DNA of 64,000 bases from Octopus vulgaris (taxonomy: Eukaryota). The notes beneath the pieces were generated by a model. That model saw only the letters and a program-made list of their open reading frames with translations, made no database searches and was not told where the DNA came from. The position numbers and the translations under genes were made by a program. How positions within the stretch are numbered: position 1 is the stretch's first letter; the number at the start of each line of letters is the position of its first letter. The stretch spans positions 104,904,001 to 104,968,000 of the forward strand of contig OX597817.1 in assembly GCA_951406725.2 (NCBI GenBank), given 5' to 3'. Shown here one piece after another: positions 1 to 64,000 of this stretch.

Positions 1-800
1 CATACTTATATAGCAATCCCTTTAACCTATACATTCACACACAAATACACACACGTAAACCACACACCCATAACAAATACAAACACACACCCACAAGTAC
101 ATATAAGCCTCAACATATACACCAAACAAAATTACTTTACCAAGGAACTTAACATATGTATAAAAAGTATAACCGCTCTGGTTAAAATAATGAATGGAGA
201 AATGGAATAAATGGAATTAAAAATAATATTCACGTGGCAAAACGAACACCACTCAAAAATTATGAATGAAACAATGTAATAAAACAACCAACATCGAAAA
301 TAGACAAATTACCACGAATTCCCTAAAAAAAAAAAAAAAACCATGATAAACCAAAACTCTTAAAAACATATAACGATAAAATCTCCCTTTGCTAAACTCT
401 ATAACAAACCTATATAGCAATCCCCCTAACCTAAACATTCACACACAAATACACACACGTAAACCACAGACCCACGACTTATACAAATACCCACCTCACT
501 CACACATACCTATACTAACTTATAAACCTCAATATACACCAAAAACCCACTCCCTCCCCACACAGACAAATTAACACATACATCCCAAAACCTAAATAAC
601 AAACCCATATACACATTCACACACAAACACACACACACGCAAAACACACACACACAACAGATACATATACTCCCTCACATATACGCATATACATACTCAC
701 TAAACTCGATATATACAACAATATTTACACACCCACACTCATACAGATAAATAAATTATACAACTAAAAACTCACACACAATCTCATATACATAAACACT
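1..800. repeat. CA-rich degenerate tandem repeat, period about 400 bp
   Basis: TATATAGCAATCCCyyTAACCTAwACATTCACACACAAATACACACACGTAAACCACA occurs at ~8 and ~411, with a weaker third copy near 605. Confidence 0.6.
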
Positions 801-976
801 CCAATGAAAAACAACATTAAATACATCGTAATTAACCAGAATATCAAAAATAACAATATGACATAAGGAGAAATAAAATACATACTTACAAGTCAGTTTC
901 AAATTATGAAGTGAAATTAAATTCTTAGCCGTTAAAAAAATCAAACCAAAATTACGTTACCATAGAAATATAACTT

Positions 977-979
977 ATG

Positions 980-1011
<32 letters not shown>

Positions 1012-1032
1012 TACATACATATATATATATAC

Positions 1033-1087
<55 letters not shown>
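977..1087. repeat. (TA)n microsatellite
   Basis: Direct inspection; abuts the Helitron 3' end. Confidence 0.95.
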
Positions 1088-1088
<1 letters not shown>

Positions 1089-1432
1089 TAGCAGTATCGC
1101 CCGGCGTTGCTCGAGTTTGTAAGGGAAATAACTATAAAGCATTTTTAGAGAGTTATAGCCAAAAAATAGAAAAAACTGGAAAAAAATTATGGTAAATTTT
1201 TTTTTGAGAGTTAAAGACAGTCTGTGGTTTGTGTTTCTGATTCTCGACCCCATGTCGAATTTATCGATTTTTTTCAGAACTGGGGGAACTTTTCAAAATT
1301 TTCGCTGCGTTAGTTTTGAATTATGACATTGGGCTATGTGTGTGTCAAGTTTCATCAGAATCGGTTGAAAGCCGTGGTTAGGGTGAGGGTACAACCTGAC
1401 AGACACACAGAAACACACACAGACAAACTGCC

Positions 1433-1445
<13 letters not shown>
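1088..1445 (-). mobile_element. Non-autonomous Helitron, copy 1
   Basis: Minus strand ends with a GC-rich hairpin (CTCGAGCAACGCCGGG), about 10 nt, then CTAG|T, the Helitron 3' signature. It shares its terminal ~100 bp with 4624-5259. The 5' end runs into a (TA)n tract. Confidence 0.75.
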
Positions 1446-1488
<43 letters not shown>

Positions 1489-1526
1489 TGTTGTATTTCG
1501 GAATGGTCATTTTGCCAGTTTAGCCA

Positions 1527-1561
<35 letters not shown>

Positions 1562-1620
1562 TATGTATATATACACATATGTATATATATATATATATAG
1601 ATATAGATATATGTATATAG
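1434..1620. repeat. (TA)n/(CA)n microsatellite cluster
   Basis: Direct inspection. Confidence 0.9.
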
Positions 1621-1833
1621 GTATGAATTAGAGGTGTTGAAAGTCTCTAAGGGATGGTTAAATCCAAAGGTGCTCCTGGTGATGACCTGCGTAGGTACAC
1701 TCCTAGGTAAAAGGTATACAGTAGCAGGTAATTCAGCGGGTAAACTGTAGTTTAAATGATATGCAAGAAGAAAATGGAGGAAAAGTAACAGGAAGAAGTT
1801 GGCTGTTTGCACTAGTAAGCCATTAATTTAAGC

Positions 1834-2267
1834 ACAGTGATCCCTCGTTTATCGCGGTAGATTGGTTCCAAGACCGGCCATGATAACTGAATTTCCGTGA
1901 AGCAGGGACACTATATTTACAGTATTTATTTAACATGTATTTGGACTTTTAAAACCCTCCCATTACAGTAGTGTATTAAAACCCACCCATTACAGTAGTG
2001 TATTAATAACAAGGACAACTGTTAAGCAATAACACTTTAGATTTAAAAAAATAAAGATTGTTACTGTACTCAACATGAAAGAAGTTGAAGTAAAATTTGA
2101 ATGATGATGAATTTGCTGCAGAGTAGAAATGATGATGATGAAGCTGACAGCGGTGCCCTTTCCTGGACACCTCTTCCACTTCTTCCGAAGGTGCAACTGT
2201 AGTAGTAGCAGCAGGAACTGGCTCTTTTTTGAGAGGCTTGTTTTGTTGTTCCAAGACTAGGAAATAA
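1834..2267 (-). mobile_element. Tigger/pogo-like transposon terminal fragment
   Basis: CAGTGATCCCTCGTTTATCGCGG resembles Tigger-type TIRs. The adjacent minus-strand acidic peptide KKEPVPAATTTVAPSEEVEE resembles a transposase tail. Truncated at the Penelope junction. Confidence 0.5.
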
Positions 2268-4445
2268 TCACACCGTCTATTTGTAGAGTTGTAAGAAGTT
2301 GTTTTTGTGAGTATGCGCCATTCTAATCTATAGTCTATTTTTTTTTTGTCCTTAAGCTCCCAGATATAGCTACTAAGCCCTGTTGAATTTGCCTTACTCC
2401 TATTTCTGAAGCTAGATTGGTGTGCATTGTACCTAAGTATCATTTGGTTTTTCGTGGCTCCTATATAGGATTTTATATGGCTATTTGTGTGTACGTCACA
2501 TTAGGTAAACTACGTTTTTAGTCTTACATCTATTAGAGAATTGGCACTTACTTCTATCCCTGCAGCCACATAAATTATTAGGTATATCTGTGTTCATGTT
2601 GTGTTGTGGAGGGGGGTTCTATTACTACTCTGGTCTTTGTCTATGTTACTAGGAGGCACTTCATTAGTAGTGGGATTTGTTCTATTAGTCTGTTGGTTGT
2701 TACTTTTATTGTTCCTAATTTTCCTAGCTTCATAGAATGTGTCTCATTTTTTATTATTAATCGAGGCTATGATGGTAGCTAAGTTACTAGTCAGGCTGTG
2801 GCCTACTCTAATTTTATTCCTAAATATTAGTGCATATTTATTATTTACGTTTAAGTGTTTAGTTTCATTAATGAGCAAACTATGTTGGATTTAAGGTGCA
2901 TGGTGAAAGGCATTATGAGCCAGATCTTATCACTATTACATTTATTATTAGTATTGCTATGTCTGGTATAGAAACCACCCTCATTGTTTGCAAGGCATGT
3001 GAAATTATAGTTATGGCTATCGAGTTTATTTCTATAGTTTGGTTTATCTTTACTATTCTTGTCTGTTTTATTGGGCTGATTTTTGTATGGTTTATGTGGA
3101 CTCAATAACCTGGTGTTAGGGTTTTTAACAGGGTTTATCCTTGTTCTTTGGGGCTCTTTATTTTTATTCTTATTGATGTGTAGGTTTATATTATTCTTAT
3201 TATAGCTATTATTATTTTCAACTTATTTTTGTAATTCGTGTTATTAGTCTTGTTAATGTTGTTAATTTTATTGATTATCACATTGTTGGTATTCATGTTG
3301 TAGTTGTTTGTAATATTATTGGTGATTTGTGTATGGGACTTAACATTGTTTCTATTATTTTTGTTGAGCTTCTCTATGCTGTTCTTGTTGCTGATATAGT
3401 TTGTAGTGATGTTTGGTGTGTGATTAGTGTTAATGGTATTATCGTGTGGATTTCTGTTATGTAGGATATTTGTATAGTGACTGGGGTCTAGGTATTTAAT
3501 TTTTTGTTTAAATCCTGCTTTAGCTAGTGCGATATTATAGATTTCCTTATGCTTATTAAAAATATGTTGGTTGGAAGAGAGGTGTGATATTCTATTGCTA
3601 ATGCTCTGTACTGAACCTCTCTTAATAAAGTTCTGATGGTTACTGGATGCATTTATGTATTTGAGGTTAGTGTTGGGTTTTATATAGGGTTCGTAGACTC
3701 CTGTGTCTAAGTTGCAGTTTGCACCTAAGTAGTTAATGGATTTGTGTTCCTTTTCTATAGAAATAGATAGTCCAGATCTTTTAAAGAATTTGTGTAGTTT
3801 TTTTCTTGATAAGCTCTAGTTTCCTATTTGAGGATATATTTATTATGAAAAGCATGTCTTCCCTGTATAATCCACCCTTGAGTTCTGGGAATTCTTCCTG
3901 TAGGTATGATAGCATATAAATGCCCACCAGGTCAGTTACCTGTGCTGAATCTGGGGCTCCCATGGTGATATCAAAAGAGTTAGGGGTGTCCTTTCATACC
4001 CAAAGTTTATTATCAAAGCTTATAACTGATTTCCTCACTTCTAGTATTACTTTTATTTCCTTCATAGTTAAATGTGTGTGATTTTTGGCGAATATTAGGG
4101 TGCTATTTAGGATCGTAGATTTTAATTGAGGAGTAGTAATCTACTATGTTTATCTGTATAAATTTGATATCCTCATGTTCTGTAAATTGGAGAACCAGTT
4201 TGGGGTTTCATAAGTGTTGGATCATAATTCTAGGGCTATTCTACTTTTTAACTTGGAGATGTATTTCTCGAGTATTAGTTTACTTAATTTACATAGGTCT
4301 GATTTATTTGGGCATATTAATCTTACTTTAGTATCGGTTTAGAAATTGGGTTTATGGTCTTTTTGTGTGATGAGAGGTCTGGATAGCATGAAGGGTTCAC
4401 TTTTGTCCTCTAAGTAGTAGTCTATCATAATGTCCTTGGCTGCTA
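2268..4445 (-). mobile_element. Degenerate Penelope-like retroelement (RT + GIY-YIG endonuclease)
   Basis: RT motifs ITMGAPDSAQVTDLVGIY and GGLYREDML (YRDD degenerate) at 3781-3963, and YINASSNH near 3640. GIY-YIG C-terminal part RYNAHQSSFRN..STGLSSYIWELKD..EWRIL..RRC at 2270-2443. Many stops and frameshifts. Confidence 0.85.
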
Positions 4446-4475
4446 AGTTCATAGATCTTAAGGTGGTATACAAAA

Positions 4476-4622
4476 ATATATATATATATATATATATAAT
4501 ATATATACACACATATACATAAATATGTATGTATATATATATATATATAATATATATACACACATATACATAAATATGTATGTATATATATATATATAAT
4601 ATATATACACACATATACATAA
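4476..4622. repeat. Compound minisatellite: (TA)n + CACACATATACATAAATATGTATG, about 3 units
   Basis: Direct inspection. Confidence 0.9.
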
Positions 4623-4623
4623 A

Positions 4624-5259
4624 CTAGCAGTATCGCCCGGCGTTGCTCGGGTTTGTAAGGGAAATAACTATATAAGCATTTTTAGAGAGTTATAGCCAAA
4701 AAATAGCAAAAAATGCATTAAAAATGGAAAAAATATGATGGTAAATTTTTTGAAAAATCGTTGACTCATCGTAGACATTTTTAGAGAGTTACTTCCCTTA
4801 TATAATAGCGAAAAAATGCATTAAAATGGGAAAAAAACGATGGTAATTTTTTTTTAAATCGTAGACTCATGTAGACGCTTTCTTAGCCATTTCTGTTTTG
4901 GTGTCTTCAAGCCATGAAGTCGTTGTTCTAAAAGAACGCTGGTCTCCTTGACAACGCATTACGACGTTGATTTCCTTACACTCCCTTCCCCACAGGTGCA
5001 GGTGTGAGCGTGGATGCCAACTCCGCCGCCATCGACACACGAAAAATTATGCATTAAAATGGAATGAAAAATGATGTTAAATTATTTTTTAAATCGTAGA
5101 CTCATCGTAGACGCGCGCTAATACTCAGACGGGCTCGATATGAATCACGACTATAAGCTACCCGAATTTGGTTAAACTGCACCGCAAAATGTGGGAGTAG
5201 TTAGGAATCTAAATCGAAGGGGACAGACACTCACACAACTACAGTTTTATATATATAGA
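4624..5259 (-). mobile_element. Non-autonomous Helitron, copy 2 (both termini present)
   Basis: Minus strand starts A|TCTATATATATAAAA (TC at 5259-5258) and ends with hairpin CCCG-AGCAACGC-CGGG ... CTAG|T at 4624. It is inserted between A and T with no TSD. Confidence 0.85.
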
Positions 5260-5267
5260 TATACATA

Positions 5268-5712
5268 GCGCAGTAGTGGTGAGATGTGACAGCAAAGAAA
5301 AGCATACATTCACTCTCTGCATGCAATTAGACTCGGAAAGTTCGTGAGGAACCCATTGACCCAATTTGCTGACTTTTCCGATAGCACACAGGTCTCAATG
5401 AATGGTTGAATGACCAAATCCAAGCTTCTCTGCTAGTTCCTCAACAGTTACGATGATATTTTGTTCCACCAGGGTTTTCAGGATGTCCTTGTCGAGTTCT
5501 ACAGATCTTTCAGGATGAGGCTCGTCTTCTAGGCTGTTCCAATATAGCTTTGAAAAAAATAGCTGTTAAAATCGAAATGCACTCTTCAAAACTTGCACTA
5601 TGAATAAGCACAAGATAAAATTACTACCTGCTTTTATAGCAAGTTAATATAAGTAGTTTATCCCATTCCCCTCTGACTTTTAGTTGAAGCTGTTGAAAAA
5701 ACCGCATTATTA
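5268..5712 (-). mobile_element. Mariner transposon 5' remnant
   Basis: Minus-strand translation SLEDEPHPERSVELDKDILKTLVEQ..VEELAEKLG..IGKVSKLGQWVPHELS includes the mariner WVPHEL motif. Confidence 0.85.
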
Positions 5713-6335
5713 TATATATATACATACATACATACATACATATACACACACACTCTCTCTCTCACACACATGCACACATTTATATTCTGTTATTCTTTTA
5801 TATGTTTCAGCCTTGAGGTTGTGGCCATGCTGGATCATGTGTGTGTGTGTGTGTGTGTCTATCTGTCTGTCTGTCTGTGTGTATATATGTATATGTATGT
5901 GTGTGAACAATAATATTTTCAACAGATGTGTTGCAAATGTATCTGATTGTTCTCAAGCTTCAAATTTACTCTCTTCCAAGAACATTTTCACTCACTCTTA
6001 TTTGTTAGCTTCCCATACATTTTACTCATGTATCTATCAGCGTGATAGACAGAAACAAATATTACATCTAGTTTCACTTTATTTGTTACACAGTGTGTGT
6101 GTGCGTTTGCGTGTGGTGTAAACCAGACTAAGAAAAGCATTTGACACACACACCAGAATGTGAGTTTTCTGTAAATTTTGCTTAATTGGAGTTTAAATTT
6201 TAAAAACTGGACCTGGCATGACGTGATGCATTGTACTCTTAAAACTGCTAGGTAAATTGTAATTGAAGAAATCCTATATTGTAGATTTGTATAACTCCCA
6301 AAGGGAGGCAGATAAAATCTGCCTTTTATAATAAG

Positions 6336-6368
<33 letters not shown>

Positions 6369-6376
6369 TAAATATG

Positions 6377-6427
<51 letters not shown>

Positions 6428-6488
6428 GCATATACATAAATATGTATGTATATATATATATATATATACACGCATATACATAAATATG

Positions 6489-6529
<41 letters not shown>

Positions 6530-6572
6530 GCATATACATAAATATGTATGTATATATATATATATATATATA
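6336..6572. repeat. Compound minisatellite: (TA)n + CACGCATATACATAAATATGTATG, about 4 units
   Basis: Direct inspection; same unit as 4476-4622. Confidence 0.9.
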
Positions 6573-6661
6573 TAGCCTGGTGCAGCCTCCTGGCTTCAGA
6601 GATCCCGGTCGAACCGTCCAACCCACGCTAACATGGAAAACAGATGTTAAATGATGATGAT
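6573..6661 (+). mobile_element. SINE 3' fragment with (GAT)n tail
   Basis: AACCGTCCAACCCACGCTAACATGGAAAACAGATGTTAAATGATGATGA matches the family at 18610-18785, 20505-20660 and 63395-63600. Confidence 0.75.
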
Positions 6662-6690
6662 ATATATACACACATATATATATATGCATG

Positions 6691-6726
<36 letters not shown>

Positions 6727-6851
6727 TCTATATATACACATGTATATGTATATATATACATATATATATATATACACATGTATATATATATATATACACA
6801 TATATATACATATATGTGTGTGTGTGTGTATATGTGTATGTATATATGTAT

Positions 6852-8291
6852 ATTGATCCATGGTTATGCTTTTTGCAAAAATGGGAGAAATTCCCATTTC
6901 CATATAAAATATGAAGACTAGTATCTACATGATATGCATATATATATATAACTGAAGCTTAAATTTTAGACTTCATGTGAATTTTAAAAATTCTTCTCAG
7001 ATGCAAATTTTGACACCTGAATGCAGGTCAATTAAATCAACCTCATTACTTGACTGGTACTTTATTTTATCAACTCATGTATTTTGTAAGCATAGCTGAC
7101 CTCAGATATAAAATAATAATTAGCAATCTTTCAAACTTGGCACATATAATATCATGGACAAAGTGAAGCCTGTACTGATTGAAAGTCAAAAGTAAACAAA
7201 GGTAGGATCCAGTTTTTTTCATTTGCAAAATATGCATTTTTTAAAAGGAAGTAAAATATCTGAAAATTGGCTTTGAAGCTATGATGTTGTGGAGAAAAAA
7301 GTTAGAGGTTTAAAAATAAAAAAAAACTGAGTATTTTTAGCTAATAGTGAGACAAATTTTCTGCATTTAGCAGTGTCAACTTTAAGGTTTTACCCTGTAA
7401 AATTTATAGTTTAGTGTCTGACCTTTTCATTGTAGTTTTCTAAAAACCAGAAATACCTAATTTCATTTTAGGTTTCTAAATAAACAGAAATACCTAATAA
7501 AATCAACATGTATTATCTTACTGTTTCTTTTGTCTCTTCATTGATTGTATTTTTATCATTTAAAAAAAAATTTGTTATATTAATATATTTGTCTGCATAT
7601 GTTTACTTTATGCATATTTCAGTATTATGTATACCTGTCATGTATTTGTGTACATCATTAATGTGTGTGTGAGTGAAAATGGGGCAGAGTAAATGGGTAT
7701 ACACGCACACTTCCACACACAAACATACTCACACACGTGCACTCCCTATGAGAAAGTGAAAGCTAACAGTTTGGTTGAGAAAAATGGAACTAAAAAAAAT
7801 TACGGTCCTGATAGAAAATGTGTACAGCGGGGCATCCATATACAAATGGTTATCTGTACGAACAAATTGAATAACAAACTTTTTTTCCTGAAGAAATTTA
7901 AACTCACTTAATGTACTGAAATTTGAGCAATAAACAACTAGCAGACTATGAACACACATAAGTAGCTGGGAGCCCATTTGCTTAGCAAGTTGAGGTTTGA
8001 GCAACAAACCATGAGCAAACAACATGCTGGGAGAATGTATACAAACAGTAGACTAAATGAACAAATTGAGTAGTGTGAGGATCTTATAGAGAACATTGTA
8101 TTCAGCCAGTGAGCTGAAATATGAACAATGAACCATGAGTAGACTATGCATGCATATAAAGTGGCCCAAAGCACATGTACAGTTAGGTTGTTAACATCCA
8201 TATATGCATATCATGTAATTACTAGTTTTCATATTTTATATAGAAATGGGAATTTCTCACATTTTTGCAAAAAGCATAACCATGGATCAAT
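6852..8291. repeat. Pair of ~92-bp inverted repeats (6852-6943 and 8200-8291)
   Basis: ATTGATCCATGGTTATGCTTTTTGCAAAAATG... and its reverse complement. The ORF track shows the same peptide [20 protein letters not shown] on opposite strands. Confidence 0.9.
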
Positions 8292-8594
8292 TGAAGCAAG
8301 CAAAAGAGAAACACACACACACATTATCATTTTACATCCACTTTCCATGCTGACATGGGTTGGATGGTGGACATATATATATGTGTGTGTGTATGTATAT
8401 ATCTGTATACCATGCCCCAACAAGGCTGGAATTCTTGAGCTGAACCTAATTGAAGTTATGCTAAAATGTGGTGCATGGTACCAGAATTTTTTACTCAAGT
8501 CACATGTAACAAACTACACCAAATCATTGCTAGAGTATCTGCATAAGTGAAGTCAAGACCAGCTAGTTTGTACTGGCATAGAGTTGTATAAATT

Positions 8595-8779
8595 GTAATA
8601 ATGAAGTCAAACCAAATAGTGATATTTTGAAATCATTTAATATGTATGTTTCACATTTTGAAATGCTTTACCCGAGGAAAGTTTATGTAATGGATGCACT
8701 TATTTTATATTATGCAAACCTGAAACATGCATACTAAATGATTTCAAAATATCACTATTTGGTTTGACTTTATTATTAC
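8595..8779. repeat. Inverted repeat, ~60-bp arms, ~65-bp spacer
   Basis: GTAATAATGAAGTCAAACCAAATAGTGATATTTTGAAATCATTTA pairs with TAAATGATTTCAAAATATCACTATTTGGTTTGACTTTATTATTAC. Confidence 0.9.
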
Positions 8780-10729
8780 TATATATGTGAGTGTGTATAT
8801 ATATATATATAATGTATGTGTATATGTATGCATGTATATACATCATAATTATTTAATGTCTGTTTTCCATGCTGGCATGGCATGGTTTCTATGACTGGAT
8901 GCCCTTCCTAATGCCAACCAGTTTACAGAGTGTACTGGGTGCTTTCACACAGTACACTCAGTACCGGTGCTTTTTATGAGGCACTTGCATCCATAATCCC
9001 ACAAGATTAGGAATGCTCAGCTGGAGAGGGATGCAGGGGACAAGCCTGTATGTAAGGACAACCACACTTTTATTTAGCTTGGTGTATTTTCTCAAGCACA
9101 GTAAACTGCAAGGAGTCTTGGTCCCCTGTCATCCCCTCTGTGAGTCCCAAAGTCTGTAGATCCTTTCTCGCAAAATGCAAAAATATAGATGAAAATATAT
9201 ATTGCAGGAAATTTGGAATAGTTTGATATGTCAAAAGTTCATAACAGTTCAAATTTAGATATGTACACTCCAGGATAATGTTGAAAAGAAGTCAATAGTG
9301 TTGATGAAATGTAGTTTGGTAATTAGATCAATAGTGTCACTAGTAAAACCTTGGAATTGATAGAAAAGAGGTGCACAAGTAGTTCTTTACAGCTGTTTCT
9401 AGAATTGTTGTATAATTGATATGTACTACATCACTGAAATTTAATGGCACCCTATTTCATTTTCAGAAGAATGATGGTTAGAGTTACAGTGGAAGAAGGA
9501 AGTATAAAATAAAGGCAGATAAATGTCTAGTCTTAATATACATATATATTTATGTATTTGCTATTGATAGACAAATATAACATAGTTTCATACCTTTATG
9601 TTGAATCTGGGTGTGGCTCAGAATGGACTACCCCTATTCATATGTATTTCAATTACTCATCTAACAAATAATTTTGTTAATGAACAGGACTCTAGAATGG
9701 ACTATGTTTGTATACAGAGACCCTGTTGCACAAAAAAACTGTTTCACTTTCATGAAAATGCAACTGATATTGAAAACTTAAGAATTGTTAAGAAATAATT
9801 ATTGATACTTGGTAAAAATAAAGCACCAGCATTAATAGTATAAGACTGGAAAGTAAAAAGAAAAAAAAAACTATGAAATCAACTTTGGTATACAACACAA
9901 GTGCTTTCATGCTCATAATTATACATACCACATACTGTAAAGTACTAAAGTAAGAACCTTGTACCATTCCATAGCCTTGGGTTAAACAATACTTCCTAAA
10001 CAAAATTTGGTACATGGAAACTGTGCAAAAGCCCGTCTTCACATAAGTCTTGTAAATCTCAATTTTAATTCTGTATTGAGTACTTTCCCTCTTATATTTG
10101 TATACACTCAGATACACACGTACACGTACGTTTATATCAGCATAGAATTAGAACCAAATGTATTCAGATAGAAACACCTTAGGTATTATTTTTCCGGCGG
10201 AATTATCTCCCTTTGGTTCATTGATCACTGTATTTTGCATTCAAAGGGTAGGTCAATAATAGCAAGCAAACTTGGAAGTATTATGCGTTGAACTATTGCA
10301 GTATATAGTTTTTACTTTTTGTTTTGCATGTTTTCTACAATTTTAAACTTCAATTTTTGTTTTTGGTGAGATCATTCTTCTTTTTTGATATTCAAGAACC
10401 TTCTTATTAATCTTGCAACACAAATTGATAACTGTAATTCTTATTAATCCCTTCACATATAATTTATAATAATAATAAGAAGAAGAATGAAATTATTGTG
10501 TACAGTACTCTGGTGTTAGGAATATATTTGTAAAACCCAAGGGTGTGTTTTATGGTGGTGAAAATTCTACTGCATACTACGCTGGTGTCATAAGGCTAAC
10601 AGTCTTAGTATTTTTTAAGCAGATCATTTCTTCAAACTTATTCCTGTGAAATATGTATAAATTAGGAATGTGTTATTCAACCCTTTCATGACTGTATTTC
10701 CATTGAAATATGCTTCCTGTAGATCACCT

Positions 10730-11100
10730 CCCAACTACACGGTTTCAGGTTCAGTCCCACTGTGTGGTACATTGGGCATATTTTCTACTATAGCTCTGGC
10801 CCGAAGAAATCCTTGTTAGTGGATTTGGGAGATGGAAGCTGAAAGAAGCTTATATATATATATCTGTCTGTCATCATTATTTGAGGTCCATTTTTCAGGC
10901 TGGATGATTTGACCAGAGCTGGCAAGTTGGAGAACTGCCCCAGCTTCTAGTCTGATTTGGCTTGGTTTCTATGGCTGGATGCCCTTCCTAATGCCAACCA
11001 CTTTACAGTATGTGCTGGGTGCTTTTAACATGACACTGTACAAGCACTTTTACATGGCACCAGCATGAGTGTTTTTATGTGGTACCAATATAGGACTCTT
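10730..11100. mobile_element. Adjacent SINE fragments (tRNA-derived head on +, second family on -)
   Basis: GGTTCAGTCCCAC B-box-like motif plus the shared GTGGATTTGG..GAAAGAAG body, followed by the GGCTGGATGCCCTTCCTAATGCCAACCA family. Confidence 0.7.
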
Positions 11101-11149
11101 GTAGGTCAATCTTCTTCACCAGGGGGAGTGGCCTTAACACTTCTCCTGT

Positions 11150-11470
11150 GGAATACAGGTCTTCTTGAGTATAGCAAGGTGCCAGGTTTCTCAGTCTTTT
11201 GTCATCTCATCTGAAAGGTTCAGCATCCTGAGGTCATCCTTCAGTACTTCATCCCATGTCTTCCTGTATCTCCTTCTTCCATAAGTTCCATTTACTTTGA
11301 GAGATCAGCATTTCTGAATGGAGCTGTAGGCATCCGTCTTCATACCATGACCAAACCAGTCCCGTTTTCTTTCTTGCATACTGCATCTAATTCCTTATGC
11401 CTAACTTCTCTCTCAATATACTAGCACTCTGTTGGACATATGCACTTACATTACACATCCAGTGGAGCAT
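11150..11470 (-). mobile_element. RTE-clade LINE 3' fragment
   Basis: Minus-strand translation LREKLGIR..DWFGHGM..GRRRYRKTWDEVLKDDLRML is typical of the RTE ORF C-terminus. Confidence 0.7.
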
Positions 11471-12264
11471 ACTAGTTATGCATGTGCATATATATATGTG
11501 TGTACATGCATGCATGTGTGTGAGTGTGTCTGTCTCCTTGTCTTGACATCATGGGATAGTTGTAAACAAGTATCACCATCATACAAGCAGAATCCCTCAT
11601 TTTCAGTTATCTTTGAGAACAGGTGAGGGTTGGCAATAGGAAGGGTATCAATGATGATGATGAATCAAAAATTATAAGATTTAGAGAAATAACTACCATA
11701 TTTTCCAGTATACATGTCGAAGTTTTTGAACCAAAATTTACAGCCAAAAAATAAGAAAAAAGTTGGTCAACTAATACACAGAGTCAACTTTGGATGACCA
11801 AATAAATAGTCAGTGTGAAATGCAGAGGATTTGGAAAGATAGGGACAATTTTTTTAATGTTTATACTACACGTCTATACTATATGCCATGCTGAATGTAT
11901 ACTAGGAAATATGGTTACTACACTCATTATTATGTTCCAAGCTGTTGTTTGAAACATAACTTAAGCACGTGAAAACACATTTCTTGTCACTGAAATACTT
12001 TACTGTGTACAGAATTATAGATTGAATGGTGATTTTAATAAGTTTGTTCTAGGAACTCTATATCAAAATGTGAGAAACTTAGAATAGATGTTTCTGACTA
12101 AGTAAAGAAACTGTTGATATATTTAAAGCTAAGTATGACTGATTATGACATGCGATTAAGATAAGATAAACTGAGAGAATAATCTAAAGAAATAATTGAG
12201 GACAATAAGTTATTGATATCCAGTGTTCTCAATTTGTAAGAAAATAACCAGAATATACATTATC

Positions 12265-14205
12265 TTTTACTTGTTTCAGTATTTAGATGGCAGCCATGCT
12301 GGAGCACTACCTTGAAGAGTTTAGTTAAACAAATTGATCCCTGTACTTATTTTAAACCTTGTCACTATTCTTTTAATTTCTTTTTACTGAGCTGCTACAC
12401 TAAGGGGACTTGATCACACCAATGCTAGTTGTCGTGCAGTGATGGAGTATAAATGCAAAAATAAAGACACACACCCACACACATGGATATATATTCACAT
12501 ACATACATTTCTCTCTCCCTATATATATATATATCTTTTATTTGTTTCAGTCACCAGTCTGTGACCATGTTGGAGTACCATCTTCAAGAATTTTAGTTGA
12601 ACAAATTGAACCCAGTACTTATTTTTTTAAGCCTGATATGTATTCTATTGGTCTCTTTTTCTAAACCACTAAGTTATGGAGATGTAAACACACCAGTTGT
12701 TAAGCAGTGGTGGGTGATAAACACAGACATACATACAAGTATATATATATATACAGGGTGCAATTTACCCATTGCACCTTGTATAATTATATATATAGGC
12801 TTCTTTCAGTTTCTGTCTACCAAATCCACTCACCCAAGGTGCCACACAATGGGACTGAACCTAGGACTATGTGGTTGGGAGGTAAACTCCGTACCATGCA
12901 GCTGTACCTGCATCTATCATATATATATATATATATGACAGGCTTCTTTCAGTTTATATCTACCAAATCAACTCACAAGGCTGTGTTCACTCCAGATTTA
13001 TAGTAATTGTAGGTGTCACAGTGGGATTGAAACTGAAAACATGCAGTTGGGAAGTAAACTTCTTATCACACAGCCTTGAATATACTTTCCTATAACTTTT
13101 ATATAAAAATAACTATCCAACTTTTTGATTTGAGCATGAATTTGTGGGTTTTAGTACTAGTTTTCACTTTAATACATTTTGCCCATTTGTACTGTTTTAC
13201 ATCCATTTTTCCATACTGGAATGGGCTGGACAAGAACTTGTTGAGGTAGTATTTTATGACCAGATGCCATCCCCATTGCAACGCTTATCTGTTTTTTCAA
13301 CTGAGAGATTTTTCCTATTCCACTTTCTTTGAAAGCACAAATCAACAAAATGTGCTATTTAAAGGGAATGTAAACACAACATAGCTGTTTTTCTGTATAG
13401 TGCCATGCTAAGCTGTGGAATATAAAAATCCATGCACACACACACCTTTTCTTTTATTTGTTTCAGTCATGCTGGGGCCCCACCTTGAAGAATTTTTAGC
13501 TGAATGAATCACCCCAGTACTTATTTTTCTTTCTTTAAACCTGGTACTTATTCTATTGGTTTCTTTTGCTGAACTGTTAAGTTATGGAGACATAAGCGCT
13601 CCAGTAATAGCTGTCAAGTGGTGGTGGGAAGAACAAACACAAATACAAAGATATATATATATACGATGGACCTCTTTCAGTTTTTGTCTACCAAATCCAC
13701 TCACAAGGCTTTGGTGAGTTCAAAGCTATAGCAGAAGACAGCTACCAAAGGTGCCATGTGGTTGAGAAGCAAGTTTCTTACCACACAGCCATATGCATAT
13801 ATGCTATCAATGAAATGAAAACTGCTAGTGGATATCTTTGGTTTCTTTCCACATACTATCTCTTACTCTCTCATCTTTGCAATATCATTCCCTTCCCATC
13901 CTTATCACACTAGCTTTCTTGTTCATCTTGAGACATATGCACAAGGTTACTGCTGCTTCATGCTCTTGTTTGATGAGACTAGGGTGATCTCAGAAGTGTT
14001 ATCATGTGTAGAGCAAACTAGGTCTACTAGTGCTCCTCACTGCTGGTGGTTCGGTGCCAGCCTGTCTAGTGAAATCCCTATCTCCTCCATGTGATATGGG
14101 TCAAAAATATAAGTATGGCTGCTCGGTAAGAAGCTTGCTTCCGAACCAATGTGGTCTTGACCAAAGCATTGTGGATGGATTTGGTATAAAAAACCCGAAA
14201 GAAGT

Positions 14206-14252
<47 letters not shown>

Positions 14253-14930
14253 ATATGTATCTGTGCATGTCCTCACTACTTGACAATTGGTTTGGTTTGT
14301 TTACATGCCTAAGATATAAAATAGGCACTAGGGTCAATTAGTTCTACGAAACCCTTCAAGGTTGTATTCTATCATGGCCTTAGCTAAAAGATTGCATTCT
14401 GCAGCTTGTTTAGTGTATTCAGCATTCTAGATGGATAGTTTTCACTTATAGCTGAGGTGTCATGTCTCTCCATACTGTTGCTATAAACTTCAAATGATTA
14501 CCCGATATCTTCTTATAATTTTTTAATCCCACTGAACTCATTATTTTATTCATTTACTTGTTTCAGTCATTTGACTGTGGCCATGCTGGAGCACTGCTTT
14601 GAAAGGTTTTTTTAGTCCAATGAATCGATCCCAGGACTTATTCTTTGTAAGCCTAGTATTTATTCTATTGGTCTCTTTTGCTGAACTATTAAGTTACAGG
14701 GATGCTAACACACCAACACCAGTTGTCAAGTGGTGATGGGGGACAGGTACAAAGACACACACACAGAGGCTTCTTTCAATTTCGGTCTACCAAGTCCATT
14801 CACAAGGCTTTGGTCAGCTCAGGGCTACAGTAGAAGACATTAGCCAAATGTGCCACACAATGAGACTGAACCTAAGACCATGTGATAGGGAAGCAAGCTT
14901 CATACCACACAGCCACGCCTGTGCCTATAT
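12265..14930. mobile_element. Cluster of tRNA-derived SINE copies, mostly minus strand (~12265-13075, 13455-13790, 14550-14925; one + copy at ~14115)
   Basis: Recurrent blocks TTGTTTCAGTCA..GCCATGCTGGAGCAC, CTACCAAATCCACTCACAAGG and GGGAAGCAAGCTTC..CCACACAGCC. Confidence 0.8.
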
Positions 14931-15219
14931 GCTGATGTTTTTTTTAAAAATTAATTTCATGGTAAGTACTCTTGTTAATTACAAGATATCTTATTTTCTT
15001 TCTTACAATGAGTTCACTTTATGACAATATGTTCAATATGAAGAAACTCAACATACACAAAGCTTACCAAGCTGATGATTGTAAAGCTACACATGCTTAC
15101 ACACAAACACACACTATTTTTACTTAGTTATTGATGTTTCTACTTGAAATAATGGAATTTAAGGACTCTTTTTAAAAAACTAGCTAGCAAAAAGATATAT
15201 ATAAAAAAATTCTTAAGAT

Positions 15220-15225
15220 TTTATT
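15220..15225 (-). terminator. Candidate polyadenylation signal of ITPA
   Basis: AATAAA on the minus strand about 40 nt after the stop codon; such motifs are common in AT-rich DNA. Confidence 0.35.
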
Positions 15226-15263
15226 TTCTTTGTAAAAAATATTTAATAAGAATTGATTTACAT

Positions 15264-15556
15264 TTACTTCATAGTTTTATTCATAAAATGCTCTTTGAAT
15301 GCCATTACTGCTTTCCCACGATGTGATAGACTGTTTTTTAATTCTTTGGGCATTTCAGCATATGTCTGATCAAAGCCATCGGGTTGGAAACAAGGATCCC
15401 ATCCAAAATCGTTTGGTCCACTAGGTGCCACAATTTTTCCATCTGTTTGACCTTTGAATAGCAAGACTGGGGCTTCTAGATTGCCAGTGGAGAAAGCAAG
15501 TGTACATAGAGCATATGCACTTTTGTCTTCAAATCCATGCAGGAGGCGGTGTAAAC
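15264..15556 (-). CDS. ITPA: Inosine triphosphate pyrophosphatase, last coding exon
   Basis: Acceptor ...tttatctcag|GT. Encodes [48 protein letters not shown] (Ham1 FGWDP and SHR motifs), then TAA. Confidence 0.97.
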
Positions 15557-16403
15557 CTGAGATAAACAGATCAAAATGATGCAGGTATTTCATTAATTTG
15601 ATTTAATAACAACATCAAAAATATACTTAATGGAAAAATATACTTAATTCATGCAATGTCATTTTTATGATTATATTTTAGGTTACATAAAAATGATATG
15701 TAAGACATATTTTCTGTAACATGTGGTAGGAACTAGAAAGCAAAAGACTTTTTGAAGCCATACTTCTCTCCATTATTTCTAGATGTCTAAAGTATATAGT
15801 TAAGGAGAAAACATGGTAATGATCTACAAGACGAAAGGAGACCTAAATAAATATCATTCCATATATTTCTAAACTTTATCATGTCTTTTGTTGATGTTGA
15901 TATTAAATCAAACCTGATCATGGAGACCTATGATCAAATGTGTGCTGACAATAACCATCTTGTGTTTTATATGTTTAAGACTACATTGTCCAATCTTCAA
16001 GATGGTAAGATGGAATATGGGGGAAATTTGACTGTTAAACTAGCAGGTCAAGTGAGCATATAGAAGCTCATTGGCTAGATCCTAATTTTTGTGGCCTTAT
16101 GTGCTTTATTGCAAGCAATTCTTAAAGTGCGTCAACTACCAACAGCAATTTCTTTGCATCTGTACATAAATATGGAACCACAATAATAGATGCAAAGAAA
16201 TTTTTGGATATTTAACACTCTTTAAGAATTACCTATGTACATATGTATGTGCATACAGTTAACTTTTACATGAAAATCTTCAACTGTCTTTTTATTTTTA
16301 TACATCAAATTAAACAGCTTAAAAGACAAAGATAATATTACCTTAATGATTACATCACCAAAACATCTTTATCAAATCCAAATATTTTAATAAAAAATCT
16401 TAC

Positions 16404-16596
16404 CTTCTGGCTTCAATTTATTTAAAAACCATTTTATGTATGGTCCTGGCAGTCCACCAAGAGCATTAAAGCAAAGAGAGGTATCTTCTACAACAACTGG
16501 ACCTTTGACAATTTTAGCAGCTTCAAGACATTTGGCACGTGAAATATCATCACTTTCTCCTTGGTATTCAGGAATATCAACGTTTTCATTAATTAA
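16404..16596 (-). CDS. ITPA: Inosine triphosphate pyrophosphatase, middle coding exon
   Basis: tttttgttag|...|gtaaga, 193 nt. Encodes [64 protein letters not shown](G). Phases match both neighbouring exons. Confidence 0.97.
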
Positions 16597-16731
16597 CTAA
16601 CAAAAATAACAATTAAATTTATTTAATATTTTAGTCATTAAAGTTTTCATTTTTCAAAAATATTAATATCATTTAACTTCATTTTTGTATCTGGTTTGCA
16701 AGATTCTTTATGTAAATTCATGTGTTGAAAC

Positions 16732-16939
16732 ATATTTTGTTGTCTGGGGAGAGTGGTACTGCCTTAATATCTAACACACTTACCAGTTCAATTTCCATTC
16801 ATTATTTATATTTTTTCTTCCAAAATTTTCATTGCTTTTGCAACCTTGTCAAAGATAAAATATAAACAATGAGTGGAAATTGAACCAGTGAGTATGTTAG
16901 ATATTAAGGCAGTATGACTCTCCAGACACAACAAAATAT
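16732..16939. repeat. Imperfect inverted repeat, ~80-bp arms, in ITPA intron
   Basis: TACTGCCTTAATATCTAACACACTTACCAGTTCAATTTCCA pairs with TGGAAATTGAACCAGTGAGTATGTTAGATATTAAGGCAGTA. Confidence 0.85.
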
Positions 16940-17089
16940 CTTTTACTATAACCAAAAATTAAGAAATCAGTTTGCTATATCTATTTGTGTATAATGCAAG
17001 TGTATATAATCATGTATACTCTGTAAACCTAATTATGAGCAATGAAATCCCAGGAAAACTATCTTCAGTGTTTAGTATACATTAACCTC

Positions 17090-17601
17090 TCTTAGGAAAA
17101 AAAGGAGAGGTGATGGCATTTAACAACAAGGATGGGCTCATGGTAACAGACAAAAGGGATATGGAAGAGACATGCAAAGCCTTCTACACTGGCCTTTTTA
17201 AATCATCAGTGAAATGTGATCCTCCACCACGACAAATCTTGGAAGAAATGCCACATATTCTGGTTAGTGAAAATGAAAATGCCCTCAAACTGATAAAAGC
17301 AGACAAAACTCCTGAAAAAGATGGTATAACAACAGACATATGGAGGCAAAGAGCTATGGAAAATCCTTGTTCTACACTTCAACTGGTATCTGAAGAAGGT
17401 AAAATATCCTCACTGTGGAAAGAGTTGAATACCATCTTGATTCATAAGAGTAATGAAGATTTTAGAAACTACAGACCTATATACCTCTTATTTCACCTTT
17501 ATAAGTTGTTTACAAAGGTCAAAGTCACCAGTTTATCAAAACATCTCAATGACCAGCAGCTGAGGGAGCAAGCAGGTTTCTGCAAGAAGTGCAGTCACTG
17601 A
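17090..17601 (+). mobile_element. RTE-like LINE reverse transcriptase fragment in ITPA intron
   Basis: ORF 17110-17601 contains ILIHK..DFRNYRPIYLLFHLYKLFTKV..QQLREQAGF (RT N-terminal motifs); degenerate. Confidence 0.85.
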
Positions 17602-17744
17602 TATACATATTAAAAATGGCTGACAGGTTCCTTGTTTCTCATTGGTTCAAATAGAATATGTGGAAAATGATGAAACACTTAACCCTTTGCTTATCCAAAG
17701 CATTTTCATAAATTTGCCCTAAACTTGTCTATGCTTGTGTACAA

Positions 17745-17987
17745 ACTTCTAGTTAGCTCTTGCTTCATATGTTCTATGAGTAATATAAAGCTTTCCTTTC
17801 ATGAGTCCCAAGTTACTCTGGTAGTTTAAAAAAATTGGGAATGTGTATCATATATGATGCATGGACATATTCCCAATTTTTTTAAACTACCAGAGTAACT
17901 TGGGACTCATGAAAGGAAAGCTTTATATTACTCATGAACGTATGAAGCAAGAGCTAACTAGAAGTATCATATATGATGCATGGACAT
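17745..17987. repeat. ~100-bp near-perfect inverted duplication with a 24-bp direct repeat
   Basis: Arms 17745-17846 and 17865-17965. GTATCATATATGATGCATGGACAT at 17845-17868 and 17964-17987. Confidence 0.95.
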
Positions 17988-18274
17988 TGGGGAAATATGT
18001 CCCATGTGTCACATGTGATTCACAGGACAGACAAAGGGTTAACATCTCACTTGTTGAATAAAGAATTGCCACATTACTATATAAGAAGAAATGTATAAAA
18101 AACCACCATCACTCTCGAACATTACATGTAATTGACCATCATACTTAAATGCAGTCTTGTATGCTAAGGAAAATGGGAACTAGGTAGTTGGTTGTCACTG
18201 TGGATGTTTTGAGTCGAATATCTGAATTTGATGCAAAGCCAAGTCCAAACTTGAATCCATGTCACAATCAAAGA

Positions 18275-18540
18275 AGGCAAACAGAAGGAAATCTGCAGCA
18301 TTTCTGAAGCTGGAAGAAGAACTGTCTGACTAACTGAAGGCTGGCAAAACAGTTGTCATTTGAGTCAGGAGAACACTAACCTACACCTCAGAGCACTAGA
18401 AAGAAGATAGTAAAGATGCCTAGCAACTTCATGGCCAGTGCTGGATGGAGCTAGTGCATTGAGGTTAACATCACCCAGAAACAGCAGGCAGAATTTGAAG
18501 ACAAGTTGCAGGAATTGGCACAGTTGCATAACATGAATTT
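18275..18540 (+). mobile_element. pogo-family transposase remnant (CENP-B HTH region)
   Basis: Fragments RRKSAAFLKLEEELSD, LHLRALE, NFMASAGW and ITQKQQAEFEDKLQE resemble pogo FKASxGW and AQKLP segments. Confidence 0.55.
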
Positions 18541-18609
18541 TATGTAATTACAGTTGTCGAGCTTCAGTACAGAAAGTAAACACTTTCATAATGGAGAAAG
18601 ATATCCAAC

Positions 18610-19240
18610 TTTATGACTTTGCACCCAGTACATTCTGTAAAGTGGTTGGTGTTAGGAAGGGCATCCAACCATAGAAACCAGGCCAAATCAGATTGGAACC
18701 TGGTGCAGCTCTCCTGCTTGCCAGCTCTGGTTAAACCGTCCAATCCATGCCAGCATGGAAAACAGACATTAAATGATGATGATGATTATATATATGAAGA
18801 AAAACATAAAATGTAAAATAATTTAACTGGCAATTGACATGAACATGAACTAGTTTGCTTCCCAATCACATAGTTTCAGGCTCAGCCTCATTGCATGGTA
18901 CCTTGGGCAAGTGTCTTGCTGCTATGGACCCAGACTGACTAAATCTTTGTGAATGAATTTGATAGATGGAAACTGAAAGAAATCTGTCTTGTGTGTGTGT
19001 GTGTGTCCTTGTCTTGATATGATGCTGATAGTTGTAAATGAGTGTTATCACATTACAAGTGGTGTACTGTGTTTCCAGTGTTGTGCGATAATATGCCTGG
19101 CCATTGGAAAATACTACCTTGCTTGGAAACAGGTGAAGGTTAACAACAAGAAAGGTATTCAGCCATAGAGAAACTACCCCAATGAATTCCGTCTAACCCA
19201 CGCAAGTATGGAAAAGTGGGCATTAAAATGATGATGATAA
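18610..19240 (+). mobile_element. Two SINE copies in ITPA intron
   Basis: AGGAAGGGCATCCAACCATAGAAACC..(GAT)n and CCTTGGGCAAGTGTCTT..GGAAACTGAAAGAA..(GAT)n. Confidence 0.75.
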
Positions 19241-19478
19241 ATTTCATATGTCTCAGTTCGTTTTGGATATAATCAAGAATTTGGATGATTTAGTAGTTCA
19301 ATAACTTATTATTATGCTGACATATAGAATATAACAAAAGCCTGAGTGACATAAAATTATGACAGGAGGTAATAGTTTAAATATGAACACATTAAAAAGT
19401 TTGGGTTTTGAATAAATGGAACAAGAATCAGTCCCAGGAGTGTTTGTATCAAAAAAGTCTATGTAAAGAAATACATAC

Positions 19479-19562
19479 TTTATAGGGAAAGTTTTTGCCA
19501 AGAATTTGAGTAAATTCTTTTAATTTATTAGCATTCCCTGTCACAAATGTAATTGTTGTCAT
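19479..19562 (-). CDS. ITPA: Inosine triphosphate pyrophosphatase, first coding exon
   Basis: ATG at 19562, 6 nt after acceptor tttcctctttcag| (exon starts 19568). Encodes MTTITFVTGNANKLKEFTQILGKNFPYK|gtatgt with the Ham1 FVTGN-x-x-KL-x-E motif. 84+193+293 = 570 nt = 189 aa + stop. Confidence 0.96.
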
Positions 19563-20504
19563 GTTTACCTGAAAGAGGAAAAACAACAAAATTAATCTCA
19601 TAGCTATGATAAATCGTTTCTCATCTCTAACACAACAGATTTATAATATCTTAATTTTATTAAACATAGCAAAATTAGTAGGGGAGGTGGTGATATGGAA
19701 ATGATTTGGCTGCTGTTTCTAACTGGTTGAGTAAATACGTAAAGGCTTCCTTATTGGCTTGTTTTGTGTTTTGTTTTAGGCGTCACCAGCTATGAGCAAT
19801 GTCCTTTTTAAAACCATCAAGTAACAGATCAAGAAGGCTAATACAAATATTCTGCTCATTTATCTTAGCATAGAGACAAGTTTGAAGTATGTTTCTCACT
19901 GTCTGACAAACAGTGTTAGTTTCATTACTCTATTCTAAGTGCATTATAATCTCATCCTTTGTCTTCTATCCTAAACTTTATTGATGCAAATGAAGTAATT
20001 GTGTTTGCATGAAGACTGCTCACTAAAAATCTTTCCATTTAATTCCAATACCAGAAACAATTTACATCTCTTCTCATTGCACCAAGTGAACAATGTAAAT
20101 AGGGATGTTTCTGGACTGACTGGCCCCTCTAACATGCTACCTGGCATGATAACTTCTCTAGTGCTAGAGTCAGGAAAATATGTACCCAGTACATACTGCA
20201 AATTGGCGGGTAATAGCAAGGGCATCCAGCTGTTGAAATATACAAGTGAGATGCAATTCTCTGATTTGCTTAGGTATGAATAAGTGCTGGCTCCAACTGT
20301 GGTGGTTCATTTAGCTCATACCAGCTTGAAAAGCGTATGTAAAACAGGGATGATGACAATTATTTAAATCCGCACAGCATATTTGTATTACCAATTACTT
20401 TTTCTAGTAAGCTCATTTAAGAAAAATAAGTAACATAAAAGAATTTTTTAAAAAACTACTGAAATATTATTATAAGGAATAAAATATATAATTGGAGATA
20501 TATC

Positions 20505-20890
20505 ATCATCATCACCATCATCGTTTAGCGTCCGCTTTCCATGGGTTGGACGGTTCAACTGGGGTCTGGGAAGCCAGAAGGCTGCACCAGGCCCAGTTTG
20601 ATCTGTTTCTATGGCTGGATGCCCTTCCTAACGCCAACCACTCCATGAGTGTAGTGGGTGCTTTTTACGTGTCTGGCAAATGGCCACGATCGGATGGTGC
20701 TTTTTATGTGCCACTGGCACGGGGGCCAGGCGAGGCTGGCAATGGCCACGAACAGATGGTGCTTTTTACGTGCCACTGGCACGGGGGCCAGGCGAGGCTG
20801 GCAACGGCCACGAACGGATGGTGCTTTTTACATGCCACTGGCACGAGGCCAGTCGGGGTGACGCTGGCAACGGCCACGAACGGGTGGGCA
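20505..20890 (-). mobile_element. SINE containing a ~61-bp GC-rich tandem repeat (about 3.5 units, 20657-20885)
   Basis: Unit GGTGCTTTTTAyGTGCCACTGGCACGGGGGCCAGGCGAGGCTGGCAAyGGCCACGAACrGAT. A single-unit version is at 63550-63597. Confidence 0.85.
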
Positions 20891-21154
20891 AATAGGTAAT
20901 TAGATATAAAAGTTAATAAGTAATAGAGATTATATTTAGTCGTATTTTGGTAAATACAGTTGATTTTCATTAATCAAGAATATTTGGTAACTGATGAGTT
21001 TCAGATCAAAGACAAACTTTCATTACAGAAATTAGACAACCTTTATGTCTATTCCTGATTAAGATACAATATCATCAATTATAATTGATGATATAGAGTA
21101 TTAATGTAAAGTTTTTATTTAAATATCACAAATAAATAAAAGAGCTTAATAGTT

Positions 21155-21297
21155 CTAATTATGAATAATTATTCATATTTATACTTGAAATCTTGTAATT
21201 CATCATCATCATCATCATCATCATCGCTAAACGATGATGATGATGATGATGAATTACAAGATTTCAAGTATAAATATGAATAATTATTCATAATTAG
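21155..21297. repeat. Near-perfect palindrome with (CAT)8/(ATG)6 inner arms and a 5-nt loop
   Basis: 46 bp of unique sequence on each side are exact reverse complements; centre ...CATCG-CTAAA-CGATG... Confidence 0.95.
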
Positions 21298-21830
21298 GTT
21301 TAACAAAATAGCAAAACAATTTTACATGTGTACTGAAGTAAGAGAAAGTAGAATGATACTTAAAATAAAAAATAGACACTTTAATTAAAGTTTGTAGGTG
21401 TATCAACATGATACCTAGAGGAGGATTGCAAGAGTGAATAATTAATTCTAGATAGATCAGTTTGCTGAATAGCCTTACTGCAATAAAGATATCTTTATGG
21501 TACTGTACCTAAGAAAATTACGGGATGATCATGGTCAGGATGCTTTTAACGACAGAGCTGTTTGATCAAGGTTGACCTAGGAACTGTACAACACAACCAT
21601 CATCATCATCATCATCGTTTAACGTCCACTTTCCAAACCATATAAAGATATAAAAGTTCTGACAAAACAATTGTAAAATAGTTAACTGATCCCTATGAAA
21701 TATCTTAAGTCATTGACTCCTAAAAAAATTTGTTAAATATATTTCCTTAATTTATTTGTTTTCAATGGAGTAGACCAAAACAGACTCTGGTGTTCCCTGC
21801 TTGCAACGATCAGACTTTCTTTCCTCTAAG

Positions 21831-22146
21831 CCAATTCTCAACATTTTTTTTTTACCTATGGACCCCTTTGATTACTATTTTATTCTAATGGATCCCCATA
21901 ACCATTTGATGTTTAAAAACTAGTTTTATAGAAACTTCTTTCAAAACTCCTATTTTGTTTCAGACATTGTCTAGACTGAACTATGTAAAACGTTGGAAAG
22001 AGAAACCAAGCTGTTTCTTGCAATACATATCAATAGCAAATTTTTTGGTGGGAGGGGCTCTTAAAATGGTATTGTGGATCCCCAATTTACTATTTTGTTG
22101 CATGGACCCTGACAAATCTTATATGGATCTCAGTTGAAAACCACTG
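21831..22146. mobile_element. hAT-type MITE
   Basis: Right end GTTGAAAACCACTG (reverse complement CAGTGGTTTTCAAC), degenerate left end CCAATTCTCAAC, flanks CTCTAAG and CTCTTAG. Confidence 0.55.
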
Positions 22147-22399
22147 CTCTTAGCAATGTAATCTTTCAGAAATTCTTGAAATTATCTCCCCTTTTCTTGG
22201 AGAATCACTTTTTTTTCCTCCACAGAGAGAATTTTCAATTAAAGATCTTTTGCGTACAGGATTCAGTATATCACCCCTAATACAAGAAACCTGATTTTAT
22301 GTCAGCGGTTGCCAATGGTCCATTTGAATTACTTCCCTTGGTTTATTTTATTTGTACTGTTTACTTACAATTATTTTACAAGAAATCTTGTAGTCATTT

Positions 22400-24700
22400 A
22401 CGTGTTGAGCTATGAGCAAGCAGACGAGTCCCAATTATGACCATCTCGCTTATATATATAATTATATGTTCCAGGCTACATGGCTCGGTTTTATTGAAGA
22501 ATGTTCGAGCAAAATAATAATAACGTGTATTCAATGCATTAGTATATTATTCTTTCGCTTTCTGGTTTTCAATTCGTGTCAAGGCGAAGTTTCGGATCAG
22601 GATACTCATTTTCACTTTTTTTTTCACCTCGGCTTTCGAAACGATGGTGGAGGCATCTTTTTACGAATTTTTTTTTCATAGCATAAAGGGGTTTTGGGGG
22701 GAAAAATATTGAAAAACATCAATACGTGACACTGAAAAAAAAACGAGGAGAATGGTCGTGAGATGTACTAGAAACAACAGCCAAATCTCAGTTAAATAGC
22801 ACACCTTTTCCTCTGAAAATATTTGCATTTTTTTAAAGCTTAGCCCATGGTTTTTAAGTGCGTAATGCCAGTTAAATTTGGTCAAATTCGGTTCGAAGTG
22901 GGGTGGTGAGATGAAAAAAAAAAAAAGTTTCCAAAAAAATTTCATACAAAAATGCTTTCAGAATTTCGAAGGTAGAAAAAAAATTTTGGAAAAATCCCGT
23001 CAAAACGGAGAAAATCCAACCTATGTGGGCGTCCCGATTCGAAACGCCGCCAAATAAATATATAAATATATTTGCATGTCGAATGACATTTTTATTCTTA
23101 AACAGGTAAATTTTACCCAAACAAGGACGTAACTGGTACTTATTTAATCGAAAGGTAAAGTCGATCTCGGCGGAATTTGAAAACTCAGAACGTTACGGCA
23201 GACAAAATACCTATTTCTTTACTACCCACAAGGGGCTAAACACAGGGAGGACAAACAAGGACAGACAAACGGATTAAGTCGATTATATCGACCCAAGTGC
23301 GTAACTGGTACTTAATTTATCGACCCCGAAAGTATGAAAGGCAAAGTGAATCCCGGCGGAATTTGAACTCAGAACGTAAAGACAGCTCGTCGCCCTATAA
23401 TAGATGTAAATTTAAGTGCATAAATATATTTCCCTTGCATTAAAGTGTATAAATACATTTTGTTTGCATTTGTGATTATATTTTCATCTTTAAAAACTAG
23501 TATTTCACATTTTAAAAACATATTACTGAGGCAGTCATTATTTTGCTTGAACACCTTTCAATAGAGAAGGTTACCCCAATAGGTCTGCTTTTCATTTTTT
23601 TAAATACAGCGAAGTGCGATTCGGAGAGATTTAGCGGCTATTTGTAGAAGAACGAGCGATTACGTAAAAGCTTCCCCGTTCTTTGAAGAGGAGGAATTGT
23701 TAGGTCATATGCAAAACGATAAAGTTAAGAACACCAATCTCACCGATATGGAATGATGATTCGAAAAATATACACAACAGCCATTTACGGTGTTAGACTA
23801 ATGTTATCACCGAAACATGTTCCGACTAAAATCGGCGTTAGGTCAACAAGTTGACCGCATTTTGTTTCGTTGGAAAACATATTACTGGGTATGTCCCGGG
23901 AGATAACCGATGAAATGCTAACTTTAATAATATATGTAACACTAGATATGGCATAAGACAACGAATTAAGCTGGGTTTTCGATCTGCTTGAAATAATAGC
24001 CAAATTTCCCTCAAATCATGCCACACTGCCTTAGAAAGTTTCCTACAAGTAGGTAAAAAAAAAACAAAACTAGATAGTCACTGCTGGAATACCTCTGATC
24101 GTAGACCGACTCGATCAAGGCTGAGCAACGGCTGAAAACCAAGATCAACTGGATACTAATAGATTTTTCGAAGCTATAGGTTTAAAGGTTGAACTTTTAA
24201 CTGATTTGGTAAATGAGAAGTATGTGATGTTAAGATGTTTTTGAAAGGGGTGACGTTATAGTACTATTATTGGCATTTAGCCCAAAGTTGGCCTTTGATC
24301 AAAAGTGTTTCAACCTTGATCAATGCCGTTTTTAGGTTTTCATGAAAGTGAAAATATTTACCTGATCAGAACAGGTGTTTTCCCGGTCACCTATGTGCAA
24401 AGCTTTGACCATTCCGTTCATTTTTCAATGTTATATAGAACCACTATCTTCAATATGTCTGTCCAATTCCTTTAAGACGCTAAGATGTGATTTAACGAAG
24501 ATTTGACGGTCATTTCTAGCAGGTCAGCAAGTCAAATGACTACGTAGAAGCTTTCTCATTGGTTCATAGTTGACATATATTGGGAAGCTATGTACTATCA
24601 GAAACGCACCGAAGTTATTTTTGTTTTTTCTTTTGTCTTAGTACGAAAAACAGAGGCGTTCATGACTTTTTGCAACACCTATTAAGGTGAACGGAAAGGC
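22400..24700 (-). promoter_or_regulatory. CpG-retaining region; candidate ITPA promoter / non-coding first exon
   Basis: CpG is visibly more frequent than in the flanking DNA. The ITPA ATG exon has a splice acceptor, so an upstream exon is implied. Candidate donor ATCG|gtgaga at 23744/23743. Confidence 0.4.
23125..23385 (-). mobile_element. SINE-like element with duplicated segment (family also at ~7020, 41085-41200, 41300, 41580, 58000)
   Basis: ACTGGTACTTA..ATCGA..AAAGGyAAAGT..CGGCGGAATTTGAA..CTCAGAACG is present twice. Confidence 0.7.
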
Positions 24701-25029
24701 AGACACTATGGTTTTTAATTGTGGCGGTTGGAAGCAACATAATAAATATATTTATCCTCAAACTGAAGAACTTCTAATAACGCTCACAACTGAGTTTACT
24801 ATTCTAAAATCTGATAGCGTTGTTAAAACTTCCTGGCAACAGTGTCGTCTTCAGGAATGAGCACACTAGGGGTTCCAGGGGTTCCACAGATCTGGGGGCC
24901 CAGGTCCTTGTGCACTGATTTGCCCTAGGATTTGCTCTGGTAATGGATATGAGGTCCACCCCCTGAGGATATGATGTACATTGTGTGAATATTATATGTA
25001 TCAGCATCTGCTTTTTAAAGGTCACTTGG

Positions 25030-25650
25030 GTCAGACGGAATTTTGTGGAGGCGGATTTTCTATGGTCAGACACCCACTCCCCTTGTCACCAATCCTCACC
25101 TGTTTCCAACTAAGGTAATATCTGCACATTAGCAGACGTTTTTTAGCAGATGATCTGTTACAACTATCACTCGATGTCAATGAGACAGTAACACACATAC
25201 GGTGGGCTTCCTTCAATTTCCAATGACCAAATCCACTCACCGGGCTTTGGTCAGCCAAAGACTATTGAAGAAGAGACTTGCCCAAGGTGCCATGCAGTGG
25301 CACTGAACCCAGAATGGAATTTTGTGGAGGTGGATTTTCTGTGGCTGGATGCCCTTCCTGTCACCAACCCTCAACTGTTTCCAAGCAAGGTAATATTTGT
25401 CCATGACCAGCTGTGTTTTTCATTGATGACAACTTACAACTACCTCACAATGTCATGGTGAGGAGACAGTAGGACACATACACACACACCATGATGGGCT
25501 TTCTTCAGTTTCTGTCTACCACATCGTCCACTCACAAGACTTTGGATGGCCCAGGGTTATACGAGAAGACACTTGCTTAAAGTGGCATTGAACCCAGAAC
25601 CATGCGGTTGGGAAGCAAACTTCTAACTGCACACCCACATTTGCACCTGT
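25030..25650 (-). mobile_element. Two tandem SINE copies
   Basis: GGAATTTTGTGGAGG.GGATTTTCT..CCTCA.CTGTTTCCAA..AAGGTAATAT..GAACCCAGAA repeated at ~25037 and ~25316. Confidence 0.75.
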
Positions 25651-25834
25651 CTGTAGTCATGAAAAGATGATTAGATTGTATAATAAATCCTCAGTGAATT
25701 CTTGATAATGTCTTAAAACTACTTGTATTTGTTGCCATGTTCCATTTTTCTAATTACAAACTTGTTCCTTATAAATATTTACTGATCTCTAACTTTTCAT
25801 GCATAAGAGGAGAGAGAGAGAGAGATGTCTTTTC

Positions 25835-28145
25835 TATAATAATAATAATAATTGTGTACAGTGCTCAGGTGCACTACAACTCATCTAAAGTGTATATATA
25901 ATCAGGTGAAGTTTCGGCGGATTTCGGAAAGCATGAGGGCCTTAAAAGATGCAGTGTCATGGCAGTCAACAACTGACGCAGGCAGTTTATTCCATGCTTC
26001 AGCAACTCTGAGCGTGAAAAAATGTTTCCGAAAGTCATGGGAGCTGTATTGTTTTCTGACTTTGTAGGCATGTCCACGTGTGTTAGACACATGGAGATCA
26101 AAAAGGTGTTCAGTGTTGTTGTTGGTGAGGTGGTTGATAACTTTGTGGGTGTTTACCAAGTCCGTCGCCAAACGCCGGAGCTTCAGAGAATCCATGCCCA
26201 GGGAAACAAGGCGCTCAGAATATGGTAGGTGTCTGATGGAGGGTATGCGTTTGGTTGCACGTCTCTGGACAGATTCCAGGAGGTCAATGTTCTGTGCAAG
26301 ATAGGGGTTCCAAACTGATGATGCGAATTCCAAGTGTGGTCGTACCATAGCTGTATACAGTTTTAAATAGATGGCTGGAGAGCGGCTAACAAAAGACCTG
26401 CTGAGTGATGCCAAGACACCCTCGGCCTTCCTGACAATCTTAGAGATATGCTTTGACCAACGCAAATCACTGCTGACAGTGATGCCTAGGTCACGCTCGC
26501 AAGAGGATTTCTTGATATCAGTGTTGTGGAGGGAGTATGTGAACGCAGGGTTTTTTCTCCCAAAATGCATGGTGGTACACTTGTCCACAGCCAGTTTCAG
26601 TTGCCAGTCTGTGATCCATTGCTGCATTGTGTCTAGGTCTGATTGCAGGAAAGAGTTGTAGACATCAGGATCTGTCCTCTTGATTTCAAGGTACAGCTTG
26701 ATGTCGTCTGCATATTTCAATACTGTGGCATTCTTTAAATTGGCATCTATGTCGTTAATGTATGCCACAAACAAGAGGGGCCAAGGACAGATCCCTGTGG
26801 TACACCCGATGACATCTCATATGGTGTAGAGTGCTGTCCTAGAACTGTGACTACCTCCTTTCGGCTGAGGATGAAGGATTTCAACCAGTTAAAAAGGTCA
26901 TCCCCCACACCCATTGCAGAGAGTTTCACCATAAGCCTTTTGTGTGGCACAGAGTTGAAAGCCTTAGCAAAGTCAAGGTAGACAACATCCACCCATGAGC
27001 CACTGTCAGTAATCTGAGTAATGTCCTCAAGGAACTCGACAAGCTGGTCACTGCAGCTGGAGTTAGGGACAAATCCATATTGTGAGGGTCGGATGAGACT
27101 GTGAGAGCTCCAGAAGTTCCAGAGTGTTTCTCTGACACACGATTCCATCAGTTTTGCAATACAGCTAGTGAGACTGACTGGGCGATAGTTGACAGGTGAT
27201 GTGCGGTCGCCCTTTTTGAACAGAGGAATGACACTGGCAGTTTTCCACTGCTCCGGAGTAGCACCATTGTTGAGACAGTACTGGAAGAAAATAGAAAGCT
27301 GGTGTAAAAGGAAGTGCCTGCCACGTTTGAGAAGCAGGTATGTAACTCCATCGAGACCAGGGGAGGCATAGTTGCGCTTATTTTGAAGGTGACGTCGCAG
27401 CATTGCAGGTGTAAATTCCATAGTTGTTATGGAGTTTGCTGTTAGTGATGGTGAAGATGGTACATTTTGACTTTCAACAGTGAATATGTTTGCATAGCAC
27501 TCGGCAATGAGTTCTGCGCATTCCTTGGGGTCGTCAGTGATCTGGTTTGTGTGAGGGTTGCGAAGAGGGCCCACTGGAGAGTGAGGTCTCTGCTTTGAGT
27601 GCACATATTTCCAGAAAACCTTGCTGTCAGGATTGGCTGCTATGCACTGTTCAAATTCAAGCACTGCTTTTTTTGTCACTTGCTTGAGATGGTTGGAGGA
27701 TTTATTCCGCTTCTTCCTGTTGGTGTCTGATTTATGCAACCTGTATTCCCGTTCAGCAGTCCGACGTTCCCTCCTGGCAAGTCGGACCGCTGAAGTTTCC
27801 CAAATTGCCCTTTTGGGGCGGTTCTTCTTTTTTGTTTACGTGGCACTGATGCTGCACATGCTGCCCATATTGAGTCCAGGATACTCTGGAGTATAGTATT
27901 CACATCTCCAGAGTTGTAGAATTCACGCCAGTTTGGGTGCTGTAGTTCAGTGTGGTACAGGTTCCAATCTGCTCTCTTCCAATCGAAGGAAGCAGATTGG
28001 AGATGGTTCAGGTTTTTGTTGCCCGCAAGAGCCAGATTGGCGATGATCATAGCATGATCAGAGTCACCTAGAGGTTCCTCCGTAGTGCAATTGATAACCG
28101 CTTCAGGAGTTGTGGTGAAGAGCAGGTCCAAGGTGTTGTCGCCTC
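25835..28145 (-). mobile_element. 5'-truncated CR1-clade LINE (end of endonuclease + RT, two frameshifts, (ATT)n tail)
   Basis: NTLDLLFTT, SDH, NYRPVSLTS, YLDFAKAFNSVPH, GVPQGSVLGP, KYADDIK, VRPHLEFASSVWNP and TRGH..FFTLRV..WNKLP across ORFs 27676-28131, 26747-27739 and 25902-26774. Possible TSD TATAATAA. Confidence 0.95.
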
Positions 28146-28689
28146 AAATATAATAAAAATCAGAGTTTAAGATTTGTGCTGTAGATCCTGGCAGTCTGAT
28201 AAGTTTTTATAAATACAAGAATGGTTCAGACTTTCCAAAGTCAACCACAATTTCTTCGTTATGGTAGAAGACACCTGAGGTAATGTACAAGCAGATTTAA
28301 CTCAAAATGACGAAGTTTCAATGCAAGCTTCTTAACAACACAACCACATCTGTACATTGTTAATATAATATAAAAGGTGTAATATTTGTTATTGATAAAA
28401 TGCACCTTAACTCAGCAATGGCCTGCTGAGTTTCCAAAAGTTCTCTTGCAATGAGTTCAGCTGTATCAAGAAGTGCTGATCTCTAAATGTGGAGGGAATG
28501 TGTAGAAAGGATAGACTGAAGATGAGGGACAAAGTCACAGAAGGACTCACAAGGGACTGAGATTTCTGCCAGTTTGTTGTGCCTGAGACAACATATAAAG
28601 CTAAATAAAATCATGGCTGTCCTTGCATATAGCTATGTCCCTTACATTCCTCTTTAGCTGAGAGATCCTAATCTTGCAGGCTTGTGGGT

Positions 28690-28978
28690 GCTGGTGCCAC
28701 ATAAAGGCAGCTGTACCAGTGCATCATAAAAGCACCCAGTACACTCTGTAAAGTGGTTAGTGCTAGGAAAGTCAACCAGCCATAGAAACCATGCCAAAAC
28801 AGACATAGAGCCTTGGCAGCTCTTCAGCTGGCCAGCTCCTGTCAAACCATTCAACCCCCTTTACCCCTCCCCCTCCAATTTCTTCATTTTACACTTTTTT
28901 CTGTAACCCTAACTCTAACCCTAAAACCCTAACTCTAACTAGCATGGAAAATGGATGTTAAAAGATGATGATGATGAT
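28690..28978 (+). mobile_element. SINE interrupted by an 87-bp insert (28853-28939)
   Basis: AAAAGCACCCAGTACACTCTGTAAAGTGGTT..AGCATGGAAAATGGATGTTAAA(GAT)n family. Confidence 0.75.
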
Positions 28979-29625
28979 ATACTTCCTCAAAGCATCCTAA
29001 GAAATGTTTAGCTGGAAGGGCATATAATGCCCTATCAATAAGAGAAGCAGAGTGGTTGCTAAAAATTAGATTTAGTTCTCTAATTAAGCCTTTTAATATT
29101 TAAACCATAATTTCCCAAAGTGGGCAATATCACTCACTGGTGGGTGATTTCAACTTGCAGGCAGGTGATGGGTGAATTTCTAGAAAATGGTGGGTGATTT
29201 GAGACTTTGGTGGATGATATGAACATTTTGTGGGTGACAATGAATTTTGAGAAATTAAGTCTGCATTTATTGATATCTAAGCATACCTAGAATAAAGATG
29301 CACTTTTATTAATTTGTCTATTCACATGAAACGTCCCATTGGGATCTTTTCCTCTTGATCGGCAGGTCAATAAATTAGTTTTTTTAACTGAATACTTTCA
29401 ATACTGGTAGAATGTGTCATACAGAACATCTTTTACTCTTAGTATTGTTGAGAAAAGTTTCTATTTATGAAGTTATTTTGTGTTAATGCTGTCGTATTTC
29501 GGTAATTTTTACCAATCAATGACATGTATTCAGCTGAATAAAATTACTGCTGTTGTTTGTCAACAACTATTGGCGGTATATCCCCCCATTTTCTCGCAAA
29601 TTATTGGGTTTTGTTTTTAAATTTT

Positions 29626-29706
29626 TAGGGTTAGGGTTAGGGTTTTAAGGTTAGGGTTAGGGTTTTAGGGTTAGGGTTAGTGTTGGAGTTTTAGGGTTAG
29701 GGTTAC
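29626..29706 (+). repeat. Degenerate interstitial (TTAGGG)n
   Basis: TTAGGGTTAGGGTTAGGGTTTTAAGGTTAGGGTTAGGGTTTTAGGG... Confidence 0.9.
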
Positions 29707-29980
29707 AGGAAAAAGTGTAAAGTGAAGAAATTGGAGGGGACGAGGTAAAGGGGGTTCAGAAAATTTCAAAATTCTGATTCTTGGCAATTCTTGGCAAAAA
29801 AAAATTAAGAAAAAAAAATTTGCGAGAAAAGGCAGGATACACCACCAGAAGCTGTTGTTGACAAACAACAGCAGTAACTTTATTCAGCTCAATAGACATC
29901 AGTGATTGGTTGAAATTACCGAAATACAACAACTTTAACACGAAACAACTTCGTAAATAGAAACTTTTCTCAACAGCTAG

Positions 29981-30255
29981 TCGTGGGAGTGGCTGTGTGA
30001 TAAGTAGCTTGCTTATGAACCACATGGTTCCAGGTTCAGTCCCACTGCATGGCACCTTGGCCAAGTGTCTTCTACTATAGCCTCGGGCTGGTGTGTTTAC
30101 GTCCCCATAACTTAGCAGTTTGGCAAAATAAACCGATAGAATAAGTACTAGGCTTACAAAGAATATGTCCTGGGTCCATTTGCTCGACTAAATGCGGTGC
30201 TCCAGGATGGCCACAGTCAAATGATCGAAGTAAAAGAATAAAAGAGTAAAAGAAC
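29981..30255 (+). mobile_element. tRNA-derived SINE inserted in the right TIR of the foldback element
   Basis: A/B-box-like GGCTGTGTGATAAG and GGTTCAGTCCCAC, (TAAAAGA)n tail, TSD GCTAG at 29976-29980 and 30256-30260. Confidence 0.85.
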
Positions 30256-33032
30256 GCTAGGAGTAAAAGATGTTCTGTATGACACATTCTACCAATATCT
30301 GAAGTTTTAAAGTGTTTAGTTAAAAAAAATTAATTTATCGACCTGCTGATCAAAAGGAAAAGATCTTCCCTTTGTATTAAAAAAGCAGACTTGTTTATTG
30401 ATCTAATATTTTTGGCGCAGTCATTGAAATGGTTGTCATGCATGCTAAAAATAGCTGCCAAATAGGCCTAGGCCTTAAATCACACTCTATTAAACAATTT
30501 TTGTTTTGCATAATCGTATGAAGTCCTGCGTATAGAATTCAAATTCACAAAAATGTTATGAAAACTCCCAAAAATAAAAAAGTTATGTGGGGTTATATGT
30601 CGTGTGTAATTCTGTGGTTTCATATCAAAACACAAGTGTTATTTTCAGGATGTTGACAAAATGTGCAGTCACGCACAAAATGACAGCTTTGAAATTGTTT
30701 CTTGACTGGGTGAAGATGATCAAACTTTAAGCCTCTGTAACTTTATAAAAACATTTTTCAGGAAAAAGTTGAATAACTCTAGCAATTTAGCATGAAAAGG
30801 TACATTAATGTGCCAAATTAAAAAATTTTTGATAAACTTTAATTTTGAAATGCTGGCAGCCAAACGAACTAGATCTGTATTTACTCCAGTAAAGACATGT
30901 CATCTAACTCTGCTCTATTGACTTCTTCTTCTCTTTGGGAATACCATACTGCCTTTTTGATGCCATCCGTGGAAATTTGTTTTCACATTTTCCCTTTACT
31001 GATGATGCTTACAGTCAAGAAAATTTGTTGACTGTACAGTAGTGATTATTTATCATTTGGATTTATTCCCTCTCCTCAGGACTGTCAGTTACCAATGTGC
31101 CTTCTTTGCCATCAAGCATTGACCAACGAAGCAATGAAACCTTCACGCTTGAAGTATCACTTTGACGCAAAGCATACTGACAATAAGGACAAGCTGTTGT
31201 TATCCTTTTTGCAACTGAGCTCCTCTTTCAAAAAGCAAACACAAACATTCAACACGTTACTCCAGGAAACTAGTAAGCAGGAGAATGACAGGTTGATTGT
31301 ATCATACAACATTGCATTTCTTGTTGTTAAGTCTGGGATGTTTCACACTATTGGAGAAACATTACTTTGCCCAGTTAATGAAAAGAAATTAAGCATGAAA
31401 AATCCGATAACATTATGAAGAACATACTATTTAGTAATAGTACAATTTCTCGATGCATCGATGTCAAACATCAGCTCATTAATATTCTCCAGCATTCTGA
31501 ATTTTCTATACAACTGGATGAGTCAACTGTTGTAAACAATCAATGTTTGATGGTGGTATATATTTGATATTTCCGAGAAAACCTTCAACCTTGTGAGGAA
31601 ATGCTGTTCACAGAGAAATTGCCACTTGATTCAAAAGGTGCAACTATTTTTCACACTCTCAAGTCTTTCCTTTTTGGACATAATATCCCATTCAGTAATA
31701 TTCTTGCTTGTGCATCTGATGGAGCCCCTTCGATGACAGGAAGATACAGAGGTTTTTCATCCTTCTCAAATTGTGAAATCTCCCACCAGATACTAACTAT
31801 TCATTGCTTGGCACACCGACAGCAGTTAGTGGCAAAAAATATGAATGGTAGCTTGAATGATGCGCTATAGTTAGTTATCAGGACTGTGAACAAATTGAAG
31901 TCCAGTCCCTTGTCTGATTGAATTTTCCTTCAACTCCAGCTGAGAAATGATGAGGACTATACTAAACTCATATACCATACTGATGTGTGGTGACTATCAA
32001 AAGGAAACTGTATTTTACGCTTTGTGGAACTGTTCCATAAAATCATCTTTCTTTGAAGGTACTCCACTATCTGCTTCATTGATGGCTGCAAGGTGCAATA
32101 TGTTTTTTCTTTGTGATATATTCACAAAATAAAATGATTTGAAACAGAAAAACTCTCATTGATTGTAAATCATTTATCATGATCTTCATTTCGAAATTGG
32201 TGCTGTATAAGACTACCATTTCAAAATGTCAATTCCATCAATTTCCACAACTTGATACTTTGAAAGATGAATTGGTTGATGAGGATTTAACTACATCTCA
32301 AGTTTAGATCTAAATAACTTTTTTTATTTTAAAAGCAAAATATATTTACCTTAGCTTCAGTGATAGAAGAAAGAATTTCATAGTTTTGATCCCATGCAAC
32401 AAAAATTTGTATCCAAAAAGTTGTGAGGTAAAATATCATGAAAAAAATTTAAGGCAAAAAAATGGATTTAAGTATAATTATTTTATTTTAAAAACAAACT
32501 GTACTTTAATTAAGCTTAAATGATTGAGCTCAATTCAAAGAATTTCATGGTATCAATCTCAGGCAATGAAGTTTTGAAAGAAAAATGTTAAGAGTGTTTA
32601 TTTCCCAAATTTATAATACAGTTCTATACTTTTTTTATGAATATAGTTCTATAAGGGGACTTTTAATAAATGTATCTGGCATCATTGAGGTAAGGAAAAA
32701 ATTATCAATGATACAGCTAACTTGCAATTAGTTTAATTACATCATCTGTATTAATTAATGCAATTATATTATGAAAATGAAAAAAATGAAAATATTATTT
32801 AGAAATTTTGAAAAAAATTTTTATTTATTTTTGTGAGTGGAAATGTACATTTTGTTTGAAGTCAGCATAAAGTGAAAGAGAGAGGAAATGGACATGGATG
32901 TGTGTATGTGTTGATGGAGGGGGTGCTACACAGAAAGTGTGTGTTGTGTGTGTGAGAGAAAGGGAGAGAGTGACAGCGTACGTTTTAAAACTTATTTTCC
33001 TCACATCTTTTTCAGTGAATGTGTGAGTGATG

Positions 33033-33034
<2 letters not shown>

Positions 33035-33088
<54 letters not shown>
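33035..33088. repeat. (GA)n microsatellite inside a loose inverted repeat (~32930-33235)
   Basis: Direct inspection. Confidence 0.85.
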
Positions 33089-33091
<3 letters not shown>

Positions 33092-36000
33092 ATAAATTTT
33101 ACTTAGCTACTTATACATACAAAAAAAAATTGTCATGAGAACACACACCTTCACTCAGTGACTGACTTTTCCTCTCTCCCTCATACACACACAACAACAC
33201 ACACCTTCTCTCTCTCTTTCTCACATACACACGCTTTAAATTTATTATTCAATTTTCAATAGGGTAAAATTATTAATTGACCCATTATTAATTAACATAA
33301 TAGCATAGCCTGGATAAAATATAGATTACATGGAAAAATGCGAGCAAGAGAAATAATATTCTTAAGATTATAAACCTGGAAAATTACAGGTCAAGTTACT
33401 ATGCTTGGAAAAGTTCAGGACAACTTATTATATCTGGCAAAGTAAAGAACAAGAAAATTTTTACTTAAAATATTGAAGCTAAGGATAAAATGTGAATATC
33501 AAAAACTATTGGATTTTAATTTACAAAGTAACATTATAATTAAAAAAGGTACCATCATTTTGTGAAAATATTGACACTAGAATACTTAAGAAATGAGACC
33601 CAGAAGTATCAATAAAGCTAAAGTTTTAAGCAAAGTAGAATTGTATATATGTTAGGCAAATTCATTACGTAAAGAATAGGCAATGGGTCAAGACTAAAAA
33701 TGTGAAGAATTGGCAATAACTCAAGCAAATTTTATTGTGAATTTGTTGTTATAGGTAGATTTTACTGTAATATATAACTAATTTTTGTATTATTCTATTT
33801 ATTGTACTAATTATGTACTACTATTATTCTTTATAACTTATTTTTAAATTTCTAATTATTAATTAATAATTAAAAGAATTAATTTTTTTAAAGTGCAAGT
33901 AATAATTAAAAAAATTAATTTTTTTTAAAGTGCAAGTAATAACAAATAGAAGTATTAACTTGTAATAAAATTTTTAGTTTTAATAAAAGCTAATATTTTC
34001 TAAATCTAAATATTTTATTTGAAATTTTATCCTTAGCTGCAATGTATATATATAGACACACACACATACATATATATACATACACACACACATACCTTTT
34101 ACTCCTGTCTCTGATTTCTTTTTCTCTTATTCTGTGTATGTGTAGCAGTCGTCTTTTATTCTAGGCTTGCCACCAAGTCTAGAATGTGTGCTAATCCTAT
34201 TCGTCTTACGTTCACTCTCTCTGAAACTACTTTTTTAGTCTCTCAATATGATGTAAATATGACTGGAGAATTAACCAACCAACCAACCAATATTTCTATC
34301 ACCTATTATTATTATGGAGAGATTTTCAGGCTTTTACTATAGTAGAAAAGATTATTATGCAGAGATTTAATCTTTACATTTTATTTACATTCTAATTAAA
34401 ATGCATAAAAACAAGTATTTCATTCTATGTTTACACTCAGAAAATAAAGGAACCTCAGCTTTTATCTTTCACTTGTTTTAGTTCTTAGACTATGGCCATG
34501 CTGCCTTGAAGAATTTTCAGCTAAATAAATTGACCTAAGTACTTTTTTTTAGTCTGGTATTTATTTCATTGGTCTCTTTTACCAAACTCTAATTCATGGG
34601 GGATGTAAACACTCAAACACTGGTTGTCAAGATGTAGAGTTGGGGACAAACACGTGTCACACACACATATACAAAAGATATTTCTAAGGTTTCAGAGAAT
34701 CATGTATTTAAATAGTGAAAGCATGATGGTTGGGTCAGTGATGGCACTGCTGTGTACAATGTATAACAACAAATACGTATGCACTAAAGTAAATATGGAT
34801 TTGTTCTGCAGTTATGCATACATTCACAAGTGACAGACTGAATTCACAAATTATCAATGTCACACATGGGTATACTAACTGCACCTGTTGCATTGCCATT
34901 TGTAGACTCCAGATCCAAATGAACTGCAGGTTCTGAGTTAGGTGAAGCATAAACAATAGCAACAGATGCTAGTACCAGATGACTCAGCAAACAGCTGAGT
35001 CAACTAGTACTAAGTGCTTGTTCCTGAGAAGTTCTAATTATTAATTCTTACCTGTATTCACCTGATGAAAATGACTATTTTTTGCATGTTCATAAAAAAA
35101 AGAAAGAAAAAACACGTATGAAACAGATGTAGTGAACCACAATCTATCTGTTGATACACAGGGTTGGCCAAAAGTCACCTGGCAGTAAATCAAAATCATT
35201 TAATTCCAAGATTTACTCATATTTAACAACTGAATGAATTTAATAAAAGCAACTAAATATGAAACATCATGAAAATTGCTCAAACTGGTGTTAGTTCAGC
35301 ACAAAGGAGCAACAAAATAAGTACTAGACTCCAAAGAAAAAAATATACTGGAGTTGATTCACTGGACTAAAACCCTTCAAGGTGGTGTCCCAGTATGGCC
35401 ACAATGACTGAAACAAGACAAAAGATACACTCAACCTCAATATTCTCTTTCCCTAGAACCATTTGCTGTTAACGTCAGTCACTTACTCCTACCAATGTCC
35501 CCCTCCAACTCTATTTCCATCACTTTCTCCGCAATCAGTTTTATATCATCATACTCTCACAACCGTCACCTACCTATTCTGGTTCTTCTGTCATCTTTCA
35601 CTTTTTCATTCCCCTTGAGAGGACAAGCATTTATAGTATTGAGGGCTCTCTAGTCTCACTAAATACAAGGCAACCTCACTAATGCTGGTGCCATGACAAA
35701 ATGCTTTCAGTACACTCTGTAAACTGTTTCATGAATGAGTGGAAACACATAAGGTGGAGAAGATCCTTTTATCTTGTCCAAAGACATGGCAATTTCTTTG
35801 GTGCTAGTTCCAAAAGCAAAATCCTTCCACCACCCTGAACTCTGTAAAGTAGATGGTGATAGGAAGGGCCTTCAATCATAGAAACTAAGCCAAAATTGAA
35901 TTTTTAGATTTATTTCACTAGCTGTATATAAAATTATGAAAAACATTGCATTAAAAAAGATATGATACACTATTTACAAAGAAAATAAAAAGTTCTCAGG

Positions 36001-39000
36001 AATGGAATTAAGTAGTTCATAATTGAGAAAGATTATAGTAGAAAACTACCATCCTTCTCATGTTGGCCTGTAAGAGGAGCACTTTATGCAAGTCATTGAA
36101 ATGTAGGAGTAAAATATAAATCCTCTGACGTGTCTAGGTGGGTCATAGTTCTAAATAACACAGACCATAATTCCAACCCCTGTGTCACCACAGAAAGATA
36201 AAGTGATGATGAGAAACAAATAAAACACAAAGAGAAAAGACACTGTATTTGAAAAAAAAATACAAAAAACGAAACAAAAATAACCTCATTTTATTATTAC
36301 AAATCTGTGACATTTTTTCATTCAAGAGATGAATTTTGACCAACAAAGTAATCTTTCTCTCATATAACAATGTTTCTAATATCCCCTCATTTTCACAACT
36401 GTTTTTGCTGATTATCCGATTCATTTTTCACAAACCTTAATTAACACTCAACACATTCCTTCATAGTTTTCATAGTCCACCTAATTACAATGATACAGAA
36501 TTCTAAAAGTTATATACAAACAGAGCAGTTAGGTTTTTGAATGGAGAGGGATTCCTTTTTTCAACAAAGGGGCAACAAGCTCTAAAATTTTCCAATCATT
36601 TATTACTCTTGTCCAGTAACAACCAAAATATAATTTGTAAACTAAAAACAGTTGTTCACTTCCAAGTTTGTTTGTAAAAAAATGTCTCTTCTCTTTTTTA
36701 CTTTAATTGATCTTTCTTCATTAGTCATTTCATCACGTGTGAAATAAAAATGTTGGTTCCCAGCATATTCACTCCTTAACTCTTTTGATAGCAATGTCTG
36801 AAGCCCATCTTGGTTCTGGTATAAACTTCCTGTTTTAAAGTGATCTAAATTCAAATTTCACATCAAAATTTCAGGTTAATTTGTCCCAAACATCAGCTTA
36901 ATAACAAGGTTATTTTACTATATTCTTCATTATTGAATGAAAAACTATATTTCAACAAAATGTTAAAGACCGAGTCATTTCTCCGATATCATCAGGTTTT
37001 AGGTATTCCAATCAAACTAATATTTCATCATATTCACCCTCAAATCAAAGCGTAATTGAGTTATTTTTCAATGAGAATTACACAATATGCATGTAGGAAC
37101 TTCATTCTGAATTCTTTTGAAATTACTTCATAAAGATGAAGTAAAAGGAGGAAGCTGCAAACAGAACAACTGCGTACACTTTCTATTCAGACTTATATTG
37201 AATGTATTGTTAATTCCAATCCTTTGCATTGACTTTTCATATGCTGCTTGTATAACTATCATTAATCGAAGTTGTTTACATCAGTGCCTCTCATTTTCAA
37301 CAAGGCTACTTTCTCCAAGTTTGTAAAAGTAATGTTGATTATCCATTAAAAATTATTTCTTGTATTAGGTCTCCTATATTTGTTTCACAAGTGGTATATT
37401 TGTAGTCCCATGCTTGCATTTTCCCCACCTTCTATATCTCATATCTATTTCCCTGTTGTTCACTTTGCATGCTAAGTTAAAAAAAAAGTTTTAAATTTCC
37501 AAGAAGGAATAGAAAACTATTACTTACCTTGTTTTATAAATCATACTTGTGCTTGACAAAATTATAACAGATTTCAAATATTGGAATACATTTTCTAGTC
37601 TTAAATTTTATTAAAATCTAGGTGCATTGAAGTACACCAATGTCCTGTGGAAAACCTTTTGAAGACTTCTGGTATAAAGTTTGGAAACTTAGACAACAGC
37701 AGTAGTAGTGTGAGTAGTAGAAATGTGTAGGAGATATGATCTAGAATATTTGTATGTACAGCAACAGCATAGTCTCAAACATGTGAGCAGTACTTTTAAA
37801 GTGCAGCTTACTTGGGCTTTGTAAAAGGATCACAAACTGTTTGTAATTTAGGGTAGTGACTGGCCTCTCTGGTTTTCTGAAAGACCAGAGATTATGAAGC
37901 TGTTTAACTGCAGCTATTCACTGATTCTCATGTTTCTCTCGAGCACTGTGCATCTAGAACTACATTATTTAGTATTCCCTTTCCTTTTCAAGAAGGGTTG
38001 TAATTTGGAAGATTTCACAATTTTGAGCAGGTTAAGAGAAAATATTAGGAAACATTGCTCTATCAAGGACACTTTTTTTTATTTAAATGGATTTTTCTAC
38101 AAACCTCAAGATTTTCTAAAGTTTGCTCATTCAATAAATTGAATCTTAACTAACAAACAAAATTGTTTTCTTAATTTAACTCTAAACTGAAAAATATGTA
38201 ATTATCTTATAATGCTGCATTGTAACTCTATGTTACAATGCAGCATTTAAAAATTTTGAACATATCTCACAGGTCTCCACACTAACTTTTATGTATTGCC
38301 AGAAAACTGCAAAATGCCAGGTCCCACCACTGATGATCCTAACCTGGTCTGGACAAAATCAGAAGTAACACTGGAAACCCAAAGCACCTCTATGTGCAAA
38401 TTAATCATTGGAACTGCTTGAAAGTGCAAACTTTCTTGATATCTTTTCTTTTGATGATGCTGTTAGTATGAAAGATTACATAAAAACAGAATGATTAGAT
38501 AAACATTACCAATACCACATACCTAAGCTAGGAGCTGCAGTTTATTGTCCAGGAAAAATGCCTTTAAACATGTTAAAAAACATAATATACTTCAAAGCTA
38601 GGTGAAATGAAATTACCCCAGAAGCAAATATGATAGTGGTAGTTATGTATTTCATGTAATTTCAGCTTATCAATACACCAAACTTAAGTCACTTTCAAAA
38701 TGAAATTGAAATATCCAGCCTGAAGTACATACAGATTGTATAAATATTATTGGTTGATTTGCAATGGCACTGCACAAGTAGAATTCAGATTATGCAACAG
38801 AAACAGCTTTATGATGTAAGCATTAATAACACCACATACTTAGTATATGTATGATGTTTAAACACCAGTTTTTAAAGACAGGAAGTAAACATTTAGCTGA
38901 TTCATCAAATATATTGTTATAAAACATCATTAAAAACAATTTCAATATTTAGCATTAAGTTTGCTTATATTTAACAGGAAAATTTTTTAATGCTAAAAAA

Positions 39001-39934
39001 TAAAGTTCTTGCACATAAAATGCCATTAACTTATGTTCACATTTACTTTCCAGTGTTTAGTTTTGTATAAACTATTCTAAAAATCAAAATAAATCCAATA
39101 TTACAGGTTTTGAATAATGTAAGTGTAATTTGAATTAAAACAAAAGTGATAGAAAGAAAAGTAATTTATAAAGAGTGAAAATCAAATAAATTTTAAAAAC
39201 TGACTAAACAAAAACTAAATTTATTAAAAGAAAATCATCAGAAATAGTTTCCTAAAATAGGCTACAATATTGTTAACAAGAACATACACTGAAGTAAATG
39301 TTTAACATATTTAATGTTGAGAGTACTAACATGCTAACTAGAAATAATTATGTGGTGAGGAAAAAAATAGCCAATGACTAATATTGTTTTCTTATTTTTA
39401 GCAAGTATGGAAAATAATTCAAACATTATTTTATTTACATTTGATGGATATTTGTCCTCATCTTGTTTGTTGTTAACATGTTTCGGCTGATATAACCTCC
39501 AGCCTTCATCAGGTGTCTTGGGGAAATTTCGAAACTGGGTTCTCATTCCTAAGGTATTTTTCAATGTTATTATTATTCAGGTCACTGCCTGGAATCTAAC
39601 TTGGAATCTTGGGGTTAGTAGCCTGCGCTCTTAACCACTATGCCATATGCCAGTGGGCATACGTAAATTAATGTACATAATTCCTCATCTCTTAAATAAA
39701 GAACTGTATAATTCAAACATATTTCAGCATTATTATGACCTCATCAGCAAACATTTCACCATACTTACAGATGCATTAATGAGAGATTCATTAGGTAAAT
39801 TTAAAATACTGTACACTTGCTGGTTTAAAAAAAAAAAAGAATTGGATTAAAAAAATGGTAAGGTTTACACTTGCTGCTAATTTGCAATTAGTATGTTATT
39901 AACACTATAAGATAAATGTCTGATGCTTTATCTT

Positions 39935-40285
39935 ATACTTGTTGCAGTCACTGGACTGAGGTCATGCAGGAGCACTGACTTGAAGGGTTTAGTCAAATAA
40001 ATCAATAACAGTTGTAATTTTATTTGAAGTTTGGTATTAATTCTATCAGCCACTTTTGCCGAAGAGCTAAGTTACAGGGACATAAACAAACCAACAACAG
40101 TTGTCAAGTGGTGGGAAGGGACAAACACAAAGACGCACACATATATCTACACATGATGGGCTTCTTTCAGGTTGCATCTTCTGAATCCATTTACAAAGCT
40201 TTGGTCAGTCAGGGGCTATAGCAGAAGACACTTGCCCAAGGTGCCATGCAGTGGGACTGAACCCAAGGCCATGTCTGTGCCTACA
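39935..40285 (-). mobile_element. SINE copy
   Basis: GAAGACACTTGCCCAAGGTGCCATGCAGTGGGACTGAACCC is the reverse complement of the SINE head. Confidence 0.75.
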
Positions 40286-42051
40286 GGTTGAAAAGGAATT
40301 AAAAATAAAAATTTAGGAAATTTCATTTCACAAAATAAGAATTCAATTTGCTGAGTTATGTTGTTTTCTAATTTTCAATATGAGAGAGATATTTTTGGAT
40401 AGATGATCTTAATTTTTACAAAGACAATTTGAAATAAATCAAACAGAAAATTATATGATGATCAACTGTAATTTGATAAAATTTATTGAATAAAATGTAA
40501 TTGAAGAAGTTGTTTTCTGATGATTCTGAAGAATGTGTAAATCTTTTCATTAAAATCATACATGTAAATTGAAAAGATTTTGAAAGTAATTTTAATTGTG
40601 CAAATAAATACATGGAAGTAAGAGGATAATAAGTAGTAGTAATAGTAGTAATGCTAATAATAAAATATTGATGAAGATAATGATGACTTCTTTATTAGTA
40701 ATAATTTCTTACATTGTTTTAAAGCCTGAGAATTTTAGAGTGGGGAAACTTGTATCATGTATGCCTTTCCCAAAAGCATTAGCAATGTAAATGAAGTGAA
40801 ACAGCCCTGACTAGGATTTAAACCAGGTTATGGATCAATACTAAAAAGCTTACCTCTATGTTATACCACTCAGCCTTTACAAAATAAGAATAACTTCCTA
40901 TGACTGCGAACCAAACCAATGATATATAAATGGAGGATATACAGCCGGAATCAAATTTACACTAGAGATGAGAGGCATAACCAATGCTGATGGGATCTGA
41001 ACAGAGAAACCTAGGACAATGAACTAAACAATTTCTAACATAGGACCAAGGTCAGGAATTGGAGGAGAGACAGTCAATTATATTGACTCAAGTACTTGAT
41101 AGGTACTTTATTTTATTGATCCTGGAGGGATACAAGGCAAAGTTAGTCTCGGTGGGATTTGAACTCAGAATGCGAAAACCCAGAACAAATAACACAAAAC
41201 TTCTGTTTGATGTTCTAATGAATCTAATTAACCCCCTCTACTGAACTAAATAATGTGAAGCACAAAAGTCGACTTCCTTGCAGCTACTAGAGCAATAAAT
41301 GAACCTGGCAGGATTTGAACTCAAAACAAAAAGATACCTAAGTAAATACCACGAGGTATTTTATTCACTGATCTACCAATCCTGATAGTGCTTTATTTCA
41401 AATTGGTCACAGAATACAAATTTGTAGTAGTTGTCCAGGGTATATTCTTACTTAGTGCTATGTAAGTAAATGAAGATACTTAGTATGTTGCTCTACTGCT
41501 TCTGACAACTTAGAAAATAACAAGTGTTATCTTTTGACTGAACACAAGGATAACTTTTGCAAGGGAAAAGAGCTGATTAAATAGAATCCAGTATATTATG
41601 AGTTACTTATTTTGTCAATCCAGTGGGGAGGAAAAGCAAAGTTGATCCTGGTAGGAAAGGAGCTAGGAATTGAAAGAAACAAAACTATATACTGTAAGAC
41701 ATATAGACTATCAACTCAGCTGCCTCCACCATGATGATGATGATGATGCTGATGATAAAGACAAGGATGATGATGATTTCTTTCATTGGCACAAGGCCAC
41801 AAATTTGTAACCCAGCACATAAATAGGTGCATATCAATTTTAGAATCATGAAAGGCTAAGTTGACTCTGATAGGTTTGAACTCAGAATGTAGAGGAGCAG
41901 AACTAAACATATGAAAGCTATTTAGTTTGATATGCCAATCCACCACCTTTATAATGATAACAAAACAACAGCAACAACAAAAACATGATGATGACAAGAA
42001 AGCCAAGTTACCTTCAACCTTTGGGTTTTTTTAAAAAAAAAAAAAGTTAAA

Positions 42052-42057
42052 TTTATT
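42052..42057 (-). terminator. Candidate polyadenylation signal of the AT-hook gene
   Basis: AATAAA about 115 nt after the stop, followed by a T-rich run on the minus strand. Confidence 0.4.
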
Positions 42058-42171
42058 ATTTATGGTTTGATATAAACCATTATAATTACATTAAATGATA
42101 GTTGCATTGGTAATTTTGTCTTATGAGCTGAGAAATGAAAAACAATTATGAATATTGTTTATACTTTATAT

Positions 42172-45100
42172 TTAACTTAATTTTTGTTTAACTATATCTA
42201 TTGTTTTTTTCTGTTGCTCCAATTTGTCTTTAAGACGTTGGATTCGAGCTAATTCAGGGGTGAGTCCCACATTAAACTTATTCAGTAAGGCACTATGGTG
42301 TGTACGAGTAATATTTGCTTCTTGATCAGTTTCGGAATACTTAGGTTGTATTGTGAATGAATTGTCATTTGCTGAAAGATTTACAGGAGAAGGCTGAGAA
42401 AGAGAAAATTTGGGGCTATTTTCAGTATCATCTGGGGAAGTACCACAAGGATGACAGACTTCTGTCACATCACTCGAAGCAAAAGTTTGTTCTAAGTCAT
42501 CTTGAGAATACATAGAAGCCTGGCTTGTTTTAGAAAAAGGTGACATATTTGATTCAGAAAAATTATCACATTCTGTAGAGTCTAAGGATGGTGAAAGTGG
42601 TTGTTGTAAGGATACGGATTTTGAGGGGACCAATTTTATTACATCTGAACTATTATTAACTAAAATGGGTACAGGTGAGCTCGGTGGGAGCTCTGTTACA
42701 TTATCAAAGGTCTTTTTACAATCATGTTTCTTAAATATATTATTTTCTGAGAGAACATCATCATAATCTACTGATGGTTCCTTTATAATTTTGTCCTCAT
42801 CTATATTATCTCTAACACATTCCTTTATCATATTACTGCATGAAAGGAGAGAACCCGTTGTAAGAGGTAATTTTGTTTCATTGGTAATATTTTCTCCATC
42901 TGTGCCACATGGACACTTAAGAACTTGTCGTTCAAGAACATCATTTGAGTGTTTAGAATGAATCTTAGAAGTTTTCTTCCTTTTTTTCCATGCTTTATTT
43001 TGAGCTACGATTTTTCTTTTCTTTCTCAAGCATGGTAATTTGATTTCTTCTGTAGCTTCCATATCTGTTTGTAAATTACTGGAATGATCATCCATGAGTG
43101 ATACTGAATTATGGGAAGGGACCTTAGTATCCATTCCAGTTAGTCTGGTTGTCTGTGTAGATAAACAATATTTACCACGTCGTTTTGAGGATTTTCTTCT
43201 CCTGAAAGATTTTTTTGATGCTTGCAGAATGTTGTGTTTGGCTACTGCAGAAGAATTTTTCAAGAGACTATTATCACAGGGAGGTATTCCAGTCTGATAA
43301 GTATGGTCATAATTTAGAGTCCCAGAAACTGGTCGTACTTTTAATTTTGCTGGACGCCCTCTTTTACGGCCAGGAGGACGAGAAACAGTTGTTGAAGAAT
43401 TATTTAGTGTGGAGAAGTTATTCAAAGAGGTTTGGTATTCATTTATTTTCTGGGTATTAATTAAATCAGTGCAAATGTTTTTTATATCCAGTGTATCTTT
43501 CAATTCAGTTTTACAAGTTACAAAATTTGGATTTGAACTGCAGTTACTCACAGTTGTTGATATAAGTTTTCTGGCAGTCTTAGATTTTATATCAAAACTA
43601 TTTTCAGTAAAGTCGTGATTTTTAAAAGGCTGCCGAGCTATTTTTTTCCAATTGACAGGTTTCTTACAAACACTATTTAACTTTGAAGAACTCAAACTTA
43701 GCCGAACTTTTTTCTTACGTGATGATGCCATATAAATAGCATCAATGATATTTTGAATATTCAATTTCTTTGGGCACTGAAGAACTGGTTTAATATCTTT
43801 TGATATGTTTCCCTGATTTCGAGTGAGTTTCTCTTGGATTTCTATGATCAATGAATTCATTGACCCAGAAGTCTTTACCTTTTGGAGCTTAGCCTTTTTA
43901 TATTTTCTTTTTAACAAACGCTTACCAAACTGAGTTTTTACACATGGTTTCTCTGAAAGCTTGAAAGAACGGTCTTTAGGAGGGCGTCCCCTTTTCTTAG
44001 GAACTTTTTTTTCTTTCTCTGACTTTTTTCGTGTGATTAGCCGGTCATTGGGATCAAGCATAACAACACGATCAGTAGTAGTTGGTTCATTATAAAAAGA
44101 TTTCACTTCTTCTAAAGAAGGAGCATGTTCATAATTAGACTGTTTCTTAATATTTTTCTTAATGGTTAATTTTGACATTACATTATTTGTTAAAGCTGAG
44201 TTAATGGTGTTATTCATAAAACACTCATTTTCTTTTAACAGCTGCATTTTCTCATCAAAAGTTTTCCGTTTTCTCTCAATTTTATTTTTCCCAAACTTTT
44301 TCTTTTTTATGATAATCTCACTTTTTGATGGTAACAGTAACTGTTCAGGACTTTTTGTTAGACAAGAAATATTCCTTTGCTGTGAAATAGTTGTTTTCTC
44401 TAAACCTTCTGCATTTTTATATCCCAAATTCTTTGGATTAGGAACCAATTGATTATTGGAGTTGCCTTTGAGAATTCCATTTTTACAAGCATCATTCTGA
44501 TTCTTTGTAACTGGAATCATATTAGAACTGCAATTCATAGAGAGAAATTTTTCTTTTGGAACTATTTCATATTTTAGTTTACCAATAATGCTGTTTTCAG
44601 TAGAAAATGGTGGTGGTGGTAGTGGTGATGGTGGCAGTGGTGTTATCAAGGCACCAGTATTTGATATTGCTGCTTTGGAACTCAAAGCAGCATTATTTGG
44701 TGCTTTTGAAAATGTGTTCAGTGAATTTGGCACACTTTCATTACCACAATTATTATTGAAAATTGGCAAGCTTTCCTTGTTTATATCTGCATATGAGTTT
44801 GTATAATTTGCTGTTAGTTTGTCATTAGATAATTTAAAATAATTATGTTCTGTATCTACAGTTTGAGAATGAGTATTTAAAGTCTGGGAAGAATTTGGCA
44901 CACCTGGATTGCCATAAAATTGTGGTTTCATCACAGGAGCATGAATAAAGCTTTCACTTCTCAGTTCTGGTTGCTTTAACAAAGAAACATAATTCCCTGA
45001 AAAATGTTTCATTTGAAGAGTATCTGACTGTATAATGTTTTTATCACTAAATTCAGTTGGGTAATCTAAGTTACTGGTGTGTAGAGAAGCTGGTTTTTCA

Positions 45101-47376
45101 GTTTTGATCATTTGATTATCATCTTTTATTAATGGTCCATTAGAAGGACGCTTAAACAAAGGTAAGGACCCAACACTTGATGCTGTTTTCATGAACTGCT
45201 GCCTGCATCTTTTTGAACATTTTATAGACGTGACAAGTCTATATGGAAGATCTTTTAAATCTACAGAGCCACAGTAACCAAGTTCTGACAATACAACACA
45301 GCAGTGAATACTTCGAGCTATTTCAAATAAAATAGTATAGTGGTTTATAGATTTTTTATATTTGGATGACTTAGCCAACATACAGCTAAATAATTTACCG
45401 AAAGACAATTTTCGATTCTTTTTAAGCCCTGCTGCATATCTTGAACGGTCTGGTAATGATGGTGCCATATTGTCTGTATGATTTTGAAGCAATGTAGATG
45501 ATAACTGTGTGTTTGTTTGATACTGAGGTTGTAAGTTGGGTGGATAGGGATCATTTTGTACAAAACCATATCCATCTTCTCGTTCAAGTTTAGGAGGACT
45601 CATATCTCCAGGAACGTTTGTTGGTGTACAATCATCAAAGAATTCTTCTCGTTCTTTTATTACCAGAAGGTTTGAAGGGGATTTTTTCTTTTTATTTGAA
45701 TTTTTTTGTTTTGATTTAACAGAGGAAAAACCTGGTGCAATCGTTAGCTTTGGGGGAGAAGAATATATCTGACGTTTAGAAGGTACTGGAGGTATTTTCA
45801 TGTCCCGAGAAAGAATTGGGCCTTTATTAGAATCAGTGCAAATCTCTAGAGTGTTCTGATTAATACTTACATTCCTGTGTGGTAAAATATTTGATAAAGT
45901 TTGTTTATAATCTGCAATACTAATTGGAACTGGATGGTGGTCTGATATAAAACTAGTCTGTGAAATAAACTCTTGGGATGGGGAATGCAAAGAATAAGCT
46001 GGGATGGAACTGGAGTTCATTTTGGAATTGGAGGGTGCCATGCTCCACAATGATCGTGAAGTACTCGTTAATTGCACTGGAGAGAAAGGAACAGTAGATT
46101 TTATGGAAGCAGGTATATCATATACTTTTGGAAAGGATTTCCTGGCCCGTGGACCATAAGGTCGTTTAGGATCGACCTTTTTTTGAGAAATGGATTCACT
46201 CTTACTAAAACTTAACCCAGAAGATGTATGAGGCACTGTTGGTGAATTTAACGAGGTTTTAGCATTGTCCACAGAAGAAAAGTTACATTTTAGTTGATTT
46301 GAACCATTGTTTTCAGATAGAGAACAATTCATACCATTGTTTACAAGAGTTGAAGGAGCACATTTCTGTGTTAAACAGGCAGTCTTTAAGTTACAACTAC
46401 CAGTAATAATTTTAGAATTTTCTGATGTTCCAGTAATATCTCTATTTCCCCTGATGTTCTCTACAGATTCTCTCAGTTTAGCACACTGAGTAGCATAGTC
46501 ACTTGCATTCTCTGCAGATTTTGGTAAAATAGAGACATGCTTTCTCACATGCACATTTGTTTCTTGCAAATTCCCTACTTTATTTGGTACAGTCATTTTG
46601 GCGGCTGTTGGGAGAGGTGCACCAGAGAGTTTATCAGAGTCAGACAAATCTGATTTGACTAGTATCTTATCATGAAGGGGTGATGAATTAGATGTTACTG
46701 ACTGATTAATTCGATCAGCTGGGTTAGCTGCCTGAGAAGCAATTAGCTTGTTTTGACTTGATGAAATAGCTGTTAGAGAGGGATTTATTAGAGATAAATC
46801 GCTTGTACCAGATGTTGGAATGAGCAAATATTGTTTAGGTTGCATTTTAGATTGTGTTTGTGAACCAGTAGTTAATATAACCATTCCAGGTTTATTATTG
46901 GAAATCTGATATAAAATTTGATTGTTATCAGCAACTGATGTGGTGGTTGTTGTTGTTGTTGTTGTACTTGATGTTACATTAGATGCATTGCAGTTAATTT
47001 TTACAGAATGGAAGTCAGGTGGATAAGTTTTGTCTGTTACTAACAGTAGCTTCTTAGTTCCATTTGTTGGGGAAGTGATAGTGATTAGGGAGTGAATATT
47101 TGATTTAATAGCTGCTGGTGTATGGGGCTCAGCTGGAGATGAAATAGATAAGCCTGTCTGTGTAGCATCTGACTGTGACTTGAGATTTGTCTTTGTAATA
47201 GTTGAAGTTTTTTTAACACGAATAAATGGCTCTGCTGGTGCTATAACTTTTACTGCTCTGGGTTTTGACTTTCTAAGGCGAATGTGGTGATGTTTATTCT
47301 TATCATTTTCACTTTTCTTTGGTCTCCCACGCCGAGGCTTGACATTTGTAGCAGGATCGCTTGAATTTTGCTCCAT
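42172..47376 (-). CDS. Uncharacterised 1734-aa low-complexity nuclear protein with three AT-hooks and a C-terminal coiled coil (possible LRIF1-like chromatin adaptor)
   Basis: Uninterrupted 5205-nt ORF in AT-rich DNA with no TE domains seen. Acceptor ttttttttccag| at 47401, with an in-frame TGA between it and the ATG, so the ATG is probably the true start. AT-hooks PRRGRPKK, KKRGRPPK and RKRGRPAK; several basic NLS-like tracts. Confidence 0.9.
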   Translation of the reverse strand: MEQNSSDPATNVKPRRGRPKKSENDKNKHHHIRLRKSKPRAVKVIAPAEPFIRVKKTSTITKTNLKSQSDATQTGLSISSPAEPHTPAAIKSNIHSLITITSPTNGTKKLLLVTDKTYPPDFHSVKINCNASNVTSSTTTTTTTTTSVADNNQILYQISNNKPGMVILTTGSQTQSKMQPKQYLLIPTSGTSDLSLINPSLTAISSSQNKLIASQAANPADRINQSVTSNSSPLHDKILVKSDLSDSDKLSGAPLPTAAKMTVPNKVGNLQETNVHVRKHVSILPKSAENASDYATQCAKLRESVENIRGNRDITGTSENSKIITGSCNLKTACLTQKCAPSTLVNNGMNCSLSENNGSNQLKCNFSSVDNAKTSLNSPTVPHTSSGLSFSKSESISQKKVDPKRPYGPRARKSFPKVYDIPASIKSTVPFSPVQLTSTSRSLWSMAPSNSKMNSSSIPAYSLHSPSQEFISQTSFISDHHPVPISIADYKQTLSNILPHRNVSINQNTLEICTDSNKGPILSRDMKIPPVPSKRQIYSSPPKLTIAPGFSSVKSKQKNSNKKKKSPSNLLVIKEREEFFDDCTPTNVPGDMSPPKLEREDGYGFVQNDPYPPNLQPQYQTNTQLSSTLLQNHTDNMAPSLPDRSRYAAGLKKNRKLSFGKLFSCMLAKSSKYKKSINHYTILFEIARSIHCCVVLSELGYCGSVDLKDLPYRLVTSIKCSKRCRQQFMKTASSVGSLPLFKRPSNGPLIKDDNQMIKTEKPASLHTSNLDYPTEFSDKNIIQSDTLQMKHFSGNYVSLLKQPELRSESFIHAPVMKPQFYGNPGVPNSSQTLNTHSQTVDTEHNYFKLSNDKLTANYTNSYADINKESLPIFNNNCGNESVPNSLNTFSKAPNNAALSSKAAISNTGALITPLPPSPLPPPPFSTENSIIGKLKYEIVPKEKFLSMNCSSNMIPVTKNQNDACKNGILKGNSNNQLVPNPKNLGYKNAEGLEKTTISQQRNISCLTKSPEQLLLPSKSEIIIKKKKFGKNKIERKRKTFDEKMQLLKENECFMNNTINSALTNNVMSKLTIKKNIKKQSNYEHAPSLEEVKSFYNEPTTTDRVVMLDPNDRLITRKKSEKEKKVPKKRGRPPKDRSFKLSEKPCVKTQFGKRLLKRKYKKAKLQKVKTSGSMNSLIIEIQEKLTRNQGNISKDIKPVLQCPKKLNIQNIIDAIYMASSRKKKVRLSLSSSKLNSVCKKPVNWKKIARQPFKNHDFTENSFDIKSKTARKLISTTVSNCSSNPNFVTCKTELKDTLDIKNICTDLINTQKINEYQTSLNNFSTLNNSSTTVSRPPGRKRGRPAKLKVRPVSGTLNYDHTYQTGIPPCDNSLLKNSSAVAKHNILQASKKSFRRRKSSKRRGKYCLSTQTTRLTGMDTKVPSHNSVSLMDDHSSNLQTDMEATEEIKLPCLRKKRKIVAQNKAWKKRKKTSKIHSKHSNDVLERQVLKCPCGTDGENITNETKLPLTTGSLLSCSNMIKECVRDNIDEDKIIKEPSVDYDDVLSENNIFKKHDCKKTFDNVTELPPSSPVPILVNNSSDVIKLVPSKSVSLQQPLSPSLDSTECDNFSESNMSPFSKTSQASMYSQDDLEQTFASSDVTEVCHPCGTSPDDTENSPKFSLSQPSPVNLSANDNSFTIQPKYSETDQEANITRTHHSALLNKFNVGLTPELARIQRLKDKLEQQKKTIDIVKQKLS

Positions 47377-48740
47377 TTTAGCTTTATAGCATCACAGAGA
47401 CCTGGAAAAAAAAAAAAAAGAATGATTAAAAAACTTTGCATTTGTAAATAGATTTTAAAAGCTCTAACAATAACATAGGATAGAATATAAGAATTTAGTG
47501 GAGAGCTGCCGACAGATTGATCTCCTTGTTGAGTTGACTGATCGACTGTCTTAGCAGCACTATTTCTCATTTTCAAAGACAACCTTCAAACTGTTATCAC
47601 AGTTTCTTATACCATAAATTTGTCTAATCACTGCCAAATTGAGAGTTGAACCTGCAAGCTTTCCCTGATTGTATCTCTTTTGCTAAGAAGATTGCTATTA
47701 ACAAGTTGGCTCTGTAAACAATATTTCCATGGACAAAAATCCTGTATCTACCACTGGGTTAGCACCTAAACCCATTCAACACAAACAATAAAACTCTCCA
47801 TGGATTCACCATCTCAAACTGAATACTACATGGATACAGTGGTCACATAGGAGCGAGTCCTGTTATTAATTAAAGCTCATCAAGTTGATCAATCCTGAAA
47901 ACGTTTCTGCTACCATCATACTAGAAAAAAAATTATATGAAGCTGCCTTCTATCCTCACCAAATCCCTCTCTCTTTCTAGGATATCTATCCCTAGTTGTG
48001 GAAATACAAGACAATGAGTCTCATTCTCAAAAATGGCAACCTTACCAGATATCCTTCCACTTCCAAAATCCTTGAAGTAAAATCTTTTATTACACTTCAT
48101 TTATTTGCTTACTCAGCAATGACTAATACATTTTTCATAAAGCTAGATCTACTTGATATTTACTTTCTTATATCACATCTTGTTTCGAGATTTCAACAAA
48201 AGCAAACATGTTGCCCATGATATCAGCATAAAAACCACCTTCTAGTAAAGAATGTTATCCCTTTGATAGGAAATTTCTTGCGAGACTACCATCCTAACAA
48301 GTCTGCAGTGTCTCAATGTTTGGTTATATCTTGCACAATCTCACCTTCTGTACATTAATCACTTGATAGCTGTTAACTCTACTAATCATATCCTCTTATA
48401 CAGATCCCATAACATTCTAAAATGGATTAATTCTTAAATAAACACACACACACAATCATTTTAGATTGCATCCAAATCAGGGCAACCAAGTTATAAGCAA
48501 GTTTTCATTAACTAACATTGTTACACTGTTCTGTTTTGCACTCTTGACTTTTCAACTACAACTAAAATTGTTTCTGTAATGTTACTAAGCAAAGCTGCAT
48601 TCTTATTCTAACATTGTTTGAAATTTAATGCATAATGTCTTTGGTTTGTCCAATGAGGATATTTCTAAACCAACCAGTTCACATATGAAACTAATTTCAC
48701 AAGGCTCAGAACAAAGACAAATTTCAGTTAAGATACCTAA

Positions 48741-48906
48741 CCCTTTAGCATTCAGATTACTCTGTCAAACATAATACATATTCATTCACATTGATTTGAA
48801 TTAATCATGAAGCTTTGAGCTTTCAATGATGTGATTGCTTAAGTTTTGAATAACATTGTTAGATATAAGTGAGAATCCAGATTTGGCCAGTTTGAATGCT
48901 GAAGGG
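48741..48906. mobile_element. piggyBac-type MITE
   Basis: CTAA|CCCTTTAGCATTCA ... TGAATGCTGAAGGG|TTAA; related copies at 55713 and 62230. Confidence 0.75.
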
Positions 48907-51494
48907 TTAAAGGTTTCTGTTTTCTGCATTTACTACCCATCTTCAGATGATGAGTCCAAGCTTGGATAACACTCCAGTAGAGTCTATGTAAACTGTATTC
49001 AACTATCTCAACAGACATTGGGAAGTTTGTGGCTATTTTGTCCAAACTTGAGTGAATAAGGAATTTACTATATTAACCAAGAACCTTGCTGATGGCAATA
49101 TTTACATGTAGGACTGGCAGTTATATTACATCTGGAGACTGAGGGTTTACAGAGAGTAGGCCACATACAGTATGGGATTTTGGGGGTGGGGAAATATAAA
49201 ATTAGTAAATGCAATAATTTTTTGGATACATTCTTTATGAAGATGCCAATTTCCATAAGTTTTCCTTAAATCGCATAGCCCCAATTTTTGGATCTACTCT
49301 CAGAGCTGCAAATGCAAATTTTTCATTATCATCAACTTAATGAAAATATAGCATCTGCTTGCTTGGATGTGCATGTCAGCAGATTAACTGCTTGTCAACA
49401 CAGCCATTAATTACTATGTTTATATCTCTCTTCATCTATTACTATTTTCCCTCTAACTTCTCTACTATAATGACCATTTAACCCACCCTTATCCTTGTCT
49501 TCTTTTATCTGACCAATCTTTTTACACATCTTCTCTGCCTTTATTTTATTCTATTCAGAATGTTTTGCCCCTCAATTTACTGGCACAACTTTTCTTACTA
49601 CTCTTTCCCTTTCTTTATATTGTTTAATTCTACATTAGGTGTGTGTGTGTGTAATGACCATTGACTTTCCCATTCTCAGTCCATTACTCCGACCACTCTT
49701 TCTCCTTCCACATTCCTGTAGTACAACAGCAAGAAACCAACAAAAGAAAAAAATCATTTGGCCCTTTATATTGGTGATCATAATAATCTAATTAGCACAT
49801 TTTTAATTTCTGTACTTGTATGATTATTTACAATGTCTACATTTTATATTGTATGAACAAAATTTATATATATATAAAAAAATTGATGAAGTGAGAACCC
49901 CCACCGTATAACTGTAGTTGACACCAGTTTAGTTACTAACAGATGGCTTATAACTTCCTTTGGGCTCACATTTTTCAAAATTCATTTTAGTGTTGAGATT
50001 ATAGGTCATAAGAAGAAAACTAGATATGGTTCCCAAAAAGTAAGTCGACTGAATTAGTTAAGAATATTTACTTTCATTGAAACAAATGATAAGGAAGAGT
50101 TTGAAGCTTTTGCTGCAACAGCAAATATATTAATGTTAAAGTGAATATTATCAGAACTGAAAAGTAGTGATAAACTATATCATGACAACTACAAAAAAGA
50201 AATGGATTTAATTTCTAGTTGGTTTTCACTTTTTATTGACTTACAGATTCACTTTCAATATCTAAACAAATACTCTTTATGTAAACTTTTACCCTTCACC
50301 AGAAAGAAAGAAACTAATGCTGTATACACAAGTGAATTTAAAGTCTAGTTAATTGGTTCAATAAGTTTAATTTGTTGATGTTCTTCGAAACTTTATTGAA
50401 ACATAAATAAAGCTGAAGTATTTGTTTGGGTACAGTAGTATAAACAGTAAATTATATTGTAGCGTTTGTAATATAAAATAAAAAAATAAAATAAAAATAC
50501 TAAAGAATTAAGAAATACTACAGACCTGTCAAAGCCTATGGACATACAAAATGAAAAGTCACACAGTGAAGTGGCTATAACATTTACAAAAAAACTTAGC
50601 AAAACCAGCTGTTGCTTAGTAAAATGAGGGAAGCATAAAACATCAAGCATGCTGGATTGGCTACCCTGGATCAACTCAATAACAACAATTGTGGTTTATG
50701 TTTCTGAAGCCAGGGTAGGTAGAATGAACAGTTGTTCACTTTAGTTTACTATTATTTGCAATTCAGTTAATTACCGAGTAATAACTGTTTTCAAAAGCTA
50801 CACAGAGACACAAATCTCATAAAACATACCATTTGACAGTATAATGCAGAAAAGTTACCATTATGTAAAACTTAATTTCTAATAAGAACAGTTGGAAAGT
50901 ACAACAATAGATTTGCCATTTTTATTAATAATTGTTAATTTTCAGAACAAAGCTCTAAAAGTAGTACCATTAAAACTCATTTTGGCTTAGAGATGCTGAG
51001 AACACACCTTCATTCTCTAACAGTATCAGAAGGAGGACTTGGCTCTACTGGAACAAGTCAACTCCATGCTATTCAGAGAGAAAGAAATGCTATCTCAACA
51101 TCTCTTCCATATACTATTATTATTGCAATGAACTGAGACAAGCATTATAATTTCAGTAAAGTAAAAATTAAAAGACCACTATCTAAATTTTCAGTACCAA
51201 CAAACCTGTGATTGCTAAAAACAAACCCAAAACATATCCCTAGATTCTTGTATCTAATAAAAACTACTGTGCTGATGAAGCATTTGCAAACAAGTAACAG
51301 AATAGTCTCAGAAGATATACACCACAGTATTTACAAACAACCAACAAATACAAACTCTAGAGCATGACTGGTGTTATTTTATCACACTCAGATGAAAAAC
51401 AAAATCAGTACCATCTGAGTTCAAACTAAGAATTCAATGATATAAAACTAAATACTGAAAAGCTTTTAGCCTGATGCATTTTGCTAATAGACAC

Positions 51495-52255
51495 AGGCAA
51501 GGCTGCATGGTTAAGATGCTTGCTTCCTAACCATATGATCTTGGGTTCAGTTCCACTGTGTGGAATCTTAGGCAAGTGTCTTCTACAATAGGCCAGGATC
51601 AACGAAAGAACATGAGGATTTGATAGATGAAAACTGAAAACAACCTACTGTGTGTATATATACATACATATGTATGAATATATGTGTGTGTGTTCACCCT
51701 TGTCTAGACATCACAGGACAGTTGTAAATGAGTAGCATCTTCATACAAGCGATCCATGGAAAAGTGCATGTTAAATGATGATGATGAATCTATTGTCACT
51801 TCAATAAAACAAATGTAAAAAATATGACATTTGGAAAATGACTGAAAATATACAGAGTGAAACCTATCGATACAGGTGCAGGTGTGGTTGCATGGTGAGA
51901 AGTTTACTTTCCAGCCATATGGTTTGGGGTTCAGTCCCACTGCATGACACCTTGTACAAGTCTCTTCAACAATAGCCTTGCACCAACCAAAACTTTGTAA
52001 GTGGATTTGGTAGACAGAAACTGAAAGAAGTCGGTTGTGTGTGTGTGTGTTTGTGTCTTTGTGTATGTATTTGTCTCTCACCACCACTTGTTGGTATGTT
52101 TACGTCCCTGTAACTTAGCAGTTTGGCAAAAAGAAACTGATAAGTACCAGGCTTTACAAAAATAAAAAGTATTGGGGTTGATTCATTTGACTAAAGTTCT
52201 TCAAGATTGTGCTCCAGCAGAGTTGCAGTCTAATGACTGAAACAAGTAAAAGATA
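51495..52255 (+). mobile_element. Two SINE copies
   Basis: GGGTTCAGTyCCACTG heads at ~51543 and ~51927 with the shared body and tails. Confidence 0.75.
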
Positions 52256-52498
52256 TTCAACTCGGGTGTTTATTTTTTAATTTCATTAAAATATAGAAGA
52301 AGAATTGGTCATCTATGGAGATGAAACAAATTTGTCACTGAAGTAATAAGGAAGAAATATCTATGTGATTAATCTGACTTGGTAGAAATAACAGTTAACT
52401 CTCCCTCATATCAAATTGTTATAATAAAAGAAGAGGGTCATATTGCACAATGTAGTTGTCTTAGAAACACTGAGTACAAAAAGAACACCAAATTGTTG

Positions 52499-52756
52499 TA
52501 ATAATAATAATAATAATAATAATTGTGTACAGTGCTCAGGTGCACTACAACTCATCTAAAGTGTATATATAATCAGGTGAAGTTTCGGCGGATTTCGGAA
52601 AGCATGAGGGCCTTAAAAGATGCAGTGTCATGGCAGTCAACAACTGACGCAGGCAGTTTATTCCATGCTTCAGCAACTCTGAGCGTGAAAAAATGTTTCC
52701 GAAAGTCATGGGAGCTGTATTGTTTTCTGACTTTGTAGGCATGTCCACGTGTGTTA
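52499..52756 (-). mobile_element. Short 3' copy of the CR1 LINE at 25835-28145
   Basis: Appears identical to ~25835-26085; the ORF track gives the same 71-aa peptide at 25852 and 52523. (ATT)n tail. Confidence 0.95.
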
Positions 52757-54510
52757 TGGAATGACTTGATCATAGGCTGTAGTTTTAGGAGAGATGTAAA
52801 AACAACAAATGCAAATGAATTAACCAAGCTTCAAATGAAAAATAAAAAAGCAAAACAATGAAATTGCTAATTGGAAAATAATTTGATTATTTTTAAATAC
52901 ATAATCACTTTATGAAAATTTTTTATCAACTAAATGAAGATTATGATTTAAATGAGCATACCAGTCATTAAAATTTACAAGTTCTGACCCTTTCTCCCTT
53001 GGAATTCATAGTTATGTGGGTAACTAGGCAATTCCAACAGTGCTGGTGGCATGAAAAAAGCACCCCGTACAAACTCTAAAGTGGTTGGCATTAAGAAGGG
53101 CATCCAGCCATAGAAATTATGTTGGAGTGGACACTGGAGCATGATGCAGACCTCGGATCATCAATCAGATCCTATCAACCTGTTCAACCCATGCCAACAT
53201 GGAACATGGCATTTAATTATATGTACAATCATTTTGATGTCCATATTTCCCTACTTGCATTGGTCAGTTGGAATTTGTTTAGGCAAATTTTCTATGACCA
53301 ATGCCTATGCAGTCAACTCTCTTCTATTTCCAAGCAAGGTAATATTTCTCATGTCCAGACATGTTTTTATGGAGGATTGAAAATTAACAATATTGCATGA
53401 GTAATGCTCATTAACAACTGTTGCATGATATCAAGGAGACACAGATACACACATTTATACAAATATCGAACAGTGAGAATGGGCGCTCAACACTGTAACC
53501 AAGAGATCTTCACAATCATTCAGGTATACCGCATGGAAGTGTTGGTACTCACCTCCACTTTGGATGAGAATACATGAGATTGAACAGGATTTCAAAATAA
53601 ATACACAGATCATGGGAGGTAACTAATAAGAATACCTTGTTACTTCCCTTGTGTTAGACCTGGATTTTTGCAAGAAATTGTGTTTATAAATTATTTAATT
53701 TTCTAATGCAATAGTATTCATATATATATATATATATATGTAAATGTATTGTGTGTGAGAGATTAAATATACTTGGTGATCTTTTGCTCTTTGAAAGAAT
53801 TGTTTTCTTGGAAACTGGAAGTTTTCACTTTCTCTTAGCTATATTTAATGTCTCTGATTGTCATTCACTCCACCTCCAGTTACTGTTTCAGGTCTCCCAC
53901 TACCAATATGCCCTCAAACAAAAACAAAGTAAATTGAAAATTATATCATATCAAAGAATTATAAACATCTAAAACTCTTAAATTTATAAGATACTAATTT
54001 CCAAACATGTGCATGGATAAGAGGCTCAAACTAGTACAGAAATATAAAAAAAGAATATGAAAAGATAAATGAAATAAACTTCCTAGAAATAGCCTCCAGT
54101 TTAGAGCTGACAACATTGCTAAGATGAATATGACTTTTTTTACCTATGTCAAACTTCTTGGTATCGTTTATTCAAAATTTTCAGACCAGAATTTCCAGGC
54201 TAAATTTCAACTATTAGATGGATATTACTTATGAGGAGCTGACATTCAAAGTACAATTTAAGGTATAATATCAGTTAGCAGCAGAGCTCCTAATGTCCTC
54301 TTAAGTAAATGAGGAAGAGAAACAAGACACCCCCACCCCCAAAAAGTACTACCAATTATTCAGTATATGCACCAACACACATTCCGCCAAGTTAAAATAG
54401 CCCTGTAGCTCTTATCAATACTTACAGGCATCTACTATTGTTTCTTAACCTTCATAATAATCACATTCATCACACAATTTTTTAAATTTCTAATTAGGTA
54501 ATTCAATCTA

Positions 54511-55704
54511 TCAGGTTGAGTAAAAAGTAAGCAATGTTTTCAACCATGAAGAATTTGTATTGGATTTTTGCAGAATTTTGAATTTTTTAAAAACATTTCT
54601 TTTGCAATTGTCTGATAATACAGACACAGACTTGCTCAAATGCATCAATAAATTAACATTGATATTTTTTTCACTGTTAATACAATCATCTGAAATGGAA
54701 CTATCAAAGTGTGATATTCAAGCAATTTTGCAATTCAACTTCAAAAAGGGATGTAAAGCAGTTGAAACTGCTTGTGATATCAATGAAATGTTTGGTGGGG
54801 AATTGACCAGTGAATGGTCAGTTAGAAAATTGTTTAAACTATTTCACAGTGGAGATCTGAGCCTTGAAGATCATGAGCATAGTGGATACCCATCTGTCAT
54901 TGATGACAATCAAAGACCATCATTGAGAAAGATCCTCATAAAACCATGAGAACTGGCAAAAGAACTTCAAGTTAGCTAAAAAACTGCCTGCAACTATTTG
55001 CATGTGATTGGAAAATCAAAAGCGCTCGACAAATGGGTACCACACAATTTGAATGAAAATCAGAAAATGTGCAGATATGCAATTTGCTCGTTACTTCTCT
55101 GTAATCAGATTGATCCATTTCTCGATCATATTGTAGCTTGCAATGAAAAGTGGATTCTGTACAATAATAAAAAAACATTCTTTGCAATGGTTTGATGGTG
55201 TACTGCTGGACTCATCCACTATAACTTCTTAAAACTCCAAAAAACCATTACTGAAGAAACATATTGCCATAAAATTGCCAAAATGAATGAAAAACTGCTA
55301 CTCCTCCACCCCAGACTGGTCAACAGAAGAGGGCCAATCATTCTCGATCATGTTTCACTAATGATACTCAAGAAATTGAGGGAACTTGGCTATGAAGTTC
55401 TTCCCCACCCAGCTTATTCCTCAGACCTTTCTCTTACTGACTATCACTTTTCCAAGCACTTTGATGGTTCCCTGTGAGAGAAGGAGTTCAGAAATCAAAT
55501 TGACGCTGAAAGTGTGTTCTAAGAGTTCTTCAGTTCGAGAACTCCAGATTTTTATGTTACTGGAATAAACAAACTTGTAACTCATTGGCAAAAATATGTT
55601 GATTGTAATGGTGCTTATTTTGATGAATAAAATTTCCACATCGTTGAAATATATTGTGATGAATTTCATGCTTCAAAACATTGCTTACTTTCTACTCAGC
55701 CTGA
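54511..55704 (+). mobile_element. Near-full-length mariner with defective transposase (~54695-55630)
   Basis: TA|TCAGGTTGAGTAAAAAGTAAGCAATGTTTT ... AAAACATTGCTTACTTTCTACTCAGCCTGA|TA. Motifs WVPHNL, CNEKWILYNN and HPAYSSDLSLTDYHF; frameshifts. Confidence 0.95.
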
Positions 55705-55712
55705 TAGTTTAA

Positions 55713-55920
55713 CCCTTCAGCATTCACATCATTCTGTCAAAAGTAATGCTTATTTATTCACATTGTTTTGAATTAATCATGTTTTGAGATTCTGATGAGG
55801 TAACTCTTAACTTTTAGAATGATATTGTAAGGTTGGTGTGAGAGGCCAGATATGGCTAGTTTGAACATAAAACAGGTAGAATATTTTAGCTGGATATGGC
55901 CAGTTTACATGCGAAAAGGA
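55713..55920. mobile_element. piggyBac-type MITE
   Basis: TTAA|CCCTTCAGCATTCA ... AAAAGGA|TTAA. Confidence 0.7.
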
Positions 55921-56129
55921 TTAAGGTTATAAATATTAAAATGAAAATGATTAATAACGATAATTTATACATACAGAACTGAAGTAGAAATTCAATTTGA
56001 GCTTAAATAACAAATTAATTGCAAACCATAAAGATTTCAAATAGATAAGTTCATTAAAATCCTCCAAAATCACATTGTTCATCATCTTCAGCTCAGAATA
56101 AGTTATAATCATCACGGAGAGTGGTATCA

Positions 56130-57070
56130 ATGCTAGGACTTTCATCATCATCTCATGTGTATTTATCTTCTGTCCCATCATATGCATTCAAAATTCTCTT
56201 TCTTGAAAGATTTTATAATAATGTCAACTTATAATTTCCTTTCATAGATTAAAGATAGTGATGGAATGTGCATAGTGCCTCCTTTCCATGTAGGATTTTA
56301 CCCTTCATCATGAATCCAGTTACTTAATTTTGTTTTCACCATGTCCTCAAATGGTTTATTTACATCAACAGTAAACTGTTGTAAAATACTCACAAGTCTA
56401 CTAAGTGTTACCCCTATGTAAGTATTTTGCAGTCAGACTTTAACAGAAATACTCTTCACTACATGTGATCTAAACTTATTTCAGGTGAACAAACCTTCTC
56501 CTTCCTTTCATAGTCCAAGTTGTAAATGCCAAACTTCTTCAATCCATGTTCATCCATTGAGTCTTGTGGTTGATTACATACAATTCTTTTTGGAATAGTT
56601 TTCTCTGAAAAATAACCATCTGACTACTTTTTTGTGTTTTCCATCAGTACCATTTGCTACAAAAGAAGGAACTACAGGAAATCTTATTTTCTCATGCTCA
56701 ATAGTTTTCATCAGTAATATTTCCTATTTAGTTTGCAGATCATCTCTTTGTATGTCAAGATTAACAGGTTTCATCCCCTTTTTCTCTGTATGATTATCTC
56801 TAACTTTCCTTCTGATTTCTGATAGCAAATTAAGGAAATAGAAGTAACATACTATTTGGATCAGCAGACAACTTTTGTGCCATCTTACCTCATAAGCTCT
56901 GTGCCCTGCTAAAATTTGCCCTAAAATCTAAAATTCTACCCTTTTCTGATTACTTATGCATATAGTTCAGAGGCTCCATGAGGTACATATTTTTTTCATC
57001 TTAATGTTTTCCAAGTACCTTCTCAACAACTTTCATCTGAAATTGTAAGGTTGAACTTCTATTCTCAGAG
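56130..57070 (-). mobile_element. Old pogo (POGK-like DDE_1) transposase remnant
   Basis: Minus-strand fragments FQMKVVE, MAQKLSAD, EHEKIRFPVV, WIEEVW, FRSHV, VDVNKPFEDMV..NWI..TWKGG..PSL, IIIKSFKK and NAYDGTED occur in the pogo order. Confidence 0.7.
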
Positions 57071-60000
57071 ATTGTTGATCATATTATCTAAAGTCTGACA
57101 AATTTCTTTAGTCTCTCACAAATTCATCTAAACACCAAATTCTCTTGTTGCTTATATTGCTGTACAATTGATGTTTCTCCTAGGAGGTCTTTTTTTCACA
57201 AAATGACAGACTGTATTCCAGGAGTGTTGTACAGGAACTAATATCAGCTGCCCTACCAAGTGAAACTGTGAACAAATTTTGACTTGACTTTTATACAGCA
57301 TTTCCATTAGAGTGTTAGAAACAGGGACCAGTAATTGTTACCTTTTGTAACTTAACTGACAACACTGGTACACTGCTTCACAATTATACGTACATGTATG
57401 AAATGTAGGCTGATGAAGCAACAAGTACAGGTAAATGCATATGGTCTAGTTTATGTAAGAAATGCTGTATTTTGTATCCCCCTAATTATACACCACAGTA
57501 ATTGCAACACCTTTGTGATAATGGACCAAAGAGATCCATAACCCAATATCTTTGTGAAATGTATGTCAAAAACACAGAGAGAAAATTCATTTTTTACCAT
57601 AACATTTAGACATAGGATAATCCCTTGACCAACATTGTTGATCTGTTGCCCATGAAAAACTAGGGTCAAGTTTAATTTCTGTTTCAGTAAATATAGTATT
57701 TGCTGTGCAGCAAATAGATCTCACTTCATTAACTGCATAAATTTGTGTGAAAGTTCTTATTTATATGTGAAAGAACATTTAAAAGTAATACAAGTGTGAG
57801 ATTCCTTTTCAATATCTTACATCCATTATTGATGAGAAGTATCAAATGTCTTCATAATTCGATAGAAAAAAGGTTTTTCACTCAATATGCCCAAATGATG
57901 GAAGGGAATTAACAATCTATTTGCTTGCAATGGTACAATGACAGTGATGATGATGATAATTCTAATTTTGGCACAAGACTAGCAATTTTGAGGAGAAAGT
58001 GTGAGTTGATGCTATCAACTGGTACATTAATCTCTACTGGGATGGAAGACAAAGTTGATTTTAGATGATACAGACACTATGTACAGGGTTTTCTATCCAA
58101 GCTACCAACTGGTTCCACTAGAGTTATATGTATTTTAGGCTTGTCAATTAAGGCAAACTTAGGTGAAAAGAGCAATTGGAAAGAGGGAAAAATCAAAACT
58201 CTTAAATAAAACTCAGAACAGAATAACAGTTCCGATTGAAAGTGAAAGAAAATAACAGTAAAAGAAAGTCAATAGTAGTACATGATGTGAAAATGAAATT
58301 GTCATGCTTGAAAGTTTTCATTATATGAAAAGACTCACAACAGAAACTAACAACCACAAACACAAATTAAAACATGTATCATTTACTGAGAACTCAGATT
58401 TCAATATAATACAGCTGCCATAATTGAAGTGTGTCTAAATATACTTATTTGACAAGTGAAACATTCTGCTTTGAAGTCTTGTTAATATGAGGATTCAGCA
58501 ATCCAAATTTCAATTCCTCACAATATCTTTTGCTGGTTTCAGTCATAGCCACATTGGAACACTGACTTCAATAGTTTGTATGATTATCTCTAACTTTCCT
58601 TCTGATTTCTGATAGCAAATTAAGGAAATAGAAGTAACATACTATTTGGATCAGCAGACAACTTTTGTGCCATCTTACCTCATAAGCTCTGTGCCCTGCT
58701 AAAATTTGCCCTAAAATCTAAAATTCTACCCTTTTCTGATTACTTATGCATATAGTTCAGAGGCTCCATGAGGTACATATTTTTTTCATCTTAATGTTTT
58801 CCAAGTACCTTCTCAACAACTTTCATCTGAAATTGTAAGGTTGAACTTCTATTCTCAGAGATTGTTGATCATATTATCTAAAGTCTGACAAATTTCTTTA
58901 GTCTCTCACAAATTCATCTAAACACCAAATTCTCTTGTTGCTTATATTGCTGTACAATTGATGTTTCTCCTAGGAGGTCTTTTTTTCACAAAATGACAGA
59001 CTGTATTCCAGGAGTGTTGTACAGGAACTAATATCAGCTGCCCTACCAAGTGAAACTGTGAACAAATTTTGACTTGACTTTTATACAGCATTTCCATTAG
59101 AGTGTTAGAAACAGGGACCAGTAATTGTTACCTTTTGTAACTTAACTGACAACACTGGTACACTGCTTCACAATTATACGTACATGTATGAAATGTAGGC
59201 TGATGAAGCAACAAGTACAGGTAAATGCATATGGTCTAGTTTATGTAAGAAATGCTGTATTTTGTATCCCCCTAATTATACACCACAGTAATTGCAACAC
59301 CTTTGTGATAATGGACCAAAGAGATCCATAACCCAATATCTTTGTGAAATGTATGTCAAAAACACAGAGAGAAAATTCATTTTTTACCATAACATTTAGA
59401 CATAGGATAATCCCTTGACCAACATTGTTGATCTGTTGCCCATGAAAAACTAGGGTCAAGTTTAATTTCTGTTTCAGTAAATATAGTATTTGCTGTGCAG
59501 CAAATAGATCTCACTTCATTAACTGCATAAATTTGTGTGAAAGTTCTTATTTATATGTGAAAGAACATTTAAAAGTAATACAAGTGTGAGATTCCTTTTC
59601 AATATCTTACATCCATTATTGATGAGAAGTATCAAATGTCTTCATAATTCGATAGAAAAAAGGTTTTTCACTCAATATGCCCAAATGATGGAAGGGAATT
59701 AACAATCTATTTGCTTGCAATGGTACAATGACAGTGATGATGATGATAATTCTAATTTTGGCACAAGACTAGCAATTTTGAGGAGAAAGTGTGAGTTGAT
59801 GCTATCAACTGGTACATTAATCTCTACTGGGATGGAAGACAAAGTTGATTTTAGATGATACAGACACTATGTACAGGGTTTTCTATCCAAGCTACCAACT
59901 GGTTCCACTAGAGTTATATGTATTTTAGGCTTGTCAATTAAGGCAAACTTAGGTGAAAAGAGCAATTGGAAAGAGGGAAAAATCAAAACTCTTAAATAAA

Positions 60001-60363
60001 ACTCAGAACAGAATAACAGTTCCGATTGAAAGTGAAAGAAAATAACAGTAAAAGAAAGTCAATAGTAGTACATGATGTGAAAATGAAATTGTCATGCTTG
60101 AAAGTTTTCATTATATGAAAAGACTCACAACAGAAACTAACAACCACAAACACAAATTAAAACATGTATCATTTACTGAGAACTCAGATTTCAATATAAT
60201 ACAGCTGCCATAATTGAAGTGTGTCTAAATATACTTATTTGACAAGTGAAACATTCTGCTTTGAAGTCTTGTTAATATGAGGATTCAGCAATCCAAATTT
60301 CAATTCCTCACAATATCTTTTGCTGGTTTCAGTCATAGCCACATTGGAACACTGACTTCAATA
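56787..60363 (+). repeat. Apparently exact tandem duplication of 1787 bp (56787-58573 and 58577-60363) with GTT at the junction
   Basis: Constant offset 1790; identical ORFs at 57451 and 59241; no mismatch noticed by eye. Confidence 0.95.
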
Positions 60364-62229
60364 TCTATATATATCTCAGTCTGGTGCTTATTTTATTAAC
60401 TTCTGCTTGTCAAATCATTAAGGGACATAAAGTGGTAACATAGACTGCTTTTTTTAAAACCAATATAAACAAACACAGTCAAGAAACAGATACACATATG
60501 AGATTCTGCAGTTTTTGTCTACCAAATTCCACACACAAGGTATTGGTTAAACCAGCATTATAGTAGAAAATACTTGCCTAAAGTACACACAGAAAATGAA
60601 TCCAGAACCATAAGGTTTGAAAATGAACTGCTTTACAACACAGCCATACTTGTGAACAATTATCTCAATAATTTTTACACTAATTGTACTCACCAGTATT
60701 TAACTATACTTAGTATTCTAAGACACAGCTGTTTTAATTATCATTTCAATACACTCTATATCATAAACCAATAGTAAGGTATCTAAAACAATTTGTATTA
60801 AAAGATCAATAATCATCACTTCATACTGTAAAATTCAAGGAGTCTACTTCAATTCTGATTGTCATTGGTTTTGCTTAAAGTTTTCCATTGAATTCTACAA
60901 TTAAATCAAAGCTTTAATGATCAAATGAAGATATAAGTACAATCAAGGTATTACTCATGATTTGGATAGCAACATAATTATACACTGACATCATCCTCAT
61001 TTTGTGTCTATATTCCATTCCGATTTGACAGGATCTGAAAGGTCAGGGAACTGTGTTGGGTTCTCACTTCTAGCATGGTTTCTATGGCTGGTTGCTCAGC
61101 CTTATTTTACCGAGTGTACTGGGTGTTTTACGTGCCATCATCACCAGTGAGACTGCCAAGCAGCTTGCAAGAAAAGTTTTTGATATATATCATTAATGAT
61201 TTAATCTACAGTTATTTTCCTATTTATGTCAACAAAATCATTAATGGACAAGTCCTTGGCTGTTTCTCTTAATGAAATACAAATAGAGCATTTCAGGTAT
61301 ATCTTTACACATGCATTTATTCTAATTCAATTTGAGGGGAGGGTTTTCAGAATTTCTACTTTATATCTTATTGCTTCCTGTTCATATGTTATTCCTCAAT
61401 AGAACTAATTCTTCAGTATTTATTTCATTGAGATTATGATAATTGGTTTCACATCTGCAATTGTGTATTTATATTTCAAACCTCCATTTTTTTTTCATCT
61501 TGGGTCACTTCATGACTATTAATCTTTCTAAGGTCAAATCTAATTTTCCCCATTGTAAATTTTAAACAGTTGCCCCAGGTGCCACAAAGTCCCACTCTGT
61601 GGAATCTAGGGCAAATGTCTTCTACTGTAGCCCCAGGCCAACTAAGATCTTGTGAGTGGATATGATGATGGTGGTTAAATTTTCATGTATCTATCGAACC
61701 CTTTGATATCAAAACCACCTGAGATCTCTTGATTTCTATAACACAGAATCACTTATTTTAATGTGTTCACATCTAAGTTAAAACTTCAATGTGATTTTAT
61801 GTAAGAAGGTTTTTCAGCTGAATTATGCAGAAATTAGCTATTTTACTAAACCTCACCAAATTTATAATTATTTTTTTTTTTCAAAAAGCACTACTGTAAA
61901 TGCCAGTCCCTTGATTTGCATTCATCTTTTAAAACCTCCAAATTCAATTGATGCCCTCATTTATAGCTGGTTAACTACAAAAAAGGCTCAGGTATGTGTG
62001 TAATGGGGGACAGGTATACAGAATGCAATAACAGCATTTACATACCCAAAGAACTAATGAGAGAGCCTTTGCACTAGTTATGTAGGGCTTACTGAATGGG
62101 TATGACAATGAAAAATTCCCAAGAAATTTTTTTAGTAGTGTGGCTTGCCTGATGAACCTTATGTAAAAAGATTACCCATGTCTGATCTAGACCTGCTAGA
62201 AATAGTAACCTAATTTTCTTCTGTCTTAA

Positions 62230-62450
62230 CCCTTTAGCAATCAGGTTATTTTGTCAAATGCAATGCTTATTTATTCACATTAGTTTGAACTAATCACTCA
62301 TTATCTCAAATGCTTCAGAATTTCAATGATATGATTGTTATTTTTAGAATTACATTGTAGACTAGATACAAGAGGCCAGATCTGGCCAGTTTGAACAAAA
62401 AAGAGGCAGACTATTTGGGCTGGATTACAGCCAATTTAAATGATAAAGAG
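62230..62450. mobile_element. piggyBac-type MITE
   Basis: TTAA|CCCTTTAGCAATCAG ... TGATAAAGAG|TTAA. Confidence 0.7.
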
Positions 62451-63213
62451 TTAAATACACAAAAGACATATTAGATAATATAATTCTAGATATATTATGG
62501 CTAAGTAATAGAAGAGACGATCATGGTTGGAATCCTTTAATTAAAAGAGTCTGCTGGGTCACATTTGGATGTTGGGACTGAACAGTAATAACCAACAGTA
62601 AATAAGTGTAATTGTAAACTTTACATATATATATATATATAAAGGATCTCCTTTTGGGTCAATGACAAGTGAAAGAACTGGCCTATGAATGGCATAGAAC
62701 ATTCACTGAATTAGCAGCAGAGTGGCTGAATATTCCATAGATATGTGTGCTTTGAATTATGGTTGCAGTCAATCTGGAGCGCTCCCAAACAAGTTTTGAT
62801 TATGCAATTTCATTTGTAAGGCACAAGTCGGCCCAGGGTTACATCAAGATACACTTGCTTAAGATGCCACACATCATGACTTAACCCAAAATCTCACAAT
62901 TGCAAAGTGAACTACTTAACCACTTGGACATGTGTATGTATTATACATTTACACACACATATCACATCTCCGTTGTTAATGGCATTTTAATTTTTTTAAC
63001 TCTGTAAGGAATGCAGTAGTTGTGTAGCAGTTTACTTGAAAGTTTCGGTAACAATATGTGGAGGTTTGATTTAAAATAATGTTTGAAGCCTAATAATTTC
63101 TATACCAACATCTTCATTATGTTACCTGTGATTATAACGAATGGCTATCTCTCTCTTTCTGAGGAATGAACCTAGAACCATGTGCTAGGGAAGTACGCTT
63201 TTATAGCACAGCC

Positions 63214-63244
<31 letters not shown>

Positions 63245-63245
63245 C

Positions 63246-63289
<44 letters not shown>

Positions 63290-63307
63290 GTATATATATA
63301 TATATAC

Positions 63308-63394
<87 letters not shown>
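63214..63394. repeat. (TA)n microsatellite
   Basis: Direct inspection. Confidence 0.95.
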
Positions 63395-63395
<1 letters not shown>

Positions 63396-63970
63396 TTATT
63401 ATCGTTTAACGTCCGTTTTCCATGCTAGCATGGGTTGGACAATGACTGGGGTCTGAGAAGCCAAGAGGCTGCACCAGGCTCCAGTCTGATCTGGCAGTGT
63501 TTCTACAGCTAGATGCCCTTCCTAACGCCAACCACTCCATGAGTGTAGTGGGTGCTTTTTATGTGCCACCGGCACAGGGGCCAGAGGAAGATGGCAATAT
63601 ATATATATACTTGTTTCAATAATTGTGCTGGGACACCACCATGAAGAGTTTAGTTGTTGAACAAATTGACTCCAGTACTGATTTTTAAAGTCTGGTACTT
63701 AGGTACTCATACTATCGGTTTTATTTGCCAAACAACTAAATTATGAGGATGAAAAGAAACATCTGTTAGTGGTGGTGGGAGACAAATACAACACACACAC
63801 ACATGCATATATATATATATATATATATAAATCGATACATATATTATATATGAGCGATGGGATTCTTTTAGTTTCCATATACCAAATCCATTCACAAAGA
63901 CTTGGTCAGCGCAGGAATGAACCCAGAACCATGTGGTTGGGAAGCAAGTTTCTTACAGCACAGCCACACT
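63395..63970 (-). mobile_element. Two SINE copies
   Basis: ATCGTTTAACGTCCGTTTTCCATGCTAGCATGGGTTGGAC... family, followed by the tRNA-derived family ending GGGAAGCAAGTTTCTTACAGCACAGCC. Confidence 0.8.
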
Positions 63971-64000
63971 TGCATGTATGTATGTGTGTGTACAAGCAAG

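Follow-up and report, generated by a model that had tools for sequence, protein, structure and literature searches.

Does the large open frame in this stretch of the Octopus vulgaris genome encode a chromatin adaptor of the LRIF1 type? The first-pass annotation of the stretch (hereafter the window, 64,000 nucleotides in all) proposed as much from the C-terminal peptide of the frame, which it likened to the end of vertebrate LRIF1. According to the available text of PMC10307901, LRIF1 uses its terminal coiled coil to bind SMCHD1 and a PxVxL motif to bind HP1. The accessible parts of four papers describe the LRIF1-SMCHD1 pair in mammals and zebrafish, at the inactive X, D4Z4, Hox and clustered protocadherin loci (PMC13434421, PMC4628070, PMC9226161, PMC7811963). 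We asked what kind of protein the window encodes, how its tail relates to the LRIF1 helix, and whether the partners of such an adaptor are present in the octopus genome.

A conserved protein from a single coding exon

On the minus strand, a frame is open over 1739 codons (42172-47391) and ends in LTPELARIQRLKDKLEQQKKTIDIVKQKLS before the stop. From a methionine codon at 47376, it yields a product of 1734 residues, which equals the Octopus sinensis protein 'uncharacterized LOC115210682' in length and is almost identical to it. The peptide quoted in the first-pass annotation is thus real and ends a conserved protein, although it spans 42172-42264 and not, as first given, a region ending four bases earlier at 42260. 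Contigs from four sequencing runs, taken to be RNA by guess, run across the frame with no other letters in it, and three of the four runs give a single record of ~7 kb. In all four, the contigs depart from the genome at 47401-47402, upstream of which cover drops to almost nothing. That they end at a splice acceptor hints at a spliced transcript, with the runs being RNA by guess; a non-coding exon probably lies upstream of the acceptor.

The protein had been called an orphan, a label that no longer applies, as it has both orthologues and a paralogue. A whole-protein search (7986 scored) returned four proteins: the O. sinensis record, one at 88%, one from Argonauta at 61% and a 1926-residue protein at ~30%. 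The distant orthologues are probably from other cephalopods. Across seven orthologues, 214 of the 1734 positions (12%) are invariant, and these are grouped in short blocks: the N-terminal RGRP motif, three linear motifs in the first half of the protein, a Cys/His domain, two more motifs and the tail (Table 1).

Table 1. Positions in the window of the gene and of the motifs discussed in the text.
Feature	Position	Strand	Remarks
LOC115210682-type protein, single coding exon, 1734 aa	42172..47376	-	S/K/N/T/P-rich, mostly low-complexity
Splice acceptor (pyrimidine run, then CAG)	47401..47425	-	from sequence and probable-RNA contig ends
Probable 3' untranslated region; AATAAA near 40487	40470..42171	-	from probable-RNA contigs and sequence
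AT-hook-like motif 1	47314..47337	-	conserved in all aligned orthologues
AT-hook-like motif 2	43975..43998	-	
AT-hook-like motif 3	43345..43368	-	missing from some orthologues
Three short conserved linear motifs, residues 540-601	45574..45759	-	partner unassigned
Cys/His-containing domain, ~residues 652-742	45150..45423	-	common to the neighbouring paralogue
KCSxxCR motif	45202..45222	-	common to the paralogue family and a Gigantopelta protein
CCVVL, residues 692-696	45289..45303	-	CxVxL candidate HP1 box, invariant in 7/7 orthologues
Two further conserved linear motifs, residues 1098-1107 and 1241-1251	43624..44085	-	
Conserved extension preceding the helix, residues 1695-1710	42247..42294	-	particular to the window paralogue
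Arg-Leu-Lys triplet, residues 1714-1716	42229..42237	-	putative equivalent of mouse LRIF1 R732/L733/K734
Terminal helix, residues 1711-1734	42175..42246	-	diverged LRIF1-type, predicted SMCHD1-docking site

A Cys/His domain, a candidate HP1 box and AT-hook-like motifs

The Cys/His domain recurs in a paralogue close to the window gene (hereafter the neighbour). The two copies match each other at a pairwise E value of 2e-4 and at 95.8% in hhalign. In reciprocal genome searches they found one another at E values of 1.4 and 1.2, each being the sole non-self match in a long open frame, of seven and five matches, respectively. Cross-profiles of the two families scored above the top decoy in five of five and four of five cases. 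AlphaFold2 models of the domain were unusable (mean pLDDT 41.7 and 38.3), and a PDB search with its profile gave matches only at E≥1. The KCSxxC portion of the motif that it contains may be akin to FCS/MYM zinc fingers.

Two hydrophobic pentamers with a central Val or Ile are kept in all seven orthologues, and CCVVL is one of them. The accessible text of PMC2324200 reports that a CxVxL sequence binds HP1 in Drosophila dATRX/XNP, to which the window protein is alike in having an invariant C-x-V-x-L pentamer. It differs from such ligands in that CCVVL has no basic flanks of the kind that the HP1a access-code consensus includes, as given in the available part of PMC12526061, and in that its surroundings are a conserved Cys domain instead of an obviously disordered region. 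As it sits inside that domain, CCVVL may be structural. The full consensus from the same partial source fits CCVVL in one of the seven orthologues; applied to the box of shark LRIF1 itself, it also fits in only one of seven, so the test is insensitive. HP1 binding by the window protein is a tentative prediction, and one we lean against.

AT-hooks had also been ascribed to the protein. Three RGRP motifs of this type are indeed present, but they reach 12.5 bits against PF02178, where the Pfam cut-off is 17.4, and we refer to them as AT-hook-like.

The tail is conserved and has no direct profile match to LRIF1

A lack of conservation in the tail had been named in advance as grounds for abandoning the LRIF1 proposal. 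We found that, of the final 40 positions, 18 are the same in all seven orthologues, compared with 12% invariant positions overall, indicating that the tail is under constraint.

For comparison with LRIF1, we used shark LRIF1 proteins as the reference. PF15741 (Pfam LRIF1) matched neither the whole window protein nor its last 142 or last 38-40 residues, and did not match the orthologues P0004, P0005, P0008 and P0030. A profile of six window-family tails scored the seven shark proteins at 3.6 bits or less, below the best of 504 decoys (8.3); conversely, an LRIF1-tail profile scored window-family proteins at 3.5 bits or less, below its top decoy (5.0). The hhalign comparison of the window tail with shark LRIF1 gave 11% and a score of 15.3, with control coiled coils at up to 13. 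Beyond the tail, a profile of the seven shark proteins detected no stretch of LRIF1 core above 5 bits in any of five window-family proteins. Pfam and PDB searches with the window tail returned unrelated helices at similarly weak scores; a PDB sequence search with the tail profile returned no LRIF1-type chain, an Atlas search returned nothing for the tail, and a metagenome scan with the tail alignment gave 542 pattern matches, none of which was confirmed. The reciprocal profile match that the first-pass annotation asked for therefore fails directly, in either direction, and the direct likeness of the window tail to LRIF1 is too faint to serve as evidence.

Sister genes probably connect the tail with the LRIF1 helix

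We searched the octopus genome with PF15741. The last 30 profile positions matched the end of a 1225-codon frame at G000:C2:1.64 Mb (E 0.9 genome-wide; hereafter the C2 gene). A second match, on C5 (E 0.43), fell in a short frame of low complexity and was dropped. The C2 tail matches Pfam LRIF1 at E 8e-6, and the tail of a C2 orthologue that had not been chosen by that profile does so at 5.2e-8. Besides itself, the C2 tail matches a single place in the genome, a frame of 965 codons that lies on C4 at a distance of 0.5 Mb from the window gene, and the reverse search leads to C2. This frame is the neighbour, whose type of tail matches Pfam LRIF1 at 0.01 and whose locus number is consecutive with that of the window gene in O. 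bimaculoides. In Argonauta, the two genes are found on contigs of equal length. Genome searches with window-family tails found the window gene alone and no paralogue. The closest LRIF1 match in the octopus genome is hence the C2 gene and not the window gene, both by the PF15741 search and by a search with the tail of a protein from the gastropod Gigantopelta.

We then combined five tails (two window-type, two C2-type and one from the neighbour, with no vertebrate row) into a single profile. The search with this profile (7990 scored, 77-2000 aa, E≤10) gave 26 matches, comprising 18 members of the three families, seven chondrichthyan PF15741 proteins (E 8.6e-4 to 2.7e-2) and one protein from Gigantopelta aegis (P0047). 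No unrelated coiled-coil protein was among the 26. The shark proteins hold two helix copies each, which raises their scores, and no single-copy vertebrate LRIF1 was returned. Pairwise hhalign comparisons of the tails, made with shallow profiles, gave 96.5% for window and neighbour, 92.5% for window and C2, 97% for neighbour and LRIF1, and 98% for C2 and LRIF1; as a control, 31 segments of the real coiled coils of SMCHD1, all drawn from that one protein family, gave 3.7% or less against any of four tail profiles. The neighbour tail scored 17.7-24 bits with the LRIF1-tail profile (top decoy 5.0). With the neighbour-tail profile, only three of six window-family tails, none of them from an octopod, exceeded the top decoy. 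Finally, in comparisons with the C2 and neighbour tails against shuffles that keep the hydrophobic pattern, using a register set by eye beforehand, P values were 0.005 (window tail) and 1.5e-5 (tail of the orthologue P0005).

These comparisons indicate that the window tail and the terminal helix of LRIF1 are likely members of one specific motif family, and that the tail so goes beyond a generic coiled coil, although a direct match is absent and the link via the neighbour is only transitive. We read the sequences as a gradient that leads away from LRIF1 through C2 and then the neighbour, and that would have the window gene as its last step. That the tail is homologous to the LRIF1 helix we consider quite probable.

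The Gigantopelta protein P0047 was retrieved through its tail alone. It carries short motifs in an order that it has in common with the C2 and neighbour families; we take these to be similar to SUMO-related motifs, of a kind that unrelated proteins also contain. Against the whole Cys/His domain, P0047 scored 3-5 bits, within the decoys. Of this domain, it is solely the seven-residue motif KCSxxCR that is conspicuous in P0047; its five fixed residues were already invariant columns before P0047 surfaced (expected 1e-4 by composition), and it was found in 0 of 61 SMCHD1 matches. A beta-hairpin likeness between P0047 and shark LRIF1 was discarded as not significant, with 4 of 100 decoys scoring equally high. 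Taken as a family history, the sequences suggest that one ancestral molluscan gene likely gave rise to the three cephalopod paralogues. Our verdict is that the window gene is the most diverged of the three LRIF1-tail paralogues and not the closest match to LRIF1, the C2 gene being nearest.

SMCHD1 and HP1-type genes are present in the octopus genome

An LRIF1-type adaptor calls for an SMCHD1 orthologue, and we found a full gene on C3, where SMCHD1_S5 exons are located. A search with one hinge exon gave 61 proteins, of which one, P0096 (2068 aa), has the ATPase, S5 and hinge domains by Pfam and matches the solved SMCHD1 chains PDB 6mw7 and 6n64. P0096 maps onto G000:C3:8.33-8.40 Mb in 35 collinear pieces at 52% identity, both coiled-coil arms included, the locus being read from collinear exon order. 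The SMCHD1 locus was absent from the seven matches of an SMC_hinge profile search of the genome; its hinge exons were seen by tblastn. Chromoshadow (PF01393) exons above the cut-off on C10 and C6 mark two HP1-type loci, called from this domain alone.

The docking triplet appears to be retained in octopods

In mouse LRIF1, the R732E/L733A/K734E substitutions abolish SMCHD1 binding, as described in the available portion of bioRxiv 2024.11.18.624083. We matched the position of this triplet through shark LRIF1: RLK is present in 12 of 14 shark helix copies and aligns with window residues 1714-1716. The LRIF1 mutants are said to come from Nozawa et al. 2013. All eight window-family tails keep L-K; the full R-L-K is kept in the window protein and three close orthologues of octopod type, and the four distant ones carry QLK or KLK. 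Judged by alignment, octopods appear to have retained the triplet on which SMCHD1 binding by mouse LRIF1 depends.

On the partner side, the available part of bioRxiv 2025.07.08.663435 states that the coiled coils of SMCHD1 itself are required; together with the accessible text of PMC4628070, it suggests that the LRIF1 partner surface may be the SMCHD1 arms and not the hinge proper. For a complex prediction, we combined the 40-residue window tail with a stand-in SMCHD1 (residues 1000-1346, in two copies) of 48-84% exon-wise identity to the octopus gene, using no alignments. The complex scored 0.39, compared with 0.02 for the best control, the controls not being amphipathic helices; runs shared at least 77% of contacts, and partner pLDDT was at least 67. 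Among microbial pairs, 51 of 78 solved and 2 of 108 mismatched ones reached the calibration mark that this score passes; among eukaryotic pairs, 39 of 65 solved and 2 of 126 unrelated ones did so, peptides lying outside the calibration. Passing scores at or under 0.60 were seen in only 5 of the 78 solved complexes, yet in all four mismatches that passed. The complex envisaged by the first-pass annotation thus passes weakly, with a stand-in in place of the octopus chain. Recall of a solved complex is unlikely because a sequence search of the PDB found no LRIF1-type helix, and the pass raises the odds a little because the docking guess preceded the prediction. The helix may nonetheless dock on coiled-coil arms without specificity. 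We put binding of SMCHD1 by the window paralogue at roughly even odds.

Discussion

The explanation that we prefer, with a probability of about 0.5 for the whole, is that the window gene encodes a chromatin protein with a diverged LRIF1 helix that is predicted to act as an SMCHD1 adaptor. Its main competitor is a possible, if less probable, history in which the helix derives from LRIF1 but has lost SMCHD1 binding, so that the protein dimerises or binds another partner as an AT-hook chromatin scaffold and the adaptor role stays with C2 and perhaps the neighbour. The window family alone departs from the wider tail family at several family-wide positions (the acidic residue before R-I, E-I-L and L-E-x-x-R), and these changes are themselves conserved across orthologues, as is the extension that the family has gained before the helix; this pattern, and the standing of C2 as best LRIF1 match, speak for that history. 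Set against it are the invariance of L-K, the retention of R-L-K in octopods and the complex prediction, which the window tail passed weakly without aid.

It is improbable that the tail is merely some generic coiled coil at a protein end, resembling LRIF1 through convergence or by chance. Such a coil would account for the missing direct match in either direction and for the unrelated helices that Pfam and PDB return at similar scores, and the helix is only 24 residues long, with the register of the shuffle test set by eye. It would not account for the two separate elements and the location that window and neighbour have in common, for the match of the neighbour tail to LRIF1, for the low values of the control coiled coils, or for the pooled profile having recovered no unrelated coiled coil. 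The window gene has what look like the two functional marks of LRIF1, a terminal helix and an upstream PxVxL-type pentamer, and might on that account be the octopus LRIF1 orthologue itself; with both the PF15741 search and the Gigantopelta tail leading to C2, and with no core similarity, we give this very little credence, and as the sole orthologue it is already largely refuted. Because three defining tests fail (the PF15741 cut-off, the conserved N-terminal and central core, and the best LRIF1 match within its own genome), we do not class the window protein as an LRIF1 member. Equally remote is a distant kinship to NEXMIF/PWWP2A-like nuclear proteins with an incidental tail, for which Atlas feature matches of residues 640-745 speak (Pwwp2a cluster 0.81, NEXMIF/DUF4683 clusters 0.79), but shuffled proteins reach 0.8 one third of the time, no more than 99-109 of 256 features are shared, and Pfam gives no DUF4683 match.

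The adaptor reading suggests the following mechanism. The protein would be large and likely mostly disordered, with its last 24 residues forming the diverged LRIF1 terminal helix, which is predicted to pack via its RLK face on the coiled coils that flank the SMCHD1 hinge. The AT-hook-like motifs and basic tracts would hold DNA, the former in the minor groove of AT-rich stretches, as the known behaviour of that motif family suggests, and CCVVL might, with more uncertainty, engage an HP1 chromoshadow dimer. The adaptor would in this way bring SMCHD1 to AT-rich or HP1-marked chromatin, and would load it by analogy with LRIF1, which loads SMCHD1 in mouse cells according to the accessible part of PMC13434421. 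The window protein thus likely works like LRIF1 and shares its helix by descent. The original proposal, a diverged LRIF1-like factor pointing to SMCHD1-type silencing, is borne out as to the conserved tail, the motif family, and the SMCHD1 and HP1-type loci; it needs amending in that C2 is nearer to LRIF1 and that no LRIF1 core is detectable.

Compared with known systems, the window protein resembles LRIF1/HBiX1 in being a long low-complexity protein with a terminal helix that is likely of the same motif family and register, an RLK triplet and an upstream candidate pentamer of PxVxL type, and in that its genome holds SMCHD1 and HP1-type partner genes. Unlike LRIF1, it is about twice the length of the shark proteins, has no detectable core and no direct profile match, is one of three paralogues, and carries AT-hook-like motifs and a Cys/His domain that are absent from the seven shark LRIF1 proteins. 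Its pentamer lies ~1020 residues from the helix, as against 165 in mouse LRIF1 by the available text of bioRxiv 2024.11.18.624083. The C2 protein (P0015; labelled FLO11-like or mucin-5AC) and P0047 (labelled mucin-17-like) have the terminal helix in common with the window protein, and P0047 also shares KCSxxCR with it. In contrast to the window protein, their helix matches LRIF1 directly (21.7-40 bits) and they carry IKxEP..GYG and LxIxxVxSL-type motifs, whereas the RGRP motif is absent from octopod C2 proteins and from P0047. The neighbour (P0026; LOC115210227 / LOC106870219) is similar in layout, with a single long frame, one RGRP motif in octopods, the Cys/His domain and the terminal helix, on the same chromosome 0.5 Mb off; it differs in having 932 residues, more cysteines, a tail nearer to LRIF1, and no annotation or Pfam match of its own.

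In the open-licence literature, we found no report of LRIF1 in invertebrates and no paper on an LRIF1-type helix in molluscs, and for SMCHD1 with octopus only a review that treats the two separately. What is new and better founded goes beyond the window gene: one gastropod protein and three genes of octopus carry an LRIF1-type helix, the octopus genome also containing a full SMCHD1. More speculatively, and with the odds against it, the SMCHD1-docking helix would be older than the divergence of molluscs from vertebrates, with a later expansion to three adaptors in cephalopods, of which the one in the window replaces or supplements the HP1 route by AT-hooks and the Cys/His domain, aiming SMCHD1 at chosen DNA such as the protocadherin clusters. 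These clusters are vastly expanded in octopus, as the available part of PMC7811963 describes. A 24-residue helix family with members in sharks, in a gastropod and in three genes of octopus offers a sequence handle on the docking surface of SMCHD1 and relabels proteins that are currently called mucin- or FLO11-like. It also makes testable the idea that octopus protocadherin clusters are under SMCHD1 control as in mammals; if true, cephalopods would have a diversified SMCHD1 silencing system.

Candidate LRIF1 and partner loci in octopus

The best match to LRIF1 in the octopus genome is the tail of P0015, the protein of the C2 paralogue, which makes this gene a better candidate than the window gene for the LRIF1 counterpart in octopus. 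The uncharacterised paralogue on contig C4 has a Cys/His domain in common with the window gene, its version of the domain being richer in cysteine, and its tail is intermediate in type. On the partner side, the multi-exon SMCHD1 gene has its exons in order (ATPase, S5, linker, coiled-coil, hinge), and one exon holds nearly all of the chromoshadow domain on contig C10.

Features in the octopus genome (G000) and the window
Feature	Position	Strand	Remark
P0015, last exon	L007:4283-7960 = C2:1639282-1642959	+	source labels FLO11-like or mucin-5AC
C4 paralogue, 932 aa	L018:4278-7076 = C4:105439277-105442075	+	0.5 Mb from window gene
SMCHD1	L023, L009-L014, L020, L021 = C3:8.327-8.407 Mb	+	multi-exon
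Chromoshadow domain	L042:1258-1662 (C10)
Chromoshadow domain	L043/L044 (C6)
LINE-type element	window 25902-28143	-	reverse transcriptase, RVT_1 (Pfam)
Copy of its 3' end (fragment)	window 52573-52830	-
Broken frames	window 2003-3815	-
Broken frames	window 31032-31418	+
Broken frames	window 54524-55477	+
Tandem blocks	window 56787-58573, 58577-60363		identical, 1787 bases each

Repeats in the window

The reverse transcriptase of the LINE-type element is broken across shifted frames. The three broken-frame regions resemble Penelope/GIY-YIG, hAT-like and Tc1/mariner transposon remnants; positions 3186-3815, the sole part of them scanned, had no Pfam match. The tandem blocks are either an assembly artefact or a very recent duplication.

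The LRIF1-type helix outside cephalopods

All seven chondrichthyan LRIF1-family proteins (P0040-P0046) carry the terminal helix twice, at a spacing of 115-145 residues; because it occurs in two copies, we suggest that each protein has two putative docking sites. The Gigantopelta aegis entry (P0047/P0048; source label mucin-17-like) combines an LRIF1-type tail with short motifs from each of the three octopus paralogues, and is a candidate for the unduplicated molluscan form.
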